Source of the DNA: Nanobdellota archaeon
Lineage (GTDB): Archaea > Nanobdellota > Nanobdellia > JAAOXT01
Length of the DNA: 64,000 bases
Direction: 5' to 3'
Assembly (NCBI GenBank): GCA_018221045.1
Contig: JAAOXT010000027.1
Span: 536-64,535 of the forward strand
In this document: in pieces, positions 1 to 64,000 of the stretch
Layout of the letters: every line of letters begins with the position of its first letter
How positions within the stretch are numbered: position 1 is the stretch's first letter
The notes under the pieces: generated by a model
What the model was told of the DNA's origin: nothing
What the model saw: the letters and a program-made list of their open reading frames with translations, nothing else
The model's database searches: none
Translations under genes and position numbers: made by a program

Positions 1-78
1 TTATTCAGGACATGAATGGATTGGATAAGGAACTGTTCTTTAAATCGCGTAAGATGATAGGATTGGAGTGAAATAAAG

Positions 79-86
79 TTTATAAA
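79..86 (+). promoter_or_regulatory. TATA-box-like element (tttataaa) about 30 nt upstream of the PCNA ATG
   Basis: tttataaa at 79-86, with the ATG at 113. The spacing fits an archaeal TATA box with a short or absent leader. Confidence 0.4.
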
Positions 87-112
87 CTCAACCCATTTCA
101 GGATTAATCGTA

Positions 113-865
113 ATGTTTAAGGCCAGTCTTTCGAACGCAACTCTTTTCAAGGACGCGATGTCAACGATATCAAACTTGATTAATGAAGGAACTTTTAAGA
201 TTAACAGGGAAGGCATAGAATTAATCGCGATGGACCCTTCTAATGTTAGCATGATTATTTTCAAGTTTTTGTCCAACGTTTTTGATGATTACCAATTGGA
301 TAAGGACACCAAAATGACGATTAACGTTGATCAGTTGGTGCAAATTCTTCGGCGCGCGGGCGCCACTGACAGAGTTATTTTTGAGTTGGAGGAGGATAAG
401 AACAGGTTCATAGTCAGGATGAAGGGGAGTAGTAATAGGACTTTTAGCGTTCCATTGATTCAGGAAGAGTTGAAGGAGCAGAGCGTTCCCAGCCTTGACT
501 TCAAGAACCAGATTCAAGTGGAGACCAGCATTGTTAGGGAAGGAGTGATTGACGCTAACATGGTCAGTCATTGCGTGGTGTTTGAAGCCACTCCTGAAAA
601 GTTTGTGATGCACGCTAAAGGCGACAATAATGATTCCACGCTGGAGTTGGTCAAGGGTTCGCCAGCACTGCACGTATTGGACGTCTCAGAACCGGTTAAG
701 GCTAAGTACTCGCTGGATTATCTTGATAAGATTACGAAGGCAGCGAAAATCGCTGACGTCCTGACCATAAAGTTTGGCACAGATTACCCTTTGCAAATGG
801 AGTACAAGGCCTTGGACAAGTTGCAAATGACTTTCATCCTAGCACCAAGAGTGGAAACAGAATAA
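113..865 (+). CDS. pcn: DNA polymerase sliding clamp PCNA
   Basis: 250 aa. The N-terminus MFKASLSNATLFKDAMSTISNLINEGTFKINREGIELIAMDPSNVSM and the C-terminus PLQMEY...MTFILAPRVE are typical of archaeal PCNA in length and pattern. Confidence 0.9.
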   Translation: MFKASLSNATLFKDAMSTISNLINEGTFKINREGIELIAMDPSNVSMIIFKFLSNVFDDYQLDKDTKMTINVDQLVQILRRAGATDRVIFELEEDKNRFIVRMKGSSNRTFSVPLIQEELKEQSVPSLDFKNQIQVETSIVREGVIDANMVSHCVVFEATPEKFVMHAKGDNNDSTLELVKGSPALHVLDVSEPVKAKYSLDYLDKITKAAKIADVLTIKFGTDYPLQMEYKALDKLQMTFILAPRVETE

Positions 866-941
866 ATGCTCATAATCCAATGATAGGAAGTGTGGCCTTT
901 CGTGACAGTGCTAGTATTCTTGTAGGGGGTTATCAATAAAT

Positions 942-1340
942 TTATCCTATTTTTTTGATAACAGCGTTTAGTAACGGTTCAAAACAACTCTCAGCTATTG
1001 AAATAACATCTCTTACCTCAATTAATTTTGGCCCATACCCATAGTAGTTTATGTTGTGCCTCAACCTTCTTAAATTATCAATAACAAATATTGGTCTTGT
1101 AGTTACAACCCTTAATTTTAGAAGCTCTTTTATTGGTGCAACATGATCTTCGGATTTTACACCTTTTGCAACTAGCAACGCGTCTCCAAGCATTCGAAAA
1201 CATTCATACACGTTTCGAACAATAGTGGAGCCGGAATCTTCTGTTACTCTCATCGATAACGTGAATTCCATGTCTTTTTTTGCAGCCTTAATAATACTTA
1301 ACGCATTTTTTTTATCAGGTCTTTTATACCTCGCTTTCAA
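942..1340 (-). CDS. HEPN-domain protein, the putative toxin partner of the adjacent nucleotidyltransferase
   Basis: 132 aa and all-helical in character. An Arg/His motif, NLRRLRHNINYYGY, sits where the HEPN Rx4-6H motif is expected. It overlaps the upstream NTase gene by 4 nt. Confidence 0.55.
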   Translation of the reverse strand: MKARYKRPDKKNALSIIKAAKKDMEFTLSMRVTEDSGSTIVRNVYECFRMLGDALLVAKGVKSEDHVAPIKELLKLRVVTTRPIFVIDNLRRLRHNINYYGYGPKLIEVRDVISIAESCFEPLLNAVIKKIG

Positions 1341-1942
1341 GGTCTAACCTCCAAAAATCCTTCAAGCACAATACCATTCGCTATATTAGAGAATAAATTT
1401 AAGTCAATTTTATTTCTTGAAAATACATGAAGATTAACTGGCACGTTCTTCCTAATCCCGAATTGAGTGATTACTCCTAAATCAAATATTTTTAGTTTAT
1501 CATTGCTTAAAACTTCAACAGCAATATCAATATCACTTTCTTCAGTGTCATCACCTTTTCTATAACTGCCAAACAAAATTATTGCTTTAGAATTCCTTAT
1601 TAATTCATAAACGCACTTGATTATCTCTGATTCGTATATCAATGTCAGATTATAACTAACCTTTCTTGAATAATTATATGTGTGGTCCTTATTGCATGAA
1701 ATTCTCCAAGTTCTTCCAAGCACTTTTATAGCTAAAAATCCTTCTTCGACTAATTGAGTAATTACGCGGTTAGTAGTTGTTTTTGATATTTTTAATTCTC
1801 TTGAAAGATTGTTTAAGCTCATTTCAATGTTAGGAAATGAAAAAAACCATGTGAGAACTTTATTATAGGCTTCGTTTAATTCTCTTAACTCCACCTTTTT
1901 TAGCTTCTTAACCATGATCAATAAGGTAACAATTAATACCAT
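1337..1942 (-). CDS. wHTH-fused minimal nucleotidyltransferase (MNT-like)
   Basis: The N-terminal wHTH reads LSRELKISKTTTNRVITQLVEEGFL. The NTase motif reads ILFGSYRKGDDTEESDIDIAVEV (GS...DxD). The true start may be the internal MVKKLKK near 1915. Confidence 0.7.
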   Translation of the reverse strand: MVLIVTLLIMVKKLKKVELRELNEAYNKVLTWFFSFPNIEMSLNNLSRELKISKTTTNRVITQLVEEGFLAIKVLGRTWRISCNKDHTYNYSRKVSYNLTLIYESEIIKCVYELIRNSKAIILFGSYRKGDDTEESDIDIAVEVLSNDKLKIFDLGVITQFGIRKNVPVNLHVFSRNKIDLNLFSNIANGIVLEGFLEVRP

Positions 1943-2018
1943 ATAAACTTTTTGGTTACCAATAAGGAATTTTTAAAACCGATTAAACTTTTTTAGAACC
2001 AAAAGATTATTAAATTTC

Positions 2019-2357
2019 ATGATACTAACAATAAGAAAGATTACATTGACAATGATGAATCTAAAACTCTCAAAAACAGAGATTGCAATAATCGTCATCG
2101 CACTGGTTACGAGCCCTTTAATCAGCATCGTTGCTGACATTCACTCGATTGGCGTGGTTTTATTCATGGAAGGTTTCTACGTGATTTTCTTCGCTTTGTT
2201 TGGTTATGCAGTAATGTTTTATGGATATGGTAAGCGCGGCGAGCGCGCTTACTCGTGGAAAACCATGGAGCAAGTCAGGAAAATTTTGCCAAGACTCTTA
2301 ATGGTTTTCACTCCCATCACCATCATCGGATTTATCCTGATGTTAATGTGGATATAA
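2019..2357 (+). CDS. small membrane protein with about 3 TM helices
   Basis: 112 aa with hydrophobic stretches IAIIVIALVTSPLISIVADI, VVLFMEGFYVIFFALFGYAVMFYGY and MVFTPITIIGFILMLMWI. Confidence 0.4.
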   Translation: MILTIRKITLTMMNLKLSKTEIAIIVIALVTSPLISIVADIHSIGVVLFMEGFYVIFFALFGYAVMFYGYGKRGERAYSWKTMEQVRKILPRLLMVFTPITIIGFILMLMWI

Positions 2358-2573
2358 AAGAAAAGAATCTGACAATCTTTTTTAGAGATTTTAGGATAAA
2401 ATTGTGACACAGGACATTAAACCAGCCGAGTCACTGGGATGGAAGACCTGCTTCATCAACAGGAAAGGCAAGAAAAGCGAGCACGCAGATTATAACATCA
2501 AAAACCTAAAAGAACTCATTAAGATAACAGAATAAAAAGTTTTAAAACGCTGAGCACCATTAAATCAAATACC

Positions 2574-3722
2574 ATGGCGTTAAAGATTCTTTACGCTAAC
2601 GAATACAACCTTAACGTCGAGTACCTCAACTTCGGAGGCATCGCTAACATCTTATTCGGAGAAGTTCATTCCCTAAGAAATCTGGGCGCAGAAATAAGAT
2701 TTATTCATTCCCTAGATTGAGAGCAACACCCATGGCATGAAAGCAAAGAATCAAGAACCATGAGAAGAGAATCTTTCAAACAAAAAATTATTCAAGAAAC
2801 AAAGAACTTCCAACCAGACATAGTAATATTTCATTACGCAATGTACCAAACCATAAAATCCCTACCAGAACTAATCAAGCTAAGAGAACAAGGCGTGTTC
2901 AAAGGAAAAATAATGGTTTTCCTGCACGACGCGGTAAGCCCTTTCCTAGAAGACGACTCTCTGGGAAAAAATAATTCTAGTTACTGGTCGCAAGCAGACA
3001 CAGTTATATGTGTTTCAAACTTTTTAAAGAAAAAAGCAAAAAAAGTGAAAAACAAGTATGAAGTTCTGTACCCGAGCGTTGACGACGTTTTCATTCAAAC
3101 AACCCAACAAGACAAAACTATTGGCAGAACATTTCTAAGAGAAAAAGGGCTGACCATAAATCCTGGCGAAAAACTGATCTGCTACATCGCCCGTTTTTAT
3201 AAAGAAAAAGGATTCGAAACAGCCCTAAGGATAGCAAAAAAACTAGCTGACCAGACGAACTACAAATTCTTGTTCGTCGGCGCAACAGGAAAACCATAAG
3301 AAAACGAACTGATAAAAAAATTCTTCCCACAAAAATCGGGTAGAACACTAATCTTACCTTACACAACTAGTAAAAGAGAATTGAAGTATTATTACGCTGC
3401 GTCAGATGTGATGATATCGCCTTCAATCCACGAAGCCGCTGGAACCTCCATTTTAGAAGCATTGGCGAGCGGGTGCAAAGTCGTGGCTAACGGGGTGGAA
3501 GGCGTCAAAGATAATCTCAAGAGAGTGAAAGGACTGAAACAAGGAAAAGATTATTTCTTAATAAAAATTCCAAGATTTTTAGGAAGTGAGGAAAAATTAG
3601 CTAAAAAATATGTGAAAACCATCAAAAAAATTGGGAAGGGTTTCGCGATTTTTGACGGAAAGCAATTATCCCACCCAACACGAGCGGAAAAACTGCTAAA
3701 AATACTTAAGAAACTAACGTGA
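2574..3722 (+). pseudogene. GT1/GT4-type glycosyltransferase interrupted by two in-frame stop codons (TGA 2718-2720, TAA 3297-3299)
   Basis: The ATG at 2574, ORF 2760-3299 and ORF 3381-3722 are all in the same frame. Translation continues sensibly across both stops (..FIHSLD*EQHPWHE.., ..VGATGKP*ENELIKKFF..). The C-terminal part carries the GT-B motif SIHEAAGTSILEALASGCKVVA. Confidence 0.7.
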
Positions 3723-3730
3723 AGAACCCC

Positions 3731-4015
3731 CTATTTTTTGAGAATTTTTATGGCTTTGCCATTAATCAACGCGTCAGCCACCTTCTTTCTCACCTTGTCA
3801 AGAATCCTATGAAAAGTGGGTTGAGAAACACCCATCTTCTCAGCCGCCTCGTCCTGGCTCAGACCAATAACATCTGATAGTCTCAAAGCTTCAATTCCAT
3901 CCAAACCAAGTTCAACTTCCTCCAAACTCCTGACTGGAACTCCTGCCGGCTTGTAATAAGTTACTCCTGGCTCAAACAGGATTCTTCGTTTAATTCTTGG
4001 TCGCGGCATTTTCAA
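3731..4015 (-). CDS. DUF134 (UPF0251) family predicted DNA-binding protein
   Basis: MPRPRIKRRI..FEPGVTYYKPAGVP...LGLDGIEALRLSDVIGLSQDEAAEKMGVSQPTFHRIL is the characteristic DUF134 pattern with a sigma-70 region-4-like HTH. Confidence 0.75.
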   Translation of the reverse strand: MKMPRPRIKRRILFEPGVTYYKPAGVPVRSLEEVELGLDGIEALRLSDVIGLSQDEAAEKMGVSQPTFHRILDKVRKKVADALINGKAIKILKK

Positions 4016-4060
4016 AAAATAATGAGGAAGAAAGGTTTAATAAAACCTTTCCTGAAAGAA

Positions 4061-4345
4061 TCAGTCTTCTTTCTTAAGACTCTTTAACTCTTCCTCAATA
4101 GATTTCTTCAAACCGTTAATTCCTTTTAACTGTTCTTCTAACAGTTTAGTCCTGTCTTCGTTTGAAATGGGGAAACCCATTCCTTGCCCGAAGCCGAATC
4201 CTCGTCTTCGTCCTCCAAATCCTCTACCTCTTCCTAAAAAGGGTTGCTGGTAGGATTCCCCTCCATTAGAGCAAGGTCCTTGTTTTCTTCCGTTTGGTCC
4301 TTTTCCATAAGGACCTGTTCCATCTTGTCCTGGCATATTAATCAC
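4061..4345 (-). CDS. DUF5320-like Gly/Arg-rich protein with a C-terminal coiled coil
   Basis: MPGQDGTGPYGKGPNGRKQGPC...GRGRGFGGRRRGFGFGQG is followed by a helix, EEQLKGINGLKKSIEEELKSLK. It lies directly beside the DUF134 gene, a pairing I recall as recurrent. Confidence 0.55.
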   Translation of the reverse strand: MINMPGQDGTGPYGKGPNGRKQGPCSNGGESYQQPFLGRGRGFGGRRRGFGFGQGMGFPISNEDRTKLLEEQLKGINGLKKSIEEELKSLKKED

Positions 4346-4395
4346 CTCCAGTTATGAATAATCATTCATAACCACTATTTAAATGTTTTGGATTA

Positions 4396-5019
4396 TTATT
4401 CATTACTCCCGAAGATTAGAACTTTCAACCCGTATAAAATTCTTAATGAGAACTCTAGGATTTGGGTGAAAAGCAGGTATGAAATCACGTTTAGCGCCAT
4501 GTCTGGCAGCTGTGAAATCCTGTCAAAAACGTTGATTGATTGGAAGTAAGTGGGGTCTAGTAGTATGAGGCCAATTAAAGTGAATGGAAGGATTTTTGCA
4601 AGGTCTTTAGCAATGTCTTCCTTAAAGTAAGAAGTTATTCTGATCGCGGAGACAACTGCCATGGATAAAAGCATTATTTCAGGCACGCTCTGATTCTTAG
4701 ACATGATGATCAATAACGCTGACAGGGTTAGAAACCATAAGAAAATGAATAATGGCAGGATGATTAAATGTTTTACCACGTACATCAGCATTGAGCCTGC
4801 TTTGCGCAGGTTAGGGTGATTACTGAATTCGTACTTGCTGAGATCCAATTTGAAAACATCTCTTTTCGACAAGAAGTTGTAAAATTTCCAGACGAAAAGA
4901 GCGTAAAACGCTAAGCCAAAAGTGTAAACCACTAAGGGGAAGAGAAGGTCATAAGTGTTGGACGTGAAAAAACTGAGCCAGTCCTCTCCAACGGTTATAG
5001 CATAACCCGTTAAATCCAT
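4396..5019 (-). CDS. polytopic membrane protein of unknown function
   Basis: 207 aa with about 5-6 hydrophobic helices. I recognise no motif. Confidence 0.45.
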   Translation of the reverse strand: MDLTGYAITVGEDWLSFFTSNTYDLLFPLVVYTFGLAFYALFVWKFYNFLSKRDVFKLDLSKYEFSNHPNLRKAGSMLMYVVKHLIILPLFIFLWFLTLSALLIIMSKNQSVPEIMLLSMAVVSAIRITSYFKEDIAKDLAKILPFTLIGLILLDPTYFQSINVFDRISQLPDMALNVISYLLFTQILEFSLRILYGLKVLIFGSNE

Positions 5020-5074
5020 GCTTTAAGTTGAGGGCAAAACCTTTTAATAATCCTTTTGGGAAAGACAAGTAGAA

Positions 5075-5347
5075 ATGAATCAAGTTCACTGCGCGCACAT
5101 ACTTGTCAAAACTGAGGAAAAAGCCAAAGAACTTCTGGAAAAAATAAATGCTGGAGAGTCTTTCTCAAAACTTGCTCAAGAACACTCAGAATGCCCTTCG
5201 GGCAAGAAAGGAGGGGGATTGGGGTGGTTTGGCAGGGGAATGATGGTCAAACCTTTTGAACAAGAAGCTTTCAAGCTCAAAAAAGGAGAACTGTCCGGAA
5301 TCGTTAAAACCCAGTTCGGCTACCACTTAATAAAAAGACTCGAATGA
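5075..5347 (+). CDS. parvulin-type peptidyl-prolyl cis-trans isomerase
   Basis: 90 aa. CAHILV....A..LL..I..G..F..LA...S.CPSGKKGG.LGWF.RG.MV..FE..AF.L..GE.S..V.T.FGYHLI is the PpiC/PinA rotamase pattern. Confidence 0.85.
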   Translation: MNQVHCAHILVKTEEKAKELLEKINAGESFSKLAQEHSECPSGKKGGGLGWFGRGMMVKPFEQEAFKLKKGELSGIVKTQFGYHLIKRLE

Positions 5348-5790
5348 ATGACAAAAAAACAGGAATAATAATAATTGGTATAGCAGTAGTAGTTCTTTTC
5401 ATAGTAGTTTCTTATGACAACGCTTTAACCCGCATTGTTGAAACAAGTTGTTCTCATGGAACTTCTTGCCTAATGTATGACGTTATCAATGTTCAAAAAC
5501 AAATCAGCATTGCGCTAGTTATTCTTTTGATAGGAGCAGGCGTATTCATAGCATTGTCGTCGGATATCAAAAGGTTCTTCGTGAAAACCGTAAAAGTCAG
5601 GCTATCCCAAGACGAGAAAAAAATCCATGATTTCATAAAAAAAGAAAAAGGGTCCGCGTACCAGAGCGATATCGTGAAAGCAACGGGTCTCAGTAAGGTT
5701 AAGGTTACAAGACTGCTTGATAAGATGGAAGGGAAAAAAATTGTTGAGCGAAGAAGACGAGGTATGACAAACATTGTTTTCTTAAAGTGA
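5344..5790 (+). CDS. membrane-anchored winged-helix (MarR-like) protein
   Basis: It has two TM segments, then SQDEKKIHDFIKKEKGSAYQSDIVKATGLSKVKVTRLLDKMEGKKIVERRRRG. An ATGA overlap joins it to the parvulin gene. Confidence 0.55.
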   Translation: MNDKKTGIIIIGIAVVVLFIVVSYDNALTRIVETSCSHGTSCLMYDVINVQKQISIALVILLIGAGVFIALSSDIKRFFVKTVKVRLSQDEKKIHDFIKKEKGSAYQSDIVKATGLSKVKVTRLLDKMEGKKIVERRRRGMTNIVFLK

Positions 5791-5841
5791 AACTAGTTTC
5801 ACTAATTCTTTTAAAAAGGGTTTCAGACCAGCAATACTGCA

Positions 5842-6771
5842 ATGACAAACCAAAACACGATAAACGTTAATGGAATGAGTTGCAAAAAATGCGCTGAAAA
5901 AATCGAGTCCAAACTCAGCTCGTTGAAAGGAATCAAAAAAGTTGAAGTCAAACTAGTTGACGACCAAGTACTTGTTGAATACGATCGGGATAAGATAACA
6001 CTAGCTGAAATCAAATCAATAATAGAAAAGCTTGGGTACTCGACGAGCAGAAAAAAAACTATCACGATTAAAAAAAACGTTTTAGAAGGAATAGCTTACG
6101 GCCTGGTACCCCATATTGGTTGCATTGCCTTCATCATTGGCTCAGTGCTCGGAGTCACCGTGCTAATGGAATTCTTCAAACCCTTGCTGATGAATAGATA
6201 CTTTTTTCATGTGCTCATGGCAATATCTTTCGTTTTTGCGACGATATCGTCCTTCTTTTACTTAAAGAAAAAAGGTTTCCTCTCATGGAAAGGCGTTGCA
6301 AAAAAGTGGAAATACCTTACAGGAATGTATGGGTCGACGATAGGCATAAACCTGATATTATTCATGGTTATCTTTCCGTTGCTGGCGAACCTGCCAGCAA
6401 GCCAGTCAATCACTGGAGCTGTCGTAGGAGTGCCAAGCAGTGCCAGAAGTACTTTAAAATTAAGCGTTGACATTCCCTGTCCAGGCCACGCTCCACTAAT
6501 ATCCAACGAGTTGAAAACCATTAACGGCGTTGCAGGCGTGCAATTCAGTTTTCCAAACGTTTTCGACGTCACTTACGATTCTACAAGAACTTCAAAGCAA
6601 GGAATACTAGCACTAGAGATTTTCGAGACATATCCCGCTACATTTCTGGGATTAGAATCAGGATTAACTGGAAGCGTTGTAGCTGTCACTGCTCCGCAAA
6701 CGAGCGGGGGGTGTGGTTGCGGGGGTAGCACGTGCGGAGGCTCTGCTGGAAGTTGTTGTGGAGGAGGATAA
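5842..6771 (+). CDS. HMA-domain membrane protein with a second HMA-like domain and a Cys/Gly tail
   Basis: The N-terminal HMA reads NVNGMSCKKCAEKIESKLSSLKGIKKVEV. About 4 TM helices follow. A second ferredoxin-like segment, LKLSVDIPCPGHAPLISNELKTINGVAGVQF, comes next, and the C-terminus is GGCGCGGSTCGGSAGSCCGGG. Confidence 0.65.
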   Translation: MTNQNTINVNGMSCKKCAEKIESKLSSLKGIKKVEVKLVDDQVLVEYDRDKITLAEIKSIIEKLGYSTSRKKTITIKKNVLEGIAYGLVPHIGCIAFIIGSVLGVTVLMEFFKPLLMNRYFFHVLMAISFVFATISSFFYLKKKGFLSWKGVAKKWKYLTGMYGSTIGINLILFMVIFPLLANLPASQSITGAVVGVPSSARSTLKLSVDIPCPGHAPLISNELKTINGVAGVQFSFPNVFDVTYDSTRTSKQGILALEIFETYPATFLGLESGLTGSVVAVTAPQTSGGCGCGGSTCGGSAGSCCGGG

Positions 6772-6772
6772 A

Positions 6773-7498
6773 ATGAAGATTAAAAAAACAGAGATTTTAA
6801 CATGGATGGTGGTCGTAACCTTAATGCTAACACTGGTTAACAGTTATACGACTTTTAACTTAGGAAGCAAGTTGGATTCTATAACAGGAAGCGCTGTTGA
6901 AGTAAAACAAGGTGAAGTGAAGGAAACACAGCCTTTGGGAGCTCAAAAACCCGCGCTTCAACCCAACGTTCAAGTCAGCGTTGACGACGACCCAGTGAAA
7001 GGCTCCGCGAACGCGCCTGTAACAATCGTTGAGTTCAGCGACTTTGAATGCCCGTTCTGCGCCAGGTTCTATGAACAAACAATGGGACTAATCGATGAGA
7101 ACTACATTCAAACAGGAAAGGTTAAACTCGTGTTCAGGGACTTTCCGCTAGCATTTCACGAGAACGCTCAGAAAGCATCAGAAGCAGCCGAATGCGCTGA
7201 CGAGCAAGGAAAGTTCTGGGAATACCACGACAGCTTATTCGAAAACCAAGGGGAATGGTCTTCCATAGGAGTTAACAAGTTTAAGGAGTACGCACAAGAA
7301 CTCGGACTAAACACCGAAAAATTTGACGCGTGCCTTGATTCAGGCAAGTACGCGAGCGAAGTGCAAAAAGACTTAAGCGATGGCCAAGGTTATGGGGTTT
7401 CAGGCACTCCAACGTTCTTCGTGAACGGAATAAAAATCGTTGGAGCCCAACCATACAGCGCGTTTCAACAGTTAATTGAACAGGAGTTGGCTAAATGA
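6773..7498 (+). CDS. secreted or membrane-anchored DsbA-family thiol:disulfide oxidoreductase
   Basis: The signal anchor is MKIKKTEILTWMVVVTLMLTLV. The thioredoxin motif is FSDFECPFCARFY and the C-terminal cis-Pro region is VSGTPTFFVNG. The track ORF begins at 6713, but the ATG at 6773 follows the upstream stop directly. Confidence 0.8.
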   Translation: MKIKKTEILTWMVVVTLMLTLVNSYTTFNLGSKLDSITGSAVEVKQGEVKETQPLGAQKPALQPNVQVSVDDDPVKGSANAPVTIVEFSDFECPFCARFYEQTMGLIDENYIQTGKVKLVFRDFPLAFHENAQKASEAAECADEQGKFWEYHDSLFENQGEWSSIGVNKFKEYAQELGLNTEKFDACLDSGKYASEVQKDLSDGQGYGVSGTPTFFVNGIKIVGAQPYSAFQQLIEQELAK

Positions 7499-7944
7499 GA
7501 ACAGAAGTGATCATTGGAACAGTCGTTTTTTTAGTTGCTGTTCTAGTTCTAGCCAACCCATTCGGTTCAAATTTGACTGGCGCGGCAGTGAGCACAGGAG
7601 AAGTGAAAATTCCTCTATCAGGGATAACAAGTCAAGCCAAGTGGTACGAGTACGACGCCAGCGGAACAAAAGTAAGGTTCTTCGCCGTCAGGGCGAATGA
7701 CGGAAGCGTTAAAACAGGTTTCGACGCGTGCGACGTGTGCTACACCTCAAGAAAAGGTTACAGACAGGAAGGAAATTATATGGTGTGCAACAACTGCGGA
7801 AACAAGTACCTAATCAACGGACTTGGAACAGAGAACAAAAAACCTGGCGGTTGCTGGCCAGGATACCTGCCAAACACTGTTATCGGAGACACTCTTGTTA
7901 TCGAGAACTCTGATTTAGAAGGAGGCAAAGCGAGATTCATATGA
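7495..7944 (+). CDS. DUF2318-like Cys-rich metal-associated protein with an N-terminal TM anchor
   Basis: GFDACDVCYTSRKGYRQEGNYMVCNNCGNKY...PGGCWPGYLP matches the four-Cys plus GGC.P pattern I associate with DUF2318/COG4393. An ATGA overlap joins it to the DsbA-like gene. Confidence 0.5.
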   Translation: MRTEVIIGTVVFLVAVLVLANPFGSNLTGAAVSTGEVKIPLSGITSQAKWYEYDASGTKVRFFAVRANDGSVKTGFDACDVCYTSRKGYRQEGNYMVCNNCGNKYLINGLGTENKKPGGCWPGYLPNTVIGDTLVIENSDLEGGKARFI

Positions 7945-8288
7945 ACAAAAAAACTACTTTTTTATTTTTTATTTCATTTTCAATACTTGTCATAGTCCTA
8001 AATTCGACAATTTCAAAGAAAGAAGATTTTAGCCAAAGACGAACCGGGATAATGAACGAGCTCTCACTCGCGGTCGAAGACGCGACAGCCAACGGGGATT
8101 ATAAGTGTTGTATTGACCCGCCATGCACTATGTGCTACCTTGGAAACTGGTTATGGAATGACGGTACCTGTCATTGCGATGAAATGATACTCAAGGGAGA
8201 ATTTGACAAGGTTTGCCCGCAATGCAAAAAAGGGCTTGAAAAAGGTCTGTGCAAATCAACAGCTGATTCAGAATGCAATCCACTATAA
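7941..8288 (+). CDS. small secreted Cys-rich protein
   Basis: A signal anchor is followed by YKCCIDPPCTMCYLGNWLWNDGTCHCDEMILKGEFDKVCPQCKKGLEKGLCKSTADSEC, which I count as 12 Cys. It overlaps the upstream gene by 4 nt. Confidence 0.5.
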   Translation: MNKKTTFLFFISFSILVIVLNSTISKKEDFSQRRTGIMNELSLAVEDATANGDYKCCIDPPCTMCYLGNWLWNDGTCHCDEMILKGEFDKVCPQCKKGLEKGLCKSTADSECNPL

Positions 8289-8333
8289 AATCATTACATT
8301 AATTACGTTATAATTAATTACAATCCAGTAGAT

Positions 8334-10505
8334 ATGAAAAAAATAAGTTTAGCGATTTCAGGAATGCATTGCGCCAGTTGCGCTGGAACAATAGAAGTAG
8401 AACTCAAAAAACTCAAAGGGGTTAAGAAAGCAGTTGTTAACCTCACAACAGAAAAGGCTAGAGTAGAATTTAATTCAAAACAAGTTAGCGAGAAGAAAAT
8501 AATAGAAACAATTGAAAAACTTGGTTACACTGCAAAACCTGATAAATCTCAAGATTTTAAAGAACGTAAAGAAAAAGAAATCCGAGGGCTTAAGCGCAAA
8601 CTCTTCATCGGCCTCTCACTGTCAGTTCCCACTCTATTAATTGGAATGTTCTTCCCAGAATTATTTCAGCCATACACCAACTTGATATTATGGGTTTTGG
8701 CCACGCCAGTCCAGTTTTACGTTGGAGCCCAATTTTATAGGGGGGCGTGGAACGCTCTCAAAAACAAGACGTCAAACATGGACACGCTAATCGCGCTGGG
8801 AACGAGCGCAGCGTACTTCTTCAGCGTCTTCGTAACACTCACTGACCCAATGGGTCACCAGTACTTCGAAACCGCAGCAATGCTAATCACCCTTGTTTTA
8901 CTGGGGAAGTACTTGGAAGCAGTGGCGAAAGGTAAGACTTCAGAAGCAATTCAGAAACTAATTGGTTTAAAACCAAAAACAGCTATTGTCATCAGAGAAG
9001 GCGAAGAGCTTCGCGTAATAGTTGATGAAGTCCGCATTGGGGACGTAATTCTTATCCGTCCAGGAGATAAGATTCCTGTTGATGGTGAAATCGTTTGGGG
9101 AAGCTCGTCAGTGGATGAGAGCATGGTCACAGGAGAGAGCATACCAATTGACAAGAAAAAAGGAGATTTTGTGATAGGAGCCACAATTAACAAGCACGGC
9201 AGTTTTAAATTCAAGGCAACAAGGGTTGGGGCAAACACCACCTTGTCACGAATAATCAAGTTAGTTGAGGAAGCTCAAACCTCGAAAGCGCCAATACAAA
9301 GATTCGCTGACATGATTTCGTCATATTTCGTGCCAGCCGTCCTGCTAATCGCGCTCACAACATTTATCACATGGTATCTTGTTAAGACAGATTTTTCTTT
9401 CGCGCTCATGACATCTGTCGCAGTCCTTGTCATAGCGTGCCCGTGCGCGTTAGGACTCGCCACTCCAACAGCAATAATGGTGGGCACTGGAAAAGGAGCG
9501 AGGAGCGGAATCCTAATCAAAGGAGGTGAAGCCCTGGAAACGGCTCACAAGCTTGAACACGTAATATTTGATAAAACAGGCACCATAACTAAAGGAGAAC
9601 CAGAAGTCACGAACACCCACTCATTTAACAGTTTCACCAACAAACAAGTGTTAACAATTGCTGCGAGCATTGAAAAAAACTCGGAGCACCCCCTAGCTGA
9701 AGCCATCGTCAAAAAAGCTGAGAAAAAAGGGTTGTGGTTAAAGAAAGTCGAAGGATTCAAAGCTGTTCCAGGCTACGGCGTGAAAGCAAAGATAGGAACC
9801 AAAACTTATTATTTAGGCAATAAAAAATTGATGACCGATAACAGAGTGAACATTTCCGAGGTCGGAAAAAAAGTTAGCTCACTGGAAGAAGATGGGAAAA
9901 CAGTCATGTTCCTAGCCGAGAACAAAACCCTTATAGGTTTGGTATCAGTGTCTGACGCCATCAAAAAAACTTCTGCCAAAGCCGTCAAAAAATTAATGGA
10001 GCTCGGATTAAAAGTTTACATGATTACCGGGGACAATGAGAGAACAGCTCAAGCCATAGCGAAAGAAGCAGGGGTGAAAAACGTTTTCGCCGAAGTCCTT
10101 CCTAAGGATAAGGCAAAGTATGTGAGAAAACTGCAAAAAAAAGGTTTTGTGTGCATGGTTGGTGACGGGATTAACGACGCGCCAGCGCTCGCGCAAGCAG
10201 ACATAGGCATAGCAATGGGTTCGGGAACAGACGTGGCAATGGAAACCGGAAACGTTGTTCTGATGAAAGATGACTTGCTTGACGTGCCAAAAGCAATAAG
10301 CTTGAGCAAACAAACCATGGCAAAAATCAAGCAAAACATGTTCTGGGCGTTAATTTATAACATTCTCGGGATACCAATCGCTGCAGGAATCCTTTATCCT
10401 GTCACTGGATGGCTACTTAGCCCGATGATTGCCGGAGCCGCCATGGCCATGAGTTCAGTTAGCGTGGTGACAAACTCTTTATTGCTAAAAATTAAAAAAC
10501 TCTAA
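8334..10505 (+). CDS. copA: copper-translocating P1B-type ATPase
   Basis: The motifs are [19 protein letters not shown], the CPC motif [18 protein letters not shown] and [14 protein letters not shown]. Length is 723 aa. Confidence 0.95.
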
Positions 10506-10521
10506 ATGAATAACTTAAAAG

Positions 10522-11157
10522 ATGAAAAAAATTGCTCCACTATTCTTTTTGTTACTCTTAACACCCGTCTTTGGCTTTGAAGTGGACCTGTTTGAGGACG
10601 GTCGGGTCCTGATTAACGGAACGCATAGTCAGGAGTACACGAGCAAACAAGGAACCTTGTGGACTGCGGGTTTCCAAAACTTCACAGACATAACCATAAA
10701 CCTCCCAGGACAAGCCAGCATAAAAGGAATACAAGCCAACTATGATTACTCCATAAAATACGAAAAAAACCTGAGGGTATCAGTGGTTAACGCTGGCACA
10801 GACTCTTTCATAAAAATTGATTACGAACTGAAAAACGAAACAGACGATTCGCAAACCATGACACTGTTTATTATAACATTAATCATCATTTTTTTAACAG
10901 CGTTTTTTTCGGCGAAACACTTTTCAGAAAAAGACAAACTCGACCTCAAGCAAGTCAAAAAAGTGCTGAACCCCCGGCAAGTCAGGATAATCGAAACAAT
11001 AATGAAAGAAGGCGGAAGCCTTAACCAAAACCAACTCCACAGACTCACCAAAATACCAAAAGCCTCGCTCTCAAGACACGTCAACGAACTCGCCGCTAAA
11101 GGAATCATAATCAAAGAAGACCTTGGAGGAACGAACCGGCTGATAATAAAAAAGTAA
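10522..11157 (+). CDS. signal peptide plus TM protein with a C-terminal winged-helix domain
   Basis: The signal peptide is MKKIAPLFFLLLLTPVFG and the TM segment is LFIITLIIIFLTAFF. The wHTH reads LNPRQVRIIETIMKEGGSLNQNQLHRLTKIPKASLSRHVNELAAKGII. Confidence 0.5.
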   Translation: MKKIAPLFFLLLLTPVFGFEVDLFEDGRVLINGTHSQEYTSKQGTLWTAGFQNFTDITINLPGQASIKGIQANYDYSIKYEKNLRVSVVNAGTDSFIKIDYELKNETDDSQTMTLFIITLIIIFLTAFFSAKHFSEKDKLDLKQVKKVLNPRQVRIIETIMKEGGSLNQNQLHRLTKIPKASLSRHVNELAAKGIIIKEDLGGTNRLIIKK

Positions 11158-11216
11158 CGCGGAACAAGCGTTCCACCCAGCTCTTAATACCCGTTCCACC
11201 CATTAAAAAAAGACAG

Positions 11217-11858
11217 GTGAAAACAACAAACATGAAAAACAAAAAAATTATGACAGCCGCGCTCATGGCAGCGCTCATACTCCTGCCAATGGGAGTGATG
11301 GCGGAAGAAACAACTCAGGACGTTCAAGTCCTGCCAGGAAACCCGTTATACGGTTTCAAAAGAGTCATTGAAAGAATCCAAACATGGTTCACTCTAGGAG
11401 CTGAAGAAAAAGCCAGACTACACTTATTACTAGCGGAGAGAAGACTGGCTGAACTGAAAGAACTGCAAGAACAGAACAAAACAAGCTTTGACGACGAGCT
11501 AATAACTGATTACGAGAACCAGATGCTGGCAATGGAACTGCAGATAAACCTGACAAACCACAACATAACCCAACAACTAGAACTCGCAATAGTGGAGTCA
11601 ACAGCCAAACACCAAGCAGTCATGCAAAGAGTCATGGAAAAAGCTCCTGAAAGAGTCCAGCAAAGATTGCAAAGAGTCATGGAAAGACAAGCTATGAACC
11701 AAGAAAAATTCATGCAAAGGTTAATGCAAAGAGTTGGCGAGAACCCAGGACAAAACTACTCCCTGCAAAAAGGATTTGGAAAAATGGGTGTGGGAAAAGG
11801 AGCTTGGAAGGGATTAAACTGTACAGAGGAAGGAAACTGTCCTTTAATTGAGGAATAA
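11217..11858 (+). CDS. secreted helical protein, DUF5667-like
   Basis: A signal peptide is followed by LPGNPLYGFKRVIERIQ, the motif I associate with DUF5667, and then helical repeats (QRVMEKAPERVQQRLQRVMERQ). The start may be the ATG at 11232. Confidence 0.4.
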   Translation: MKTTNMKNKKIMTAALMAALILLPMGVMAEETTQDVQVLPGNPLYGFKRVIERIQTWFTLGAEEKARLHLLLAERRLAELKELQEQNKTSFDDELITDYENQMLAMELQINLTNHNITQQLELAIVESTAKHQAVMQRVMEKAPERVQQRLQRVMERQAMNQEKFMQRLMQRVGENPGQNYSLQKGFGKMGVGKGAWKGLNCTEEGNCPLIEE

Positions 11859-11933
11859 AAAAACCTCCCTCTCTCTTCTTTTTTTTGAAAGGAAAGATTA
11901 AAGAGTAATGAAATCCAATCATCTCTTTTTAGA

Positions 11934-12512
11934 GTGGTAAAAGAAATCGTGATAACAGGCGGGCCTGGTTGCGGTAAAACAACTATTCTTGAACTATTAG
12001 CCCAAATGGGCGGAAAAAAATACTGTGGAGAAATAGAGGTTATAAGCGTTTGTGGGGAAAAAATGGTTCTTGTCCCTGAATCAGCCAGACGAGTCATAAA
12101 AAAACAGCAGGCAAAAGGGGTTGAAGAACCTTGGTCGGACAGAGTCGCTTTTCAAACAGAAATAATCCTTGACCAAATACTCCTTGAACAAAAAGCTAAA
12201 CAAGAAAACGGTGTTTTCATGGTTTATGATAGGGGAAGACCTGACGGTTGGACGTATTGTTTATTAGAAGGTAAAAAAGCGCCTGAAGTTGAAAAACTTG
12301 CAAGACGAAATTATGATTTGATTGTTTTTTTAGAAATGCCTCCAAAAACTTTGTATGAGAGCGACCTTGAAAGAAGCGAGGATTACGAGACTGCAATTCA
12401 AATCAGTCGAGCAATAAGAAAAGTGTACGATGAAATGGGTTTTGAAATCAAAAACCTCGGGTTTATGGATAAAGAATCTAGGCTTAAGAAATTTTTTCAA
12501 ATGATTTGCTAA
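11934..12512 (+). CDS. P-loop ATPase (AAA_28/COG3911-like)
   Basis: A GTG start is followed by the Walker A motif ITGGPGCGKTTILELL. Length is 192 aa. Confidence 0.55.
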   Translation: MVKEIVITGGPGCGKTTILELLAQMGGKKYCGEIEVISVCGEKMVLVPESARRVIKKQQAKGVEEPWSDRVAFQTEIILDQILLEQKAKQENGVFMVYDRGRPDGWTYCLLEGKKAPEVEKLARRNYDLIVFLEMPPKTLYESDLERSEDYETAIQISRAIRKVYDEMGFEIKNLGFMDKESRLKKFFQMIC

Positions 12513-12513
12513 A

Positions 12514-13440
12514 TCATTTTTTAAGAACTCTGAGCACGGCAGGCTGGACCTGCATTTTTCTTGAAACAACGCCTTTCAAAAAGATTAATCCTTTGTCAAA
12601 TTTTTTTCCAAAAGCTTTCTCAACAAGCTTGATCTTTGGACCACAACCCATCAATTCAGTGTTGCCGTCATCAATGTCAGTGAACATGACCAAGTGAAAA
12701 GCATAACCTTTTTTTTCACAAGATTTTCGCAACGCAAGGAAAACCTTGTTCTTAATCTTGTCAACGTCTTTTTCATCAATCACTGGAACTTGGCTGATAG
12801 CGATTTTAAAACCGTTCTGCACGTACTCCTTCAAATCAGTTTCAAGAATTTTTGCAGGAGTTTTCCTGACCAGCCCGGTGCCAGCTTTAAGCATTTCAGA
12901 CCCGAAAACCCTATAATTCAGTTTAGCCAGCGTGCTTAGAATCTTGACGGCCTTAACATCTTTTTTGGTGGTTGTAGGGGATTTCAGGAGCAAAGTGTCT
13001 GAAAGAATCCCGGATAGGAGAAGTCCTGCTATTTTTTTAGTGATAGGGATCCGCTCCTCAAAAAAACGGTCAGTGATGATAGTGCAAGTGCTGCCCAAAA
13101 CCTTAATTTCAAAGTTAATCGGGAGAACGGTTTCAACATTATTCCCGACCCGGTGATGGTCAATGACCTCAATCACGTTAGCATCTTCAATGTCTTTTAG
13201 AGTCTGGCTTAGCTCGTTGTGGTCTACTAGAATCAAATCCTTGCCCGCGCCAGACTTCAATAAAGCAGGAGTTTTTCCTCCAAACTTTTTGAGCACGAAA
13301 CGCGTCTCGTCGTTGACAGGGCCTAAACGGGCGGGGACAGCGTTCCCACCCGATTTTTGTAAGAGGTGGGCGTAGCCTATTGCACTGCAAATTGAATCCG
13401 TGTCAGGGTTCCTGTGACCTACAATAAAAACTTTTTTCAA
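12514..13440 (-). CDS. ppaC: family II (Mn-dependent, DHH) inorganic pyrophosphatase
   Basis: VGHRNPDTDSICSAIGYA, LVDHNE, the DHH motif VIDHHR and the C-terminal DHHA2 region are present in a 308-aa protein. Confidence 0.85.
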   Translation of the reverse strand: MKKVFIVGHRNPDTDSICSAIGYAHLLQKSGGNAVPARLGPVNDETRFVLKKFGGKTPALLKSGAGKDLILVDHNELSQTLKDIEDANVIEVIDHHRVGNNVETVLPINFEIKVLGSTCTIITDRFFEERIPITKKIAGLLLSGILSDTLLLKSPTTTKKDVKAVKILSTLAKLNYRVFGSEMLKAGTGLVRKTPAKILETDLKEYVQNGFKIAISQVPVIDEKDVDKIKNKVFLALRKSCEKKGYAFHLVMFTDIDDGNTELMGCGPKIKLVEKAFGKKFDKGLIFLKGVVSRKMQVQPAVLRVLKK

Positions 13441-13485
13441 TTTTGAACAAAGAGTTATTAAACTAGGAAATCTATAAATCTTTTT

Positions 13486-13770
13486 ATGGGATTAAAGGAA
13501 AAAGTTGTTGTTTGGCTGGTTAAGCGAATGAGTTACGAGCAAAAAGCGGAAATGATTAAAAAAGTGGCTCCTGAATTCTTTCAAACACTGACACCCGAGC
13601 AGAGAGTGGACCTTTTCAGGCAAATCATTCCAACATTGTTGAACGATGCTTTGGACGCTCAAACCATAGCGGATTTGATAATAGAGTTCCCTAAGATAAA
13701 GAATGAAATAACTAAGGAGATTGGAAAAAGTTTTTTCAAAGGGATTGCAAGTTTTTTCAAGAAGGATTAA
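13486..13770 (+). CDS. hypothetical protein
   Basis: 94-aa intergenic-filling ORF that does not overlap a stronger gene. I recognise no motif. Confidence 0.3.
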   Translation: MGLKEKVVVWLVKRMSYEQKAEMIKKVAPEFFQTLTPEQRVDLFRQIIPTLLNDALDAQTIADLIIEFPKIKNEITKEIGKSFFKGIASFFKKD

Positions 13771-14540
13771 TTCATCATAACTTCTTCGCTTCCGTCTTCG
13801 ATAACTGCTTTAACATTAATCAACTTCTTTAACCCCGAATTCCTAAGCTTTGGCATCAGGATTTCTTCCACTTGGAAAATTCCTGACGGGTTAGTCATCA
13901 AAACTTCTATTAATGCTGGCGCGTCAACCCCTTTTTTCACTTCAACGTTTTTGATTGATAGCGCGGAGTAAGAATGAATGCTTTTCTTATTTTTTTTGGA
14001 ATAATAATGAGTTATTCTCGCCCTGCCAGCAGTCATGTCTGTCCCGTCAGCCACGCTGATAATACCTGTTTCAAGCGAGGTTGGTTTATAGCGACCCATG
14101 TGGCAGAGAATTGCTTCGCAAGCAGCTCCCACTATCACGCTTTTGTTCTTGTGTTCGCCAAGAACTCGTTCCATTATAGGTTTAGCGAGGATTACCCCCC
14201 ATTTCTCATGGTCATCCCTGTTAACGCACATGCCAATATCATGCAAGAAAGCGGCTAGCACGACGATAATCATGACTTCTTCTTCCGTGGCCAACTCTTC
14301 TCTAACCAGATTTGGCTTAACTCCTAAGAGCTTGTAAATTTTTAGCGCGCTGTTAATAACGATTTTAGAGTGAATCCTTCCATGGTCGTTGTAACCAAGC
14401 CTTTTTATTGAAATAGTGTTACTTAATTCTAGGAAGGAGAGCGCTTCTTTATCTTTGATAACCTTTTTGAAAATTCTTAGCGCTGAAGGAAACTTCCTTA
14501 ATTTTTTGACAATCGCTTTGTCAAGCTTTTTCTCATCCAT
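13767..14540 (-). CDS. HD-domain phosphohydrolase
   Basis: The motifs are HGRIHSKIV....AAFLHDIGM...DHEKWG. Confidence 0.7.
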   Translation of the reverse strand: MDEKKLDKAIVKKLRKFPSALRIFKKVIKDKEALSFLELSNTISIKRLGYNDHGRIHSKIVINSALKIYKLLGVKPNLVREELATEEEVMIIVVLAAFLHDIGMCVNRDDHEKWGVILAKPIMERVLGEHKNKSVIVGAACEAILCHMGRYKPTSLETGIISVADGTDMTAGRARITHYYSKKNKKSIHSYSALSIKNVEVKKGVDAPALIEVLMTNPSGIFQVEEILMPKLRNSGLKKLINVKAVIEDGSEEVMMN

Positions 14541-14581
14541 AATCGTTAATGCAGTAAAAGGTTCTCTTATAATAAAAACTT

Positions 14582-15508
14582 TTACAATAACGAGAATATG
14601 CCCGCCCCTAGTAGAATGGCAGCAGGAATCGTCACCACCCAGGAAACTAAAATCTCCTTGATGAAACCGTAGTTAACCCTTTTTCGCCGGGCCTTGCCAG
14701 AACCAGCCAACGCGGCCACGAAAACAGCTGTACCACTGATAGGCATTCCAATACAAGTGAATAATGATATTGTTATTAAAGTAGATAACTGGGCTGAGAA
14801 ACCTGCGCTCGGGCTTAGAACTGTTAATCTCGTGCCCAGATTGAGGATAACGTTCTTTCCAAGCATTAGCAAGCCGAGCATTGCAGCAAAACCACCCCAA
14901 AAAGCCAAGTTATTCTGGGTTCCTGAGAAGAAAAATATTGCGTTAGGAACATCGTTAGCAGCTCTAGAGAAAACGACGCCCAGTGCAACGATTAAGCCTA
15001 TACCTGACATGCTTCTCTCAAGTTTCTCCCGAGTCTCAAAGCCTTTGATAATGTTGAAGAAAGTTTTGGCAAAAGCCTTGTAAGAAAGGAAGGCGATGAC
15101 GAACCCGGCGATAGGGGATATAATCCAAGATAAAACAATTTCGAGCAAAGTATTCGTGTTGATTTCTGATCCCGTGATCAACGAGACTCCCACCATGGCG
15201 CCGATCATCACTGTCGTGGTCGAGATTGGAAGTCCCTTCCAAGAAGCGAAAATCATCCAAATAGCGGATGCAAGGAGCACGGCAAAAACCATTGGAAATG
15301 TTAAGTTCACGATAAGTTTTTCTTTTAGTGTTGCGCTGACGTTCCCGCTGAACAATAGTACGCCTAGAAAAACGGTTATAGCTGCCAGGATGACGGCAGT
15401 TCTAATTTTTATGATTCTGCTCGCCACAGCGCTTGCAATGCTTTCCTCGTTAGCCCCGATGCTCCAAGCGTAAAGCAACGCCACGCCTATCACAAAAATT
15501 TCTAGCAT
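14582..15508 (-). CDS. inorganic phosphate transporter, PiT (PHO4) family
   Basis: This polytopic protein has duplicated GAN(D/E) motifs (IGANEESIASAV and RAANDVPNAI). Confidence 0.85.
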   Translation of the reverse strand: MLEIFVIGVALLYAWSIGANEESIASAVASRIIKIRTAVILAAITVFLGVLLFSGNVSATLKEKLIVNLTFPMVFAVLLASAIWMIFASWKGLPISTTTVMIGAMVGVSLITGSEINTNTLLEIVLSWIISPIAGFVIAFLSYKAFAKTFFNIIKGFETREKLERSMSGIGLIVALGVVFSRAANDVPNAIFFFSGTQNNLAFWGGFAAMLGLLMLGKNVILNLGTRLTVLSPSAGFSAQLSTLITISLFTCIGMPISGTAVFVAALAGSGKARRKRVNYGFIKEILVSWVVTIPAAILLGAGIFSLL

Positions 15509-15564
15509 TAGATTATATTAAGAAAAACATAATATATATTAATATTTAGCATTTCTAACCCCTA

Positions 15565-16206
15565 GTGATGAAGCTTTTTGGTCGTGGAAAGAAAACAATA
15601 TTCGAAAGATTCTCAGAGCACGCTGGTAAAGTTTTTGAAACCGTAAAATTGACTGATAAAGCGGTTGACGTTTACTTCAATAAAGGAGACCTTCAAGAAA
15701 TAATTGATGATATCTCCAAAGTAGAAACTGAAGCTGATAGCATTTATTATGATATTGCGAGGGACTTGTTCAGGGGACAACTTCTTCCTTACACGAGCGA
15801 GGACTGGTTTGAGCTTCTTGACCACGTGGACAACATTGCGGATAATAGTGATAGGATTGCTAAATTCTTGATGGTTTATAGGGTTAAGGTTGACGAGAAA
15901 CTAAAAAATAGGATAAAAGAGCTTATGAAAATCTCATGCGAAGCAGCTAGAATCATCAGGGAATCTATTGAAATGATGAGGTATGACATGGAAGGCGCTG
16001 CTGAAAAAGCTTCAGAAGTTGCTAGGATACGCCACCAAGCCAGAGATATTGAGTATAGATTATTCAAGAAGTTGTTTAATTCAAAAATGTCAACGAAAAG
16101 ACTGCTCTTGCTGAAAGAAATTGTTTACTGGATTACTCAAGTGTCAAATTCTTCTAAGCGCGCGGCGAACCGGATAATAATGATGAGCGTTAAATACTCA
16201 TTTTAG
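15565..16206 (+). CDS. DUF47/TIGR00153 PhoU-like phosphate-transport-associated protein
   Basis: 213-aa helical protein divergent from PiT, the classic PiT partner arrangement. It carries EADSIYYDIARDLF and ARDIEYRLFKKLF. The ATG at 15568 may be the real start. Confidence 0.65.
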   Translation: MMKLFGRGKKTIFERFSEHAGKVFETVKLTDKAVDVYFNKGDLQEIIDDISKVETEADSIYYDIARDLFRGQLLPYTSEDWFELLDHVDNIADNSDRIAKFLMVYRVKVDEKLKNRIKELMKISCEAARIIRESIEMMRYDMEGAAEKASEVARIRHQARDIEYRLFKKLFNSKMSTKRLLLLKEIVYWITQVSNSSKRAANRIIMMSVKYSF

Positions 16207-16281
16207 AAACTTTTTTTGATATTTTTTTACCACCGATAAATAACAAACTTTTTAAATGGAAGTTCTCTTCAGTTTTTTAAG

Positions 16282-16716
16282 ATGAATTCAAAGATTATAA
16301 GTTTTGAAGAAGGTCATTCACTAATAGAACAAGTTTTAGAAAGTGACCCTTCTGGAATAGTGCACACCATGATGGAAGCATATCTTATGCATGTTGAACC
16401 TAAAACATATCAGGTAAGGGTTCATGAAGATAAAGATTATCGTAGGAATATGTCGGTAATTGATTTGGTAGGAAAAGTCGATGACATTGAAGTGATTTTG
16501 AGAATGAACGAGCCTAGAGTTACTATACCCTTAAGTTCTAGAAAGATTAGTGTTGTGTATACTCCCGGTGGAAAAATGGTGAATGTTGGAGCATTTATTC
16601 GTTCTGAAGAGAATGAGGACAAGAAGAAAATTGAGAAAGGGTATAAAATTGCAGAAAACATTGCAGAAAATATCAGAGAATTAATAGCGAAAGTGGAAGA
16701 AGCTGTTCAAGAATAG
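16282..16716 (+). CDS. hypothetical protein
   Basis: 144-aa ORF with no recognised motif. Confidence 0.35.
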   Translation: MNSKIISFEEGHSLIEQVLESDPSGIVHTMMEAYLMHVEPKTYQVRVHEDKDYRRNMSVIDLVGKVDDIEVILRMNEPRVTIPLSSRKISVVYTPGGKMVNVGAFIRSEENEDKKKIEKGYKIAENIAENIRELIAKVEEAVQE

Positions 16717-16732
16717 GTAAATCTATTTTCTT

Positions 16733-17650
16733 TTATTTTAGATTTTGAATATATTCGTAAGCGCTGAACGCGGCGTGCGCACCTTCTCCTGCGCCAATGA
16801 TTGCTTGCTTCCAACCAGTGTTGCAGCAATCACCAGCAGCGAAAACCCCTTTCACGCTGGTCCTGGATGATTTATCAATGATTATCTCACCTTTCACGTT
16901 CAACTTTACGCCCAGGGGCTTGACCAATCCAGCTAACGGAACGCTGCCAATCTCTATGAACAACCCGTCCAACTTCAAGTCCTTAGAATCGTTGTATTCT
17001 CTGTCTAAAGTAACGCTTTTCAAAAAATCTTTTCCGTTGATTCTGACCACGTTCGCGTTATTAATGACCTCTACTTTTTCGTTCTTCTCCACTCGCTTCA
17101 TTATCACTGGTTCAGCCCTAATTTTTTCTTTGCGGTAAATGATGAACACTTTTTTGGCGAATTGCGAAAGCATGAGCGCTTCTTTGGCTGCTGAGTCACT
17201 GCCCCCCACGACCCCAACAATCTTATTCCTGTAGAGGGGGCCATCGCAGGTGGCGCAATAACTCACGCCCTTACCGAACAATTTTTTGACGCCTGGAACA
17301 TCCAATTCCCGGTGTTTGGTGCCAGTGGTGATTATTATTGCTTTAGCGTGAAACACTTCATTTTTCGTGGTTTTTACTGCGAAGCCTTCACCACTTTTCT
17401 TGATTTCAACGGCTTCTCCGTCAATGATTTCGGCTCCGCTCGCGACAGCGTGGTCTTCAACCTTTTTCACGAGTTCCGCCCCAACGATTTTCTTAAAGCC
17501 GGGGTAGTTCTCTACGGTATGGGTTGTGGCAAGCAGTCCTAACCGTTCTTTGGTTATGACTAGGGTTTTGAGCATGAACCTGCCAGCGTACATTGCAGCG
17601 CTCAAGCCGGCAATGCCTCCACCGACCACGATCACGTCCCAAGATTTCAT
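16733..17650 (-). CDS. trxB: thioredoxin-disulfide reductase
   Basis: The FAD motif is VIVVGGGIAGLSAAMYAGR, the redox centre is CATCDG, the NAD(P) motif is GVVGGSDSAAKEA and the C-terminal motif is FAAGDC. Confidence 0.9.
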   Translation of the reverse strand: MKSWDVIVVGGGIAGLSAAMYAGRFMLKTLVITKERLGLLATTHTVENYPGFKKIVGAELVKKVEDHAVASGAEIIDGEAVEIKKSGEGFAVKTTKNEVFHAKAIIITTGTKHRELDVPGVKKLFGKGVSYCATCDGPLYRNKIVGVVGGSDSAAKEALMLSQFAKKVFIIYRKEKIRAEPVIMKRVEKNEKVEVINNANVVRINGKDFLKSVTLDREYNDSKDLKLDGLFIEIGSVPLAGLVKPLGVKLNVKGEIIIDKSSRTSVKGVFAAGDCCNTGWKQAIIGAGEGAHAAFSAYEYIQNLK

Positions 17651-17730
17651 ATTAGGTAATTGGTAAACGACTTGTTAAAAAATCTTCTGTTCAAAAACCT
17701 TTTAAGGGAAGTTCACAAATCTCATAATCA

Positions 17731-18471
17731 ATGGAAAGAGTAAGTGTTATGGATTGGAAGAAACAATGGTATTCAAGAGGAATTGAACTAGCCTCAAACG
17801 ATGAAACCACAAACTGGTATTCCAAGAAAAGAATTGAAATAATTAGCACGCCAGACGTAAAAGAAAAAATAATCGCAGAATCCAAATTAGGGATTGAATC
17901 TTTAATTAATAAAATTGGTCTTGACATAGAAATAGTGCATAACGACGCACCCGAACAAGTTTTAGAATTGATTAAAAAAGCTTCCTTTGATGAATTCATA
18001 AGCGTTGATATTGGGGGGATGGGTAAGAAAAGAGACTCGTTGTTCTTTGAAGAGTTGTTATCATCTTTGCAAGCTTTAGATGATCCTTGCGCGCAATTCA
18101 TAATCACGAACAGGCATTTAGCAAAAGAACCAAAAAAGTATTATGAAAGGACGCCTGGCATAGCTTGTTTTGGTTACGCAATTCTTGGATTAGGTAACAC
18201 AACATATGGAGAATCGGGTTATAACCCTAATAGAAAAAAAATGAGTTATCTGGCAATGCACGAGACAGCGCATTTATTGGGTTTTAACACCCATCACTCC
18301 CTAACACCTGAATTGAAAGGTTTTGGCAGATATTTTATGGAAAAGTTAAGAAAAGAAGAATGCGTTTTGGAGAGAACCCCTCATACATCATACGCTTGCC
18401 AAAAACTTCAAATCGCCTTGACCTCTCTTTGGCAAGGATTACAAGAACAGTCGGGCATAAATTTTTTTTAA
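17731..18471 (+). CDS. hypothetical protein with a zincin-like HExxH motif
   Basis: AMHETAHLLGFNTHH (HExxHxxGxxxH) resembles a metzincin or archaemetzincin site. The downstream Cys pattern is not canonical. Confidence 0.3.
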   Translation: MERVSVMDWKKQWYSRGIELASNDETTNWYSKKRIEIISTPDVKEKIIAESKLGIESLINKIGLDIEIVHNDAPEQVLELIKKASFDEFISVDIGGMGKKRDSLFFEELLSSLQALDDPCAQFIITNRHLAKEPKKYYERTPGIACFGYAILGLGNTTYGESGYNPNRKKMSYLAMHETAHLLGFNTHHSLTPELKGFGRYFMEKLRKEECVLERTPHTSYACQKLQIALTSLWQGLQEQSGINFF

Positions 18472-18539
18472 ATAAAACACTATCACACTTTTTTTGAAAA
18501 GAGATTCTTTAAACACTAAATCTCTTTCTCAAAAGAGCA

Positions 18540-19112
18540 ATGGGATTTGTTAAAAAGAGAGAGATAATACGAAAGGTTTACGAAAATTTGATTGAACAGA
18601 ATCAAAAAGTTGGTGAAATAACTTTTTCTCCAAAAATTAGTTTTACAATAAACAAATTTGCTTATGGAGGAGAATTTGGGGGCGACGTTTACGAAATTGA
18701 AAGAGATTACAAAAACGTGCAACTAATTGATTTTGACGGCGCAACCATTCCTATTGGATTAGGGGAATTAAGTGGCGCGTGGTTCTTATGTCCAGGTTTC
18801 GGCCCAAACATAATTGCTCTTAACAAATTAGAAAGTCCTATAACCAAAAACTTAGAAGACTCGTTGCGTTGCGAGATTAAGGGTAATCATCTAAAACACG
18901 TTGTGGTTTCAGAAATGCCTACTAGCCACAGAGGAGAAAGTTATATCGGTGTTCCAAAAGTTAGCAGGTTTTCAGGAATCTTTGATATAGGATATAGGGA
19001 GTTAGATAATTATTATCATGAGGGAAAGTATTCCACTTCTTTAATAGAAACTTTAACAGAGGCGGTGGAAGAAGTAGTGGTTCAAGACCATCATGTAGTA
19101 AGGTTAAAATAG
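18540..19112 (+). CDS. hypothetical protein
   Basis: 190-aa ORF with no recognised motif. Confidence 0.35.
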   Translation: MGFVKKREIIRKVYENLIEQNQKVGEITFSPKISFTINKFAYGGEFGGDVYEIERDYKNVQLIDFDGATIPIGLGELSGAWFLCPGFGPNIIALNKLESPITKNLEDSLRCEIKGNHLKHVVVSEMPTSHRGESYIGVPKVSRFSGIFDIGYRELDNYYHEGKYSTSLIETLTEAVEEVVVQDHHVVRLK

Positions 19113-19121
19113 TGCGCTTCA

Positions 19122-20102
19122 TTATACAGCGATTTGTGTGAACATTGTTTGTGCCAGTTTTTTAACAATGAAGAAAACTGTTATTGCCAGCGCGCTAAGA
19201 GGGATCATGTATTTCACTCCTCGAATCGCTTTTTCGCTTTCGAGTTCACCGATTATCAGTGAGGTGAAAACAGCGTTCAATAACAGGGAAGCCAATGAGA
19301 TTATTTGAATGTGCTCTGCAGAGATGGATTGGCCAGGAGACCTTATGGTTAATGAACCCATTCCCATTCCTGGAACACTGGTGACGTCTTGAAAAGTAGT
19401 CATTGATTCAACCAAGAAACCGGATAAGGCGAAAAGGAGCGGGGCTCCGAACGAGGAAGCTATCATGAACAAGATGGAGTAAGCACCTATACTGGCTTTC
19501 ATTTTATCCTTTAACTGTTTGGTTTGTCTTACGTCTTCAGCAATGCCTTCTATGAGCGCGGACATCTTGCTACCCCCTTTAACGCCTTCAACAATTAGTT
19601 TTACCGCTCTGCGCACAAGCGGGGAAGAAGAATTTCTTGATAATTCGGTCAGCGCGTCTTCCGTGCTGTAACCGAACAAAGCTTTTTTACTGGAGTTTTT
19701 TATGTTTTTTGAGAAGGAACCGAATTCTTCTCTGGCGGATAAGAATATGGCTTTTTCAGCGCTGATGCCTGAACGAATGTTTGAAGACATGATTGTTAAA
19801 ACGTCAGGCAATATTTTTTCGACAAAATCGTTTTTTCTGTCAATAGCTATCAAAAATATGATTTCGGATAGCAAGTGTATTGAAACAAAAATAATGATTG
19901 GGGTTAACACGAGCAGGAAGGCAGGAGTGTTCGTGTTCAAAACGTAAACAATGAATGTTATTGTCAGGGATAGCGCAAGAGTGTAAAGGAAGAAGAAGCC
20001 AGTCCACTGGTTAACGTCCAAGTTAACTCCTGCTTTCAGTAAATTGTCTTTCATGCGCTTAACATACTTTTTTGGCAGTGCATGCACGAATCTCTTATAC
20101 AT
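19122..20102 (-). CDS. type IV pilus platform protein, TadC/FlaJ-half-like (T2SSF domain), locus 1
   Basis: The N-terminal TM pair is followed by a cytoplasmic helical domain (LPDVLTIMSSNIRSGISAEKAI, VRRAVKLIVEGVKGGSKMSALIE) and C-terminal TM helices. It is a paralogue of 33681-34670. Confidence 0.75.
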   Translation of the reverse strand: MYKRFVHALPKKYVKRMKDNLLKAGVNLDVNQWTGFFFLYTLALSLTITFIVYVLNTNTPAFLLVLTPIIIFVSIHLLSEIIFLIAIDRKNDFVEKILPDVLTIMSSNIRSGISAEKAIFLSAREEFGSFSKNIKNSSKKALFGYSTEDALTELSRNSSSPLVRRAVKLIVEGVKGGSKMSALIEGIAEDVRQTKQLKDKMKASIGAYSILFMIASSFGAPLLFALSGFLVESMTTFQDVTSVPGMGMGSLTIRSPGQSISAEHIQIISLASLLLNAVFTSLIIGELESEKAIRGVKYMIPLSALAITVFFIVKKLAQTMFTQIAV

Positions 20103-20946
20103 GAGGTCTCACCTTTTGGATGGCTGTTAGAAAAAAAGTGTTTATTACGACCAGATAAACTGGTATCAGGTAAAAAATTTTTGTTAAAGAATCATTACTC
20201 ATTAGTGAGGAGAGAATTATCATTAAAGTCATGCCAAGTGCGGGGAGAATTATTGCTGAAAGCAAGTACATGACGCTCAGCGGAGTCAATTTTGACGAAA
20301 ACTGTTCTATCCTGATTTTTTTGGATCTTTCAATGTTCTGAACCATTGAATGAAGGGTTTTAGAGACGTCCGAGCCTTCTTTTAGAGAGTTTATTAACTG
20401 CCATAGCAGTCGTCGGAAGTCCTCTGAAGCAATTCTTCCCGCAAGTTCTTCAAGCGCTTCTAACTCGCTTTTGCCCGTCTCCAACTCGTGAACATATTTT
20501 TTGAATTCTTCAGAAATCTCTCCGTAATCACCAAACCCGACTCGAGAAATCGCGTTGAAAAGGGTTTGCCCGGAATTTACTCTAACGTAAATCTCTCTTA
20601 TTGCGAACGCAATGTTCTTGTCAAAATCTTTCGACCTTTTATTCGCTAAAAAATAAGGTTGCCTCATTTTTAGTATGAAAGCAAGCCAGAAGATCAGAAA
20701 ACCTGTTGCGAGCGAGAATAGGAAGTTATACGGGTTTAAAATATTCAAAAAAAATAATGTTATCAGCGCTGACGTAGTGTAAAAAGCGCTGAAAGAAGCG
20801 GATATGAGGACTGCTAGGCTGGTGTAATCAAGAACTGATTGTTTGATGCCCGCCCACTTGAGTGTTGGTGACAGTCTTGGAAACATGGAAGAAAGAAGTT
20901 TTGCTAGACCCCTAAAGTTTCTAGCATAATCAATCAATTCACCCAT
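20095..20946 (-). CDS. type IV pilus platform protein, TadB/FlaJ-half-like (T2SSF domain), locus 1
   Basis: AIREIYVRVNSGQTLFNAI...FRRLLWQLINSLKEGSDVSKTL is followed by TM helices. It overlaps each neighbour by 8 nt. Confidence 0.75.
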   Translation of the reverse strand: MGELIDYARNFRGLAKLLSSMFPRLSPTLKWAGIKQSVLDYTSLAVLISASFSAFYTTSALITLFFLNILNPYNFLFSLATGFLIFWLAFILKMRQPYFLANKRSKDFDKNIAFAIREIYVRVNSGQTLFNAISRVGFGDYGEISEEFKKYVHELETGKSELEALEELAGRIASEDFRRLLWQLINSLKEGSDVSKTLHSMVQNIERSKKIRIEQFSSKLTPLSVMYLLSAIILPALGMTLMIILSSLMSNDSLTKIFYLIPVYLVVINTFFLTAIQKVRPHV

Positions 20947-22450
20947 AATTTTTTAGAACCTCTGCTTTTGAACAATTTTTTCGAATCATTTCAAGAAGGG
21001 TTCCGGAATCCAGAAAATAAGCGCTTATAATCCTGCCAACGTTTTCTAACCCGCTTAACTCGTTTTCAATCATCCATTTCAAAACCTTTTTTTTGTCGTT
21101 CAAGTCTTTCGTGACATCTTCTTCACTCATCCCGGTGTACACCTTTATTTTTTGTGTTAAGGTTTTGGATGGGTTTGAGGAAAAGTGTTCGTTAGAACTG
21201 GAATCCCATTCCCGAACCTTGTTGATGACAATCCTTGCTTTTCCCATGATTTCGGTGGATATGACCTCTGACAATTCTGATAATCTTCTTATCCCTTTTC
21301 TTCGGTCCCTGAACATGACAACAATCAATGGAATCGCGCTTATCATGCCTTCAGGAATGTTCATCGGGTCGTGGGTAAGTCTTTGAACGGTTTGCTCTCC
21401 TGTTTCAGCATGAACTGTTGCGTAAACGCTGTGACCCGTGTGAATGGCTTCGAACAAGGTTTCTGCTTCAAACTTTCTTCTAACTTCCCCCACGATGATT
21501 CTGTCCGGCCTCATCCTTAAAGAGTTGATTAAGAGTTCTTGCATGCTAATACCTCCTTTGCCTTCAAGGTTTGGCTCCCTGACCACTAGGGAAGTCCAAT
21601 AAAGAAATGATGGAAGTTGAAGTTCTTTAGTGTCTTCAATGCTAATCACCCTATGATTTGGAGGAATAAAAGCCATTAAGGTGTTCAGAAGCGTGGTTTT
21701 TCCGCTAGCCGTCCCGCCAGCAATGAGATAAGATATTTCATACTGGGTTGCCAGCCATAGAAGTGCGGCTTCCTCGACGGTTAGCGTGTCATTTTTTATC
21801 AAGTCCACGATCGTCCAAGGTTTTTTCCTGAATTTACGAATCGTTATCGTATTACCAAAATAAGAAATAGGGTATAATACTGCGTTAATCCTGTCACCGT
21901 TCAACAACCTAGCGTCTAGTAAGGGGTCAAGACGGCTTATGCTTCTCCCAACTTTTCTCCCAATTATTGTGGAGTAATCGTAAACCTGTTTTTCTGTTAA
22001 AAAAATGTTTGTTTTAAGCCAGCCGTGCGTTCTATGGTAAACCCAGGCAGGAGCTTTTTGCCCGTGAACCACTACTTCTTCCAGTTCAGGGTCGTTAAGC
22101 AAGTATTCCACTGGCCCGAGCCCAATCGTTTCTGAAAGAATTATGCACAGAAGATTGTTCAGCTTTTCTTTAGACTCTTTTGGAAAGTTCTTTCTAATTA
22201 TTTTGACAGCTTTTTCCTTTATTTTGGTCTGAACCATTTTTATCGCTCTCTCGTCAATAATTTCTTCCTCTGATAATTTTATTTCACGCATTAAATCTTC
22301 TTTAACCCCCATAATTATTGCGTGGGTAGCTGGCTTAACCTCGGGCAGTGAAACCTCGTAAACAAGAGTGTATTCTCCTTTTTTTTGGAGGATTCTGACA
22401 GGGATTTCTACGTCAAAAGTTGTTGTTTTGTAATTCGTGATTATCTTCAT
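20939..22450 (-). CDS. type II/IV secretion-family ATPase (ArlI/PilB/VirB11-like), locus 1
   Basis: The Walker A motif is IAGGTASGKTTLLN. The Asp and His boxes are SIEDTKEL, RMRPDRIIVGEVR and HTGHSVYATVHA. Confidence 0.9.
   Translation of the reverse strand: MKIITNYKTTTFDVEIPVRILQKKGEYTLVYEVSLPEVKPATHAIIMGVKEDLMREIKLSEEEIIDERAIKMVQTKIKEKAVKIIRKNFPKESKEKLNNLLCIILSETIGLGPVEYLLNDPELEEVVVHGQKAPAWVYHRTHGWLKTNIFLTEKQVYDYSTIIGRKVGRSISRLDPLLDARLLNGDRINAVLYPISYFGNTITIRKFRKKPWTIVDLIKNDTLTVEEAALLWLATQYEISYLIAGGTASGKTTLLNTLMAFIPPNHRVISIEDTKELQLPSFLYWTSLVVREPNLEGKGGISMQELLINSLRMRPDRIIVGEVRRKFEAETLFEAIHTGHSVYATVHAETGEQTVQRLTHDPMNIPEGMISAIPLIVVMFRDRRKGIRRLSELSEVISTEIMGKARIVINKVREWDSSSNEHFSSNPSKTLTQKIKVYTGMSEEDVTKDLNDKKKVLKWMIENELSGLENVGRIISAYFLDSGTLLEMIRKNCSKAEVLKNYG
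21492..21528. repeat. 37-nt stretch identical to 36397-36433 within the two ATPase paralogues
   Basis: acgatgattctgtccggcctcatccttaaagagttga occurs in both genes. The flanking about 45 nt are also nearly identical. Confidence 0.85.
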
Positions 22451-23100
22451 TTTATTTTTAGGTAAGGGTGACCTATCAGCGGGTACTTCATCTTGACTAA
22501 ATTGTTTTCGCTTAGCTCGTTAGCCCACTCCTCTACTATTTCATAGTCCGCCTTCAATATTTTTGAAAGTTCTTTGACACTGATTTTTTTCGTCATTTTC
22601 ACTATTTCAAGCAATAAATCCGCTTTCGTGTCGAAACGGTCAAGAGGTGGTAGGATTATGGTTTTTCCACTCCTGGTTTTGATTTTGGTCACTTTAAAGT
22701 TCTTGACCGCTTTGTCGAGTTTTTCTTGGCTTTTTTTAATCCAGGATTTCTCGTTAAGGAAGGGCAGTTCTTCCTGTATTGGCTCCCAGAACCCTGGTTT
22801 TATGAACCACATAATTCTTTTCCCGCCTTTGCGAAAAGTTTTATCAAGAGTTGAAGTCCATTTATTTCTTATCTTAAAAGCTTTTTTCGGGTCTTTCTCA
22901 ATTTTTTCCAGTTCTTCTAAACCGTATTTGATTATGTCTTTTCTAATTTTTTCGTGCGGGATCCCGACTTTTAGTGCTTGACCGAATATTTCTTGGAGCT
23001 CGCAACCCACTTCTTTTTTGACTTTAGGTTTAACAATTTTTTTAACAGGGTTTTTCACTGGTTTCTTGTTTTTTTTACGCGAACTTTTTTTAGGAGGCAT
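22447..23100 (-). CDS. Lys-rich N-terminus plus C-terminal wHTH-like protein preceding the locus 1 ATPase
   Basis: MPPKKSSRKKNKKPVKNPVKKIVKPKVKKEV opens the protein. The C-terminal ISVKELSKILKADYEIVEEWANELSENNLVKMKY is homologous to the 112-aa protein at 37345-37683. The track ORF extends to 23172; I prefer the ATG at 23100. Confidence 0.5.
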   Translation of the reverse strand: MPPKKSSRKKNKKPVKNPVKKIVKPKVKKEVGCELQEIFGQALKVGIPHEKIRKDIIKYGLEELEKIEKDPKKAFKIRNKWTSTLDKTFRKGGKRIMWFIKPGFWEPIQEELPFLNEKSWIKKSQEKLDKAVKNFKVTKIKTRSGKTIILPPLDRFDTKADLLLEIVKMTKKISVKELSKILKADYEIVEEWANELSENNLVKMKYPLIGHPYLKIK

Positions 23101-23147
23101 TGATATATATTTTAAATATTCGGGGTAATATAAATATTGTTTTGGAA

Positions 23148-23765
23148 ATGAATGTTTTAAAACTGTTATCAAGGATTTTTTTCCGGAAGATTAGGAGGAA
23201 ACCAGTAGTGATAGGCGTTTTTGGCCCTCCAAACTCTGGTAAAACCACGCTCATTAATAGAATACTTAATGATATTGGCTTGGAAGAATTGGGGAAGGTT
23301 TCCCCCGTGCCTCACGAGACTAGGAAAGTGAAATCAAGAAAAGGCGTGAAATTGAAAGTTGGAAGATTAACACTGGATTTTGAGGTTATGGATACCCCTG
23401 GGGTGAGCGAGAAAATAGATCCAGACATGTTTTCTGAGTATGGTATGAAGGGGCATGGCGCGAGTTTGAGGACGGTGGAGGCCGTTAACGGCGTTGTTGA
23501 AAGCATTAAGGCAATAGAAAGTGTGGATGGCGCTTTGGTAGTCGTGGACGCGTTAGCTGATGAAGTGGATGACATGACCAGGATGCTTGTCAATAATTTT
23601 GAGTTCGCTGGCAAAAAAGTTTTAATAGTTGTTAATAAGATGGATAAGAGCCCTGACGTGTCATTCGTGCAAGAAGCGTTTCCTGATTATAATCTTATCC
23701 TGATTAGCGCTAAAACGGGTTGGAACGTTGAAGAACTGTATAAAGAAATGATAAACATGTTTTAG
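23148..23765 (+). CDS. small GTPase (MMR_HSR1/Era-EngB-like)
   Basis: G1 is GVFGPPNSGKTTLINR, G3 is DTPG, G4 is NKMD and G5 is SAK. I prefer the ATG at 23148 over the track start at 23100. Confidence 0.7.
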   Translation: MNVLKLLSRIFFRKIRRKPVVIGVFGPPNSGKTTLINRILNDIGLEELGKVSPVPHETRKVKSRKGVKLKVGRLTLDFEVMDTPGVSEKIDPDMFSEYGMKGHGASLRTVEAVNGVVESIKAIESVDGALVVVDALADEVDDMTRMLVNNFEFAGKKVLIVVNKMDKSPDVSFVQEAFPDYNLILISAKTGWNVEELYKEMINMF

Positions 23766-23806
23766 AACAACAAATAATAAAAAGAGAAAATCGTCTTATT
23801 CATCTT

Positions 23807-24109
23807 ATGGAAACTACTGACGATAAAGAAACAGTGAAATACCAAGTAATAGGAATAGGTTACCCAAAAACTGGGTTTAAGAGGTGGGGTTTTAAAAGAG
23901 AAAAGACTACTTTTTATCCTATCTTAGGATTTTTTCCAGTTTCGGGTGTAGAAGTCATACAAAAACAGATTCTAAAATCTTTTAATGAACCTTCTATAAC
24001 TGAAGTTTATGTTTTCATGAGGAAACATGGGAGTAACGAACTATTGTTAAGTATAGAAAAAGGAAAGATTGAAGCAGGGTTTTCGGAACTTGAGAAAAAA
24101 TTTATTTGA
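23807..24109 (+). CDS. hypothetical protein
   Basis: 100-aa ORF downstream of the GTPase on the same strand. I recognise no motif. Confidence 0.3.
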   Translation: METTDDKETVKYQVIGIGYPKTGFKRWGFKREKTTFYPILGFFPVSGVEVIQKQILKSFNEPSITEVYVFMRKHGSNELLLSIEKGKIEAGFSELEKKFI

Positions 24110-24115
24110 CAAAAA

Positions 24116-24877
24116 TCATTCTCGAAAAAAATAGCCCTTGACAGAAACGTTTAGGCCGTACTCTTGGACAAAATTGATTCTCAAGCTTTCCTCTTCAGGC
24201 AGGACGAGAGTTAATTCAGCGATTTCACCGCTCGAATTAGAATAATTTAAAGTGAAATTGTTTTGACGGACCCGCCAGGTCACGTTAGAACTTCCATTGG
24301 TTTCTACTGTCACGTTGGCTTCGCCCACAAGTTTTTCCTCATAAAACTCTGGGCTTTCAATTATAATCTTCAGCGAACCCGCATCGTTCTGCCAAGTCAC
24401 TTGATTAATTTCTGGCAGTTTTAGTTTTAGCGCGGTTGCTGAGCTCGTATTGTTCCAAACAATTTTTTGGGCAGAATAATTATTAGTTATCAGGATTCCA
24501 TACGGTTGAACGATTTGTTCCAGGTAACCGTTATCAACGCTCGAGATCAGGTTAGAAAAGTCGTGAGAGATGCCGTAAACACGGGTTAGGAAAGAGTCGT
24601 AAGAGTTCATGTTATGACTAGCGTTAAAAAAAGGGTTCAAATAGGAATGAAATGTTAGGTTAACCGAGTCACTGCTTGAAACGGAGTGATAAAAATTTGT
24701 TGCTTTGAAAAGATTGTTTTTCACAGTGTTTGCTTCCTGGCTCGTCCGGGAAGCAGCGATTGAGTTAACAAAAGTCTCGCTATAATTATTGTTTTGGGTG
24801 AAGACAAGGAAGACCAGAGAACTTATGACAGTGAAGAAAGCAAGAGTCATTAGTGACATGAGAATTCCTTTTTTCAT
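24116..24877 (-). CDS. minor pilin-like protein (class III signal peptide), locus 1
   Basis: With the ATG at 24877 the N-terminus is MKKGILMSLMTLAFFTVISSLVFLVF and forms an ATGA overlap with the upstream gene. The protein has many N-x-S/T sequons. Confidence 0.6.
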   Translation of the reverse strand: MKKGILMSLMTLAFFTVISSLVFLVFTQNNNYSETFVNSIAASRTSQEANTVKNNLFKATNFYHSVSSSDSVNLTFHSYLNPFFNASHNMNSYDSFLTRVYGISHDFSNLISSVDNGYLEQIVQPYGILITNNYSAQKIVWNNTSSATALKLKLPEINQVTWQNDAGSLKIIIESPEFYEEKLVGEANVTVETNGSSNVTWRVRQNNFTLNYSNSSGEIAELTLVLPEEESLRINFVQEYGLNVSVKGYFFRE

Positions 24878-25266
24878 GGCCATAACCTCATTTCTGCTTT
24901 ACCTAACAGGGTGATGTTGCCTTCGCTTGTCACCAAGAATACTCTTCGCGCGTTAACAAAATCTGTTGTGACCGGGTCGCCTAAGTTGATGGATTGATTC
25001 AAAGAATTGTCTGGATTGTAGTAAAGAACTTCCAGCGAGTGGTTGAGGTTTGGAGGAATTAATTCTTTGAGCGAGTCGTTAATGGTACTTGGATTCATGC
25101 TCTGCAAAGAAGGTGTCAGGACGTTCAAAGTGTCTTGAGCTTGCTTTAACAGCATCAATTTATCGTAATGGGTTTCGTATTCTTGGGAGGGAAAAGTTGC
25201 TAGGAAAAAAGTTATTATCATTGCAGCGAAGAAAACGTCCAGTGAAAAGACGAAGCCTTTACTCAT
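24874..25266 (-). CDS. minor pilin-like protein (class III signal peptide), locus 1
   Basis: With the ATG at 25266 the N-terminus is MSKGFVFSLDVFFAAMIITFFLATF and forms an ATGA overlap with the upstream gene. It is homologous to 38513-38938. Confidence 0.6.
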   Translation of the reverse strand: MSKGFVFSLDVFFAAMIITFFLATFPSQEYETHYDKLMLLKQAQDTLNVLTPSLQSMNPSTINDSLKELIPPNLNHSLEVLYYNPDNSLNQSINLGDPVTTDFVNARRVFLVTSEGNITLLGKAEMRLWP

Positions 25267-25742
25267 TTTTCCCTCCAAACAATTAGTTTAACGTTCACGC
25301 CATCCCCTTTCATTAGCGCAAGTCTTTTGATGGCAACGATTTCATCGGCTAAAGCGTAACTTTCTCCAGAATCATAAATATTGGTGCCGTTCGAATAATT
25401 CACTATTATTCTGTAATCATATTCTTGCAGTCCTAAGAGTTTTTTGGAGTTTTCGTAATCGTTTGACGCGTAATCAATCATTCTTTCAAGTTTTCCGGAA
25501 TCAATGTTTTCAAAATCCTTGACTCCTGCTCGATTTGATTCAATGGACCAGTTGAAGGGCTGGCCGGACGAGTCCATTAAGGAAACGCTCGCGCCGTAAG
25601 CTTTCATTCTTAACTCATTGGTGGAATAACTTTTTTCCAGATCTCTGGAGTAATCGTTCCACATGGTTATGCCTGCGTAAAAGAGTATTGCGAACACGGT
25701 TATGGCGACCACGAAGTCAAGGGACACGATTTGCGCTTTCAA
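25263..25742 (-). CDS. minor pilin-like protein (class III signal peptide), locus 1
   Basis: The N-terminus is MKAQIVSLDFVVAITVFAILFYAGI. It shares GQPFNW and LGLQEYDY blocks with 38935-39414 (GQPYNW, LGIEGYDF). Confidence 0.65.
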   Translation of the reverse strand: MKAQIVSLDFVVAITVFAILFYAGITMWNDYSRDLEKSYSTNELRMKAYGASVSLMDSSGQPFNWSIESNRAGVKDFENIDSGKLERMIDYASNDYENSKKLLGLQEYDYRIIVNYSNGTNIYDSGESYALADEIVAIKRLALMKGDGVNVKLIVWREK

Positions 25743-26116
25743 CTTATCACCACGCCCCCGTTCAAGTTTTGGATGGTCACAACTTCTTGTGAGATGTTGA
25801 AGTCGCTGTGAGAACCGTTGGTCACGCTTGTTATCATATTGCAGAAAACTGTTTCGTTTTCGGAGAGGACTTGCACGGACTTGTCTTGAACGCTTAGGTT
25901 ATACCCTTTCAAAGTCATGTTGGTTTCAAGTCCTTCTAACAGCGTCGCGTCAGCCACTTTGCTGCTGAAAGAGTTGCAAACGCTTTTAACTTCGACGAAA
26001 AATTCTTGGGATTCAAGCATGGTCTTCCTGTGATACACTGAGTTAGTGGTGACGATGAATAAGGAGACCATGAAAGTAATTACGAAAAGTGTTTCCACGC
26101 TAACCTGTGCTTTCAT
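25739..26116 (-). CDS. minor pilin-like protein (class III signal peptide), locus 1
   Basis: The N-terminus is MKAQVSVETLFVITFMVSLFIVTT. A TAATG junction joins it to the upstream gene. Confidence 0.65.
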   Translation of the reverse strand: MKAQVSVETLFVITFMVSLFIVTTNSVYHRKTMLESQEFFVEVKSVCNSFSSKVADATLLEGLETNMTLKGYNLSVQDKSVQVLSENETVFCNMITSVTNGSHSDFNISQEVVTIQNLNGGVVIS

Positions 26117-34670: not shown

Positions 34671-35553
34671 CCATTGCAGGTCGGTTAGTTTTGATAATTC
34701 CCATGAAAGCAACTTGGAAAATGATTAAGTAAACCGGGACGAAATAAAAAATTTCTTTTTGCAGTTCCAAACCCAAAAACGAGCCGAGAATAATCACCAT
34801 GGTAGTGCCCAAAGCAGGGATTATCACTGTAGCCATCATGTACATTAAAGCTAAAGGATTCAGTTTCGCTCCATACTCCTTAATGTTAACCCTTTGCTTA
34901 CTGCTAAGAGTGTGAACAATGGACTCCAACGTTTTAGCGATATCGGACCCTGCCCTCATGGCGTTGGACACCTGCCAAACAACTCTTCTCAACTCGGCTG
35001 AAGGGTTTCTTAAAGCAATATCTTCGATAGAACGGGCCTGCGACTCCCCTGCTTTGATTTGTTTTATCGCAATCATAAACTCTTTAGAAATCTCCCCGTA
35101 ATCCCCTTTTGCAATCCCTTCAATCGCGTCTATTAAAGGAATCCCTGATTTAACCCTTATCGTTAAGTGCCTCAGAGCAAACAAAAGATGTTTTTCAGAC
35201 CTTTTAACCTTCTGCATAATCTTGAACTTGGGGTAATTGATAAGGTAAACGTAAGCGGTCACCATCAACGCGCCAGCAACCCCAAAAGTCATCGTAAGAT
35301 TCTGTGCGGAGAATTCTTTGATGATGAGCAGGACGAAAAGCATGGATGACAATCCAATGAAGAACATGAATCCAGCAGCAAAAATGACCAGTCTTAAATA
35401 ATCCATTGGCTCAATTTCAATCTCTGCTTGAAATAACTCAACGCTTAACTCAGGATAAAACTTTTTTAAGGACTCTGTAACAAACCGAAGAGGCTTTGAA
35501 ACTTTTAAAACCTGACTGACAGGCATGGGGAGAAACGGCAGGAACTTAATCAC
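34663..35553 (-). CDS. type IV pilus platform protein, TadB/FlaJ-half-like, locus 2
   Basis: It is a paralogue of 20095-20946 (ALRHLTIRVKSGIPLIDAI, LRRVVWQVSNAMRAGSDIAKTL). Confidence 0.75.
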   Translation of the reverse strand: MIKFLPFLPMPVSQVLKVSKPLRFVTESLKKFYPELSVELFQAEIEIEPMDYLRLVIFAAGFMFFIGLSSMLFVLLIIKEFSAQNLTMTFGVAGALMVTAYVYLINYPKFKIMQKVKRSEKHLLFALRHLTIRVKSGIPLIDAIEGIAKGDYGEISKEFMIAIKQIKAGESQARSIEDIALRNPSAELRRVVWQVSNAMRAGSDIAKTLESIVHTLSSKQRVNIKEYGAKLNPLALMYMMATVIIPALGTTMVIILGSFLGLELQKEIFYFVPVYLIIFQVAFMGIIKTNRPAMDV

Positions 35554-37367
35554 TTCTTCTTAACCCCCTTTCTTTTCTTCTTTACCAACCTTTTTTTAGC
35601 AAGAGACTTTTTCTTCGTTTTTTTCTTAACCGACTTTTTTTTAGCTTCTTTCTTTTTCACAGTTTTAGGTTCCAATTTCTTTTCTTTTTTTTGTTCCACC
35701 TTTTTTTCCTTAACACTTTTTTTCTTTGCAGGTTTTTTTGGGGGAGGAGTTTTTTTGAGTTCTTCAATCACTTTTTGACTCAGATTGGTTTCACTCTTTT
35801 TGGTCTTCACTTTTTTCGTGACAACAGGTGCTTCAATCTCTTTCCATAATTTGCCCAACAATTCTTTAGGACTCGCGTTCTTTCTAACCTCTTGTAACAA
35901 TTTTTCTTTGTGAGAGTAATAAGTGGAAACAATTTTTCCAACAGTGTTAACAGTGTTCACGCCGTGCTTGACCATCCAGTTTAGGACGCCGATTTTTTCC
36001 TTAAGATCTTTTTCAACTTCTGAGCGAGTCAGGCCAGTAAACATTTCTAGGTCGTCGAGAACCCTGATGCTTTCATTATCTTTTTCGTACTTGTCAAAAG
36101 CGGGTTTCCATCTGAAAACCCTGTTGACGTTAATTAATTCTCTTCCTTCTGCCTTCCCGGATTCTAAAAGCTCGGATACTTCCAAAATCCTTCTTATGCC
36201 CTTTCTTCTATGCCTATAAACAACAACTATCAACGGCAAAGTGCTGACCATTGATTCAGGCAGGTTTATCGGAGGATTGGTAAGTCTTCTGACGGTTTGT
36301 TCGGCGGTGTCTGCGTGCACTGTTGCGTAAACGCTGTGACCAGTGTGAATGGCTTCGAACAGGACTTCAGCCTCTTGCTGACGCCTTACTTCCCCTACGA
36401 TGATTCTGTCCGGCCTCATCCTTAAAGAGTTGACAAGCAAGTCAAGCATTCTCACTCCACCTTTCCCTTCAGGGTTCGGCTCCCTAGTGGTTAAAGGAAC
36501 CCATTGCAAGAACTTAGGAAGCATTATTTCTCTGGTGTCTTCAATGCTGATAACCCTCTGGTTTGGGGGGATGAAAGGCATGCAGGAAGTCATGAAAGTG
36601 GTTTTCCCGCTAGCCGTCCCGCCGGAAAACATGATGCTCATCTCGTACTGCATGGCCAGCCAGATAAAACTAACGATTTCCGAAGTCACTGTCCTGTTTT
36701 CGATTAATTCTGTTATGGTCCACGGTTTTCTTCTGAATTTACGAATCGTTATTGTGTTACCAGCAGACGAAATAGGGAATAACGTGGCGTTAACCCTGTC
36801 ACCAGTGATGAGGTGAGCGTCCAATAACGGGTTCAAATTGCTTATGCTCCGGCCAATCTCTCTAGCAATGCTGGCAGCGTAATCGTATATCTGGCCCTCA
36901 TTATCAATGCGAATATTGGTTTTCAGCCAGCCATACTTTTTATGGTAAACCCAAATATTGCTTTCAGAACTGTTGATGACAATCTCTTCAAGGTTTTCAT
37001 CGTTAAGCAAGAATTCAATAGTTCCTAAACCAAGGGTTTCGTGAATGAGGAACCCGGCAAGTATTTTAAGCGTCCTGTCAGACTCGTTAGGCAGTTCTTT
37101 CTTCAGTAATTCAAGAATCTTATCTGAAAACACTTTCCGAGTCTTTTGCACAGATTTAACGTCCAAAGCCTCCTTCGGGGATAAGGGAACAGCGCTAATC
37201 ATTTCTTCCTTAATCTTTTCAAGAATTGCCTTAGAACCAATGCCAATCACAGGCAATTTTATGATGTACAAAGGAGTGAATTCGTCTGGACTGTGGGTTA
37301 TCTTGATGTTGACTGGAACGTTATCAGCAGTTATTTTATAAACTTCAATTTTTTCCGTTTCCTTCAT
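35550..37367 (-). CDS. type II/IV secretion-family ATPase (ArlI/PilB-like) with a 97-aa Lys-rich C-terminal tail, locus 2
   Basis: The core motifs are FSGGTASGKTTFM, SIEDTREI, RMRPDRIIVGEVR and HTGHSVYATVHA. The tail runs KKVKTKKSE...KKRLVKKKRKGVKKK. The start MKETEKIEVYK at 37367 aligns with the locus 1 paralogue; the track start is 37424. Confidence 0.9.
   Translation of the reverse strand: MKETEKIEVYKITADNVPVNIKITHSPDEFTPLYIIKLPVIGIGSKAILEKIKEEMISAVPLSPKEALDVKSVQKTRKVFSDKILELLKKELPNESDRTLKILAGFLIHETLGLGTIEFLLNDENLEEIVINSSESNIWVYHKKYGWLKTNIRIDNEGQIYDYAASIAREIGRSISNLNPLLDAHLITGDRVNATLFPISSAGNTITIRKFRRKPWTITELIENRTVTSEIVSFIWLAMQYEMSIMFSGGTASGKTTFMTSCMPFIPPNQRVISIEDTREIMLPKFLQWVPLTTREPNPEGKGGVRMLDLLVNSLRMRPDRIIVGEVRRQQEAEVLFEAIHTGHSVYATVHADTAEQTVRRLTNPPINLPESMVSTLPLIVVVYRHRRKGIRRILEVSELLESGKAEGRELINVNRVFRWKPAFDKYEKDNESIRVLDDLEMFTGLTRSEVEKDLKEKIGVLNWMVKHGVNTVNTVGKIVSTYYSHKEKLLQEVRKNASPKELLGKLWKEIEAPVVTKKVKTKKSETNLSQKVIEELKKTPPPKKPAKKKSVKEKKVEQKKEKKLEPKTVKKKEAKKKSVKKKTKKKSLAKKRLVKKKRKGVKKK
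36397..36433. repeat. 37-nt stretch identical to 21492-21528
   Basis: It has the same sequence as the locus 1 ATPase at the codons for RPDRIIVGE. Confidence 0.85.
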
Positions 37368-37683
37368 CATTTTCCTCTCTCTTTTTTTTTTCTTCAACAC
37401 CACCTTCTTTTTTTTCTTCCACAATCTTTAAAACAACCTTGCCAAAAGGAGTGTAATCAACCGTAATCAACCCGTTTGATTCTAAGGTTTTAGCCCACTC
37501 TTCAACAAGTTTTTCTTCTTCACCGAACTTTTTGACAAAAAATTTGAGATCCTCTTTTTTCTTCTGTTTAAGGTGGGAGAGCATTACGTCAACTTCTGTA
37601 AGGATTTCTCCTCCAAAACCGTGTTTCACCACTTTTTTTAGAGGTTTTTTCAATTTTTTTTTAAACAATTTTTTTAGATTCAT
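37345..37683 (-). CDS. small Lys/Glu-rich wHTH-like protein preceding the locus 2 ATPase
   Basis: LVEEWAKTLESNGLITVDYTPFGKVVLKI is homologous to the C-terminus of 22447-23100. Confidence 0.5.
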   Translation of the reverse strand: MNLKKLFKKKLKKPLKKVVKHGFGGEILTEVDVMLSHLKQKKKEDLKFFVKKFGEEEKLVEEWAKTLESNGLITVDYTPFGKVVLKIVEEKKEGGVEEKKKREENDEGNGKN

Positions 37684-38516
37684 GTGAGCTCCCCGTTGTT
37701 TAAAACGCTTAAACCAAAATTATTGGCTGATAGGTTGACCCAAGTTTTATTGTATGGGTATGACGCCTTAAATACATTACTTTGGTTTACCTTGAAAGTT
37801 GTTAAGAATTCCGCGCCGTAAAAATCAGGGGTTACTTCAATAACTTTATCGGATTCTCCAGAATCCAGTCTTAACTGGACGTTCAAGTAGCCTTCACTAG
37901 TGCCTATTGATAAATAGTAATTCTTCTTGTCAAGCAACCAAGAAGCATTGTGGTCAGGAAGGTTTATGGAGAACAAGAAATCTCCTTGTCCTGGCTGGTT
38001 GCCAACCCAAGTCGAGTTAACGATTGACCAGTTAAAAGAAGCGTTTAACTCCAAGGAATTAATTTTATCAGCGCCGTGCAAAGCGAAACCAGTTATTTTG
38101 TTACTGGAATAAACGTTTTCCCACGTGATTTCTTGAGGTTCGAAAAGGATTAGCAGAGAACCTTGATTAATCGCTTCTCTCATTCCTGAAAGATTTGTTT
38201 TAACATCAATGTTTGTTTGATTGTTGAAGAAGTTGTTAACCCATTTCTCGAAAATTTTTAACGAGCCTGTCGCGTTGTAATCGTGAAAGCTTGTTTTCAC
38301 GCTGACGCTTCCAGCACTATCCGCGCTTAACTCGGTGTTAGCCACTTTTTCTAGATTGCTGATAAGGTTTCTGGAATAACCAGTTATTTTTTCGCTCAGA
38401 ACAGTGCTGGTTATTATTTTATTGCTGGAAGTGTTAACAAGACTAATCAACATGGCAATCTCAAGTATTAATGAGAATATCAAGAAAACTGATACAGTGA
38501 AAATAATTCCTTTCAT
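37680..38516 (-). CDS. minor pilin-like protein (class III signal peptide), locus 2
   Basis: With the ATG at 38516 the N-terminus is MKGIIFTVSVFLIFSLILEIAMLISLV and forms an ATGA overlap upstream. It is the positional counterpart of 24116-24877. Confidence 0.6.
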   Translation of the reverse strand: MKGIIFTVSVFLIFSLILEIAMLISLVNTSSNKIITSTVLSEKITGYSRNLISNLEKVANTELSADSAGSVSVKTSFHDYNATGSLKIFEKWVNNFFNNQTNIDVKTNLSGMREAINQGSLLILFEPQEITWENVYSSNKITGFALHGADKINSLELNASFNWSIVNSTWVGNQPGQGDFLFSINLPDHNASWLLDKKNYYLSIGTSEGYLNVQLRLDSGESDKVIEVTPDFYGAEFLTTFKVNQSNVFKASYPYNKTWVNLSANNFGLSVLNNGELT

Positions 38517-38938
38517 ATCCAAATCCTCACCTCAGCCACCCCAAAATTCTTTATTCCCCTTTCTTGGATTAAGAACGATTTTTTCACGATGCCGAAATCA
38601 GTTGGTCCTGAAGCGTTGATAGGGTGCTTGACAACAAAGTTCTGCAAAAGAATTATTTCCTGTGTGAGCGCGCTAGCGTTGTAAACACTAACAATCAATT
38701 CAACATTATACTGTTTGGGCAAATACTCTTGAATGAAAGACGAATAATTGGAGGAGTTAAGTGTTTGCAAAACTTTATGCTCGTCCATAATGTTAAGCAA
38801 ATCGTTAGCCATCTGAGTTTCCTTGACTCTTTTCCAGTCAGGATGGTTTCTCATAACGTAAACCGAAGACGTGACCATGACCACCATTATGCTAATCGCT
38901 AACAGCATGTCAGTTATTAACACGAAACCTTTTTTCAC
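38513..38938 (-). CDS. minor pilin-like protein (class III signal peptide), locus 2
   Basis: The N-terminus is MKKGFVLITDMLLAISIMVVMVTSS. Confidence 0.6.
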   Translation of the reverse strand: MKKGFVLITDMLLAISIMVVMVTSSVYVMRNHPDWKRVKETQMANDLLNIMDEHKVLQTLNSSNYSSFIQEYLPKQYNVELIVSVYNASALTQEIILLQNFVVKHPINASGPTDFGIVKKSFLIQERGIKNFGVAEVRIWI

Positions 38939-39414
38939 TGCCTCACCACCAATTCAAAAATCATTGGAGTATCGTTGAGCAACACAATTCTTTCCGATTT
39001 CGACAAGTCCCTTGAGTAATCAAAAGTCCAGTTATAAGAGTATAGTGTTGCGGAACCGTTAACCAATCTGAAAGAGAAGTCGTAACCCTCTATCCCCAAC
39101 CTCTCTTTTACGAAAGAATAATTGTTCAAAGAGTAATCATAAAAAAGCTTGACTTTGCCCGCGTCCAGCACTCCTGGCTTGTTAGTTGAGAGCCCGAAAC
39201 ACTCAACGTCAGTCGTCCAGTTGTAAGGCTGGCCAGGAGTTGACACCAGCAAGTCTGAAACCCGCGTTACCATCAGTTCCAACTCTCTCGTCCTGGTAAC
39301 GTCTTTCTGGGTTAAACTCAAGTAATCCCACATCCTCGCCCCAATCCCCAGAATCACTATGAACAACACCACAGTGAATATCATGCTGGTCGTGAATATT
39401 TGCGCTTTACTCAA
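38935..39414 (-). CDS. minor pilin-like protein (class III signal peptide), locus 2
   Basis: The N-terminus is MSKAQIFTTSMIFTVVLFIVILGIG. At 159 aa it is the same length as its locus 1 counterpart. Confidence 0.65.
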   Translation of the reverse strand: MSKAQIFTTSMIFTVVLFIVILGIGARMWDYLSLTQKDVTRTRELELMVTRVSDLLVSTPGQPYNWTTDVECFGLSTNKPGVLDAGKVKLFYDYSLNNYSFVKERLGIEGYDFSFRLVNGSATLYSYNWTFDYSRDLSKSERIVLLNDTPMIFELVVRQ

Positions 39415-39817
39415 ACACTATCACCTCGTCAACACTTTTCGCAGTGCCAGAAGGATTGATAAAAAAATCGTGCTCAGTCATAGAAGAATTGGTGAAACCC
39501 GTTGTTTGAACGTTGCAGATAAAAGATTTGTCGTCCAAACCGATGACGACCACAGATTCACTAGGGTGCGCGTGATACGAGTAAGGAATCCCCCCTGAAT
39601 AATTGGGTAATGACAAGTTTTCTATCAGGTTATTGGATTTCATCAGCGAGTAAAAACTAGTTCTTAGTTCTTGGCAAGATATTTTTAAATTATCGCTTTT
39701 GGACATGTCGTTAAGCGAAGTGCTCCGCTGAAAAAATATTATGAGGACGGTTATGAGAATCATGATTAGGAAAGAGATTGTTGTGAAAAACTCGATGCTT
39801 AACTGCGCTTTTTTCAT
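39407..39817 (-). CDS. minor pilin-like protein (class III signal peptide), locus 2
   Basis: The N-terminus is MKKAQLSIEFFTTISFLIMILITVLIIFF. Confidence 0.65.
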   Translation of the reverse strand: MKKAQLSIEFFTTISFLIMILITVLIIFFQRSTSLNDMSKSDNLKISCQELRTSFYSLMKSNNLIENLSLPNYSGGIPYSYHAHPSESVVVIGLDDKSFICNVQTTGFTNSSMTEHDFFINPSGTAKSVDEVIVFE

Positions 39818-42642
39818 TCTATTCCAAAATCAACCTCAACCCATCTTGATTTTTTGTTATCAATCCACCAAGCGAATTTTGGGATTATCCTAAACCTCAT
39901 CCAACCAAAACCATTCATTCTATGAGCCGTGTCCGTAACATCAACTTCGTGCCAACCAGTTGAACTGTAAGTGTACTCCGTGAAACCAGTATTTGTTAGT
40001 ATGGTCTCTCCGTCAGAATTATAAGCATGAATCCTTATAGGGTAAGGCTCGTAATCGAACGAGTCCACCTTGAATTTTAAGATAACCTTGGAATACAAGC
40101 TCGGGTCAGCATCTAGCTTCACAACATAACCCTCATACTTATCGTAATCAAACAGTTTTATGTCCATCAATAATTGGTAAGCGCTTGCAGGAGTGTTAGG
40201 GTTGTCATCAGTAAAGTCAAGTGTTATGTTTTCCCAAGACTTCATGTCAGGGTCAGCAGTGCTTTTTCCATGCCCGTTAGTCTTAAAATAATACGCTCGG
40301 CTAACGTCAACATAAGTGTAACCCCCTCCACCCCCTGTACCAGAAATTACTGTAATGGTTTCGTTCTCGTGGAACTCGTCGGTTCCAGTATTGCCTGCCT
40401 GATCATTGGCGTGGCTGGTCACAAGAGTCCAGTTCCCGATGGCCAATAAATAAAGCTCTCCGCCATAAACCCCATCTCCTTCAGCCCCTGAGCAAGAATT
40501 CCCTGTGTCGGAAAGTATTTGGTTGTAAGTAGTGTCCAAGGGAGTGATTAATTCAGCCCAAACCATGCTGACGTTATAATTGTCTGAAACGCTGGCGTTT
40601 AAACAAATAGTTTGCCCTACCTCTGCATTACTCTGGTTCGTCGCGGTTGAGTTCACGATTGGAAGAACAGTGTCACAAGTAATGTTAACCCCTACGCTGA
40701 CGCTTCCTTCGTTCCCCGCCGAGTCGTTTGCATGAGCAGTGCTCCACTCATTGATGCCGGTCTCAGAGCAATAAAAACTCGTTGAGTAAGTGTTACCATA
40801 TTGTCCTGTTGAAGGAAGGGTTTGCCCGCCTATTTGGAACCAGGCTTGGTCCTTGTTGGCATCAATAACGTCGCAACTGATTTGGGAGAACTCGCCTTCG
40901 CGTAAGTATTCGTTGGTTAGAGTGCAGTTTTCCAGAACAGGGTTTTGCGTGTCAACCGTGAAGTGAACAGTGCTTCCAGTGTGATTAGTGTTGTTGTAAA
41001 CGTCCTTGCAGTAAACAGTTATGGAATGAGTTGCGTCCGACAGACCTGTCACGCTTGAATAAAAGTTGGTGTCGTTCTCCTGGTCCATGGTCACGTTTGT
41101 CGGTGACGCGAAGTCAACGTTGTAACCGCACCACGAACCTTTTTCGTTGAGGGTGGCGTTAATCCAGAACGAGTTTGAGGGGTAAGAAGCGTTCTTAGGG
41201 TAATCAATAGTTATTATGGGAGGAATGCTGTCTGTTCCTTCCACGCTGACCAATAAGTTAGCGTTCTCGAAACCAACGTTTTCCGAAGTGTCTTTGGCGT
41301 AAGAAGTGTTAACCATCCACGTCCCGTTAACGTTTAACAATACTTCTGCTCCGAACCAGTTATCCCCGTTGATTCCCGCGCACGCGCTCCCAGTATCAGT
41401 TAGCGTGACATTAATTGCTTGCATGTCAGGGTTCGTCACACTCACCCAGACAGAATCTATCTGGGTGTCGTCCGTGGCAGTCGCGTTCACGCACAATAAA
41501 CCACCAATTATTGCACTGGTTTTATCCACGCTCGTCGAGTTAATGACGGGTAGCACGGTGTCGTCCCCGACGGTTATGCTCAACGAATGATTGTAAGAAT
41601 TGGTGCCTGCAACGTCTGGCTGGGAGTCCCCGAGGATTAACCCGTTAAAAGTTCCGTAAGAGAGACCGAACAGTCTTAAAGTCAAATCCTGACTTCTTCC
41701 AGAAACCATTATTCCTAAGTCAATAAAATCCTCTTTTTCAATCGTTGAAGCGTTAAGGTCAACGTAGCCGATGAGTTCATTGCTCAACGAGAGATTGGTG
41801 TTGAACAACGAGCCAGCTCCAACGTTTGAAACTGTTAATGACATGGTTTTGTTCGTGTTTATGGCAACGTTCACGTTTTCTAAACTCGAGATAGTGAGTT
41901 CTCCCACGCTCACGGTTAACTTGACTGGGATCGTGGTGTTAGCCATGCCAAAACCTTTCAGCGAGAGGTTGCCTTCGTAAACTGCTGGGTAATCATCCCC
42001 ATAAAAAGTTATTACTAAATTCTTGCTCTCACCGACTCCTAAGTCACCAATGTTCGTGTTGTCCTGCCTGCCAGATTCGTCTGAGTCAACGTCAACGCGG
42101 TTGATGAGGGTTCCGGTCGCGTTGACAGTTATCCCTGTTATCGTGGCTTCCTGCAAATTGGTTAATTGAAAATTTTGAGTGAAATTTTTTGAATAATCCA
42201 CTAAAGCGTTGAGGGATTGAGGAATTACCGCGATGTTAGCCACGTCTATGTCCACGCACCCGTTTTCCAAAGCCTTGATTATAATCCTATAATATCCTGG
42301 GTCTACTGGCACGGTTCCTTCAAGGCAGGTGGCCGTGTCCGCGAAAACGTCTGTCGTCCTGTCACCAAAATTGATGGCATAATTAACAGTGCTGCCGTTA
42401 AGATAAGTTCCTGAGGAGTTGATTAGTTTAGGGATTAAAACCAGTATTTCTCTTTGCGCTGGGTGCCCGTCAGCGTAAACAGTGTTGATAGCGTTCTCTA
42501 ATTTATCAACAGTCATCTGAATTTCTCTTAAGTTAGTTGTTTTTTGACTTCTGTCTGACGCGAAATAGAATAGGGGTGTGACTACGAGCAGGAAAAAAGA
42601 TATTAGTACTAAGTACTCCATTCCCACTTGAGCTCGTCTCAT
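39814..42642 (-). CDS. pilin-led giant surface protein: class III signal peptide, conserved N-module, Ig-like repeats and a C-terminal beta-sandwich
   Basis: The N-terminus is MRRAQVGMEYLVLISFFLLVVTP. Residues 1 to approx. 245 align with the 723-aa protein of locus 1. Two approx. 105-aa internal repeats begin VLPVINSTSVDK and VLPIVNSTATNQ. A Gly5 linker precedes a approx. 170-aa C-terminal domain. Confidence 0.8.
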   Translation of the reverse strand: MRRAQVGMEYLVLISFFLLVVTPLFYFASDRSQKTTNLREIQMTVDKLENAINTVYADGHPAQREILVLIPKLINSSGTYLNGSTVNYAINFGDRTTDVFADTATCLEGTVPVDPGYYRIIIKALENGCVDIDVANIAVIPQSLNALVDYSKNFTQNFQLTNLQEATITGITVNATGTLINRVDVDSDESGRQDNTNIGDLGVGESKNLVITFYGDDYPAVYEGNLSLKGFGMANTTIPVKLTVSVGELTISSLENVNVAINTNKTMSLTVSNVGAGSLFNTNLSLSNELIGYVDLNASTIEKEDFIDLGIMVSGRSQDLTLRLFGLSYGTFNGLILGDSQPDVAGTNSYNHSLSITVGDDTVLPVINSTSVDKTSAIIGGLLCVNATATDDTQIDSVWVSVTNPDMQAINVTLTDTGSACAGINGDNWFGAEVLLNVNGTWMVNTSYAKDTSENVGFENANLLVSVEGTDSIPPIITIDYPKNASYPSNSFWINATLNEKGSWCGYNVDFASPTNVTMDQENDTNFYSSVTGLSDATHSITVYCKDVYNNTNHTGSTVHFTVDTQNPVLENCTLTNEYLREGEFSQISCDVIDANKDQAWFQIGGQTLPSTGQYGNTYSTSFYCSETGINEWSTAHANDSAGNEGSVSVGVNITCDTVLPIVNSTATNQSNAEVGQTICLNASVSDNYNVSMVWAELITPLDTTYNQILSDTGNSCSGAEGDGVYGGELYLLAIGNWTLVTSHANDQAGNTGTDEFHENETITVISGTGGGGGYTYVDVSRAYYFKTNGHGKSTADPDMKSWENITLDFTDDNPNTPASAYQLLMDIKLFDYDKYEGYVVKLDADPSLYSKVILKFKVDSFDYEPYPIRIHAYNSDGETILTNTGFTEYTYSSTGWHEVDVTDTAHRMNGFGWMRFRIIPKFAWWIDNKKSRWVEVDFGIE

Positions 42643-42669
42643 GACACTTATTTTTTGGGTTGTGGAATG

Positions 42670-42677
42670 TTATAAAG
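42670..42677 (-). promoter_or_regulatory. TATA-box-like element upstream of the locus 2 adhesin gene
   Basis: The minus strand reads ctttataa about 30 nt upstream of the ATG at 42642. Confidence 0.35.
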
Positions 42678-42718
42678 ATTAACATGAATGGAATATTTTT
42701 TAAGTAGACTATAATTAT

Positions 42719-43366
42719 TTGATAAATAAGGGGGTTTTATTGGTTTACGTGTCGAAAGAGATTCCAGGTCCAGAGCTTAACTTGCTCAACGCGGTCATAG
42801 GCGTGGCCAGCTTGATTAATTGTGAGGAAGAGGATAAAAAAGAATTCTTCTTGGAAAAACTGGAGGATTATTTCGTTTTTCACGAGACAGTTTTCGGGCC
42901 AATAGAAGAAGACTATTCTCAGGATTATCTATGGCAACTTATTGTTTTAGAGGGGGTTGAACCAGAAAATTTTTTTGAAAACCATCTTGAGGAGCGACGC
43001 CAATATGTTTGTTCACTTGTGAAAAAAATAATGAATAACTCTGCCAGCAGGGAGGAAACAGTGTTTTGTTACGGCAGTATTTCGAGAATGATTCCTGATT
43101 ACGAACAATTTTTAGAAAGCGTAAATAATGTGGCGAACACGCTGAAAATGGTTTCAGAAAAGGGCGACCCAGTGATGATGTTTAAAGTGGAAGAAGCCTT
43201 AGATTTGTGTAAAAGAGAGCCGTGGTATCCACTAATTTTTTATGACTCAAACCCAGAAAATTCTAAGTTATTTGAAGAGACTCTAATGCTAAATACTTTA
43301 ATCCTGTTTGACGAAACCCTTACAAGCGCGGAGAACTCCTTGATTAAAGTTATGGAGGAAACCTAA
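42719..43366 (+). CDS. hypothetical acidic protein
   Basis: 215-aa ORF with a non-ATG start in the track. I recognise no motif. Confidence 0.35.
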   Translation: MINKGVLLVYVSKEIPGPELNLLNAVIGVASLINCEEEDKKEFFLEKLEDYFVFHETVFGPIEEDYSQDYLWQLIVLEGVEPENFFENHLEERRQYVCSLVKKIMNNSASREETVFCYGSISRMIPDYEQFLESVNNVANTLKMVSEKGDPVMMFKVEEALDLCKREPWYPLIFYDSNPENSKLFEETLMLNTLILFDETLTSAENSLIKVMEET

Positions 43367-43647
43367 TAGTTCTTCCTAACTTTTTGTTCATCCATAAACT
43401 CGTCTTTTTTCTTTTCGAGTAATTCGTCGAATTTGTAATGCATTGGAGAAGCGCTTTTCTCAAACACTGCTAAAGACACTTTTAAAGCATCTGTTCCTCG
43501 AAAACCATTATCTTCCGCTTTTTTTAAAACGGTTTTCAAAAGCTCAAAATACTCTTCAATAAAATCTTTCGTCAACTTACTTTCTTCTTCCCCGCCTATC
43601 ACAATTTTCTTCCAAGAATCCCCCACCTTGAAGTACTTAGTCTTCAT
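43363..43647 (-). CDS. hypothetical protein
   Basis: 94-aa ORF with no recognised motif. Confidence 0.35.
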   Translation of the reverse strand: MKTKYFKVGDSWKKIVIGGEEESKLTKDFIEEYFELLKTVLKKAEDNGFRGTDALKVSLAVFEKSASPMHYKFDELLEKKKDEFMDEQKVRKNY

Positions 43648-43679
43648 AAGAATAGCGGAGAACCCGCACTCTTTTAAGC

Positions 43680-44102
43680 TTAACTGAAGGTTAGAATAAG
43701 CGTTTCTTTTTTTAATGTCTTATCCACTAATTCTCCTCTTTTCTCGTTAAACACTTTGAAATACAGAGTGTCTTTGGCGTAAGCCCTGACTTCCACGGAC
43801 TCTTCGAGAATTCTTACTTCAACGTTCTTCATTGACTTCACGCCAGGAACACTGATTTCATGGGTCAAGAACGCGCCACGCCTAAAAGTTTTTGACTCGG
43901 GCTCAACACTCTTTTTGAAGGAGTGGGAAACCATTTTTTGTTTTTGAACGCTCTGACCTCCTTTCTGGGGCGAAAACATTTCGGAGAATTGCTTTAACAA
44001 GCCATTAATATTTATTGATAATCTGAATCTTACTCTTTGACCGCAATACGGGCAAAACCTCCATTTAAAATCAAGTGTTTTACCACATTTGTCGCAATTC
44101 AT
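43680..44102 (-). CDS. zinc-ribbon protein with a C-terminal Hsp20/alpha-crystallin-like beta-sandwich
   Basis: The zinc ribbon is MNCDKCGKTLDFKWRFCPYCGQ. The C-terminus, HEISVPGVKSMKNVEVRILEESVEVRAY...ETLILTF, resembles ACD strand patterns. Confidence 0.45.
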   Translation of the reverse strand: MNCDKCGKTLDFKWRFCPYCGQRVRFRLSININGLLKQFSEMFSPQKGGQSVQKQKMVSHSFKKSVEPESKTFRRGAFLTHEISVPGVKSMKNVEVRILEESVEVRAYAKDTLYFKVFNEKRGELVDKTLKKETLILTFS

Positions 44103-44272
44103 TTTTTCTTCTTTTTTTTACGAGTGTTCGGCCTTTTATAACCATGCACTTTTTCCAAGTGATCACCGTATTCTTCTTTTGGAATAGCAATGTATTCCCC
44201 TCTTCTTTTGCAATGAGGGCAGATAACTCGATAACTAACTTTAGGTTTTTTTTTTCGTTTTTCCTTTTTCAT
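44099..44272 (-). CDS. 57-aa Lys-rich C2H2-type zinc-finger micro-protein (below the ORF-track cutoff)
   Basis: My translation is MKKEKRKKKPKVSYRVICPHCKRRGEYIAIPKEEYGDHLEKVHGYKRPNTRKKKKKK. The pattern is CxxC...HxxxH. An ATGA overlap joins it to the downstream gene at 44099-44102. Confidence 0.4.
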   Translation of the reverse strand: MKKEKRKKKPKVSYRVICPHCKRRGEYIAIPKEEYGDHLEKVHGYKRPNTRKKKKKK

Positions 44273-44471
44273 TTACGCTTCACTCATCTTGAATAATTTT
44301 TCGTCACTAAGAACAATCCAGTTATAGAGCACTACTCACTTAATAAACTTACCAAAAACAGAAGTGAACCTTTAATATTTTAGAAAAGAGTAAACGCGAA
44401 AATAAGGTGTTTAGAAGCAAAAAAGTTTTTTTCAGTAACTTTATTAACCAATAGAATCTTCCTTCTTTTTT

Positions 44472-45257
44472 ATGAGAAAGTTGGTTAAAGAAATTGAGGA
44501 TAAAGGAATAAAGCTGGATAAGACTAAAGACCAGCACTTTATGGTAGACGAGACTCTCCTGAAAAAAATTGTTTCTGAAGCTGACGTGCAATCAAATGAA
44601 GTGGTGCTCGAGATTGGTGCTGGATCAGGGAACCTCACTAAACACATATCCAGAAAAGCCAAGCAAGTGTTCGCCATTGAAAAAGACATTGCCATGAAAG
44701 AAGTTCTGAACGAGACCTTCCCTTCAGGTTCTAACGTTTACGTCATATACGCTGACGCCCTGAAAACAGACTTCCCTTTCTTCGACAAAGTGGTTTCAAA
44801 CCTGCCTTACAGTATTTGCGAGCCTTTCGTGAACAGGTTGTTTCGTTACTTTTTCAAAAGAGCGGTTCTCACGGTTCCAAAAGCTTTCGCTGAAAGACTC
44901 TTATCCAAGCCAGGAGACGAGAAGTACTCTAAACTCTCCTTGCTAGTTCAGACCTTCTTCGACGTTAAAATAGTCGCTGAAGTCCCTAAAAACGCTTTTC
45001 ACCCCGAGCCAAGCGTTGGTTCATCAATAATAGTACTTGAAAGCAAAAAAGAAACACCCTTCTTAAAAAACTTCTTAATCCAGGATGATAAAAGGGTTAA
45101 GAACGCGTTAAGAGAGGCCTTGTTTGACACTAAAGGCCTGTCTAAAGGTGGTGCATCTAAAAAAGTTTCTGAAGCAGGACTGCCTGAAAAAGTTTTGAAC
45201 AAAAGGGTGTCAGCTCTTTCTTTAGATGAAATTCAGGAGCTTATTTCAAAATTTTGA
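44472..45257 (+). CDS. rsmA: 16S/18S rRNA (adenine-N6,N6)-dimethyltransferase (KsgA/Dim1)
   Basis: The motifs are QHFMVDETLLKKIV, the SAM motif VLEIGAGSGNLT, and SNLPYSI. Confidence 0.9.
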   Translation: MRKLVKEIEDKGIKLDKTKDQHFMVDETLLKKIVSEADVQSNEVVLEIGAGSGNLTKHISRKAKQVFAIEKDIAMKEVLNETFPSGSNVYVIYADALKTDFPFFDKVVSNLPYSICEPFVNRLFRYFFKRAVLTVPKAFAERLLSKPGDEKYSKLSLLVQTFFDVKIVAEVPKNAFHPEPSVGSSIIVLESKKETPFLKNFLIQDDKRVKNALREALFDTKGLSKGGASKKVSEAGLPEKVLNKRVSALSLDEIQELISKF

Positions 45258-47912
45258 AGTAATCTTGTTAAGCACAGGTTTAAACCCTTCCACCAATAAC
45301 ACGCCTGTTAATCCTGCAACGCAAATCATCAGCCAATCCATGGCGGGGAGAGCTGCAGTGCCAAAAAATGGTTGCAGGAACGGAGTGTAAATAACCACTA
45401 ATTCAAGGATTATTGATGACGCGACAGCGAGCAATAGTGTTTTATTGTTAAAAAAGTCTTTTACACCCAATCTTTTCTCTGTTTTAGCGCTGAAAACCAA
45501 GAACATTTCGAACATTAAAGTGAACGCGAAAACGGTTGTTTGAGCTATCACGAGACCATAATTCGTTAAAGCGTAAACAAACAGTGCCAAGGAGAAAATG
45601 AAGGCGATTAATCCAGCGAAAATGCTGAAAGGCAACAGTTTGTTGATGATTTTGGCTTTAGGTTTTTCAGGAGGTTTTTTCATAACACCTCTTTCTGGAG
45701 GGTCAACGCCTAAGGCGAGTGCGGGCAAACCGTCACTGACTAAGTTATTCCATAATATCTGGATTGGAATCATTGGAAGCGGAAATCGCAGAAGGGCTGC
45801 GGTCGCTATTAAAGCAAGTTCGTCAAAATTAGCTGATAACATGTAACGAATGAATTTTTTGATATTATCAAAAATGGTTCGGCCCTCTTTTATGGATTTA
45901 ACAATTGTCGCGAAATTATCATCTAACAATATCATGTCGCTAGCTTCTTTGGCAACGTCTGTTCCAGTAACACCCATAGCTATTCCGATATCAGCTTTTT
46001 TTAGGGCTGGAGCGTCGTTCACTCCGTCACCGGTCATAGCAATCACGTGATCTTTTTTCTTGAAAGTCTCGACTATGCGAACCTTATGCTCTGGCGAGAC
46101 TCGAGCGAAAACCGTGATGTTTTCAATCATTTTTTCAAAATCTTCATCAGTCATGCCGTCGATTTGGCTTCCGTCAACCACTAAGCTACCTTCACTAAAA
46201 AGACCTATTTTTTTGGCTATGGCCGTCGCGGTTATCCTGTGATCTCCTGTGACCATGACTACTTTAACCCCTGCTTCCTTGCACTGGGCAATGGCTTCCG
46301 TAACTTCTTCTCTTGGAGGGTCCATCATCCCTGCCAGCCCGATGAAAACAAGATTTTTTTCAATTGATTCATCGTACTCGCCTTTCTTTTTCACTTTTTT
46401 ATAAGCAATGGCGAGGACTCTTAGAGCAGAGTTCCCGAACTCTTCGTTCACCCGGAGAATTTCTTTTTTTCTTTTGTTCGTGAGTTTAACTTGCCTGCCG
46501 TTCACCATCGCTTTGTCGCATTTTTTTAGCAGGATGTCTGGAGCGCCTTTAGTGTAAACCACCATGTCTTCGCCTTCTTCAACGATAACACTCATCATCT
46601 TTCTTTTAGAGTCAAAAGACACTTCGCCGAATCGCGGAAACTTTTTTTTCAAAACCGTTGCGTCCAATCCTCCTTTCAACGAGAGAGTGAGCAGAGAACC
46701 TTCAGTCGGGTCTCCAATAATGTTCCATTCATTATTCTCGTTGGAAAGATAAGCGTTGTTGCATAGCGCGCCGGCTTTGAGTAATAGTTGCAAGTCTTTT
46801 GTTTTCTTGTTAACACTGAAACGCCCTTCAGGCGCGAAACCAATTCCTGAAACGTTTACCACTTCTTTTCCTAAGAAAATTTTTTGCACGGTCATCTGGT
46901 TCTGGGTTAGGGTTCCTGTTTTATCCGTGCAGATCACTGTAGTGGAGCCAAGAGTCTGAACTGCCGAGAGTTTACGAACAATAGCCTTCTTTTTAGCCAT
47001 TCTCTGGACACCAAGAGCGAGGGTTAGCGTGACCACTGCGGGCAGGCCTTCAGGAATCGCTGAAACAGCGAGGCTGACAGCTATCAAAAAGCTTTGCAGT
47101 AAGGAATGGCCTGCCAAAAAGTCAAGAACAAATATTATCAGTGTTATAAGAATTATTATGCCTGCGAGTTTTAAGCTTAAGTTATCAAGCCTTTTTTCCA
47201 AAGGAGTTTTTTCCGGTTTGCTTTCCTGAACCATCTTGGCAATCCTCCCAATTTCCGCGTTCATACCAGTGTTCACGACCACGCCCAAACCGCTTCCATA
47301 AGTGACCACAGAACTCATGAAACAGCAATTAAACCTTTCACTAATAGGGGTTTCCCTATCCAAAATTTTGTCAGCGCGTTTTTCAACAGGAGTTGACTCG
47401 CCGGTTAGCATTGATTCATCTACTTTAAGATTAGTGCTTTTGATTAATCGAACGTCTGCTGGTACCCTCACACCTGTTTCCAACAACACGATGTCGCCCG
47501 GAACCAATTCTTTAGCTAAGATTTCTTCTTCCCGTCCTTCCCTGAAAACCACTGCTTTCGGGTTAATCATTTTTTTCAGCGCTTCAATGGATTTTTCAGC
47601 CTTGTACTCTTGGAAAAGTCCCATGAAAGCGTTGAGAATAACTATGATGACAATCATGGTCGCGTCAATCCATTCGTGCATTAGAAAAGAAACTGTTGCC
47701 GCCAGTAAAAGAATAATGATCATTAGGTTAGCGAATTGCTCAAAGAACATGACTAGAACGTTTTTACCGCCCTTACCTTTTATCTCATTAACCCCATACT
47801 TTTTCAAACGATAAGGAATTTGACTATTCTTAAGACCGTTTTCGCTCGTGTGAAGTTTTTCAAAAACTTTTTTAGAGTTTAAAGAATGCCAAGGTTCAAC
47901 TATCTCCATCAT
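45246..47912 (-). CDS. P2-type cation (Ca2+-type) transporting ATPase
   Basis: The motifs are TGES, ICTDKTGTLTQNQM, MVTGDH and [21 protein letters not shown]. The 888-aa protein has a 10-TM architecture and the PEGLP motif. Confidence 0.9.
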   Translation of the reverse strand: MMEIVEPWHSLNSKKVFEKLHTSENGLKNSQIPYRLKKYGVNEIKGKGGKNVLVMFFEQFANLMIIILLLAATVSFLMHEWIDATMIVIIVILNAFMGLFQEYKAEKSIEALKKMINPKAVVFREGREEEILAKELVPGDIVLLETGVRVPADVRLIKSTNLKVDESMLTGESTPVEKRADKILDRETPISERFNCCFMSSVVTYGSGLGVVVNTGMNAEIGRIAKMVQESKPEKTPLEKRLDNLSLKLAGIIILITLIIFVLDFLAGHSLLQSFLIAVSLAVSAIPEGLPAVVTLTLALGVQRMAKKKAIVRKLSAVQTLGSTTVICTDKTGTLTQNQMTVQKIFLGKEVVNVSGIGFAPEGRFSVNKKTKDLQLLLKAGALCNNAYLSNENNEWNIIGDPTEGSLLTLSLKGGLDATVLKKKFPRFGEVSFDSKRKMMSVIVEEGEDMVVYTKGAPDILLKKCDKAMVNGRQVKLTNKRKKEILRVNEEFGNSALRVLAIAYKKVKKKGEYDESIEKNLVFIGLAGMMDPPREEVTEAIAQCKEAGVKVVMVTGDHRITATAIAKKIGLFSEGSLVVDGSQIDGMTDEDFEKMIENITVFARVSPEHKVRIVETFKKKDHVIAMTGDGVNDAPALKKADIGIAMGVTGTDVAKEASDMILLDDNFATIVKSIKEGRTIFDNIKKFIRYMLSANFDELALIATAALLRFPLPMIPIQILWNNLVSDGLPALALGVDPPERGVMKKPPEKPKAKIINKLLPFSIFAGLIAFIFSLALFVYALTNYGLVIAQTTVFAFTLMFEMFLVFSAKTEKRLGVKDFFNNKTLLLAVASSIILELVVIYTPFLQPFFGTAALPAMDWLMICVAGLTGVLLVEGFKPVLNKITSKF

Positions 47913-47999
47913 TGATACAAGTCAGAAAATAGGAAACATTGACTTAAAAAATTATTTGCGTTACTTTTTTAAAATAAGACTAGTTTTATCAATGATAGC

Positions 48000-49229
48000 A
48001 TGGGGTTTTTTGACTTTTTCAGTAAATCGAAAGAACCTGAAAAATTGGGTTTGGAAGAAGCACTAAATTTTTTTTCACAAAAACTTGAGAAAGCAAGCTC
48101 AATAGATTTTGTCAACCCGAAAAAACTGGAAAAAAAGTTCTTAGAACTGCTCAAGTTGTTAGAATCGTTCAAGCAGTCTGAGCCCAGAGATGAAATAAAT
48201 CCTTACTTGCTCAATAAAGTTCTATCCTCAAGAAAGAGTTTCATAATCAGGATGAGAACGTTTGCTGTTAAGGCCAAGGATTTCGCTCATACAGATTTCG
48301 AGGAAGTAGAGGATTCTATTCAGCGAGTAATGGATTTTTTGAAAACAGCTTCTAAACTCGGAGCAGATTACTCTGATAAGTTGAGCATTGCGTTCAAAAA
48401 AGAGATCGCTGAAATCGGAAAAAAACTTGAGGGAATAAGCAAAGAATTCACTGAAATAAAAAAAGAAATGGACGAAAGAAACGAGGTTAGACAAGGGTTT
48501 AAGAACAGGATAAGAAAACTGGAAAGAATAAAAAAATTGGAAGAAATGATTTCTTCAACCCTAGCTGAAGATGAAAAAGCAAAGAAGGAGGTCGCCGAAC
48601 TGGAGGAACAATTAGGTTCGAGAAAACAGGAAGTCGAGAAGTTTGAGGAAAGCGCTGGGCTGAAACAGTTGGAAAGCCTTGAAAACCAATTAGTGGACAT
48701 AAACGATAAAATAGACACTTTGAAAAGCGTTGTAACAGCAAAGCTATCAGAATCAGGCAAGGCGTTAAAAAAGTATGCTAACCTTCGGCCAGGGGACAAG
48801 GAACTAACACTGTTTTTGGAAGACCCTTTTTCCATAATTGATTCCGCTAAAATAATGGTTTGGTTGAACGAAGCCCGCTCCCTTGTCGAGAAAGAAGCAA
48901 TTCAATTGAAACCAAAACAAAAAATTAAATCATTAAAATCCTTATCAGCCATTGACAGAAGTTATTTCGATAAAGCTCATTTAAACCTGGCAGAACTATT
49001 ATTACAGAAAAAAACTATTGAAAACATTATTGATTCATCTGACTTGCATTCTGAACTGGACGAGCTTAAGAAAAGCATATTATTCTTTGAGAACAACCTG
49101 AAAATAAAAAAAGAGGTTTTCCCAAAAAATCAGGAGATACGAAAAGTTGCTGAGGAAGAGTTAGGTGACGAAAAAAGAAAAGTGGATAAATTGTTGTCCG
49201 AGCATTTTTTAGTTCTGGAAGATATTTAA
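48000..49229 (+). CDS. long coiled-coil protein
   Basis: 409 aa, Glu/Lys/Leu-rich with heptad-like sequence throughout. Confidence 0.45.
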   Translation: MGFFDFFSKSKEPEKLGLEEALNFFSQKLEKASSIDFVNPKKLEKKFLELLKLLESFKQSEPRDEINPYLLNKVLSSRKSFIIRMRTFAVKAKDFAHTDFEEVEDSIQRVMDFLKTASKLGADYSDKLSIAFKKEIAEIGKKLEGISKEFTEIKKEMDERNEVRQGFKNRIRKLERIKKLEEMISSTLAEDEKAKKEVAELEEQLGSRKQEVEKFEESAGLKQLESLENQLVDINDKIDTLKSVVTAKLSESGKALKKYANLRPGDKELTLFLEDPFSIIDSAKIMVWLNEARSLVEKEAIQLKPKQKIKSLKSLSAIDRSYFDKAHLNLAELLLQKKTIENIIDSSDLHSELDELKKSILFFENNLKIKKEVFPKNQEIRKVAEEELGDEKRKVDKLLSEHFLVLEDI

Positions 49230-49253
49230 ACAAGAATGTTCTTTTATTGAACC

Positions 49254-49454
49254 ATGGATGAAACACCTAATATTGATAGAGTGCTAAAATTTGTTAATGG
49301 TCTTATAAAAGAGGTTAATCAGCAAGTTAAATCAAAGGTGGGAGAGTTAGAAATAAAGTACAAGGAAGGAAGGCTTGTTAAAGACACCAAAGAATTAACC
49401 GCTAAAAAGTTGAGAGAAATAGCTGAAGCTCTTGAAGAAAAACCCCAAAAATAA
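49254..49454 (+). CDS. small hypothetical helical protein
   Basis: 66-aa ORF beginning 24 nt downstream of the coiled-coil gene. Confidence 0.3.
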   Translation: MDETPNIDRVLKFVNGLIKEVNQQVKSKVGELEIKYKEGRLVKDTKELTAKKLREIAEALEEKPQK

Positions 49455-49598
49455 ATAAGATCATATTTGAACAAGACGATAAAATTCTTTTTTTTTAGGT
49501 TTTTGAACCTAGAAATTTATTCTTTAATTTTTTTCTCAGCAGAAAGTGCTTGCAAAAACTTATTTAAAAAGCTCGCCATTCTTTTTTTATTAAAGTAA

Positions 49599-50900
49599 AT
49601 GAAGTTTTCCAACGTGATAAAGTATTATAAAAGGAAGGATGTTCAAGAACGAATCTTAGAGGTCTGTAAGGACAGGGAAGTCATTCCCAGATATTGGAAC
49701 GGCGGTTTCGGCAAAAGACCTGACACGATAATGTTCAAGAACGATGTTAACCGCTTTGTTCGTGATGGCGCGACATCCTTCCACGCTTCGGAGGAGAGGT
49801 GGACGAATCCTTTGGACTTGTCCACGAACATGAACCGAGCTCAAATGGATGAGCTTCGCTCAGGATGGGATTTCATATTGGACATTGACCCGAAGAACTG
49901 GGAGTACGGCAGGATTTGTGCCAAACTACTCGTCGAGGCGTTGGAATCCCACGGAGTAAAATCGCACTCAATAAAGTTCAGTGGAGGCAAAGGATGGCAC
50001 GTTGGAGTGCCGTGGGAAGCGTTTCCGAAGATGGTTAATAAAAAAGAGGTTAGAAAACTGTTTCCTGAAGCTTCCAGAACCATTGCAGCTTATCTAAAAG
50101 ACTTGATAAAAGAGCATTTGAGGGGAGAATTATTGGCTTTAGAAGACAATTCTCTAAAAAGGATCTCTAAGCGGGCGGGGGTTAAGCAAGAAGAACTTTT
50201 CGTTAACAACGAATTTGACCCTTACTCGGTAATTGAGGTGGACGCCCTGCTCATATCTCCGCGCCACTTGTATAGGACGCCGTACTCTTTTAATGAGAAA
50301 ACTTGGCTGGTGTCAATACCTATGACTAAGCAGGGTTTGGACGAGTTCTCGCTTGATCATGCAAAGCCGGAGAACGTGAAAACAAGTCACGGCTTTTTTG
50401 ATAAGGAAGTGTCGCCAGGTGAAGCGGAGAATTTGATGGTTCAGGCAATGGATTGGGCTCAAAAGAATGTGGTGAAAGAAGATGTTTCTGTTGAGAGGGA
50501 TTACGAATTGCCTGAAAAAGCTGTGAATAAAGAAATGTTCCCGCCGTGCGTACAGTTAATTCTTAAAGGTTTATCTGACGGGAGGAAGCGCTCAGTGTTC
50601 ATTTTGAATAATTTCTTGAAGACTCAGGGGTGGGAAGACCATGACATTAAAAGAGAGTTATTGAACTGGAATAAGAAGAACGAAGAACCCCTTCCAGAAC
50701 AGTACATAAACTCTCAGCTTAACTGGTCTAAAAAAAATAAGGGCGAAAGATTCCCTCCTCCTAACTGTGATAACAAGTCTTATTACGTGGACATTGGCGT
50801 GTGCAAGCCAGACCACTTTTGCAAAAGAATAAAGAATCCTTCCTCTTATCCTTTTTTTAAAACACGCTCTTTGAGGAAAAGGTCTTCTGCAAAACATTAA
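49599..50900 (+). CDS. priS: single-chain DNA primase: PriS catalytic domain fused to a PriL Fe-S C-terminal-like domain
   Basis: The PriS motifs are WDFILDIDP (DxD), FSGGKGWHV and LYRTPYSFNEKT. The C-terminal FPPCVQLILKG...GRKRSVFILNNFL...PPPNCDNKSYYVDIGVCKPDHFCKRIKNPSSY matches the four-Cys PriL-CTD pattern. Confidence 0.8.
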   Translation: MKFSNVIKYYKRKDVQERILEVCKDREVIPRYWNGGFGKRPDTIMFKNDVNRFVRDGATSFHASEERWTNPLDLSTNMNRAQMDELRSGWDFILDIDPKNWEYGRICAKLLVEALESHGVKSHSIKFSGGKGWHVGVPWEAFPKMVNKKEVRKLFPEASRTIAAYLKDLIKEHLRGELLALEDNSLKRISKRAGVKQEELFVNNEFDPYSVIEVDALLISPRHLYRTPYSFNEKTWLVSIPMTKQGLDEFSLDHAKPENVKTSHGFFDKEVSPGEAENLMVQAMDWAQKNVVKEDVSVERDYELPEKAVNKEMFPPCVQLILKGLSDGRKRSVFILNNFLKTQGWEDHDIKRELLNWNKKNEEPLPEQYINSQLNWSKKNKGERFPPPNCDNKSYYVDIGVCKPDHFCKRIKNPSSYPFFKTRSLRKRSSAKH

Positions 50901-50934
50901 AATTAATAAAACCTGCGCGGCTTCTTTCAAAGCA

Positions 50935-51549
50935 ATGGGTGAAGAAGACATTTTAACGTATGAAGAGTTAAGAAACATTCAGAGAAAAGAGCGAATCAAC
51001 CGTTCACTTCAACCATTGGAACCTGATTTTTTGAAAAAGGTTAGTTCTTACCTTGACAAGAAAAAAGAGTTGTTGCAGAAAACTATAGGTGATGGAAACA
51101 GGTTTTCAGTTGATATGGGCAATAAGATAAACAATGAGGTCAGCAACGCGCAGAGAGTGCTGAAAGACATAATGGAGCGCAGGGAAAGCAAGATAATGCT
51201 TCAAGGTCTTATGGACGCTAGGGCGGGAGTCCCTGCGGAAAACGTTTTAAACATGCTTCCCTTAGAAAAAGGGATTTACAAAAACATTTTCGAAGCGATA
51301 TCTAAGTACAGGAAAGAGTGTTTTTACCCTTTGCTCGCAGGACAGTTCGTCCAGAAAGAACTGGTCAGCGATGAACCTTCAACCCAGGCAATCACGTTGC
51401 TGTCAAGCGTTCCAGAGTTCTTGTGGAAGGACTCCAACAAGTATGGCCCGTTCGAAGAAGGAGATTCCGTGGAAGTGCCTTCAGAACTCGCTAAATTCCT
51501 GCTCGCACAGAAAAAAGCTGTTGCAGGAAAACAAATGGAAAAAGCTTGA
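50935..51549 (+). CDS. GINS (Gins51-type) replication complex subunit
   Basis: The N-terminus LTYEELRNIQRKERINRSLQPLEPDFLKKVSSYL and the C-terminal B-domain-like YGPFEEGDSVEVPSELAKFLLAQKKA are both typical. It lies adjacent to the primase gene. Confidence 0.65.
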   Translation: MGEEDILTYEELRNIQRKERINRSLQPLEPDFLKKVSSYLDKKKELLQKTIGDGNRFSVDMGNKINNEVSNAQRVLKDIMERRESKIMLQGLMDARAGVPAENVLNMLPLEKGIYKNIFEAISKYRKECFYPLLAGQFVQKELVSDEPSTQAITLLSSVPEFLWKDSNKYGPFEEGDSVEVPSELAKFLLAQKKAVAGKQMEKA

Positions 51550-51630
51550 CCAAAAAAGGTCTTTTATTTTTTCAAAAACTTTTTTAAAGGAATACTCTTA
51601 AAAAGGGTTACCAACCCAATTTAATCTAAA

Positions 51631-51924
51631 ATGAAGATGCCTAAGAAACAAAAAAGATACTGCCCTAAATGTAAGAAAAACATTGAGCAAAAAGTTAGTA
51701 GGGAGAAAACGAGTGGAAATAGAGGTAAGCTCGGCAAGGGCAGAAGAAAACTTGCCAAGATCAAAAAAGGTTATGGCGGTTTTCCGTACCCAAAAATAGA
51801 GAAAGGCAACAGGTATGGCTCAAAAAACACTAAGAAAGTGGCGTTGAAGTACGAGTGCCCTGTTTGCAAGAAGAAAACTATAAGCAAGCGAGGCTTCAGG
51901 GCAAAGAAATTCGAAATGGAGTGA
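51631..51924 (+). CDS. rpl44e: 50S ribosomal protein L44e (eL42)
   Basis: The zinc-ribbon pairs are RYCPKCKK and CPVCKKK, the composition is basic, and the length is 97 aa. Confidence 0.9.
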   Translation: MKMPKKQKRYCPKCKKNIEQKVSREKTSGNRGKLGKGRRKLAKIKKGYGGFPYPKIEKGNRYGSKNTKKVALKYECPVCKKKTISKRGFRAKKFEME

Positions 51925-51936
51925 AAAAAAAAGATT

Positions 51937-52119
51937 ATGGAAGAAATTATTAAAACGCCGACGAGCAAGTTCATAAAAGTAAAATGTTCCTGCAAGAACG
52001 AGCAAATAATTTTTGGCAAGGCCTCAAGCACTGTCAAATGCTTGGTGTGCGATAAAATACTCTCTAAACCTAGAGGCGGGAAATCCGTTATAAAAGGAAA
52101 AGTTGTTGAGGTTCTGTAA
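51937..52119 (+). CDS. rps27e: 30S ribosomal protein S27e (eS27)
   Basis: The pattern is KVKCSCKNEQIIFGKASSTVKCLVCDKILSKPRGGK. Confidence 0.9.
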   Translation: MEEIIKTPTSKFIKVKCSCKNEQIIFGKASSTVKCLVCDKILSKPRGGKSVIKGKVVEVL

Positions 52120-52126
52120 ACGGGCA

Positions 52127-52903
52127 ATGATTAAAAAAAAAGGTTATCCTGAACCAAAAGAGTTAGTTTTATGCACGGTTAAAGAAGTTTTTTCTCACAG
52201 CGCGTTCCTAACACTCGACGAATACGAGAGGAAAGAAGGAATGCTTCATATATCCCAAATAGCGTACGGGAGGATAAGAAACATTCGAGATCATGTTAAA
52301 CCCGGCAAAAAAATGATTTGCAAAGTGACTCGAACCAACCCTAGCAAAGGGCACATAGACCTTTCTCTTAAAATTGTTTCTCAAATCGACAGCAAAAAGA
52401 AAATCAATGAGTACAGAAGAGAGAGAAGAATTGACAGTTTCCTGCACGTGCTCGCCAAAAAACAAGGGATGAAAGAAGCTGACGTTAAAGACCTGGAATC
52501 CAGAATAATTCAAGATTTCGATTCGTTATCCGAGTTCGCCACCAGCGTTCGGGAAACGGGTGACGAGACGTTCAAAGGATTGAAGGTTGGCAAGAAATGG
52601 GTGGAAGAGTTCAAAAAATTCGTTGAACAAGACCTTGACAAGAAAAAAGAAGTTGAGATAAAAGCCAATATGAAAGTGTTCTCCAAACAAGGTGATGGGG
52701 TGGAACGAATTAAAAACTTTTTCAGCAAACTCAAAAAACTTAACAAAGAAGTTTCTTTCGAGTACTTGGGCGCCCCAAATTACATGTTAAGACTGGTTTC
52801 ATTGGATTACAAAAAATCGGAGAAGCAATTGGCCAAACTGACAGAGCAGGCGGAAAAAATGGCTAGAGAAGAAAAAATTGAGTTAGAAATCACTAGAAAA
52901 TGA
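52127..52903 (+). CDS. eif2a: translation initiation factor aIF2 alpha subunit
   Basis: The S1 domain reads YPEPKELVLCTVKEVFSHSAFLTLDEYERKEGMLHISQIA...GHIDLSLK. I prefer the ATG at 52127. Confidence 0.9.
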   Translation: MIKKKGYPEPKELVLCTVKEVFSHSAFLTLDEYERKEGMLHISQIAYGRIRNIRDHVKPGKKMICKVTRTNPSKGHIDLSLKIVSQIDSKKKINEYRRERRIDSFLHVLAKKQGMKEADVKDLESRIIQDFDSLSEFATSVRETGDETFKGLKVGKKWVEEFKKFVEQDLDKKKEVEIKANMKVFSKQGDGVERIKNFFSKLKKLNKEVSFEYLGAPNYMLRLVSLDYKKSEKQLAKLTEQAEKMAREEKIELEITRK

Positions 52904-53040
52904 AGATACATTACTGTACGTCGTGCTCGCAATACACGTTGGAAAAAAATTGTCCTGGTTGCGGTCAAAAAACTGTTAACAAGGAACCCGCCAAGTTAAA
53001 GGAAGACGGGCACGCGAAGCACAGAAAAAAAAAGGTTTGA
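52900..53040 (+). CDS. nop10: H/ACA RNP protein Nop10 (46 aa, below the ORF-track cutoff)
   Basis: My translation is MKIHYCTSCSQYTLEKNCPGCGQKTVNKEPAKLKEDGHAKHRKKKV. It has the Nop10 zinc ribbon, an ATGA overlap with the aIF2alpha stop, and the canonical position after aIF2alpha. Confidence 0.8.
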   Translation: MKIHYCTSCSQYTLEKNCPGCGQKTVNKEPAKLKEDGHAKHRKKKV

Positions 53041-53054
53041 GGAAACAGATTAAG

Positions 53055-53804
53055 ATGAGGATAATAAAACACGGAAAACAGCCGAAAACGAGTAACGCTT
53101 ACCTTATTGAAGGCTTGCCAGGCATCGGGAACGTTGCCAGGATTTGCGCTGATTACCTTATAGACAAGTTGAAAGCTAAAAAAATAATGTCTCTTTACTC
53201 AAAAACCCTGCCCAATTACGTTTTCGTAAACGATGAGAACTTTGCGAACATGCCTTGCGTGGACTTCTATCACAGCAAGGTTGGAAAGAAAGATTTGATA
53301 TTTTTGGTCGGCGACGTTCAGCCAATGGAAGACCAGAAGAGCCATGAGCTCACGGAAGAAATACTTAGTGCGTGCAAGCCGTTCAAGGTTAAAACCATTG
53401 TAACACTTGGAGGAATCGGTTTAAGAAAGCAGGTTAAAAAAGTGAGGGTTCACGCAGCGGTAACTGATAAAAAATATGTTAAAGAGCTTAAAAAATTGGG
53501 AGTGGTTTTTGAAGGCAACAAGACTGTTAGCGTTATAGTCGGGGCAGCGGGAACGCTGTTAGGTTGGGGGGCTATTAACGGTTTGAAGGGTTTTTCCTTG
53601 TTAGCCGAGACGTTGACCGTGCCTGGTTACGTGGGGATTCGTTCGGCTCGAGCCATCCTGGAAGTGTTGATGAAATATTTTAACCTTAAAATAAGTCTTA
53701 AAGGATTGGATAAGGAAATCAAAGAGTTCGAAAAATTTAGCCAGCACAAAATGCGCATGATAAAGAAAAAAATTCTTCCCAAAAACCTGCAATACATAGG
53801 CTAA
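53055..53804 (+). CDS. PAC2-family proteasome assembly chaperone-like protein
   Basis: YLIEGLPGIGNVARICADYLIDKL and its conserved position after Nop10 support the call. I prefer the ATG at 53055 over the TTG at 53037. Confidence 0.65.
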   Translation: MRIIKHGKQPKTSNAYLIEGLPGIGNVARICADYLIDKLKAKKIMSLYSKTLPNYVFVNDENFANMPCVDFYHSKVGKKDLIFLVGDVQPMEDQKSHELTEEILSACKPFKVKTIVTLGGIGLRKQVKKVRVHAAVTDKKYVKELKKLGVVFEGNKTVSVIVGAAGTLLGWGAINGLKGFSLLAETLTVPGYVGIRSARAILEVLMKYFNLKISLKGLDKEIKEFEKFSQHKMRMIKKKILPKNLQYIG

Positions 53805-53812
53805 AACCAATT

Positions 53813-54409
53813 ATGAATATTGATACTCTATTTGAAAAAGCAAAAAAATGTAAGTTATGCTATAAAAATATTTCAATTTATGTTCCTTTGCCTGATCCGA
53901 AGAACGGAAAAAAAGATGTATCGATAATGTTCGTAAATGAAAGACCTGGTAGGGTTGGAACGGGAGATTCGGGTTACGTTTCGTTTGATAATGATGACCC
54001 GTCTGCCAATCTTTTCAAAGAATGTTTTTTTCAATTAGGAATTTCAAGAAAGAAAATTTTTATTACGAATGCTTGCATTTGCCACCCAAAATTTGAAGGG
54101 TATAAAGACAAAGCTCCAAGTACCGAAGAAATAAGGAATTGTGGTTTCTGGCTGAAACGCCAAATTAGTATAACTCAACCTAAATTAATAGTTACGTTAG
54201 GGAATAACGCTTTGAAATCTATAAGATACATATTCCCTGAATCAAAGCAATTAAAAAATTTCAGGCTGAAACATAATATTGGGGAAATAATTAAAGAAAC
54301 AAAACCTTGGATTTATCCGTTGTATCATACTTCTATAAGAGCCCGGCGAACAAGGAATGTTCAACAACAAAAAAAGGACTGGTTAAACATCAAAAAAATT
54401 TCGGGTTAA
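53813..54409 (+). CDS. uracil-DNA glycosylase superfamily protein
   Basis: CKLC near the N-terminus, MFVNERPG, ITNACICHP and the C-terminal YHTS resemble family 4/5 UDG motifs. Confidence 0.6.
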   Translation: MNIDTLFEKAKKCKLCYKNISIYVPLPDPKNGKKDVSIMFVNERPGRVGTGDSGYVSFDNDDPSANLFKECFFQLGISRKKIFITNACICHPKFEGYKDKAPSTEEIRNCGFWLKRQISITQPKLIVTLGNNALKSIRYIFPESKQLKNFRLKHNIGEIIKETKPWIYPLYHTSIRARRTRNVQQQKKDWLNIKKISG

Positions 54410-54435
54410 TTTAAGTATAAGTCCCTTTTGTGTTT

Positions 54436-55308
54436 TTAGTATCTTGGTTGGGCTACAATGCTTATTTGAGGTGAGTCCGTGCAATACCTGTAAACAACGA
54501 AAGCGTTCAGTCTTCCTGAAGCCTCGTCAAAATCGTCCAGTGGAGCCACGTTAAAAACCGCTTTTAAACTCTTATCAGTCCCGCTTATCAGTTTAACATC
54601 AGTAGTAGTGCAAGTGAACTCGTCAACCCCTTCCACGCAGTCAAAGTGGGGTTGCTCCACCTCTTCCATGTTAATTCTTCCACCCATCTTAGGAATGGTT
54701 AGCACGACTGTTTTCACGTACTCGGGAGCACCATAATAAGAATCGCTGATCGTGTCGTTGCCCACAAAACCTTTAACCTTGTCATTATGAACGTTGATTT
54801 TTAGGAAAGCATTCTCTTTCTCGTCGTAAAGACGATTAACCTCAAATGACATGTCAACCACTCCCCTGTTAGTGCCTGACAGCATTTCAGGAACTTCGCC
54901 GTTCCAGTTATTGCCTGCCACGAACACGTCTTGATAAGAAATGGTTCTGTAAACGTAGCACAACCTCATTTTAGGCATGTACGAGCCCCTGACAGCAAGG
55001 TCTTCAGGGATTTGCATGACCCAGCTGAACTCTGCGTCCTCTTCAGGGTGCAGTTTGCTAACAGTTTTTTTCATGCCTCCAGTGACTTTAAGGTCAGCGG
55101 TGTTAAGAATCTCGCCATAAATTTTTTCTGCAACAACGTCGCCTTGATTGGTTATTTTGGCGTTAATGGTTAACTCGTCACCCGGCCTTAACAAGGCCGA
55201 ATCCGCTTCAAAAGAGTCTATGATAATTCCTTTTCCTTTTGGTTGTTCTCCAACGCAACCTAACAGGATAATCATTGTCAGAAAAACGATTATTGGTAGG
55301 GCTTTCAT
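54436..55308 (-). CDS. lipobox surface protein, scaffold paralogue D (290 aa)
   Basis: The signal peptide MKALPIIVFLTMIILLGC has a lipobox. It is clearly paralogous to 55352-56392 (QIPEDLAV..CYVY, ..VYRYC.. C-terminus). Confidence 0.6.
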   Translation of the reverse strand: MKALPIIVFLTMIILLGCVGEQPKGKGIIIDSFEADSALLRPGDELTINAKITNQGDVVAEKIYGEILNTADLKVTGGMKKTVSKLHPEEDAEFSWVMQIPEDLAVRGSYMPKMRLCYVYRTISYQDVFVAGNNWNGEVPEMLSGTNRGVVDMSFEVNRLYDEKENAFLKINVHNDKVKGFVGNDTISDSYYGAPEYVKTVVLTIPKMGGRINMEEVEQPHFDCVEGVDEFTCTTTDVKLISGTDKSLKAVFNVAPLDDFDEASGRLNAFVVYRYCTDSPQISIVAQPRY

Positions 55309-55351
55309 TCTAATAATGATAATCAGTGTAATCGCTCTTTTATAAAAGTTT

Positions 55352-56392
55352 TCAGTCAGGTTCAGCAGTGATGGTCAGGGCGGGGCTTTGCACGCAGTAC
55401 CTGTAATCAATTATTGCTCTTATTCTTCCGCTGACCTCGCTGTCACTTCTTCCGGGGTTGGTGTTGAAGAATATTTTGAGGCTTCTCTCCAAGCCGACCA
55501 TCATTCTAACGTTTTTCGCAGTGCAAACGACTTGCGCGCCGGGCTTCACTACTCCTTGATTAAACTCTTCCAGCACTGTTTCGTCACTGCTTTGAATCTC
55601 GCAGCTGAAGTCCGCTTGCTGAATGCCTGGCTCGTTGAATTTCTTATCATACCCCGTGAAATTGATTATGGTTCGGGTTTCCGGCTCTCCTGTCGCGTTT
55701 AAGAACTCTTCAGTCAGCCCAGTTATTATCAGGGTTACTTTGGTTATGAGGTTCTCGTTTCCGTAATTGTAAACACTGATATCGTTTATCTTGTTCGTGT
55801 TGTTCGCCACGAAACCGTTTTCAATATTGGTTATAGTTACTTCAAATGATTGGTCCTGCTTTTCCCCTTTGTAAGGTTCTTTGGTTTCAAAACCCACTTT
55901 TAACGGCGCCCGGCTAGAACCTTTAACCAGCACGGGTATATCTTGATTCCATCTTGTGCCAACAAATAACACGTCAGAGTAAGCTGTTGAGTTGTAAACG
56001 TAACAGACTCTGGCAAAAGGGTAGTAATTATTGTACACTGCTAGGTCTTCAGGCACTTGAAAGTCCCAAACTATTTCGTCCTTGTCAAAAACGTCAAGGT
56101 TGGGTGACGTGGTCGTCTGACGCAAGGGGGTAAGGTTTATCAATTCCCCGTAAGCGTAGACTTCTGAGAAGACTTGCCTTGCCTGCAGGTTCCCAACGTT
56201 TTGGACTGTGAGAACGAATGTTAGCTCGTCTTTGGGTTCAGCGTGGGTTTGCGTGGTGGTGAAATTCAGTATTGCCACCCCGTTCCCGAGGACAACTTCT
56301 TCTCCGCTCCTCGTCGTTTCGGTTTGCGTGCATCCAGCCATAACCACACTAGTTAAAATGATGAGTGTTGTTAGCAAAACTTTTTTTTTCAT
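55352..56392 (-). CDS. lipobox surface protein, scaffold paralogue C (346 aa)
   Basis: The signal peptide is MKKKVLLTTLIILTSVVMAGC. The blocks PKDELTFVLTVQNVGN, QVPEDLAVYNNYYPFARVCYVYNSTAYSDVLFVG and the C-terminal GRIRAIIDYRYC are present. Confidence 0.6.
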   Translation of the reverse strand: MKKKVLLTTLIILTSVVMAGCTQTETTRSGEEVVLGNGVAILNFTTTQTHAEPKDELTFVLTVQNVGNLQARQVFSEVYAYGELINLTPLRQTTTSPNLDVFDKDEIVWDFQVPEDLAVYNNYYPFARVCYVYNSTAYSDVLFVGTRWNQDIPVLVKGSSRAPLKVGFETKEPYKGEKQDQSFEVTITNIENGFVANNTNKINDISVYNYGNENLITKVTLIITGLTEEFLNATGEPETRTIINFTGYDKKFNEPGIQQADFSCEIQSSDETVLEEFNQGVVKPGAQVVCTAKNVRMMVGLERSLKIFFNTNPGRSDSEVSGRIRAIIDYRYCVQSPALTITAEPD

Positions 56393-59300
56393 ATTAGGTT
56401 AGGCGGGACCACGCTTACGCTCGTGTCACCGCTAATAACATAAGTGTAGTAAATCTTAATATTAAAAGTGTACGTTTTTTGAGGGATCTTGTTGAACTGA
56501 AGGCTTCTCATCTCGCTGCCAGGGTCAGTCGCGTTCCCAAAAGTGAATGGAAGTATGAATATTCTTCCTCCAGCAAGTCTTTCAGGAGATATTATCTGGC
56601 TAACCGAGTTAGTGCCTAATTGAGTTGTCATCTCCACTCCTTGCCGCTGGCACGTGCACGCACCGTAGGAAATGCATTTATCGCTGAAAAGGTCGGAGCC
56701 TTCTGGGCAAGTGCAACTACTAGTGACTGCTTCACATTTTCCAAGATAACATATCATTCCTTTACCGCACATTTCAAAGTCGGTCGCGTCATCTACTAGG
56801 CCGTTGCAGTCATCGTCCAAACCGTTGCATTTTTCATAAGTCAAGGCGTCGCACACACTCCATTGAGCGTTAACGCATTGTTGTTCTCCGCTAACGCACG
56901 ACCCAACAGTGTAGTCCTGGCAAGCCCTGCTTATTGGTTCCCCTTCCATCCCGTCAACCATTCCATCCCCTTCATTGTCCACTCCATCGCAAAGACTTTC
57001 CTGACCCCAAGCTTCCGCCCTCCCTCCGGCGAGCTCGTCTTCCCCATCAGTTAAACCGTTCCAATCGTCGTCAAAACCGTTGTCCAGTAAGTCCTGGCAA
57101 TTCCAGTTTTCACAACCAATTCCTGTGACTCCGGCGAGTTCTAAGGGGTTGCAAACACCGTCGTTGCAAAGCCCTGGCGCGCAATAACTTGTTGAGCAAT
57201 AACCCCTGCTGTCAACGCCAACATAGCACCTGTGACCATTCTCGTCGCGAGAACAGGTTTGATCGCAGTCCCCGCCAGCACTGATTATTGTTGTTACGTC
57301 ACTGCAAGTGTAATAAGTAATTTCCGAAAGGGTTGTGCGGGCAACGTTCCCGTCACAGTTCGGCGCGTTTAATATTTCTTGTCCAATATCATAAGCTATT
57401 TGATTTAACGGGTTTCCAGGTTCTTCCACTGGACCGCAAGTGTTCGTTGCCTCCCCGCAACCCAATCCCGAGTCGCAGCACCACTTGTCAACTCCTGAAC
57501 CGCACGTTTCTTCACTTTCATAACAAAAAGATCCTGAGGTTTTGCAGGAGAGCGCTTCGTCCCCGCAAACCATTGTTCTTGACTCGTAAGTGTTAGAACA
57601 ACACCACTCTCCTCCTTCAATGGAGCAATGGTTCTCGTCTTGAGCGCACACAGTGGCCACGCAACTATTAATGGACGTGGATGAGAACGTGACGTAACCA
57701 GTTTCTCCTTCTAAGACGTGCACTGCCTTCACGCCTGAATAAGCGGACGCGGTGTCAAAGTAGATGCCTATTGAGTCCACGTGCAAGTAACCCGATGGAG
57801 GAGTGTAATCGTTTGTTAGCACCCAGTTGACTGTTTCAGGACTTGATAAGTAGTCTGCGTAAGTTGTCGTGGTTTCAGGGTAATAATATTTGATTGTTCC
57901 TTCACTGTTCTTCGCCTTTAACTCTAAGTAGTCGTTAACCACGAAAACCAGTTCTCCCAGGTTTTGGGCTGGAGAAGTTATGGTAAGCCCTTTGGATATT
58001 AACGATAATGAGTAATCCCCTAGGTTCGCGCTAGTGATTTCTGAACCACCGCTTTCGTACATGCTTATCAAATGGTTCGTCCAACTCGTCGGACAGTAAT
58101 TTTTGGTTGTTGACTCGCCTGTAAAGAAGCCGTTCCCAGATTTGTCAACCGCGCTTAGTGCTTTGCCGTTTTGGTTAATGCATGGCGTCGCGGTCTTCCC
58201 GTCAGTCACGCCCCAAATGTTTACGCCGAGGTCAGGGTCTTCCTCTCCATCGTCGTCTTGCACGTAGAAAGGGTCTGAAGGAGTTAATGAAAGAAGAGTT
58301 GGGGTGGTTGGTGGAGTAATTGGACCTGTGTACTCTACTTCTCCGAGAGGATGAATGTCTAAAAAGAGGGTGTGAGATATTAGTGGAGTCCAGCGAAGGA
58401 TTGTTGAATCCAGTGTTATTCCTCCTCTTAAGTAAACACCGTTCTCGCACGCGCCAGTCATTAAATCAACAATTCTTCCTCCGCAACAACCGGGTTCAAT
58501 CATTGTTTGGTAATAATCTTTAAGGTCTACAAAATTGTTTCCACAACAAATGAAGTCAGGGCTTGTCACGTAGCGCGGCGTATCATCGCAACAAATGAAG
58601 GTTTCTCCACTCCCAGCGCTTTCAACGAATCTTCCTCCGCAACATTCTTTTTCTTGAGCGTCACTAGCGGTGAAAAGGTTTCCGTCGCAGCAAGCGTACA
58701 TTTGAGTGAGGTACTGTGTTGTCTTGCAGCAAGCACTTCCTTCTGGGACGGGACTGCAATCAGTTGAGCATGAGCAAAAGTTTTCTCCTGGCTCGCACAG
58801 GAAGTTGCCGCATTCCTGCAGGCTTCCCCCTTTGGTTTCAATGCATTGTCCTTGCACGAACGCGTCAGCGTTAATAACTCCTTTCGTCCAACCATATTTT
58901 TCTAAGCCATCTTCTGAGAGATCAAGTTCTTGGGGATAAGTTACCACGACTATTGCCTGTTTTTTTCCAATGTATCCTTCTCCAATGTTTTGCACGCTGA
59001 AAACATAATTATATTTGGGACTGTTACCTGAATCAGGGAATAGGATTGGTTGACTGGTTTCAGGGTGGATGCCGACCTCGCTGTTGGACTCGCTGGAAGT
59101 CCCTGATATCTTCCATTGCTCGCCACTTCTCTTTTTTCTTTGCACTTCGCTTTGGCTTAGTGCTATAACGTTTTGTGTCGCGCTCGTCGAGTAATCATAA
59201 TTTACGGAGTAGCTTATTCTATGGTCGTAAGGAAGGTTGTTTATCATGACATCTATAGGTGCTTGCAATAACCATAAGACGTCAAGCTCGTCGTCAGCTA

Positions 59301-60357
59301 GTAATTTGTTCATCGCTCTTTGCGAGTAAGTAACTGTTGGGTCCATGTCGTAGAATCCTTCACACCATTCAATTGATGATTCGGTTGTTTTCACTTCCTG
59401 GTCTCTACCTGACCCGAACCCGCAGGCACAGTTTGTAGGGCAGTCGTCGCTGATGATTAATGCTGTGGAAGATTCTGAACCGTAAAACCTGCAATCGCAA
59501 GTGTATTGGCTCACGCTTGAAGCGTCAAGCGTGTCTGTCGCACAATAATAACTGTTCTCTGAACAAGGGGTTATTCCATCATACCAAGGATAGTATGATT
59601 GACTTATTGTTTCTCCGCCAATGTTGACGCACGAGTTGGATTCGCCGCAAGTAACTCCTGAACTCTTGTCAGAGCAGCACCATGAATTGCACGTGGTAGA
59701 GTCCGGACCGCAGGAAGGGGTGTAGCAGTAAAACTGTATTCTTCCAGTTTCTTCTACTGGAACGTATTGATAGTTTTCAGGACATTTTTGAACAAAGTAT
59801 TGTTCGTTAGGGTGTTGTAAAGCTAGTTGCGCGAGGTTAGGGTCGTTCCTGAACTGGTCCATTATCATGCCAATGTAGGAGGGGTCGCTGCTGTGAGGCC
59901 TGCAAATGCCTGACATGACATCAGCGTAGCTTGAGCCGGTTATTGATTGGCAAACGTATTCGCCGTCAACAAGTTTTAGAGAATAGCCTGAAGGGCATGA
60001 GCGAGGGTTTCCTTCGGTCTCGCAGTCCAAGGTAGACGGGTTGTAATCGTTGTTAGGGCATTGTGCTCGGTAAGTGTTAGGCTCGTACGCGCCCCCGCAT
60101 TCCACTATCTTGAAAGGGGCGACGTTGTCCAGTGATACCACAATGTTTTTCGCGTCGTCTCCGAGAGCGTTATTCCTGATTACGAGTTCAACGTATTCTT
60201 GACCTGCTGGCAGTAGGGTGGTGGTTCCTACCCTGAATTCTAAGGCCCCGACTCCTTCGTTTGATTTTAGCTTAGACTCTGTTTTTGATGGACCCGTTGC
60301 GGTGCAGCCAGCTAGAATGATGATAAGTGATAAAGTGAGCCAAGTTTTTTGGTTCAT
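56389..60357 (-). CDS. 1322-aa Cys-rich lipobox surface protein, scaffold paralogue B with large insertions
   Basis: The signal peptide is MNQKTWLTLSLIIILAGC. I count about 83 Cys by hand. It has WCC modules, a CC-doublet array, acidic CxGxDxxxDG repeats and the scaffold C-terminus TFNIKIYYTYV. It overlaps each neighbour by 4 nt. Confidence 0.7.
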   Translation of the reverse strand: MNQKTWLTLSLIIILAGCTATGPSKTESKLKSNEGVGALEFRVGTTTLLPAGQEYVELVIRNNALGDDAKNIVVSLDNVAPFKIVECGGAYEPNTYRAQCPNNDYNPSTLDCETEGNPRSCPSGYSLKLVDGEYVCQSITGSSYADVMSGICRPHSSDPSYIGMIMDQFRNDPNLAQLALQHPNEQYFVQKCPENYQYVPVEETGRIQFYCYTPSCGPDSTTCNSWCCSDKSSGVTCGESNSCVNIGGETISQSYYPWYDGITPCSENSYYCATDTLDASSVSQYTCDCRFYGSESSTALIISDDCPTNCACGFGSGRDQEVKTTESSIEWCEGFYDMDPTVTYSQRAMNKLLADDELDVLWLLQAPIDVMINNLPYDHRISYSVNYDYSTSATQNVIALSQSEVQRKKRSGEQWKISGTSSESNSEVGIHPETSQPILFPDSGNSPKYNYVFSVQNIGEGYIGKKQAIVVVTYPQELDLSEDGLEKYGWTKGVINADAFVQGQCIETKGGSLQECGNFLCEPGENFCSCSTDCSPVPEGSACCKTTQYLTQMYACCDGNLFTASDAQEKECCGGRFVESAGSGETFICCDDTPRYVTSPDFICCGNNFVDLKDYYQTMIEPGCCGGRIVDLMTGACENGVYLRGGITLDSTILRWTPLISHTLFLDIHPLGEVEYTGPITPPTTPTLLSLTPSDPFYVQDDDGEEDPDLGVNIWGVTDGKTATPCINQNGKALSAVDKSGNGFFTGESTTKNYCPTSWTNHLISMYESGGSEITSANLGDYSLSLISKGLTITSPAQNLGELVFVVNDYLELKAKNSEGTIKYYYPETTTTYADYLSSPETVNWVLTNDYTPPSGYLHVDSIGIYFDTASAYSGVKAVHVLEGETGYVTFSSTSINSCVATVCAQDENHCSIEGGEWCCSNTYESRTMVCGDEALSCKTSGSFCYESEETCGSGVDKWCCDSGLGCGEATNTCGPVEEPGNPLNQIAYDIGQEILNAPNCDGNVARTTLSEITYYTCSDVTTIISAGGDCDQTCSRDENGHRCYVGVDSRGYCSTSYCAPGLCNDGVCNPLELAGVTGIGCENWNCQDLLDNGFDDDWNGLTDGEDELAGGRAEAWGQESLCDGVDNEGDGMVDGMEGEPISRACQDYTVGSCVSGEQQCVNAQWSVCDALTYEKCNGLDDDCNGLVDDATDFEMCGKGMICYLGKCEAVTSSCTCPEGSDLFSDKCISYGACTCQRQGVEMTTQLGTNSVSQIISPERLAGGRIFILPFTFGNATDPGSEMRSLQFNKIPQKTYTFNIKIYYTYVISGDTSVSVVPPNLI

Positions 60358-62729
60358 TGTTTCACCACCGTTCCTTGAGCGCTTCCTTTTTTGGTGTAAG
60401 TGTAGAAGACGTCGCCTCTTATCAGAAAGGTTTTTTCTTTTTCAGCTTTTAGAGGGTTTACGTATATTGGGAATCTGTACAGGCTTCCTTCTTCCACGCT
60501 GGGCAGTTGGCTTTCGCAAACCACGTATCCTAATTTAGATAAGGCGTCCAGGCTTTCTGTTAAGTATTCGTCTTCCACTTTATCAAGCAGTCCTGTTATC
60601 ACGAGCAGTTGGTCTTCCGTGTTCGCGGTTTGGTTGTAGCACTGGAATTCTTTAGTGCTCACCGGTTCTTCCGAGAATCTTTGGCATAGGAACCATCCTC
60701 CAACGCTTGTCCTCAGGCTGGGAGGGCAAGTGTCAGGCACTTCGTACGCATCGTACTTGTTTTCTTGTCTGACGATTCCTGAACCTGCTTCCTTGCACCC
60801 CGTGTCATAGCTTTCCGCGCACACGACCGTGTTCAGCGCTCCAGCGTCATCTAAATAACTGTTTTTGCAGCACCAAGTTTCGCTTCCACCCGTGCAGTAG
60901 TTTTCCTGCCCGGCCCTGCAAGCGTAGTAACCGCAGGGCTTGTCAATGCTTAATAAGTCCCAGCCCACGTCGTAGAGTTGTTGAGCGTTTAATTCGTAGA
61001 ACCCGGGCGCGCACGCCCCTTCGCAGCGCGTTCTGTCCTCGTTCAGCGTCATGCCGTCAGTCGTGCAGTAAGTCTGGTCGTTGATTCGGGTTGGGTCGGA
61101 TAATTCTTGAGGTACTGATAAGTATATCTTGTTCACCTGGTTGACGTAACCGCTTCCAGCGTTCACTATTCCCCAAGTGAATATGGACGTGCCTGTCGTG
61201 TCGAAGACGGGTTGTGTTCCGATGCTTTGACTGCTCAGAACTGTTCCGTAGGATACAGTGGTTTTTGGGTTGGAGAACTGCATGAGTCCCTGCTCCATTT
61301 TTTCTTTAGCGTACTTACTTTCTATAACTGTTATTGAGTAAAGGGTTCGAGTGTAGTATTCAGTGGTTGCTTCCGCGACAATGTTTACCGCGTCGCCTTC
61401 AAGGACTCCGATGACTTCGATGGTTTCGCAGTTTATTCTCGCGCTGGTTCCTTTTGGAATGTCTGTTACGCGGAGGTAATCATCCCATTTCCACACTGTT
61501 TCGGTGATGTTGTAACCAGTGGTTCTGCCCCTGCCTTTGCAGTCAAACAATACTTTTTGGCCTTCCACTCCTCCAGGAAGTATTTCTCCTGTGAAAGTGA
61601 CGTTCATTTCTTTGATGTCAGCATCCCCGTCATTTTTTATTTCTATCACCGCGCTGGTGCGATTCGTGAAAAGGTTTATCCTATCGGGCAGTAATTGTAC
61701 GCTGGTTACAGTGAAGCCCGTGTTGGGCGGCGCGCTCCCAATGTTTCCTATTAAGCTTCCTCCTGACCTGAAACTGGCTTGTTGTTGTAGCTCGTAGGCT
61801 TCAGGGTTGGTGAGAGGCATTAGAATAGTGTTGAAAGAATTGGCCAGGTTTTCGCTCATCCCTCTGCTCGCTCCTGCCATGACTCCGAAACTGCTTCTAA
61901 TCACTGGATTGGTTACAAGAAATGGCATCCAGATTATTGCGTAGAAAAATATGAAAGTTACTCCGAGCATCCATGTGTAGTTGAAGATTTCTGGGCTTAT
62001 GCTTTTTGCAGGGTAGTCAACCATGAGGAAGACTCCTATGAGCAGTCCTGCTTTTATGAGGTAGCTGAGGATGTTGTAGAAAGGACCGCCTTCTGGACCG
62101 AGTGGGGGGACTCCTGCTATTGCTTGGCTTGGAGACCACATGTTAAAAATCATTAAGTTGAAGAAGCCTTGTATTAAGTCTATACTAAATATAAATCCTA
62201 TAAGACGTATTATGAATAGGAATAGTACGATTATGTATATTGCTTTTCCCGCGTTTCCTTCGCTTTCTCCGCTATCCTTGGCTGTTATGTAGCTTATTAG
62301 CATGAGGATTATGGTTGGCACGTTTGCTAAGATTGCAATGATCATGTTGGAGCCTTCAAGGATTGCGCCAGCAGCCCCGCCTCCAGGTAGCATGAGGTTT
62401 CCCATGACCACGAAGGGAGCTATGAGTCCTAGGAATTTTAGTTCTCCGAAGAGTATTTTTGAGAGGGCTATCGCGAGAATGAGGGTTATCCAGGAGAAAA
62501 TCCATTCCATTCCTTGGAAGATGCCGCCTAAAGCGATGACAACCATTAAGATAATGATTGTTGCCAGGACTTGTGGCAGCCCGATATTGCCAATGTCTAA
62601 TCCTAGTTCATCACCACTTATTCCTATGTCCACCATTCCCCGCTTGTTTGTTTTAGGCCAACCCATTATATAGACGTTAAATAATTTGGAGCTGATTTGT
62701 TTTAAACTTTTTCTATCCAATAAGCGCAA
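60354..62729 (-). CDS. polytopic membrane protein fused to a scaffold ectodomain, paralogue A (791 aa)
   Basis: The first approx. 300 aa contain about 7-9 hydrophobic helices. The ectodomain has NRTSAVIEIKNDGDADIKEM, the Cys-rich block CGYYACRAGQENYCTGGSETWCCKNSY and the C-terminus GDVFYTYT. Confidence 0.65.
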   Translation of the reverse strand: MRLLDRKSLKQISSKLFNVYIMGWPKTNKRGMVDIGISGDELGLDIGNIGLPQVLATIIILMVVIALGGIFQGMEWIFSWITLILAIALSKILFGELKFLGLIAPFVVMGNLMLPGGGAAGAILEGSNMIIAILANVPTIILMLISYITAKDSGESEGNAGKAIYIIVLFLFIIRLIGFIFSIDLIQGFFNLMIFNMWSPSQAIAGVPPLGPEGGPFYNILSYLIKAGLLIGVFLMVDYPAKSISPEIFNYTWMLGVTFIFFYAIIWMPFLVTNPVIRSSFGVMAGASRGMSENLANSFNTILMPLTNPEAYELQQQASFRSGGSLIGNIGSAPPNTGFTVTSVQLLPDRINLFTNRTSAVIEIKNDGDADIKEMNVTFTGEILPGGVEGQKVLFDCKGRGRTTGYNITETVWKWDDYLRVTDIPKGTSARINCETIEVIGVLEGDAVNIVAEATTEYYTRTLYSITVIESKYAKEKMEQGLMQFSNPKTTVSYGTVLSSQSIGTQPVFDTTGTSIFTWGIVNAGSGYVNQVNKIYLSVPQELSDPTRINDQTYCTTDGMTLNEDRTRCEGACAPGFYELNAQQLYDVGWDLLSIDKPCGYYACRAGQENYCTGGSETWCCKNSYLDDAGALNTVVCAESYDTGCKEAGSGIVRQENKYDAYEVPDTCPPSLRTSVGGWFLCQRFSEEPVSTKEFQCYNQTANTEDQLLVITGLLDKVEDEYLTESLDALSKLGYVVCESQLPSVEEGSLYRFPIYVNPLKAEKEKTFLIRGDVFYTYTKKGSAQGTVVKQ

Positions 62730-62757
62730 TTAAAAAGAAAAAGATTAAGTGAATTTG

Positions 62758-63942
62758 TCAGTTCCAGTACATTCTCACGCTGTTCAAGTTAAATCTGCCT
62801 TCCTGACTCGTGATGGTTAACTTGTTCGACCCTAAATTTATCTCAGAACTTGGGAGAATGAACCTGTTGTAACCCCTGTTTATGGAGTCAGCTCTTTCGT
62901 ACTTCGTGACTTGTCTGAACACGAATTCTAAACCCCCGTTCGGAGCCATGTTAGCCAAATCGTACTCCACGGTAAAGTTGCTAGCTTTATCGACAACGTC
63001 TCCCGGAACGTTATAATAAATGTCGTAGCTTGAGACGCCCACGTCCTTTTCAAACAAGGAAAATTGCACGTCAGATAAATCATAAACGCCTCCAGGACTT
63101 GTTGAAAAACTTATGGTGTTAATACCTGTTGTCAACCCCGCTGAAGTGGTGCTGACTTCTGCTTGGTATCTCGCTTCTCTTTCAGAGGGCTTGCCATTGT
63201 AAATTAGGACGTCGTTCAGCCTGATAGACATGGTTCCACTTGTTTGAGCGTTCACGACTTTGAAATAAATTTTTGCTGTTCCGTCTACGACGCTTGATAA
63301 ACTGAATTCTCGAGCAACCTCGTTCACGTTCAGCGAGTACGCGTGCTCAACAATTTTGAAACTGTTAAGCCCGCAAACCTGTGTTTCCCAGAAAGCCATT
63401 CCTTTGAAAACGCATTCTATTCTTAAGGTATGCGTGCCTTCGTAAACATTGTTATCTAAGTCTAGGGAAACTATTTGCCCGTTCACTGCTGTTTCGGAAT
63501 AAATGTTCTTGCTGTCAACGAAAACGTTAATTGTTGGCGTCCCGATAACTGTTCCTGTTTTGAAACTAACAGTTATTCTTTCGAGGCCCGATTCATCAAA
63601 GTTCAAGCTTTTGGTGTAAGTGCCTGCGCTGAAAATGCTGGTTGTTAACCTTAGTTGGGGCATGCTCTCCAAATCTTTGCCGATTAAAGGGTAGTCAAGG
63701 CTGGCGGTGCCGAAATCATGAGTCATTAGGGGTTCTCCAGTGCCTTTACCAACCCATCCTATTCCTATGATGTGGAATAAGTCGTGCTCGCCTAAGGTAG
63801 CGTTGCCGTCCCCGCTTATCACTTCGTTTTCGGGGTTGAGTAGTCTTTGCCTTTCAGGGGGCTGAACCCAAATAATGTAGAACACGAAAAGGATTATGAA
63901 TAGGATTAACGCGACTGGAACCGCTATTTGACCCTTTTTCAT
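62758..63942 (-). CDS. class III (pilin-like) signal peptide protein with repeated beta-sandwich-like modules; first gene of the surface operon
   Basis: The N-terminus is MKKGQIAVPVALILFIILFVFYIIWV. Three loosely similar modules follow, each ending in ..G.N.L/I.I/F....G.F.L..V.. patterns. Confidence 0.6.
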   Translation of the reverse strand: MKKGQIAVPVALILFIILFVFYIIWVQPPERQRLLNPENEVISGDGNATLGEHDLFHIIGIGWVGKGTGEPLMTHDFGTASLDYPLIGKDLESMPQLRLTTSIFSAGTYTKSLNFDESGLERITVSFKTGTVIGTPTINVFVDSKNIYSETAVNGQIVSLDLDNNVYEGTHTLRIECVFKGMAFWETQVCGLNSFKIVEHAYSLNVNEVAREFSLSSVVDGTAKIYFKVVNAQTSGTMSIRLNDVLIYNGKPSEREARYQAEVSTTSAGLTTGINTISFSTSPGGVYDLSDVQFSLFEKDVGVSSYDIYYNVPGDVVDKASNFTVEYDLANMAPNGGLEFVFRQVTKYERADSINRGYNRFILPSSEINLGSNKLTITSQEGRFNLNSVRMYWN

Positions 63943-63965
63943 GTTTAAAGAAATGGCTTTTTGAG

Positions 63966-63973
63966 TTTATAAA
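63966..63973 (-). promoter_or_regulatory. TATA-box-like element (tttataaa) upstream of the surface operon
   Basis: The palindromic tttataaa is centred about 28 nt upstream of the ATG at 63942. Confidence 0.4.
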
Positions 63974-64000
63974 TTTAATAGTTACTGGCAATTAGGGCAA

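What the first reader, a model, noticed from the sequence alone, without database searches (positions are those of the whole stretch)
39814..42642. Conserved pilin-plus-stalk N-module with swapped C-terminal 'cargo' between the two giant proteins
Residues 1 to approx. 245 of the 942-aa protein (DNA approx. 41907-42642) align with residues 1 to approx. 238 of the 723-aa protein (DNA approx. 27573-28287). One aligned pair is CLEGTVPVDPGYYRIIIKALENGCVDI against CIEGLLPENAGYHLITIKALDNGCVSI. Another is DLGVGESKNLVITFYGDD against LLNAGESKSVTAEFFGDS.

The remainders are unrelated. One is an FG-GAP propeller. The other consists of Ig-like repeats plus a C-terminal beta-sandwich (..GWHEVDVTD..) that vaguely recalls DNRLRE/CBM-like lectin domains.

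This is a modular 'class III leader plus adaptor plus exchangeable binding head' architecture, analogous to polymorphic adhesins.
Basis: partly seen in the sequence, partly recalled or inferred. Interest (0 to 1): 0.65.

Follow-up and report, generated by a model that had tools for sequence, protein, structure and literature searches.

The report
Archaeal pilins with swappable adhesin heads
Two large surface proteins of a tiny symbiotic (DPANN) archaeon share a pilus-subunit base and stalk but carry unrelated binding heads. One head has been replaced wholesale between two near-identical strains, much like the "modular pilins" already known in bacteria.

Summary
The 942-aa protein (B1, 39814-42642, minus strand) and the 723-aa protein (A1, 26116-28287, minus strand) align over residues 1-334 and 1-325. 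Identity is 36% (E 1e-53), and E is still 2e-49 without the hydrophobic leader. The remainders are unrelated.

The shared part has three pieces:
- an archaeal class III signal peptide (+1 Gln, +5 Glu);
- a pilin domain of about 135 aa;
- two Ig-like domains.

A1 ends in an FG-GAP/PQQ-type propeller with about 8 blades. B1 continues with four more Ig-like domains and a 170-aa beta-sandwich with no Pfam match, whose predicted fold is closest to carbohydrate-binding modules.

Each gene leads a five-gene pilin-like cassette in one of two fully paralogous type IV filament loci, each with an ATPase, two platform genes and a KaiC-like gene. The genome is about 97% identical to a "Candidatus Parvarchaeota" MAG.

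Module exchange is seen at two scales. Across roughly 1,200 relatives the pilin domain occurs alone or joined to many different heads. Between the window and the MAG, only A1's head (26108-27300) has been replaced.

This is an archaeal variant of known bacterial modular pilins. Interest is moderate.

The parts
39814..42642 (-). B1: 942-aa modular pilin-like protein, first gene of cassette B
   Evidence: ORF. N-module paralogous to A1. 31 N-x-S/T sequons, against a window background of 0.88 per 100 aa.
42238..42642 (-). B1 aa 1-135: class III leader (MRRA|Q, +5 Glu), hydrophobic alpha-1 helix and pilin globular domain with Cys106/Cys129
   Evidence: 71 of 150 family hits end at profile positions 120-140. 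About 50 of 150 are free-standing proteins of 128-156 aa. The profile gives a weak PDB hit to an archaellin (9v96, E 0.0026) and to type IV pilins. PF04021 hit E 0.024, below cutoff.
41641..42237 (-). B1 aa 136-334: two Ig-like stalk domains shared with A1
   Evidence: The profile hits proteins with 13-15 tandem HYDIN/VesB/ASH/CARDB-type Ig domains. The homologue P0002 gives CARDB E 8.6e-4 at 247-351.
40336..41640 (-). B1 aa 335-769: four further Ig-like domains (about 358-461, 465-556, 560-650, 652-764) and a Gly-rich linker. Not shared with A1.
   Evidence: Internal repeat E 5e-24. These domains recur separately in other family members. Weak PKD/Ig hits.
39817..40335 (-). B1 aa 770-942: C-terminal head, a CBM-like beta-sandwich with no Pfam family
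   Evidence: AF2 pLDDT 77.5, pTM 0.78. Foldseek top PDB hits are CBMs: 8wab E 6e-5 and 7vbo, TM 0.52-0.54. A phage CBM96 protein matches at TM 0.52. No Pfam or PDB sequence hit. Strong purifying selection between strains, dN/dS 0.044.
26116..28287 (-). A1: 723-aa modular pilin-like protein, first gene of cassette A
   Evidence: ORF. PF04021 E 5.1e-5. 19 sequons.
27313..28287 (-). A1 aa 1-325: N-module (pilin domain 1-130 with Cys101/Cys124, plus two Ig-like domains)
   Evidence: BLASTP against B1. 90-100% identical to the orthologue in the reference MAG. HYDIN_VesB-like Ig E 0.0035.
26119..27312 (-). A1 aa 326-723: FG-GAP/PQQ-type beta-propeller head with 8 G-x-[DNST]-G-x3-4-[WYF] repeats and D-x-[DN]-x-D-G loops
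   Evidence: Pfam FG-GAP_3, PQQ_2 and FG-GAP above cutoff. Repeat count.
26108..27300 (-). Tract of A1 replaced between strains. Nucleotide identity to the reference MAG falls to 42-80% here, against about 85-100% on both sides.
   Evidence: Sliding-window identity. pS 0.745 (saturated) against 0.146 in the N-module. Head aa identity 40-72%.
37680..39817 (-). Cassette B genes 2-5: pilin-like proteins of 136, 159, 141 and 280 aa with class III-type N-termini. Only the first has +5 Glu.
   Evidence: Pairwise paralogy with A2-A5.
24116..26116 (-). Cassette A genes 2-5: pilin-like proteins of 125, 159, 134 and 255 aa
32867..37683 (-). Locus B machinery: 112-aa protein, T2SSE ATPase (35550-37424), two T2SSF platform genes (34663-35553, 33681-34712) and a KaiC-like ATPase (32867-33547)
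   Evidence: Pfam.
19122..23172 (-). Locus A machinery: 241-aa protein, T2SSE ATPase (20939-22450) and two platform genes (20095-20946, 19122-20102)
   Evidence: Paralogy with locus B: ATPase 50%, platform genes 33% and 33%.
28375..29217 (+). KaiC-like ATPase divergent from A1, paralogue of the one in locus B
   Evidence: Pfam PF06745 E 6e-63. 26% identity to the locus B copy.

Best explanation
B1 and A1 are modular type IV pilin-like adhesin subunits of two paralogous Epd-like ('System 1') type IV filament machines in a DPANN archaeon.

Shown:
- Each protein starts with an archaeal class III signal peptide (leader ending in Gly or Ala, +1 Gln, +5 Glu, hydrophobic helix).
- This is followed by a pilin domain of about 135 aa that also exists widely as a free-standing pilin, and then by two Ig-like domains.
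- After residue 334/325 the proteins are unrelated. A1 has an FG-GAP/PQQ-type propeller. B1 has four more Ig-like domains and a CBM-like beta-sandwich.
- Each gene leads a tightly packed cassette of five pilin-like genes, followed by an assembly ATPase and two platform genes.

Inferred mechanism:
- A prepilin peptidase, not encoded in the window, cuts before Gln+1.
- The ATPase and platform proteins extract the helix from the membrane into a filament together with the four smaller pilin-like proteins.
- The Ig stalk holds the head away from the filament, and the head binds a ligand. For B1 this is probably a glycan. For A1 it may be a protein or a Ca2+-dependent ligand.
- The cell would therefore make two pili with different specificities, plausibly for attaching to a host cell or a surface.

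Heads are evolutionary cassettes. They are shuffled across the family, and A1's head has been replaced between strains at the module boundary, most likely by recombination with a divergent allele. I lean towards a low-copy or tip position for these subunits, but this is not shown.
For: Paralogy of the N-modules.

Whole-locus paralogy in conserved gene order:
- pilin-like genes 2-5 at 21-27% identity;
- ATPase 50%, platform genes 33% and 33%, KaiC-like 26%.

Class III motif and PF04021. The +1 Gln and +5 Glu match the DUF361/EppA substrates described in PMC3875500. Two platform genes are the hallmark of System 1, which is reported in DPANN (preprint 10.64898/2026.04.22.720090).

Family survey: 1,200 hits, with a domain boundary at about residue 135. 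The heads are diverse.

Incongruence between pilin domain and head:
- 220 pairs have pilin domains at least 40% identical. Only 58 of them share the C-terminal 170 aa, and 69 share nothing after the pilin domain.
- P0028 and P0127 have tails 69% identical but pilin domains only 37% identical.

The same head as B1 sits behind stalks of different lengths.

Strain-level head replacement has breakpoints at residue 329 or so and at the stop codon.

B1's head is under purifying selection (dN/dS 0.044). Against a 68%-identical orthologue, the pilin domain (81.5%) and the head (76.3%) are the two best-conserved parts.

CBM-like fold. Propeller. Sequon enrichment about 3-fold over the window background.

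The concept has precedent in bacteria (PMC8179133, PMC9934059).
Against: - No prepilin peptidase gene was found in the window.
- PF04021 scores are below the gathering threshold: 23.5 against 23.7 bits for A1, and 15.1 bits for B1.
- The only structure model of the N-module is of low confidence (pLDDT 37), so the pilin fold is not shown structurally. The PDB profile hit to an archaellin is weak (E 0.0026).
- No obvious short major pilin is present in the window. The first gene of a five-pilin operon could itself be the major subunit, as gspG is in gspGHIJK.
- B1 and A1 keep +5 Glu, whereas tip-most bacterial minor pilins often lack it (my own knowledge, not tested here).
- No ligand or function has been tested.
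- The strain comparison uses a metagenome bin, so a chimeric assembly cannot be formally excluded.
Confidence: 0.7

Rival explanations
1. B1 and A1 are the major, shaft-forming subunits. Every subunit of the filament would then carry a stalk and head, giving a bottle-brush pilus or a short pseudopilus, rather than a low-copy tip adhesin.
For: They are the first genes of their cassettes. Their pilin domain is the best conserved of the five paralogous pilin pairs: about 40% identity, against 21-27%. They keep +5 Glu. No short major pilin is present in the window. In related DPANN loci the homologous gene of about 135 aa is a plain pilin in the same cassette. A 463-aa archaellin forms filaments in PDB entry 9v96, so large subunits are possible.
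Against: An 800-aa extension on every subunit would crowd the shaft. B2 and A2 (136 and 125 aa, also with +5 Glu) are simpler candidates for the major pilin. In bacteria, modular pilins are minor subunits (PMC8179133, PMC9934059). The major pilin may lie outside the window, as in M. maripaludis (PMC3875500).
Confidence: 0.2
2. The proteins are not part of a filament. The class III signal and helix would serve only as a membrane anchor or secretion device for cell-surface binding proteins, as in the Sulfolobus bindosome.
For: Class III signals on large non-pilin binding proteins are known in archaea (PMC3047682). No filament has been observed for this organism.
Against: Residues 30-135 are a conserved globular domain that is widespread as a free-standing protein of pilin size, not merely a leader. 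The genes are translationally coupled to four other pilin-like genes and to an ATPase and platform set, and this order is conserved in other DPANN lineages.
Confidence: 0.08
3. The difference in heads reflects programmed variation within one cell, through a shufflon, silent-cassette gene conversion or a diversity-generating retroelement. On this view it is not evolutionary domain shuffling and inter-strain recombination.
For: R64 PilV and Neisseria pilE/pilS show that pilin C-termini can be switched by DNA rearrangement (my own knowledge; the PilV adhesin paper appears in the reference list of PMC3875500). DPANN genomes are known to carry DGRs (my own knowledge).
Against: The window holds no second copy of either head (tblastn finds only self). 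No inverted repeats flank the heads. No template/variable repeat pair or any other long repeat exists apart from the paralogous machinery genes. The replaced tract is 1.2 kb and its synonymous sites are saturated, which does not fit adenine-specific DGR mutagenesis.
Confidence: 0.02

Closest known systems
Bacterial modular type IV pilins (Streptococcus sanguinis PilB with a vWA module and PilC with a ConA-like lectin module; Raynaud et al. 2021, PMC8179133; Shahin et al. 2023, PMC9934059)
   Same: A small N-terminal pilin module carries a grafted binding module that is not specific to pili. The system has five pilins. The family shows a great variety of architectures, including lectin and VWA modules, which are also seen here.
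   Different: The leader here is the archaeal DUF361/UPF0333 type (+1 Gln), not the bacterial IPR012902 N-methylation motif. The bacterial survey did not cover archaea. Here a conserved two-domain Ig stalk is part of the shared module. The heads are a propeller and an unannotated CBM-like domain. Head replacement between strains is documented here.
Methanococcus maripaludis Epd pili, the archaeal TFF 'System 1' (PMC3875500; Makarova et al. 2016, PMC4858521; preprint 10.64898/2026.04.22.720090)
   Same: One ATPase plus two separate platform genes. Several pilin-like proteins with a leader ending in Gly or Ala, +1 Gln and +5 Glu. The system is reported in some DPANN archaea, and adhesin-like class III proteins are noted in these loci.
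   Different: No EppA peptidase and no short EpdE-like major pilin were found in the window. Here pilins and machinery form one compact operon, and that operon is duplicated. The first pilin carries a stalk and head of 390-800 aa.
PilV adhesins of the plasmid R64 thin pilus (shufflon)
   Same: A constant N-terminal pilin part is joined to alternative C-terminal segments that set binding specificity.
   Different: R64 uses a site-specific recombinase and inverted repeats within a single DNA molecule. Neither is present here. The exchange here is between lineages.
PilY1/PilC tip adhesins of bacterial type IVa pili
   Same: A beta-propeller-bearing adhesin works together with a set of minor pilins.
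   Different: PilY1 is not a pilin. In A1 the propeller is fused to the pilin itself, and by Pfam it is of FG-GAP/PQQ type. Similarity to the PilY1 propeller was not tested.
Two distinct type IV pili of episymbiotic Saccharibacteria (PMC12206443)
   Same: An ultrasmall episymbiont encodes two separate pilus systems, one of them implicated in host binding.
   Different: That system is bacterial and unrelated in its components. A role in host binding is only inferred for the window.

Membership tests
Archaeal class III signal peptide / DUF361-UPF0333 pilin-like proteins (PF04021) | Short basic leader ending in Gly or Ala, +1 Gln, +5 Glu, then about 20 hydrophobic residues | tested here: met
   B1 reads MRRA|QVGME followed by a hydrophobic stretch. 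A1 reads MIKG|QVSVE followed by a hydrophobic stretch. The same motif is found in most of the 150 top relatives.
Archaeal class III signal peptide / DUF361-UPF0333 pilin-like proteins (PF04021) | Pfam model score above the gathering threshold (23.7 bits) | tested here: not met
   A1 scores 23.5 bits (E 5.1e-5) and B1 scores 15.1 bits (E 0.024), both below the cutoff. A relative is named 'UPF0333 family' by JGI.
Type IV pilin (type IV filament subunit) | Long N-terminal alpha-helix packed against a beta-sheet globular domain | tested here: inconclusive
   The AF2 model has helix 3-58 followed by strands, but pLDDT is only 37. The profile search against PDB gives an archaellin at E 0.0026 over 130 positions, and type IV pilins only at E 0.15 or weaker.
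Type IV pilin (type IV filament subunit) | Encoded with an assembly ATPase and platform protein | tested here: met
   T2SSE and two T2SSF genes lie downstream of each cassette.
Type IV pilin (type IV filament subunit) | Cleaved by a prepilin peptidase and incorporated into a filament | not testable with these tools
   No peptidase gene was found in the window, either by a motif scan or by Pfam on candidate ORFs.
Archaeal TFF System 1 (Epd-like) | Platform protein split into two genes beside one ATPase | tested here: met
   Platform genes at 34663-35553 and 33681-34712, and at 20095-20946 and 19122-20102. The criterion comes from preprint 10.64898/2026.04.22.720090.
Archaeal TFF System 1 (Epd-like) | Dedicated EppA peptidase and a short EpdE-type major pilin lacking a globular domain | tested here: not met
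   Neither is present in the 64-kb window. They could lie elsewhere in the genome.
Modular pilins (as defined by Raynaud et al. 2021) | Pilin module fused to one or more domains that also occur outside pilus proteins | tested here: met
   FG-GAP/PQQ propeller. Ig-like stalk domains related to HYDIN/VesB/CARDB repeats of non-pilin proteins. CBM-like head.
Modular pilins (as defined by Raynaud et al. 2021) | Bacterial IPR012902 N-terminal methylation motif | not tested
   No InterPro scan was available. The leader is of the archaeal type, so formal membership in the bacterial set is unlikely.
CBM96 / DNRLRE domain (B1 head) | Significant match to the Pfam PF24517 or NCBIfam DNRLRE model | tested here: not met
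   B1 gives no match. One homologue of the head reaches only E 0.029.
CBM96 / DNRLRE domain (B1 head) | Same beta-sandwich fold | tested here: inconclusive
   Foldseek TM is 0.52-0.54 to CBMs 8wab and 7vbo and 0.52 to a phage protein annotated as CBM96. Residues 36-63 of the model are of low confidence.
FG-GAP / PQQ-like beta-propeller (A1 head) | Repeated blades matching the Pfam models above threshold | tested here: met
   FG-GAP_3 64.9 bits, PQQ_2 54.4 bits, FG-GAP 45.9 bits. Eight G-x-[DNST]-G-x3-4-[WYF] repeats.
Shufflon or silent-cassette pilin variation | Extra head copies or flanking inverted repeats in cis | tested here: not met
Diversity-generating retroelement target | Template/variable repeat pair near the gene | tested here: not met
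   No such repeat was found in the whole window. The divergence spans 1.2 kb and its synonymous sites are saturated.

The most novel reading that the evidence does not exclude
The two pili are the host-recognition organs of this DPANN episymbiont. On this reading their heads behave like phage receptor-binding proteins. The head cassette would be exchanged by recombination at a fixed joint after the Ig stalk, so that head alleles set or shift host range. The A1 propeller would be the fast-switching determinant and the B1 CBM-like head the conserved one.
Probability: 0.25. Interest if true: 0.7.

Novelty: new variant of a known kind. Interest (0 to 1): 0.45.

Why it matters
How DPANN archaea recognise and hold on to their hosts is largely unknown. 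Type IV pili are prime suspects, by analogy with Saccharibacteria.

This locus gives a concrete and testable candidate: two complete pilus systems whose lead subunit displays a different binding head. It also shows that one head is exchanged between near-identical strains exactly at the module joint.

The analysis further shows that the 'modular pilin' design principle, so far catalogued only through a bacterial motif, is widespread on an archaeal pilin scaffold. The search found about 1,200 relatives, many annotated only as hypothetical proteins. It also defines an unannotated CBM-like head domain that recurs at the C-terminus of such pilins.

The principle itself is not new, which limits the surprise.

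Tried and rejected
- The search for homologous proteins with B1 1-341 found nothing. With profiles of the pilin domain and of the head it found only 6 and 2 proteins. The word index misses this family. The exhaustive HMMER search was what worked.
- AlphaFold2 on the N-module with a two-sequence alignment gave pLDDT 37. It was not used for a fold search.
- The genome scan found only the source species and two distant loci. The metagenome scan found only distant loci. No further close alleles of the heads were obtained.
- The look-up of encoding contigs did not hold B1.
- Rfam gave no matches in the window.
- The head domain gave no significant sequence hit against Pfam, NCBIfam or PDB.
- Shufflon, silent-cassette and DGR explanations were rejected.
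- A regex and Pfam search for a prepilin peptidase in the window was negative. The regex is crude, and not every ORF was scanned.
Full report
**Observation.** B1 is 39814..42642 (942 aa) and A1 is 26116..28287 (723 aa). BLASTP gives a single strong HSP, B1 1-334 against A1 1-325, with 36% identity, 60% positives and E 1e-53. Every other HSP has E >= 0.47, so the remainders are unrelated. With the leader and hydrophobic helix (first 31 residues) removed, E is still 2e-49. The one correction is that the shared module is about 330 aa long, not about 245.

**Anatomy of the shared module.** I searched a profile of the two N-modules against 1.84 billion representative proteins. It found 1,200 proteins at E <= 1e-3 and 291 at E <= 1e-10.
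- About 50 of the best 150 are free-standing proteins of 128-156 aa that match profile positions 1-135.
- The others are 180-1,771 aa long.
- The match ends at positions 120-140 in 71 of the 150, and otherwise spreads out to position 337.

The module therefore has three parts: a pilin-size domain (B1 1-135), a second domain (about 140-245) and a third (about 246-334).

Most family members start with [KR][GAS]-Q-x3-E followed by a hydrophobic stretch. This is the archaeal class III signal with +1 Gln and +5 Glu, described for the DUF361 substrates of the peptidase EppA in Methanococcus (PMC3875500).
- Pfam PF04021 hits A1 at 23.5 bits, just under the 23.7-bit cutoff, and B1 at 15.1 bits.
- JGI names one relative 'UPF0333 family'.
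- A 54-sequence profile of the pilin domain gives only weak PDB hits. The best is an archaellin (9v96, E 0.0026, aligned over 130 positions), followed by type IV pilins.
- My only structure model of the N-module was of low confidence (pLDDT 37). It shows a helix at 3-58 followed by strands. The pilin fold is therefore inferred, not shown.

Domains 2 and 3 are Ig-like.
- The profile also hits non-pilin proteins built of 13-15 tandem HYDIN/VesB/ASH/CARDB-type Ig domains.
- A1's stalk gives a weak direct hit to that family (E 0.0035).
- An orthologue of B1 gives CARDB at E 8.6e-4.

**The heads.** A1 326-723 is a propeller. FG-GAP_3 (64.9 bits), PQQ_2 (54.4 bits) and FG-GAP (45.9 bits) all score above their cutoffs. 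It has eight G-x-[DNST]-G-x3-4-[WYF] repeats and D-x-[DN]-x-D-G loops.

B1 335-769 holds four more Ig-like domains. Two of them are clear internal repeats (38% identity, E 5e-24).

B1 770-942 has no significant hit in Pfam, NCBIfam or PDB sequences.
- An eight-sequence alignment gave a usable AlphaFold2 model (pLDDT 77.5, pTM 0.78), a beta-sandwich of ten strands.
- Foldseek places it nearest to carbohydrate-binding modules. These are a chondroitin-sulfate CBM (8wab, E 6e-5, TM 0.52-0.54) and an alginate-binding CBM (7vbo, TM 0.54), then CBM35/6/11/30 and gingipain adhesin domains.
- Among viral models it matches tail-fibre proteins and a phage protein annotated as CBM96 (TM 0.52).

It is not supported as family membership.

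Both proteins are rich in N-x-S/T sequons, with 31 in B1 and 19 in A1, against 0.88 per 100 aa in the window's long ORFs. This fits glycosylated extracellular proteins, though that is an inference.

**Context.** Each gene leads a cassette of five genes with class III-type N-termini and overlapping stop and start codons.
- Cassette B encodes proteins of 942, 136, 159, 141 and 280 aa.
- Cassette A encodes proteins of 723, 125, 159, 134 and 255 aa.
- Each cassette is followed by a small protein, a T2SSE-type ATPase and two separate T2SSF platform genes. A KaiC-like ATPase lies nearby.

All components pair up in the same order between the two loci:
- pilin-like genes 2-5 at 21-27% identity;
- ATPase at 50%;
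- the two platform genes at 33% each;
- KaiC-like at 26%;
- the small protein at 36%.

Two platform genes with DUF361-type pilins define the Epd-like 'System 1', which is reported in methanogens, Thermococcales and some DPANN (preprint 10.64898/2026.04.22.720090; PMC4858521).

The window is about 97% identical in nucleotide sequence to contig JAFCDO010000001.1 of 'Candidatus Parvarchaeota archaeon Meg19_1012_Bin_507'. That phylum belongs to the kingdom Nanobdellati, i.e. DPANN. Named relatives come from Woesearchaeota, Nanoarchaeota, Diapherotrites and Nanohalarchaeota.

In a Nanohalarchaeota locus and a metagenome locus the same five-gene order is kept. There, however, the A1/B1-type gene is a plain 135-aa pilin, and it is the fourth gene that carries a 646- or 923-aa extension. 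No prepilin peptidase and no short Flp/EpdE-like pilin were found in the window.

**Are the heads really exchangeable?** Evidence comes from two scales.

Family scale:
- 74 long members carry at least 26 different Pfam families behind the pilin domain. These include MG2 (10 members), ConA-like lectin (4), VWA (3), several Big/Ig types, LTD, Invasin_D3 and CBM96. The propeller occurs only in A1's orthologue.
- Among 78 long members, 220 pairs have pilin domains at least 40% identical. Only 58 of those pairs share the last 170 aa, and 69 share nothing detectable after the pilin domain.
- Conversely, P0028 and P0127 have tails 69% identical on pilin domains only 37% identical.
- B1's own head recurs in six other members (one of them B1's 68%-identical orthologue, P0002) behind stalks of about 70 to 630 aa. 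One is a 386-aa Woesearchaeota protein in which only a Cys-rich linker separates pilin and head.
- A caveat is that some database proteins may be truncated at contig ends.

Strain scale, comparing A1 with its orthologue in the reference MAG:
- A1 is 90-100% identical over residues 1-300 and 40-72% identical from 331 to the end.
- Nucleotide identity drops at about 27300 (codon 329 or so) and recovers at 26107, which is A1's stop codon.
- Synonymous differences are saturated in the head (pS 0.745), against 0.146 in the N-module.
- The two heads are homologous blade by blade.

Because silent sites are saturated, the pattern is best explained by replacement with a divergent allele through recombination, rather than by local positive selection. 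That is an inference.

Three boundaries coincide within a few residues: the end of the A1/B1 paralogy, the 5' end of the inter-strain replacement tract, and the outer limit of the family matches, although only four of the 150 hits extend past position 300.

B1 behaves differently. It is uniformly about 97% identical between the strains, and its head is under strong purifying selection (dN/dS 0.044). Against a 68%-identical orthologue, the pilin domain (81.5%) and the head (76.3%) are the two best-conserved parts, while the stalk domains range from 53% to 73%.

Programmed switching is unlikely. The window holds no second head copy, no flanking inverted repeats and no template/variable repeat pair.

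**Mechanism.** The shown facts are the domain architecture, the operon context, the paralogy and the head exchange. The rest is inferred.
- The proteins are processed by a prepilin peptidase before Gln+1.
- They are extracted from the membrane by the ATPase and platform into a filament, together with the four small pilin-like proteins.
- They present a ligand-binding head on an Ig stalk.

I lean towards a low-copy or tip position, by analogy with bacterial modular minor pilins (PMC8179133, PMC9934059). The shaft alternative is real, though.
- B1 and A1 are the first genes of their cassettes.
- They keep +5 Glu, whereas genes 3-5 lack it.
- They have the best-conserved pilin domain of the five pairs.
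- The window has no other obvious major pilin apart from B2 and A2.

A role in host attachment is plausible for a DPANN organism, and is paralleled by the two pili of Saccharibacteria (PMC12206443). It has not been tested.

**Comparison and novelty.** The design is that of bacterial modular pilins. Those were catalogued through the bacterial IPR012902 motif (more than 1,200 proteins and 264 architectures), and that paper does not mention archaea. Large class III-signal 'adhesin-like' proteins have been noted in archaeal System 1 loci (PMC4858521; the 2026 preprint) but were not analysed in this way. New here are:
- the scale of the archaeal modular family built on one pilin scaffold;
- the conserved pilin-plus-two-Ig adaptor;
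- an unannotated CBM-like head domain;
- a head replacement between near-identical strains with breakpoints at the module joint.

I rate this a new variant of a known kind, of moderate interest.

Noticed in passing
window 54436-63942 (minus strand): A third cluster of five large genes with no Pfam match. The first is a 394-aa protein with a class III-like N-terminus (MKKGQIAVPVALILF...). The others are 791, 1322, 346 and 290 aa. Three of them have lipoprotein-like signals (..LAGC, ..MAGC, ..LLGC), and the 1322-aa protein has 83 cysteines. None is similar to the A or B cassette proteins.
   Followed up: partly
L001 11237-11403 (reference MAG), corresponding to window ~39405-39420: The reference MAG has a 167-nt insertion between the second and third pilin-like genes of cassette B, which overlap in the window. 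The insertion is bounded by a 17-nt direct duplication (GGTGATAGTGTTTGA[A/G]TAA, differing at one base), which looks like a small mobile element or a duplication-mediated indel.
   Followed up: partly
window 24008-24127: A second sharp drop in identity to the reference MAG (40-52%) lies just downstream of the last gene of cassette A. It overlaps the plus-strand ORF 23807-24109.
   Followed up: no
window 26454-26492 and 27012-27050: A perfect 39-nt direct repeat lies inside the A1 propeller. It encodes FYAFYGQNGTQMW in blades 2 and 6. Such a repeat could promote blade-level recombination.
   Followed up: no
window 42669-42676 and 28310-28322: A/T-rich TATA-like boxes (CTTTATAA; ATAATTAATAAAA) lie about 23-35 nt upstream of the B1 and A1 start codons. 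This suggests leaderless or short-leader transcripts. The promoter tool does not cover archaeal promoters.
   Followed up: no
window 28375-29217 (+) and 32867-33547 (-): A KaiC-like ATPase gene accompanies each of the two filament loci, which recalls ArlH of the archaellum. Between the loci lie a MinD/ParA-like ATPase (29591-30343) and a DEAD-box helicase (30980-32275).
   Followed up: partly
L004 9301-11241 and L005 7437-10208: In a Nanohalarchaeota genome and in a metagenome contig, the homologous five-gene cassette has its large extension (646 and 923 aa) on the fourth pilin-like gene (KGF-type N-terminus), not the first. Module grafting has therefore happened on different subunits in different DPANN lineages.
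   Followed up: partly

What the first reader, a model, noticed from the sequence alone, without database searches (positions are those of the whole stretch)
54436..63942. Five-gene, translationally coupled cell-surface operon built from one unrecognised scaffold
Five co-directional minus-strand genes lie at 62758-63942, 60354-62729, 56389-60357, 55352-56392 and 54436-55308. A TATA-like box sits about 28 nt upstream of the first ATG. The junctions at 60354-60357 and 56389-56392 overlap by 4 nt, and the remaining gaps are 28-43 nt. This looks like a single transcription unit.

Gene 1 carries a type-IV-pilin-like class III leader (MKKGQIAVPVAL...). Gene 2 has about 7-9 TM helices followed by an ectodomain. 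Genes 3-5 begin with lipobox-type signal peptides (LAGC, MAGC, LLGC).

Genes 2-5 share one ectodomain scaffold. The N-terminal strand pattern is LRPGDELTINAKITNQGD / PKDELTFVLTVQNVGN / AGQEYVELVIRNNALGD / NRTSAVIEIKNDGD. A central PEDLAV...CYVY-type block follows. The C-terminal aromatic strand is VVYRYC / IDYRYC / IYYTYV / VFYTYT.

I see no ATPase, enzyme or transporter signature, and I cannot assign the scaffold to any family I know. The gene content reads as a dedicated multi-subunit envelope or contact structure: a membrane anchor, lipid-anchored paralogues and a pilin-processed subunit. In a host-dependent small archaeon it could be the attachment or S-layer-like apparatus.
Basis: partly seen in the sequence, partly recalled or inferred. 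Interest (0 to 1): 0.85.

Follow-up and report, generated by a model that had tools for sequence, protein, structure and literature searches.

The report
Conserved DPANN archaeal surface-protein operon
Five neighbouring genes in a tiny DPANN archaeon encode cell-surface proteins, four of them copies of one beta-sandwich design, and the same unannotated gene set sits at the same chromosomal spot in about ten very distant relatives, so it is probably a core envelope or contact complex whose job is still unknown.

Summary
Five minus-strand ORFs lie at the stated coordinates, with 4-nt overlaps at g2/g3 and g3/g4. The window comes from a MAG labelled Nanoarchaeota (DPANN).

The shared scaffold is real. 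g4 and g5 are full-length paralogues. g3 is the same family (hhalign 99.7%) carrying about 1,000 aa of cysteine-rich insertions. The g2 ectodomain is also related (96%, 242 collinear columns).

The scaffold is not a new fold. AlphaFold (pLDDT 88) gives two beta-sandwich domains, the first CARDB-like. The family itself has no Pfam, NCBIfam or PDB match above threshold. About 230 representative clusters exist, and about 90% of the listed ones carry a lipobox.

g1 is unrelated to the others. It has a [KR][GA]Q class-III-like leader in 8 of 9 orthologues and probably carries CBM-like jelly rolls.

The g1–g2–lipoprotein order recurs in eight other lineages. In four of them it lies between a Hel308-like helicase and PAC2/eIF2-alpha genes, although those neighbours are only 28–47% identical.

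My best reading is a membrane-tethered heteromeric surface complex, structural or adhesive. Function is inferred, not shown. A single transcript is uncertain: the g1–g2 gap is probably 91 nt with oligo-T runs, and g5 has its own TATA-like box.

The parts
63966..63973 (-). TATA-like box (tttataaa) centred about 28 nt upstream of the g1 ATG. It lies in the 96-nt divergent intergenic region shared with a Hel308-like helicase gene, which is visible only in L001.
   Evidence: sequence reading only, promoter function not tested
62758..63942 (-). g1, 394 aa, pI 5.0. It has a class-III-like leader MKKGQ followed by a hydrophobic helix, then two modelled beta jelly-roll (CBM-like) domains (residues about 70-300) and a poorly modelled C-terminal region that carries a third G-x-N motif.
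   Evidence: Pfam CBM-like PF14683 reached only E 0.018, below threshold
62667..62757 (-). g1-g2 intergenic region of 91 nt if g2 starts at ATG 62666. It contains a T5CT5 run 15-27 nt after the g1 stop, a possible archaeal oligo-T terminator or attenuator.
   Evidence: the start choice is supported by the L001 and L002 gene calls
60354..62666 (-). g2, 770 aa (the ORF extends to TTG 62729), pI 4.6. It has about 7-8 TM segments (residues about 30-256), then an ectodomain homologous to the g3-g5 scaffold, carrying one Cys-rich 'WCC' module.
56389..60357 (-). g3, 1322 aa, 83 Cys, pI 4.2. It is a lipoprotein (LAGC) of the same scaffold: N-terminal part at residues 2-85, core at 345-471, C-terminal strand at about 1292-1319. 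The scaffold is interrupted by Cys-rich insertions at about 86-340 and about 490-1285. These hold six CC[GD]xx[FV] repeats, WCC modules and MopE-like C-x-D-x-D motifs. Orthologues elsewhere are only 360-416 aa.
55352..56392 (-). g4, 346 aa lipoprotein (MAGC). The AlphaFold model has two beta-sandwich domains; the first is CARDB-like.
55338..55347 (-). TATA-like box (ttttataaaa) about 34 nt upstream of the g5 ATG, inside the 43-nt g4-g5 gap. It is a possible internal promoter.
   Evidence: sequence reading only
54436..55308 (-). g5, 290 aa lipoprotein (LLGC), a full-length paralogue of g4 (28% identity, E 8e-45).
54392..54398 (-). T7 run 38-44 nt downstream of the g5 stop, a possible oligo-T terminator. 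It lies inside the 3' end of the convergent UDG-like gene.
   Evidence: sequence reading only

Best explanation
The locus encodes an anciently conserved, membrane-tethered, heteromeric extracellular complex of a DPANN archaeon. The MAGs that carry it are labelled Nanoarchaeota, Woesearchaeota or Parvarchaeota.

Four subunits (g2, g3, g4, g5) are paralogues of one two-domain beta-sandwich module with a CARDB-like first domain.
- g2 is the integral-membrane version. It is the only subunit with cytoplasmic sequence, so it is the likely base.
- g3, g4 and g5 are held at the membrane by an N-terminal lipid-modified cysteine.

g1 is unrelated. It is held by a prepilin-type N-terminal helix and probably presents CBM-like jelly-roll domains, which suggests a glycan-binding role.

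In the window's own lineage, g2 and above all g3 have been decorated with disulfide-rich insertions that would project outward.

The complex most likely serves as a structural envelope or cell-contact (adhesion) module, not as an enzyme or transporter.

Shown: the gene anatomy, the paralogy, the fold class, the anchor motifs, the conserved order and the conserved position.
Inferred: that the subunits form one complex, that they sit on the surface, that g1 binds glycan, and any role in the envelope or in host contact.
For: Paralogy and fold.
- g4/g5 are paralogues at E 8e-45.
- g3-type vs the g4/5 family gives probability 99.7%.
- The g2 ectodomain vs the g4/5 family gives probability 96.2% over 242 columns.
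- The AlphaFold model of g4 has pLDDT 88 and pTM 0.83 and is all-beta.
- Foldseek returns only generic tandem Ig-like matches: integrin calf/thigh, complement MG, CNA adhesin, RbmA and TRAP-beta.

Anchors.
- Lipobox Gly-Cys is at least 90% conserved and present in 125 of 137 representatives.
- Lipoproteins and the lipidation enzyme AliA are reported as prevalent in DPANN (PMC12462473).
- The g1 leader [KRHN][GA]Q is present in 8 of 9 orthologues. It matches the [KR]AQ leaders of the window's own pilin-like proteins.

Surface location.
- All five proteins have pI 4.2-5.0, like the other secreted proteins of the window. Cytoplasmic proteins there have pI 9-10.
- A DsbA-like oxidoreductase is encoded in the window, which suits an 83-Cys exoprotein.

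Conservation.
- The order g1, g2, then 2-4 scaffold lipoproteins is seen in L001, L003, L007/8, L009, L012 and L013. L002, L004 and L011 are cut by contig ends.
- In L001, L007, L009 and L013 the operon lies between a Hel308-like helicase and the PAC2/eIF2-alpha/S27e/GINS/primase block.
- Those housekeeping neighbours are only 28-47% identical to the window's. The operon proteins are 21-40% identical.
- The 4-nt overlaps at g2/g3 and g3/g4 recur in L009 and L013, and g2/first-lipoprotein overlaps by 4 nt in L012.
- There is always one g1, one g2 and, where the type could be assigned, one g3-type gene, plus 2-3 g4/5-type genes. That fits fixed positions in one assembly.

No enzyme or transporter signature was found in Pfam, NCBIfam, PHROGs, PADLOC or PDB sequence searches.
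Against: - No direct evidence of physical interaction was obtained; no multimer modelling was possible.
- There are no expression or localisation data.
- The g1 model is poor (pLDDT 60, pTM 0.37), so its CBM-like assignment rests on low-TM Foldseek matches and sub-threshold Pfam hits.
- g1 lacks the Glu at +5 that the window's bona fide pilins have, and it does not match Pfam Class_IIIsignal.
- One orthologue (L003) lacks the G/A-Q motif.
- In one lineage (L014/L015), g1-g2 is followed by small pilin-like proteins instead of scaffold lipoproteins. The five-family set is therefore not invariant.
- Internal T-runs and TATA-like boxes mean the genes may not be co-transcribed in the window.
Confidence: 0.5

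Rival explanations
1. The proteins are the S-layer proper. The lipid-anchored Ig-like paralogues tile into the 2-D lattice that encloses the cell, with g2 as the membrane stalk.
For: - Solved archaeal S-layer proteins are arrays of Ig-like beta-sandwich domains, some of them lipid-anchored (my own knowledge of the Haloferax csg and Nitrosopumilus SLP structures).
- The products are acidic.
- The operon is deeply conserved, has a fixed position and looks single-copy. No other family members occur in the 64-kb window.
- g5 gives a weak hit to NF033506 'putative S-layer protein' (E 0.0068).
Against: - The subunits are small (about 30-38 kDa), and four or five different ones would be unusual for an S-layer.
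- No match to any S-layer family reaches threshold.
- N-glycosylation sequons are sparse.
- There are no abundance data.
- The NF033506 hit covers only the CARDB-like stretch.
Confidence: 0.15
2. The operon is an accessory module of a type-IV-filament (TFF) system. g1 would be a prepilin-processed adhesin or a bindosome-like binding protein that is handled by one of the genome's TFF machineries. g2-g5 would form its docking platform.
For: - The [KR][GA]Q leader of g1 is conserved.
- The window holds two TFF loci, at 19122-28287 and 33681-42642. Each has an ATPase, split platform genes and large class-III-signal proteins.
- In L014/L015, g1-g2 is followed by three or four proteins with KKG[IS]-type leaders.
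- DPANN TFF systems with two platform proteins, and widespread class-III-signal binding proteins, are described in 10.64898/2026.04.22.720090.
Against: - No TFF ATPase, platform or peptidase gene is adjacent to the operon in any of the loci examined.
- g1 lacks Glu+5 and gets no Class_IIIsignal hit.
- The lipoprotein paralogues have no known role in TFF systems.
Confidence: 0.12
3. The operon is a glycan- or nutrient-capture surface complex, analogous to Bacteroides surface glycan-binding lipoproteins. Its beta-sandwich and CBM-like domains would hold polymers at the cell surface.
For: - The g1 model matches CBM22, CBM51, BcsB and SGBP-B-type jelly rolls.
- NEW3 and CARDB hits occur among family members.
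- Lipoproteins built from tandem Ig-like or CBM domains are the architecture of SusE/F-type proteins (my own knowledge).
Against: - No glycoside hydrolase, transporter or solute-binding family is in or next to the operon in any locus.
- The g1 model has low confidence.
- Position next to informational genes is conserved, whereas catabolic loci are usually variable.
Confidence: 0.1
4. The lipoprotein paralogues polymerise into a filament by beta-strand exchange, as in Bacteroidia type V pili or archaeal 'threads'. g2 would be the anchor and g1 the tip.
For: - The operon encodes several paralogous lipoproteins of about 300-350 aa with two beta-sandwich domains.
- Each has a conserved C-terminal aromatic strand: Y-x-Y in 118 of 137 representatives and in g2-g5.
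- One paralogue is membrane-anchored.
- The resemblance to the Mfa/Fim operon logic comes from my own knowledge.
Against: - FimA, Mfa and thread subunits are not among the top 50 Foldseek PDB matches.
- There are no Pfam hits to those families.
- AlphaFold folds the C-terminal strand back into its own domain at pLDDT above 90.
- No maturation protease is encoded nearby.
Confidence: 0.05
5. The five are independent surface proteins that stay adjacent through duplication history and shared regulation. They do not form a complex.
For: - g4/5-type genes have duplicated independently in several lineages. Paralogues within a genome are often closer to each other than to those of other genomes.
- Copy number varies from 2 to 4.
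Against: - Order and overlaps are conserved at 21-40% identity across genomes whose housekeeping neighbours are 28-47% identical.
- Distinct g2-type and g3-type orthologue lines are maintained.
Confidence: 0.08

Closest known systems
CARDB / DUF11 / NEW3 (NPCBM_assoc) Ig-like domains of prokaryotic cell-surface proteins (Pfam PF07705, PF01345, PF10633)
   Same: The first domain of g3-g5 has the same beta-sandwich class and the 'x-N-x-G' strand pattern. CARDB is hit at E<=0.01 by 10 of 60 family members, DUF11 by 5 and NEW3 by 3. Giant repeat proteins in the database match only this stretch.
   Different: The window proteins score below the Pfam gathering thresholds (16.1 and 14.8 bits against 22.7). 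The family adds a second, larger beta-sandwich domain with conserved CYxY and YxYC strands, an invariant lipobox, and a fixed operon context. None of these is part of those Pfam families.
Archaeal lipobox lipoproteins (AliA/AliB pathway, PMC12462473)
   Same: g3, g4 and g5 have a signal peptide followed by [LVI][ASTVI][GAS]C, and the motif is conserved across the family. DPANN are reported to be rich in predicted lipoproteins and to carry AliA.
   Different: Lipidation has not been demonstrated for any DPANN protein. No AliA or AliB gene was sought in this genome beyond the window. The characterised archaeal lipoproteins are mostly solute-binding proteins, not beta-sandwich paralogue sets.
Archaeal class III signal peptide (type IV pilin-like) proteins, including bindosome-type binding proteins
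   Same: g1 has a short basic N-terminus, [KR][GA] followed by Q at +1, and a hydrophobic helix. The window's own TFF-locus proteins are built the same way.
   Different: g1 has no Glu at +5 and no Pfam Class_IIIsignal match. It is 394 aa with jelly-roll domains, and it is never adjacent to a TFF ATPase or platform gene in the loci seen.
Bacteroidia type V pilus operons (FimA-E, Mfa1-5)
   Same: Both are operons of several paralogous lipoproteins, each with two beta-sandwich domains, in which one member acts as a membrane anchor. This resemblance of logic is drawn from my own knowledge.
   Different: There is no sequence or Foldseek match. The organism is an archaeon with a single membrane. 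No maturation protease is present, and polymerisation is untested.
Archaeal S-layer proteins built of Ig-like domains (e.g. Haloferax csg, Nitrosopumilus SLP; Sulfolobus SlaA/SlaB two-component layers)
   Same: Both are acidic, all-beta, membrane-tethered extracellular proteins, and some S-layers also have more than one subunit type.
   Different: No homology was detected. The subunits here are much smaller and come in four or five different kinds. Lattice formation is unknown.

Membership tests
CARDB (PF07705) | Sequence match to the Pfam model at or above the gathering score (22.7 bits) | tested here: not met
   g4 scores 16.1 bits (E 0.013) and g5 14.8 bits (E 0.035). Ten of 60 homologues match at E<=0.01, the best at 2e-5. 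The domain is therefore CARDB-like, but the window proteins are not callable members.
CARDB (PF07705) | Seven-stranded Ig-like beta-sandwich fold | tested here: met
   In the AlphaFold model of g4, residues about 38-135 are all-beta at pLDDT 90-97. Foldseek matches TRAP-beta and other Ig-like domains, with probability 1.0 and TM 0.47-0.50 on the target.
Prokaryotic lipoproteins (lipobox) | Signal peptide ending in [LVI][ASTVI][GAS]-C | tested here: met
   g3 has LAGC, g4 MAGC and g5 LLGC. G20 and C21 are at least 90% conserved in 60 sequences, and 125 of 137 representatives carry the motif.
Prokaryotic lipoproteins (lipobox) | Actual lipid modification of the Cys, and presence of the modifying enzymes (AliA/AliB in archaea) | not testable with these tools
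   This needs biochemistry or the whole genome. The only support is the literature statement that AliA occurs in DPANN (PMC12462473).
Class III signal peptide / type IV pilin-like proteins | [KR][GA] cleavage motif directly before an N-terminal hydrophobic helix | tested here: met
   g1 begins MKKGQ-IAVPVALILFIILFVFYII. The motif is found in 8 of 9 orthologues. The pilin-like proteins of the window's TFF loci use the same K/R-A/G-Q pattern.
Class III signal peptide / type IV pilin-like proteins | Match to Pfam Class_IIIsignal (PF04021), and the conserved acidic residue at +5 | tested here: not met
   g1 gave no PF04021 hit at E<=1, whereas the window's 723-aa FG-GAP protein scores 23.5 bits. 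Position +5 of g1 is Pro, and no orthologue has Glu there.
Class III signal peptide / type IV pilin-like proteins | Genomic association with a TFF ATPase, platform protein and prepilin peptidase; cleavage by that peptidase | tested here: inconclusive
   Two TFF loci lie 20-40 kb away in the same window, but none is adjacent to the operon in any locus. No peptidase A24 was found among the roughly 35 window ORFs scanned. Cleavage itself is not testable here.
Carbohydrate-binding modules (g1) | Sequence match to a CBM family above threshold | tested here: not met
   PF14683 CBM-like scores 15.4 bits against a cut-off of 27. The same family is precomputed as a faint hit for orthologue P0004. A PDB profile search gave only legume lectins at E 0.13.
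Carbohydrate-binding modules (g1) | Beta jelly-roll fold | tested here: inconclusive
   The model has pLDDT 59.8 overall and 70-89 for residues 70-300. Foldseek gives CBM22, CBM51, BcsB and Cry/Vip3 CBM-like matches at probability 1.0 but TM about 0.2.
Archaeal S-layer proteins | Homology to a described S-layer family | tested here: not met
   No Pfam or NCBIfam S-layer model reaches threshold. NF033506 scores only 15.1 bits against a cut-off of 110. There are no PDB sequence matches.
Archaeal S-layer proteins | Forms a 2-D lattice and is among the most abundant proteins | not testable with these tools
   This needs cryo-ET, proteomics or transcriptomics.
Type V pilins (FimA/Mfa) | Sequence or structural homology to FimA/Mfa families | tested here: not met
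   There are no Pfam hits in the window proteins or in 60 homologues. These families are absent from the top 50 Foldseek PDB matches.

The most novel reading that the evidence does not exclude
The operon could encode a previously undescribed multi-subunit surface machine that defines a large DPANN clade (Woesearchaeota/Nanoarchaeota-labelled lineages). In this reading, a TM-anchored paralogue nucleates an ordered assembly of lipid-anchored paralogues, either a lattice or a short strand-exchanged fibre. A prepilin-processed, glycan-binding g1 caps the assembly. The whole would be the organism's principal envelope and host-contact apparatus. Lineage-specific disulfide-rich insertions in g3 and g2 would then set host or substrate specificity.
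Probability: 0.2. Interest if true: 0.75.

Novelty: new variant of a known kind. Interest (0 to 1): 0.5.

Why it matters
Most DPANN archaea are uncultured. They are thought to live attached to hosts, yet for the Woesearchaeota/Nanoarchaeota-type lineages no envelope or attachment proteins have been identified.

This work defines four unannotated protein families: g1, g2-type, g3-type and g4/5-type. About 230 representative clusters were found for the g4/5 profile. The families form one operon with a conserved order. In several lineages it has the same chromosomal neighbours, across genomes whose informational proteins are only 28-47% identical.

That degree of conservation is unusual for surface proteins. 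It marks the operon as a core feature of the clade rather than a variable adhesin island.

It gives concrete targets for cryo-ET density fitting, surface proteomics, antibody or FISH-based cell capture, and multimer modelling. It also supplies a set of candidate substrates for the newly described archaeal lipoprotein pathway in DPANN.

Tried and rejected
- Word-indexed homologue searches with g4 and g1 alone found almost nothing: 1 and 3 hits. The family only appeared with the exhaustive profile search.
- Shallow profiles (A1, 3 sequences) failed to link g2 or the bulk of g3 to g4/g5. Deeper alignments were needed.
The g1 alignment found only 3 genome loci.
The 7-sequence substitute gave a weak model.
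- PDB sequence searches for all families returned nothing usable.
- A Foldseek search of viral structures returned only generic DUF11-like repeats, so a viral, fusogen or capsid origin was rejected.
- PHROGs and PADLOC gave no hits, so phage or defence readings were rejected.
- Rfam and tRNA scans of the window were empty.
- GC3 of the operon genes (0.47-0.53) is like that of neighbouring genes. The higher GC of 56-62 kb is therefore compositional (Gly/Cys/Ala/Pro-rich), and a foreign origin was rejected.
- A conserved g2 juxtamembrane motif (PxTNPxxYxxQQQ) holds only in three orthologues, so it was dropped.
- Literature searches found no description of this cluster.

Full report
**1. Observation**

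The five minus-strand ORFs exist exactly as described:

| Gene | Coordinates | Length |
|---|---|---|
| g1 | 62758-63942 | 394 aa |
| g2 | 60354-62729 | 791 aa from a TTG |
| g3 | 56389-60357 | 1322 aa, 83 Cys |
| g4 | 55352-56392 | 346 aa |
| g5 | 54436-55308 | 290 aa |

- The g2/g3 and g3/g4 junctions overlap by 4 nt.
- A tttataaa box at 63966-63973 is centred about 28 nt before the g1 ATG.
- g2 more probably starts at ATG 62666 (770 aa). This is the start used in the gene call of the 98%-identical contig L001, and it is matched by the N-terminus of the 67%-identical L002 orthologue.
- The g1-g2 gap is then 91 nt, and it contains a T5CT5 run just after the g1 stop.
- The 43-nt g4-g5 gap contains ttttataaaa about 34 nt before the g5 ATG.
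- A T7 run follows g5.
- Tight coupling is therefore clear for g2-g3-g4. A single transcript for all five genes is not established.

**2. Organism**

- g1 is 100% identical to GOU97_04625 of a MAG labelled 'Nanoarchaeota archaeon'.
- A 74-kb contig labelled 'Candidatus Parvarchaeota archaeon Meg19_1012_Bin_507' carries the same five genes at 96-98% identity.
- The neighbouring genes are archaeal informational genes: S27e, L44e, eIF2-alpha, GINS, primase and PAC2.
- This is a DPANN archaeon.

**3. No known family**

- Pfam and NCBIfam give nothing above threshold for any of the five proteins.
- The only leads are sub-threshold: CARDB and NEW3 at the N-termini of g4 and g5, CBM-like PF14683 for g1, and MopE for g3.
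- PHROGs, PADLOC and PDB sequence searches are empty.

**4. The shared scaffold**

- g4 and g5 are full-length paralogues (28% identity, E 8e-45).
- An exhaustive profile search with g4 and g5 found 230 representative clusters at E<=1e-3, and 47 at E<=1e-10. Most are proteins of about 300-360 aa matched from residue 1.
- Of the 137 listed representatives of 1000 aa or less, the median length is 319 aa, and 125 carry a lipobox-like motif in the first 40 residues.
- In a 60-sequence alignment, the lipobox Gly-Cys, N65, Y133 (the CYxY strand), P163, G193, C264 and Y330 (the YxYC strand) are at least 90% conserved.
- Window g3 scores 71 bits against this profile, in two collinear pieces: residues 2-85 and 345-471.
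- The g3 orthologues in other genomes are only 360-416 aa. They align with the g4/5 family at hhalign probability 99.7%, E 2e-26, over 274 columns.
- Window g3 is therefore the same module carrying two large cysteine-rich insertions, at about residues 86-340 and 490-1285. These contain six CC[GD]xx[FV] repeats, 'WCC' modules and MopE-like motifs.
- One WCC module also sits in g2.
- The g2 link was weak with shallow data. With eight orthologous ectodomains it reached probability 96.2%, E 2e-9, over 242 collinear columns. Single g2 orthologues score 21-33 bits against the g4/5 profile.
- g1 is unrelated to the others.

**5. Fold**

- AlphaFold2 on g4 with the 60-sequence alignment gives pLDDT 88 and pTM 0.83. 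The model is all-beta and has two domains joined by long strands at 126-144 and 319-335.
- Foldseek against PDB returns only generic tandem Ig-like proteins: integrin alpha calf/thigh, complement MG domains, CNA-type adhesins, RbmA, TRAP-beta and transglutaminase barrels. Whole-chain TM scores are low.
- The viral library gives DUF11-type repeats.
- Among 60 family members, CARDB is hit by 10, DUF11 by 5 and NEW3 by 3.
- The scaffold is thus a familiar fold class with a CARDB-like first domain, within an unannotated family.
- The g1 model is weak (pLDDT 60). Residues 70-300 form two jelly-roll-like sandwiches at pLDDT 70-89.
- Its Foldseek matches are carbohydrate-binding jelly rolls: BcsB, tandem CBM22, CBM51, Cry/Vip3 CBM-like domains and galactose-binding domains. 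This agrees with the faint PF14683 hits, but it is only suggestive.

**6. Anchors**

- g3, g4 and g5 have lipoboxes (see section 4). DPANN are reported to be rich in predicted lipoproteins and to possess AliA (PMC12462473).
- g2 has about 7-8 hydrophobic segments in the window and in L002.
- Its orthologues have one such segment (L004, L007, L009) or about 3-5 (L003, L011, L012).
- The multi-pass block is therefore a variable anchor, not a conserved transporter or enzyme.
- g1 begins MKKGQ followed by a hydrophobic helix. The [KRHN][GA]Q motif recurs in 8 of 9 orthologues that are otherwise 17-30% identical.
- The window itself contains two type-IV-filament loci, at 19122-28287 and 33681-42642. 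Each has an ATPase and two T2SSF platform genes.
- Those loci also encode several proteins whose leaders read K/R-A-Q...E(+5). One of them is a 723-aa FG-GAP protein that matches Pfam Class_IIIsignal.
- g1 fits the local cleavage motif. It lacks the +5 Glu and gives no PF04021 hit.
- Processing by the prepilin peptidase is therefore plausible, while incorporation into a filament is doubtful.
- All five products are acidic (pI 4.2-5.0), like the other secreted proteins of the window. Cytoplasmic proteins there have pI 9-10.
- A DsbA-like protein is encoded at 6713-7498.

**7. Conservation**

| Locus | Source or label | Content |
|---|---|---|
| L003 | Logan | Pelota, g1, g2, 2 lipoproteins, then UDG/PAC2/eIF2-alpha |
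| L004 | GCA_964628775.1 | Contig end, g2, g3-type, 3 g4/5-type lipoproteins |
| L007/L008 | Logan / JGI | Helicase, g1, g2, g3-type, 2 lipoproteins |
| L009 | GCA_053534095.1 | Helicase, g1, g2, g3-type, 2 lipoproteins |
| L012 | Woesearchaeota BS150m-G63 | g1, g2, 3 lipoproteins |
| L013 | Nanoarchaeota GON13 | Helicase, g1, g2, g3-type, 2 lipoproteins |
| L002, L011 | partial contigs | L002: g1, g2 and the start of g3; L011: g1 and g2, then the contig ends |

- In L001, L007, L009 and L013 the operon lies between a divergent Hel308-like helicase and the PAC2/eIF2-alpha/S27e/L44e/GINS/primase block.
- The window's housekeeping neighbours are only 28-47% identical to their counterparts in L003, L004, L007 and L009. 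The operon proteins are 21-40% identical.
- The operon is therefore ancient in this clade and evolves only slightly faster than informational genes.
- The 4-nt overlaps at g2/g3 and g3/g4 recur in L009 and L013. In L012, g2 and the first lipoprotein gene overlap by 4 nt.
- In the loci where coordinates were compared (the window, L007, L009, L013), the last lipoprotein gene is preceded by a gap.
- g4/5-type genes have duplicated independently in different lineages.
- There is one exception. In L014/L015, g1-g2 is followed by small proteins with KKG[IS]-type leaders rather than by scaffold lipoproteins.
- No further members of the four families occur elsewhere in the 64-kb window.

**8. Interpretation**

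- The best-supported reading is a membrane-tethered heteromeric extracellular complex.
- g2, the integral-membrane paralogue, is the only subunit with cytoplasmic sequence, so it is the likely base.
- g3, g4 and g5 are lipid-anchored paralogues that would occupy distinct positions.
- g1 is held by a prepilin-type helix and would add probable glycan-binding jelly rolls.
- Lineage-specific disulfide-rich insertions project from g3 and g2.
- The anatomy, paralogy, fold class, anchor motifs and conservation are shown.
- Complex formation, surface exposure, glycan binding and an envelope or contact role are inferred.
- The rivals, with their confidences, are:
  - a true S-layer (0.15);
  - a TFF-dependent adhesin or bindosome-like module (0.12);
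  - a glycan-capture complex (0.10);
  - independent adjacent surface proteins (0.08);
  - a type-V-pilus-like strand-exchange filament (0.05).

**9. Novelty and score**

- The fold classes and anchor types are known, so this is not categorically new.
- The families are unannotated in Pfam, NCBIfam and PDB. I found no paper that describes the cluster.
- A positionally conserved operon that combines three anchor types around one paralogous scaffold is a new variant of archaeal surface-protein organisation.
- It gives a concrete, testable candidate for the unknown envelope or attachment apparatus of a large uncultured DPANN clade.
- Interest: 0.5.

Noticed in passing
window 19122-28287 (-): This is a type-IV-filament locus. 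It holds two T2SSF platform genes (19122-20102, 20095-20946), a T2SSE ATPase (20939-22450) and a 241-aa ORF with no Pfam hit. Four proteins with class-III-like leaders follow (24116-24883, 24874-25266, 25739-26116, 26116-28287). The last is a 723-aa FG-GAP beta-propeller that scores 23.5 bits on Pfam Class_IIIsignal. A KaiC-like ATPase lies next door at 28375-29217 (+).
   Followed up: partly
window 32867-42642 (-): This is a second type-IV-filament locus. It holds a KaiC-like ATPase (32867-33547), two T2SSF genes (33681-34712, 34663-35553) and a 624-aa T2SSE ATPase (35550-37424). Proteins with pilin-like leaders follow (37680-38516, 39407-39817). A 942-aa acidic protein (39814-42642) begins MRRAQVGMEYL and has no Pfam match at all.
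   Followed up: partly
window 5842-10505 (+): An HMA-domain protein (5842-6771), a DsbA/thioredoxin-like protein (6713-7498) and a CopA-type P-type ATPase (8334-10505) lie together. The DsbA-like gene could provide the extracytoplasmic disulfide formation that the 83-Cys g3 would need.
   Followed up: no
window, all genes sampled: The proteins sampled show a sharp charge split. Predicted secreted or surface proteins have pI 4.2-5.0, while cytoplasmic and membrane-machinery proteins have pI 8.9-10.3.
   Followed up: partly
L014 11357-18532 and L015 (same coordinates): In this lineage, g1 and g2 orthologues are followed by 144-, 180-, 223- and 845-aa proteins. The latter three begin with KKG[IS]/KKS plus a hydrophobic stretch, like pilins. 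No scaffold lipoproteins follow. This hints at a link between the g1-g2 pair and pilin-like proteins.
   Followed up: partly
window 56389-60357 (g3 residues about 540-630 and 900-1250) and g2 residue 598: g3 contains six regularly spaced CC[GD]xx[FV] repeats, three 'WCC' modules and MopE-like C-x-D-x-D-C-D/N-G motifs. One WCC module is shared with g2. The first insertion is also present in the 70%-identical L002 fragment, but it is absent from the 360-416-aa orthologues.
   Followed up: partly
window 53813-54409 (+): The family-4 UDG-like gene convergent with g5 has much lower GC3 (0.28) than its neighbours (0.43-0.53). In L004, L007, L009 and L013, the gene next to the last lipoprotein gene is instead a 409-418-aa MJ0043_C-domain protein.
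   Followed up: no
P0010; L011: Two family-bearing records carry non-DPANN labels: 'Candidatus Freyarchaeota archaeon' for P0010 and 'uncultured Methanosarcinales archaeon' for contig CAZTMQ010000007.1. These may be mis-binned contigs or real occurrences outside DPANN. This was not resolved.
   Followed up: no
window 1-64000: No tRNA gene and no Rfam family at gathering score was found anywhere in the 64 kb.
   Followed up: no

What the first reader, a model, noticed from the sequence alone, without database searches (positions are those of the whole stretch)
56389..60357. 1322-aa lipobox protein is the same scaffold inflated by cysteine-rich insertions with WCC modules
The N-terminal, central and C-terminal scaffold blocks of the 290- and 346-aa paralogues are all present. 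They are separated by long insertions, and I count about 83 Cys by hand.

A recurring module has the form C..(G)G.(E/D/S).WCC(S/D/K)(N/D/S)...(V)C......C. It appears at TTCNSWCCSDKSSGVTCGESNSC, HCSIEGGEWCCSNTYESRTMVCGDEALSC and CGSGVDKWCCDSGLGCGEATNTC. It also appears once in the upstream 791-aa protein (CTGGSETWCCKNSYLDDAGALNTVVC).

This Cys density is unusual for an extracellular archaeal protein. It implies either extensive disulfide cross-linking or metal coordination.
Basis: seen in the sequence. Interest (0 to 1): 0.7.

Follow-up and report, generated by a model that had tools for sequence, protein, structure and literature searches.

The report
Cysteine-rich giant archaeal surface lipoprotein
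This gene encodes a surface lipoprotein of a tiny DPANN archaeon whose relatives are about 350 residues long. Here two exposed loops have swollen by about 940 residues of cysteine-rich modules that are probably disulfide-bonded, which makes it an unusual but explicable variant of an uncharacterised, conserved cell-surface gene cluster.

Summary
ORF 56389-60357(-) encodes 1322 aa with an LAGC lipobox and exactly 83 Cys (6.3%, against 0.8% in the other ORFs of the window). It has three WCC modules, and the upstream 791-aa protein has a fourth.

The scaffold claim is right, but the best relatives are not the 346/290-aa neighbours. They are an unnamed family of 313-480-aa lipobox proteins with no Pfam match. 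A profile of that family hits the protein in three collinear pieces: aa 1-106, 322-497 and 1220-1319. An AlphaFold model of a family member (pLDDT 91) shows two beta-sandwich domains.

In four other DPANN contigs with DNA in hand, a 353-854-aa protein sits at the same position of a conserved operon. The operon order is pilin-like protein, membrane protein, this "type-1" lipoprotein, then 2-3 "type-2" lipoproteins. So this copy is a loop-inflated orthologue.

The inserts are a mosaic:
- galaxin-like di-Cys repeats (PF24748)
- MopE-type motifs (PF11617 relatives)
- a Cys-poor stretch of about 260 aa
- the WCC six-Cys module, which matches no Pfam family and no PDB sequence

Disulfide bonding is favoured. 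31 of 33 family members have an even Cys count after the lipobox Cys, and a membrane-anchored DsbA-like protein is encoded in the window. Function, probably adhesion or a role in the cell envelope, is inferred.

The parts
56389..60357 (-). Gene for the 1322-aa type-1 surface lipoprotein (MBR9678545.1, 'Nanoarchaeota archaeon' MAG)
   Evidence: ORF. Identity. Family profile E 4e-91. dN/dS 0.08 against a 97%-identical strain.
60304..60357 (-). Signal peptide and lipobox (aa 1-18, LAGC, Cys18)
   Evidence: Read from the sequence. The lipobox Gly-Cys is nearly invariant in the family alignment.
60040..60357 (-). N-terminal scaffold block, aa 1-106. It holds the first strands of beta-sandwich domain 1, the RNNALGDDAKN motif and the conserved Cys pair C87/C100.
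   Evidence: Type-1 profile positions 1-111, i-E 1.3e-31. No amino-acid change between the two strains.
59395..60039 (-). Insertion 1, aa 107-321, about 215 aa with 19 Cys, in the loop after the conserved Cys pair of domain 1
   Evidence: It is the gap between profile pieces 1 and 2. The equivalent loop is short and variable in the family. dN/dS is 0.03.
59629..59727 (-). WCC module 1 (aa 211-243): C-x4-C-x6-C-x3(..W)-CC-x8-CG-x5-C
   Evidence: leave-one-out score 26.9, against a Cys-fixed shuffle mean of 9.3.
58867..59394 (-). Central scaffold block, aa 322-497: the rest of domain 1 and the first half of domain 2, ending at the YGW motif
   Evidence: Type-1 profile positions 95-275, i-E 3.8e-47. 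It is the best stretch for about 40 of the 150 listed library hits.
56701..58866 (-). Insertion 2, aa 498-1219, about 720 aa, in the variable loop of domain 2
   Evidence: It is the gap between profile pieces 2 and 3. The same site carries short Cys-pair insertions in many family members, and a 22-Cys insertion in a type-2 paralogue of locus L002.
58447..58845 (-). Galaxin-like di-Cys repeat array, aa 505-637, with six CC[GD][GDN]x[FLI] units
   Evidence: PF24748 at 33.5 bits against a cutoff of 28, E 4.5e-8. Of nine Cys-fixed shuffles, eight gave no hit and one gave 15 bits. It is one of only two confidently modelled parts of the insert, as beta-hairpins with pLDDT 64-84.
57664..58437 (-). 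Cys-poor, Thr/Ser-rich middle region, aa 641-898 (2 Cys)
   Evidence: Composition. No Pfam or PDB match. pLDDT is mostly below 50, with 60-65 for aa about 807-847. It holds 14 of the 38 substitutions between the strains.
57436..57663 (-). Tandem WCC modules 2 and 3 (aa 899-945 and 945-974)
   Evidence: No Pfam match at E<=10. No PDB sequence match.
56707..57099 (-). MopE-type acidic Cys motifs with the G.C..G.Q.C..G.W..C linker, aa about 1087-1217. The first two motif copies are degenerate.
   Evidence: It is the best stretch for about 110 of the 150 listed hits, and the hits tested carry PF11617. The segment itself scores 17.6 bits, below the cutoff of 27. DNA repeat family D1 has three copies. 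pLDDT is 74-87.
56389..56700 (-). C-terminal scaffold block, aa 1220-1322: the last strands of domain 2 (KTYTFNIKIYYTYVISGDTSVSVVP)
   Evidence: Type-1 profile positions 280-352, i-E 3.9e-10. No amino-acid change between the strains.
60354..62729 (-). Upstream operon gene for the 791-aa (or 770-aa) membrane-anchored protein. Its stop overlaps the start of the 1322-aa gene by 4 nt.
   Evidence: About 7 hydrophobic segments. The orthologue in L005 matches the second half of the type-1 profile at 1e-7.
60783..60923 (-). WCC module of the 791-aa protein (aa 603-649)
   Evidence: BLAST to module 2 of the 1322-aa protein gives E 0.005.
62758..63942 (-). First operon gene, 394 aa, with a class-III (prepilin-like) N-terminus MKKGQIAVPVAL
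   Evidence: Orthologues in L007 (E 3e-39) and L008 (3e-21) keep the KGQ motif followed by a hydrophobic stretch.
55352..56392 (-). Type-2 lipoprotein paralogue, 346 aa. Its start overlaps the stop of the 1322-aa gene by 4 nt.
   Evidence: E 7e-46 to the 290-aa protein. Type-1 profile E 2e-8.
54436..55308 (-). Type-2 lipoprotein paralogue, 290 aa
   Evidence: 1e-4.
6773..7498 (+). Membrane-anchored DsbA-like thioredoxin (CPFC), a candidate extracytoplasmic disulfide oxidase or isomerase
   Evidence: Thioredoxin_4 at 7e-40 and DSBA at 6e-22. Sequence.

Best explanation
The gene encodes the 'type-1' lipoprotein subunit of a conserved five-gene cell-surface operon of Woesearchaeota-like DPANN archaea.

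The operon order is: pilin-like-signal protein, membrane-anchored protein, type-1 lipoprotein, then two or three type-2 lipoproteins. It always lies between a Hel308-like helicase and the PAC2 / aIF2-alpha / L44e / GINS / primase block. The canonical type-1 subunit is 313-480 aa, lipid-anchored through a lipobox Cys, and built of two beta-sandwich (Ig/CARDB/DUF11-like) domains.

In this species, two loops that are short, variable and carry Cys pairs in the rest of the family have grown by about 215 and about 720 residues. The added material came from internal duplication and accretion of small extracellular modules:
- three WCC six-Cys modules
- six galaxin-like di-Cys repeats
- three MopE-type acidic Cys motifs
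- further Cys-rich stretches
- a Cys-poor Thr/Ser-rich region

The 82 Cys after the lipobox are mostly paired in intramolecular disulfides. These would be made outside the membrane, plausibly with the DsbA-like protein encoded in the window, and would turn the loops into a rigid, protease-resistant display surface. The most likely role is contact with another surface, such as a host cell, a particle or neighbouring envelope subunits.

What is shown: gene, family, fold class, insertion sites, mosaic content, purifying selection and synteny. What is inferred: disulfide state (from parity), lipidation and function.
For: **Family membership and collinearity**
-. The type-1 profile was built without this protein and gives E 4e-91 in three ordered pieces.

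**Fold**
- The AF2 model of family member P0023 has pLDDT 91 and pTM 0.84, and is all-beta with two domains.
- Foldseek returns only tandem Ig-like adhesin, complement, integrin and DUF11 proteins.

**Positional orthology**
- L002, L005, L007 and L008 have a 353-, 360-, 854- or 477-aa type-1 gene in the same operon slot, with the same flanking genes. A fifth contig, for which only gene calls were available, has a 412-aa one.

**Loop inflation recurs**
- A 512-aa type-2 paralogue in L002 carries 22 Cys.
- Small Cys-pair insertions sit at the same sites across the alignment.

**Real, constrained gene**
- All 83 Cys are kept in a 97%-identical strain.
- dN/dS is 0.02 in the scaffold and 0.11 in the inserts.
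- GC3 of the inserts equals that of the scaffold and of neighbouring genes.

**Disulfide bonding**
- 31 of 33 family members have an even number of Cys after the lipobox Cys, over a range of 0-82 (binomial p 6.5e-8).
- Each WCC module has six Cys.
- A TM-anchored DsbA-like protein with CPFC is encoded in the window.

**Module identities**
-.
Against: - No experimental or coordinate-level evidence exists for any disulfide. The insert model is poor (mean pLDDT 46, WCC modules about 30).
- No VKOR/DsbB-type re-oxidising partner lies in the 64 kb.
- The DsbA-like gene sits in a copper/metal island and may serve metal stress instead.
- DPANN of this kind usually live in anoxic habitats (my own knowledge), where exposed disulfides are less stable.
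- Nothing ties the operon to adhesion specifically. Its invariant position next to housekeeping genes, at one copy per contig, fits a core envelope component equally well.
- The family members in the parity test are related to one another, so the p-value is optimistic.
Confidence: 0.55

Rival explanations
1. Metal coordination. The Cys clusters, together with the acidic MopE-type motifs, bind Cu, Zn, Fe or Ca. The protein would then be an extracellular metal buffer, scavenger or redox surface rather than a disulfide-knotted display.
For: - MopE-type 'putative metal-binding' motifs are present.
- The window carries a copper/metal island with an HMA protein, a Cu P-type ATPase and an FtrD-like Fe-S protein next to the DsbA-like gene.
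- Insert 3 is 17.8% Asp+Glu.
- The likely anoxic habitat disfavours disulfides (my own knowledge).
Against: - Even Cys parity in 31 of 33 family members is what pairing predicts and is not required by metal sites.
- There are only 11 His in 1322 aa.
- There are no CxxC-rich ferredoxin-like or metallothionein-like runs. The spacings are those of small extracellular disulfide modules.
- Two of the three MopE motifs have lost their Cys: DNEGDG and DNGFDDDWNG.
- Coral galaxin was reported not to bind Ca2+ (PMC2726143, citing Fukuda et al.).
Confidence: 0.15
2. Core envelope lattice. The five-gene operon builds the S-layer-like coat of these cells. In that case the Cys-rich inserts mainly cross-link or thicken the lattice, partly through intermolecular disulfides, rather than recognise a partner.
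For: - The operon is single-copy on each contig and sits at an invariant position beside PAC2, aIF2-alpha, L44e, GINS and primase in all five other contigs examined.
- All subunits are membrane- or lipid-anchored, and they share one scaffold.
- Overlapping stop and start codons suggest stoichiometric co-translation.
- The scaffold is under very strong purifying selection (dN/dS 0.02).
Against: - There is no sequence or fold match to any known S-layer protein. The only trace is one NCBIfam hit at E 0.007 for the 290-aa protein, far below its cutoff.
- A lattice subunit that varies from 313 to 1322 aa between relatives is hard to reconcile with a conserved lattice geometry.
- Changes between the two strains concentrate in the inserts, as expected for an exposed, interacting face.
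Confidence: 0.25
3. Artefact or decaying gene. Under this reading the long ORF is an assembly chimera, or a scaffold gene invaded by non-functional repetitive sequence.
For: - The word-indexed protein database holds only one close relative.
- The metagenome scan found nothing.
- The AF2 model of the inserts is poor.
Against: - Two independent assemblies (an NCBI MAG and JGI 3300033153) give the same architecture, differing by a 1-aa indel.
- There are 121 synonymous against 40 non-synonymous differences, and dN/dS in the inserts is 0.11.
- All 83 Cys are conserved.
- Insert GC3 matches the genome.
Confidence: 0.02

Closest known systems
Tandem Ig-like / CARDB / DUF11 beta-sandwich surface proteins, such as MSCRAMM adhesins (FnBPA, antigen I/II C123) and archaeal CARDB proteins
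   Same: - The scaffold has two stacked beta-sandwich domains, is extracellular and is membrane-tethered.
- Foldseek hits at E 1e-5 to 1e-7.
- Weak CARDB matches for the type-2 paralogues.
   Different: - No Pfam family reaches threshold.
- TM-scores are about 0.2.
- The anchor is an N-terminal lipobox, not a sortase or PGF signal.
- Variation is concentrated in two loops that can grow to hundreds of residues.
Galaxin and galaxin-like proteins (PF24748), coral skeletal organic-matrix proteins made of di-Cys tandem repeats (PMC2726143)
   Same: - Aa 505-637 is an array of CC-containing repeats that passes the Pfam gathering score.
- The match depends on non-Cys residues too.
- Both are extracellular, acidic and Cys-rich.
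   Different: - Here there are six short units (13-20 aa) embedded as a loop insert in an archaeal lipoprotein.
- Common ancestry with the animal proteins is not established.
- There is no link to biomineralisation.
PF11617 Cu-binding_MopE 'putative metal-binding motif' repeat proteins
   Same: - Aa about 1117-1222 aligns with CDGxDNDCDGxxDE ... GxCxxGxQxCxxGxWxxC ... CNGxDDDCDG units of many such proteins.
- The unit is modelled with pLDDT 74-87.
   Different: - There are only about 3 units, of which two have lost the Cys.
- The segment scores below the Pfam cutoff (17.6 against 27).
- The usual carriers are long multi-repeat proteins.
Six-Cys C-C-CC-C-C mini-domains, such as hevein-type/CBM18 peptides and inhibitor cystine knots (recalled from memory)
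   Same: - The WCC module has the order of six Cys, C-C-CC-C-C.
- Module 3 even has the hevein spacing CC-x5-CG-x5-C.
   Different: - No Pfam hit at E<=10.
- No PDB sequence hit.
- The aromatic chitin-binding positions are absent.
- Spacing varies between the modules.
Archaeal lipobox lipoproteins (AliA/AliB pathway of Haloferax volcanii, PMC13631571)
   Same: An N-terminal signal peptide ends in a [LVI][ASG][GA]C lipobox, and this is conserved in nearly all family members.
   Different: Lipidation is untested in DPANN, and no AliA/AliB search was made here.

Membership tests
Unnamed DPANN type-1 surface lipoprotein family (P0023, P0154, P0053 and others; no Pfam model) | Collinear match to the whole family profile: N-terminal RNNAxGxxAxN block, central EExExxW..AP / YxY / SQxE..RR block, and C-terminal KTYxF...YxY...V.P block | tested here: met
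   A profile of 29 members built without this protein gives E 4e-91, as pieces aa 1-106, 322-497 and 1220-1319.
Unnamed DPANN type-1 surface lipoprotein family | N-terminal signal peptide ending in a lipobox Gly-Cys | tested here: met
   LAGC with Cys18. G16 and C17 are present in at least 90% of sequences.
Unnamed DPANN type-1 surface lipoprotein family | Third position of the operon (pilin-like, membrane protein, type-1, then type-2 x2-3), between a helicase and PAC2 / aIF2-alpha / L44e / GINS / primase | tested here: met
   The window and L001, L002, L005, L007, L008 and the JGI 3300042731 contig.
Unnamed DPANN type-1 surface lipoprotein family | Two beta-sandwich domains | tested here: inconclusive
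   This is shown for member P0023 (pLDDT 91). The scaffold of the 1322-aa protein itself was not modelled, because the tool's 1200-aa limit would split it.
CARDB (PF07705) | Pfam gathering score | tested here: not met
   No hit for the 1322-aa protein. The 346-aa and 290-aa proteins score 16.1 and 14.8 bits against a cutoff of 22.7.
Galaxin_repeat (PF24748) | Pfam gathering score on the di-Cys repeat array | tested here: met
   The segment aa 500-645 scores 33.5 bits against 28. The hit was not reported when the whole protein was scanned. In the Cys-fixed shuffle control, eight of nine gave no hit and one gave 15.3 bits.
Cu-binding_MopE (PF11617) | Pfam gathering score and the CDGxDNDCDG Cys/Asp pattern | tested here: inconclusive
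   The score is 17.6 bits against a cutoff of 27. Only one of three copies keeps the full Cys pattern. phmmer nevertheless links the region to many PF11617 proteins.
EGF, granulin, knottin or hevein families (for the WCC module) | A sequence-profile match of the module to any such Pfam family or to a solved structure | tested here: not met
   No Pfam family at E<=10 for any of the four modules. No PDB sequence at E<=10 with the module profile. hhalign to hevein-type sequences gives probability 3.8%.
EGF, granulin, knottin or hevein families (for the WCC module) | Fold and disulfide connectivity | not testable with these tools
   The modules were modelled at a pLDDT of about 30 and no coordinates are returned. 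Foldseek gave no hit with E<1.
Disulfide-bonded extracellular protein with a Dsb-type oxidation system | An extracytoplasmic thiol oxidase (DsbA-like) and a membrane re-oxidant (DsbB/VKOR) | tested here: inconclusive
   A DsbA-like protein is present. No membrane protein with a CxxC motif and no VKOR/DsbB Pfam hit was found among the TM proteins of the 64 kb. The rest of the genome was not available.
Archaeal S-layer proteins | Similarity to a known S-layer family, or lattice formation | tested here: not met
   No Pfam, NCBIfam, PDB or Foldseek match to an S-layer protein for the 1322-aa protein. Lattice formation cannot be tested here.
Type IV pilin-like proteins (for the 394-aa operon partner) | A class III signal peptide: [KR]G followed by Q/A/S and a hydrophobic stretch | tested here: inconclusive
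   The KGQ motif followed by a hydrophobic stretch is conserved in three orthologues, but PF04021 was not reported for it. Pilus ATPase and platform genes, and a bona fide PF04021 protein, do exist in the window.

The most novel reading that the evidence does not exclude
The five-gene operon could be a previously undescribed cell-surface apparatus specific to DPANN (Woesearchaeota-type) archaea. Its paralogous beta-sandwich subunits would present two hypervariable, disulfide-knotted loops as the organism's main contact or recognition surface for hosts or particles. Under this reading the WCC six-Cys unit is a new disulfide-rich mini-domain family, and loop inflation from about 350 to 1322 aa is the way these genome-reduced cells evolve new surface specificity.
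Probability: 0.3. Interest if true: 0.7.

Novelty: new variant of a known kind. Interest (0 to 1): 0.5.

Why it matters
DPANN archaea are thought to depend on contact with other cells, yet the molecules they use for that contact are largely unknown.

This analysis gives four concrete starting points:
- It defines a conserved, syntenic, unannotated five-gene surface operon.
- It defines a family of lipid-anchored two-domain proteins with two hot-spot loops.
- It describes one extreme member in which those loops carry about 940 residues of Cys-rich modules.
- It supplies a simple statistical argument (Cys-count parity) that an archaeon of a usually anaerobic lineage makes many extracellular disulfides.

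These give targets for metaproteomics, cryo-ET labelling and recombinant binding studies. If the WCC unit proves to be a new fold, it adds a disulfide-rich mini-domain from Archaea, where such domains are rare.

Tried and rejected
- **Word-indexed homologue searches.** Searches with the 1322-aa protein, the 346-aa protein and a 31-sequence family alignment returned only near-identical proteins or 3 hits. The Cys-rich words probably swamped the 8000-candidate prefilter. The exhaustive HMMER search was what found the family.
- **Whole-protein library scans.** Pfam, NCBIfam, PHROGs and PDB-sequence scans gave nothing above threshold. The galaxin match appeared only when segments were scanned separately.
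- **Hevein/CBM18 idea for the WCC module.** The idea came from memory of the CCS..G.CG....C pattern. It was rejected: no PF00187 hit and hhalign probability 3.8%.
- **Galaxin match as a pure Cys-spacing artefact.** This was tested with Cys-fixed shuffles and largely rejected.
- **Structure of insertion 2.** The model has mean pLDDT 46, the WCC modules were unmodelled, and Foldseek was empty. No coordinates are returned, so disulfide geometry could not be checked.
- **The search for related loci.** The broad family alignment and the WCC alignment had no stretch conserved enough to search with. The narrower alignment found 2 loci in genome contigs. The single protein found none in metagenome contigs.
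- **Recent horizontal acquisition of the inserts.** No support: GC3 is 0.46-0.50, against 0.46 in the scaffold and 0.44-0.53 in neighbouring genes. The internal DNA repeats are old, at 61-91% identity over 20-38 nt.
- **Positive selection on the inserts.** Rejected for this strain pair (dN/dS 0.11).
- **Literature.** Searches for a description of this operon or of Cys-rich DPANN surface proteins found nothing relevant. A search for the MAG name was useless.

Full report
**1. Observation**

The ORF is as described: 56389..60357 on the minus strand, ATG start, 1322 aa. It has exactly 83 Cys (6.28%). The other 58 non-overlapping ORFs of the window average 0.82% Cys, and the next richest ORF has 3.4%.

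The N-terminus MNQKTWLTLSLIIILAGC is a signal peptide with a lipobox. WCC occurs at aa 226, 918 and 959, and once in the upstream 791-aa protein (aa 619). Shuffles of the protein, or of its Cys-rich parts only, give on average 0.06-0.11 WCC, with P(>=3) about 1e-4.

Aligned, the four modules share C-x6-C-x(3-7, ending in W)-CC-x(5-16)-C-[GA]-[ED]-x(4-5)-C. That is six Cys per module, and two of the modules have one further Cys upstream. Each module, left out of a profile built from the other three, outscores 298-300 of 300 shuffles that keep its own Cys in place. The module is therefore a real sequence unit.

**2. Source and reality of the gene**

The protein is MBR9678545.1 of a MAG labelled 'Nanoarchaeota archaeon'. 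A 97%-identical copy lies on a 74-kb contig of JGI metagenome 3300033153, deposited as 'Candidatus Parvarchaeota archaeon Meg19_1012_Bin_507'.

The two copies differ by 37 substitutions and one 1-aa indel. All 83 Cys are kept. There is no change in the N- or C-terminal scaffold blocks, and most changes fall in insertion 2. Nei-Gojobori dN/dS is 0.08 overall, 0.02 for the scaffold and 0.11 for the inserts.

GC3 of the inserts (0.46-0.50) matches that of the scaffold (0.46) and of neighbouring genes (0.44-0.53). The higher total GC of the gene sits in the second codon position, that is, in amino-acid composition. The long ORF is thus a functional gene that has been resident for a long time. It is not a chimera or a recent import.

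**3. The scaffold**

Direct comparison with the 346- and 290-aa neighbours is weak: E 4e-4, 0.027, and nothing for the C-terminus. Those two are clear paralogues of each other (7e-46).

The exhaustive HMMER search with aa 123-1322 found 533 proteins at E<=1e-3. About 40 of the 150 listed are lipobox proteins of 310-480 aa. They match aa 322-497, and in a second stretch the C-terminus. None of them has a Pfam domain.

A profile of 29 such proteins was built without any window sequence. It hits the 1322-aa protein at E 4e-91 in three ordered pieces: aa 1-106, 322-497 and 1220-1319. The 346- and 290-aa proteins score only 2e-8 and 1e-4. The protein is therefore a member of this 'type-1' family (36% identity to P0023 over aligned columns). 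The neighbours belong to a more distant 'type-2' branch.

AlphaFold2 on member P0023 with the 31-sequence alignment gives pLDDT 91 and pTM 0.84, with two all-beta domains. Foldseek finds only generic tandem beta-sandwich surface proteins at TM about 0.2. These include FnBPA, antigen I/II C123, integrin, complement MG domains, factor XIII, a cohesin dyad, and viral DUF11 and clumping-factor-like proteins.

Insertion 1 (aa 107-321) falls in the long loop that follows the family's conserved Cys pair (C87/C100 here). Insertion 2 (aa 498-1219) falls after the conserved YGW motif. This is the most variable region of the alignment and has the lowest pLDDT of the folded part.

**4. Genomic context**

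The gene is third in a tightly packed minus-strand operon: 394 aa, 791 aa, 1322 aa, 346 aa, 290 aa. There are 4-nt stop/start overlaps on both sides of the 1322-aa gene.

The same operon lies between a Hel308-like helicase and PAC2 / aIF2-alpha / (S27e) / L44e / GINS / primase in:
- L001
- L002 and L003
- L005, a Woesearchaeota MAG
- L007
- a JGI contig
- L008, on a 542-kb contig

In those contigs the third gene is 353, 360, 854, 412 or 477 aa. BLAST shows three collinear blocks against the 1322-aa protein, for example 2-100/3-95, 108-233/338-461 and 305-352/1264-1318 for L002.

The first gene keeps a class-III-like N-terminus (MKKGQIAVP..., MVKKGQTAVP......QKGQATSYG...). The second gene is membrane-anchored. 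In L005 its C-terminal half matches the second half of the type-1 profile (1e-7).

The operon therefore encodes several paralogous surface proteins, each anchored by a membrane segment or a lipid. Loop inflation is not unique to this gene. The 512-aa type-2 protein of L002 has a 22-Cys insert at the same loop, and the p791-like proteins carry Cys-rich stretches, including a relaxed module CGKDSGWECCSGIDSEC in L005.

**5. Content of the inserts**

Scanned as separate segments:
- **Aa 500-645** matches PF24748 Galaxin_repeat (33.5 bits against a cutoff of 28, E 4.5e-8). Nine shuffles with the Cys fixed gave eight misses and one 15-bit hit, so the match also rests on the CCGG.F / CCDG.L context. 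Galaxins are extracellular coral matrix proteins made of di-Cys tandem repeats (PMC2726143).
- **Aa about 1117-1222** is the region matched by about 110 of the 150 listed hits. The three tested carry 9-16 PF11617 Cu-binding_MopE motifs. The segment itself scores 17.6 bits, below the cutoff of 27. Two of its three motif copies have lost their Cys.
- **The four WCC modules, aa 87-212, 244-336, 985-1092 and the Cys-poor aa 641-898** match nothing significant (aa 87-212 gave only chance-level matches at E about 5).

The WCC profile finds no PDB sequence. It finds no other protein among the 150 listed hits or the six-frame translations of all fetched loci, apart from the two proteins of this species.

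A remembered resemblance to the six-Cys hevein framework was tested with hhalign and rejected (probability 3.8%).

AlphaFold2 on aa 498-1242 was poor (mean pLDDT 46). Confident stretches were only the galaxin-like beta-hairpins (64-84) and the MopE region (74-87). The WCC modules were at about 30, and Foldseek gave no hit with E below 3.

**6. Disulfide or metal**

Across 33 family members with a recognisable lipobox, the number of Cys after the lipobox Cys is even in 31. The counts are 0, 2, 4, 6, 8, 10, 22 and 82, and the binomial p is 6.5e-8. The sequences are related, so the p-value is optimistic. But the counts themselves differ widely, so parity has been maintained through many gains and losses. 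Obligatory pairing predicts this, and metal sites do not.

The protein has 11 His. The module spacings are those of small extracellular disulfide domains.

The window encodes a TM-anchored DsbA-like thioredoxin with CPFC. That gene lies in a copper/metal island: an HMA membrane protein, an FtrD-like protein and a Cu P-type ATPase. No membrane protein with a CxxC motif (VKOR/DsbB type) occurs in the 64 kb.

I therefore favour mostly intramolecular disulfides (about 0.7). Ca2+ or another metal may bind at the acidic MopE-type motifs.

**7. Function**

What is shown is an extracytoplasmic, probably lipid-anchored, two-domain scaffold. Its two variable loops are enormously enlarged here with constrained, Cys-rich modules. 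Changes between strains concentrate in insertion 2.

The best-supported reading is a display or contact surface, for adhesion to a host cell, a particle or neighbouring envelope subunits. A rival that cannot be separated with these tools is a core envelope (S-layer-like) role. It is suggested by the operon's invariant, single-copy, housekeeping-adjacent position.

**8. Novelty**

The kind is known: a modular, Cys-rich extracellular protein on an Ig-like scaffold. Two of the insert types belong to described repeat families.

Three things appear undescribed:
- the scaffold family and its five-gene operon, which have no Pfam or NCBIfam model and which three literature searches did not turn up
- the loop-insertion architecture in an archaeal lipoprotein
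- the WCC module

I rate it a new variant of a known kind, with interest 0.5.

**Limits**
- Only the best 150 of the 533 library hits were visible, so weak WCC relatives cannot be excluded.
- No atomic coordinates were available.
- The rest of the genome was not searched.

Noticed in passing
window 5842-10505 (+): A metal island: an HMA-domain membrane protein ending in CGCGGSTCGGSAGSCCGGG (5842-6771), the TM-anchored DsbA-like protein with CPFC (6773-7498), an FtrD-like membrane Fe-S protein (7495-7944) and an HMA-bearing P-type (likely Cu) ATPase (8334-10505). The DsbA-like gene may therefore belong to copper handling rather than to general disulfide formation.
   Followed up: partly
window 19122-22450 (-) and 33681-37424 (-): Two type IV pilus/archaellum-like assembly loci. 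Each has a T2SSE ATPase (503 aa and 624 aa) and two T2SSF platform proteins.
   Followed up: partly
window 26116-28287 (-): A 723-aa FG-GAP / beta-propeller protein with a bona fide class III (prepilin) signal peptide, MIKGQVSVEYLII (PF04021).
   Followed up: no
window 62758-63942 (-); L007 6698-7888; L008 7104-8321: The first gene of the surface operon keeps a KGQ motif followed by a hydrophobic N-terminus in three distant orthologues. This suggests processing by a prepilin peptidase, although PF04021 was not reported for it.
   Followed up: partly
L002 3231-4769: A type-2 paralogue of a related archaeon is 512 aa and carries its own 22-Cys insertion at the domain-2 loop. Cys-rich loop inflation has thus happened independently in a different subunit.
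   Followed up: partly
L002 2125-2874 versus L003 1888-2850: The same type-2 gene is 249 aa in one assembly and at least 321 aa in another. The two diverge after aa 238, which points to a frameshift, an assembly error or strain variation.
   Followed up: no
L005 63-1985: The p791-like protein of a Woesearchaeota MAG has a single TM segment, where the window protein has about 7 hydrophobic segments. It also carries a relaxed WCC-like unit, CGKDSGWECCSGIDSECTEIIAGGC.
   Followed up: partly
protein P0134: The best single-stretch match to the MopE-type region, including the CxxGxxCxxGxC tail, comes from the streptophyte alga Spirogloea muscicola. This repeat type is therefore shared across domains of life.
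   Followed up: no
window 54436-63942 and flanks: The Hel308-like helicase / surface operon / PAC2 / aIF2-alpha / S27e / L44e / GINS / primase order is conserved in every related contig examined. It is a useful synteny marker for this DPANN lineage.
   Followed up: yes
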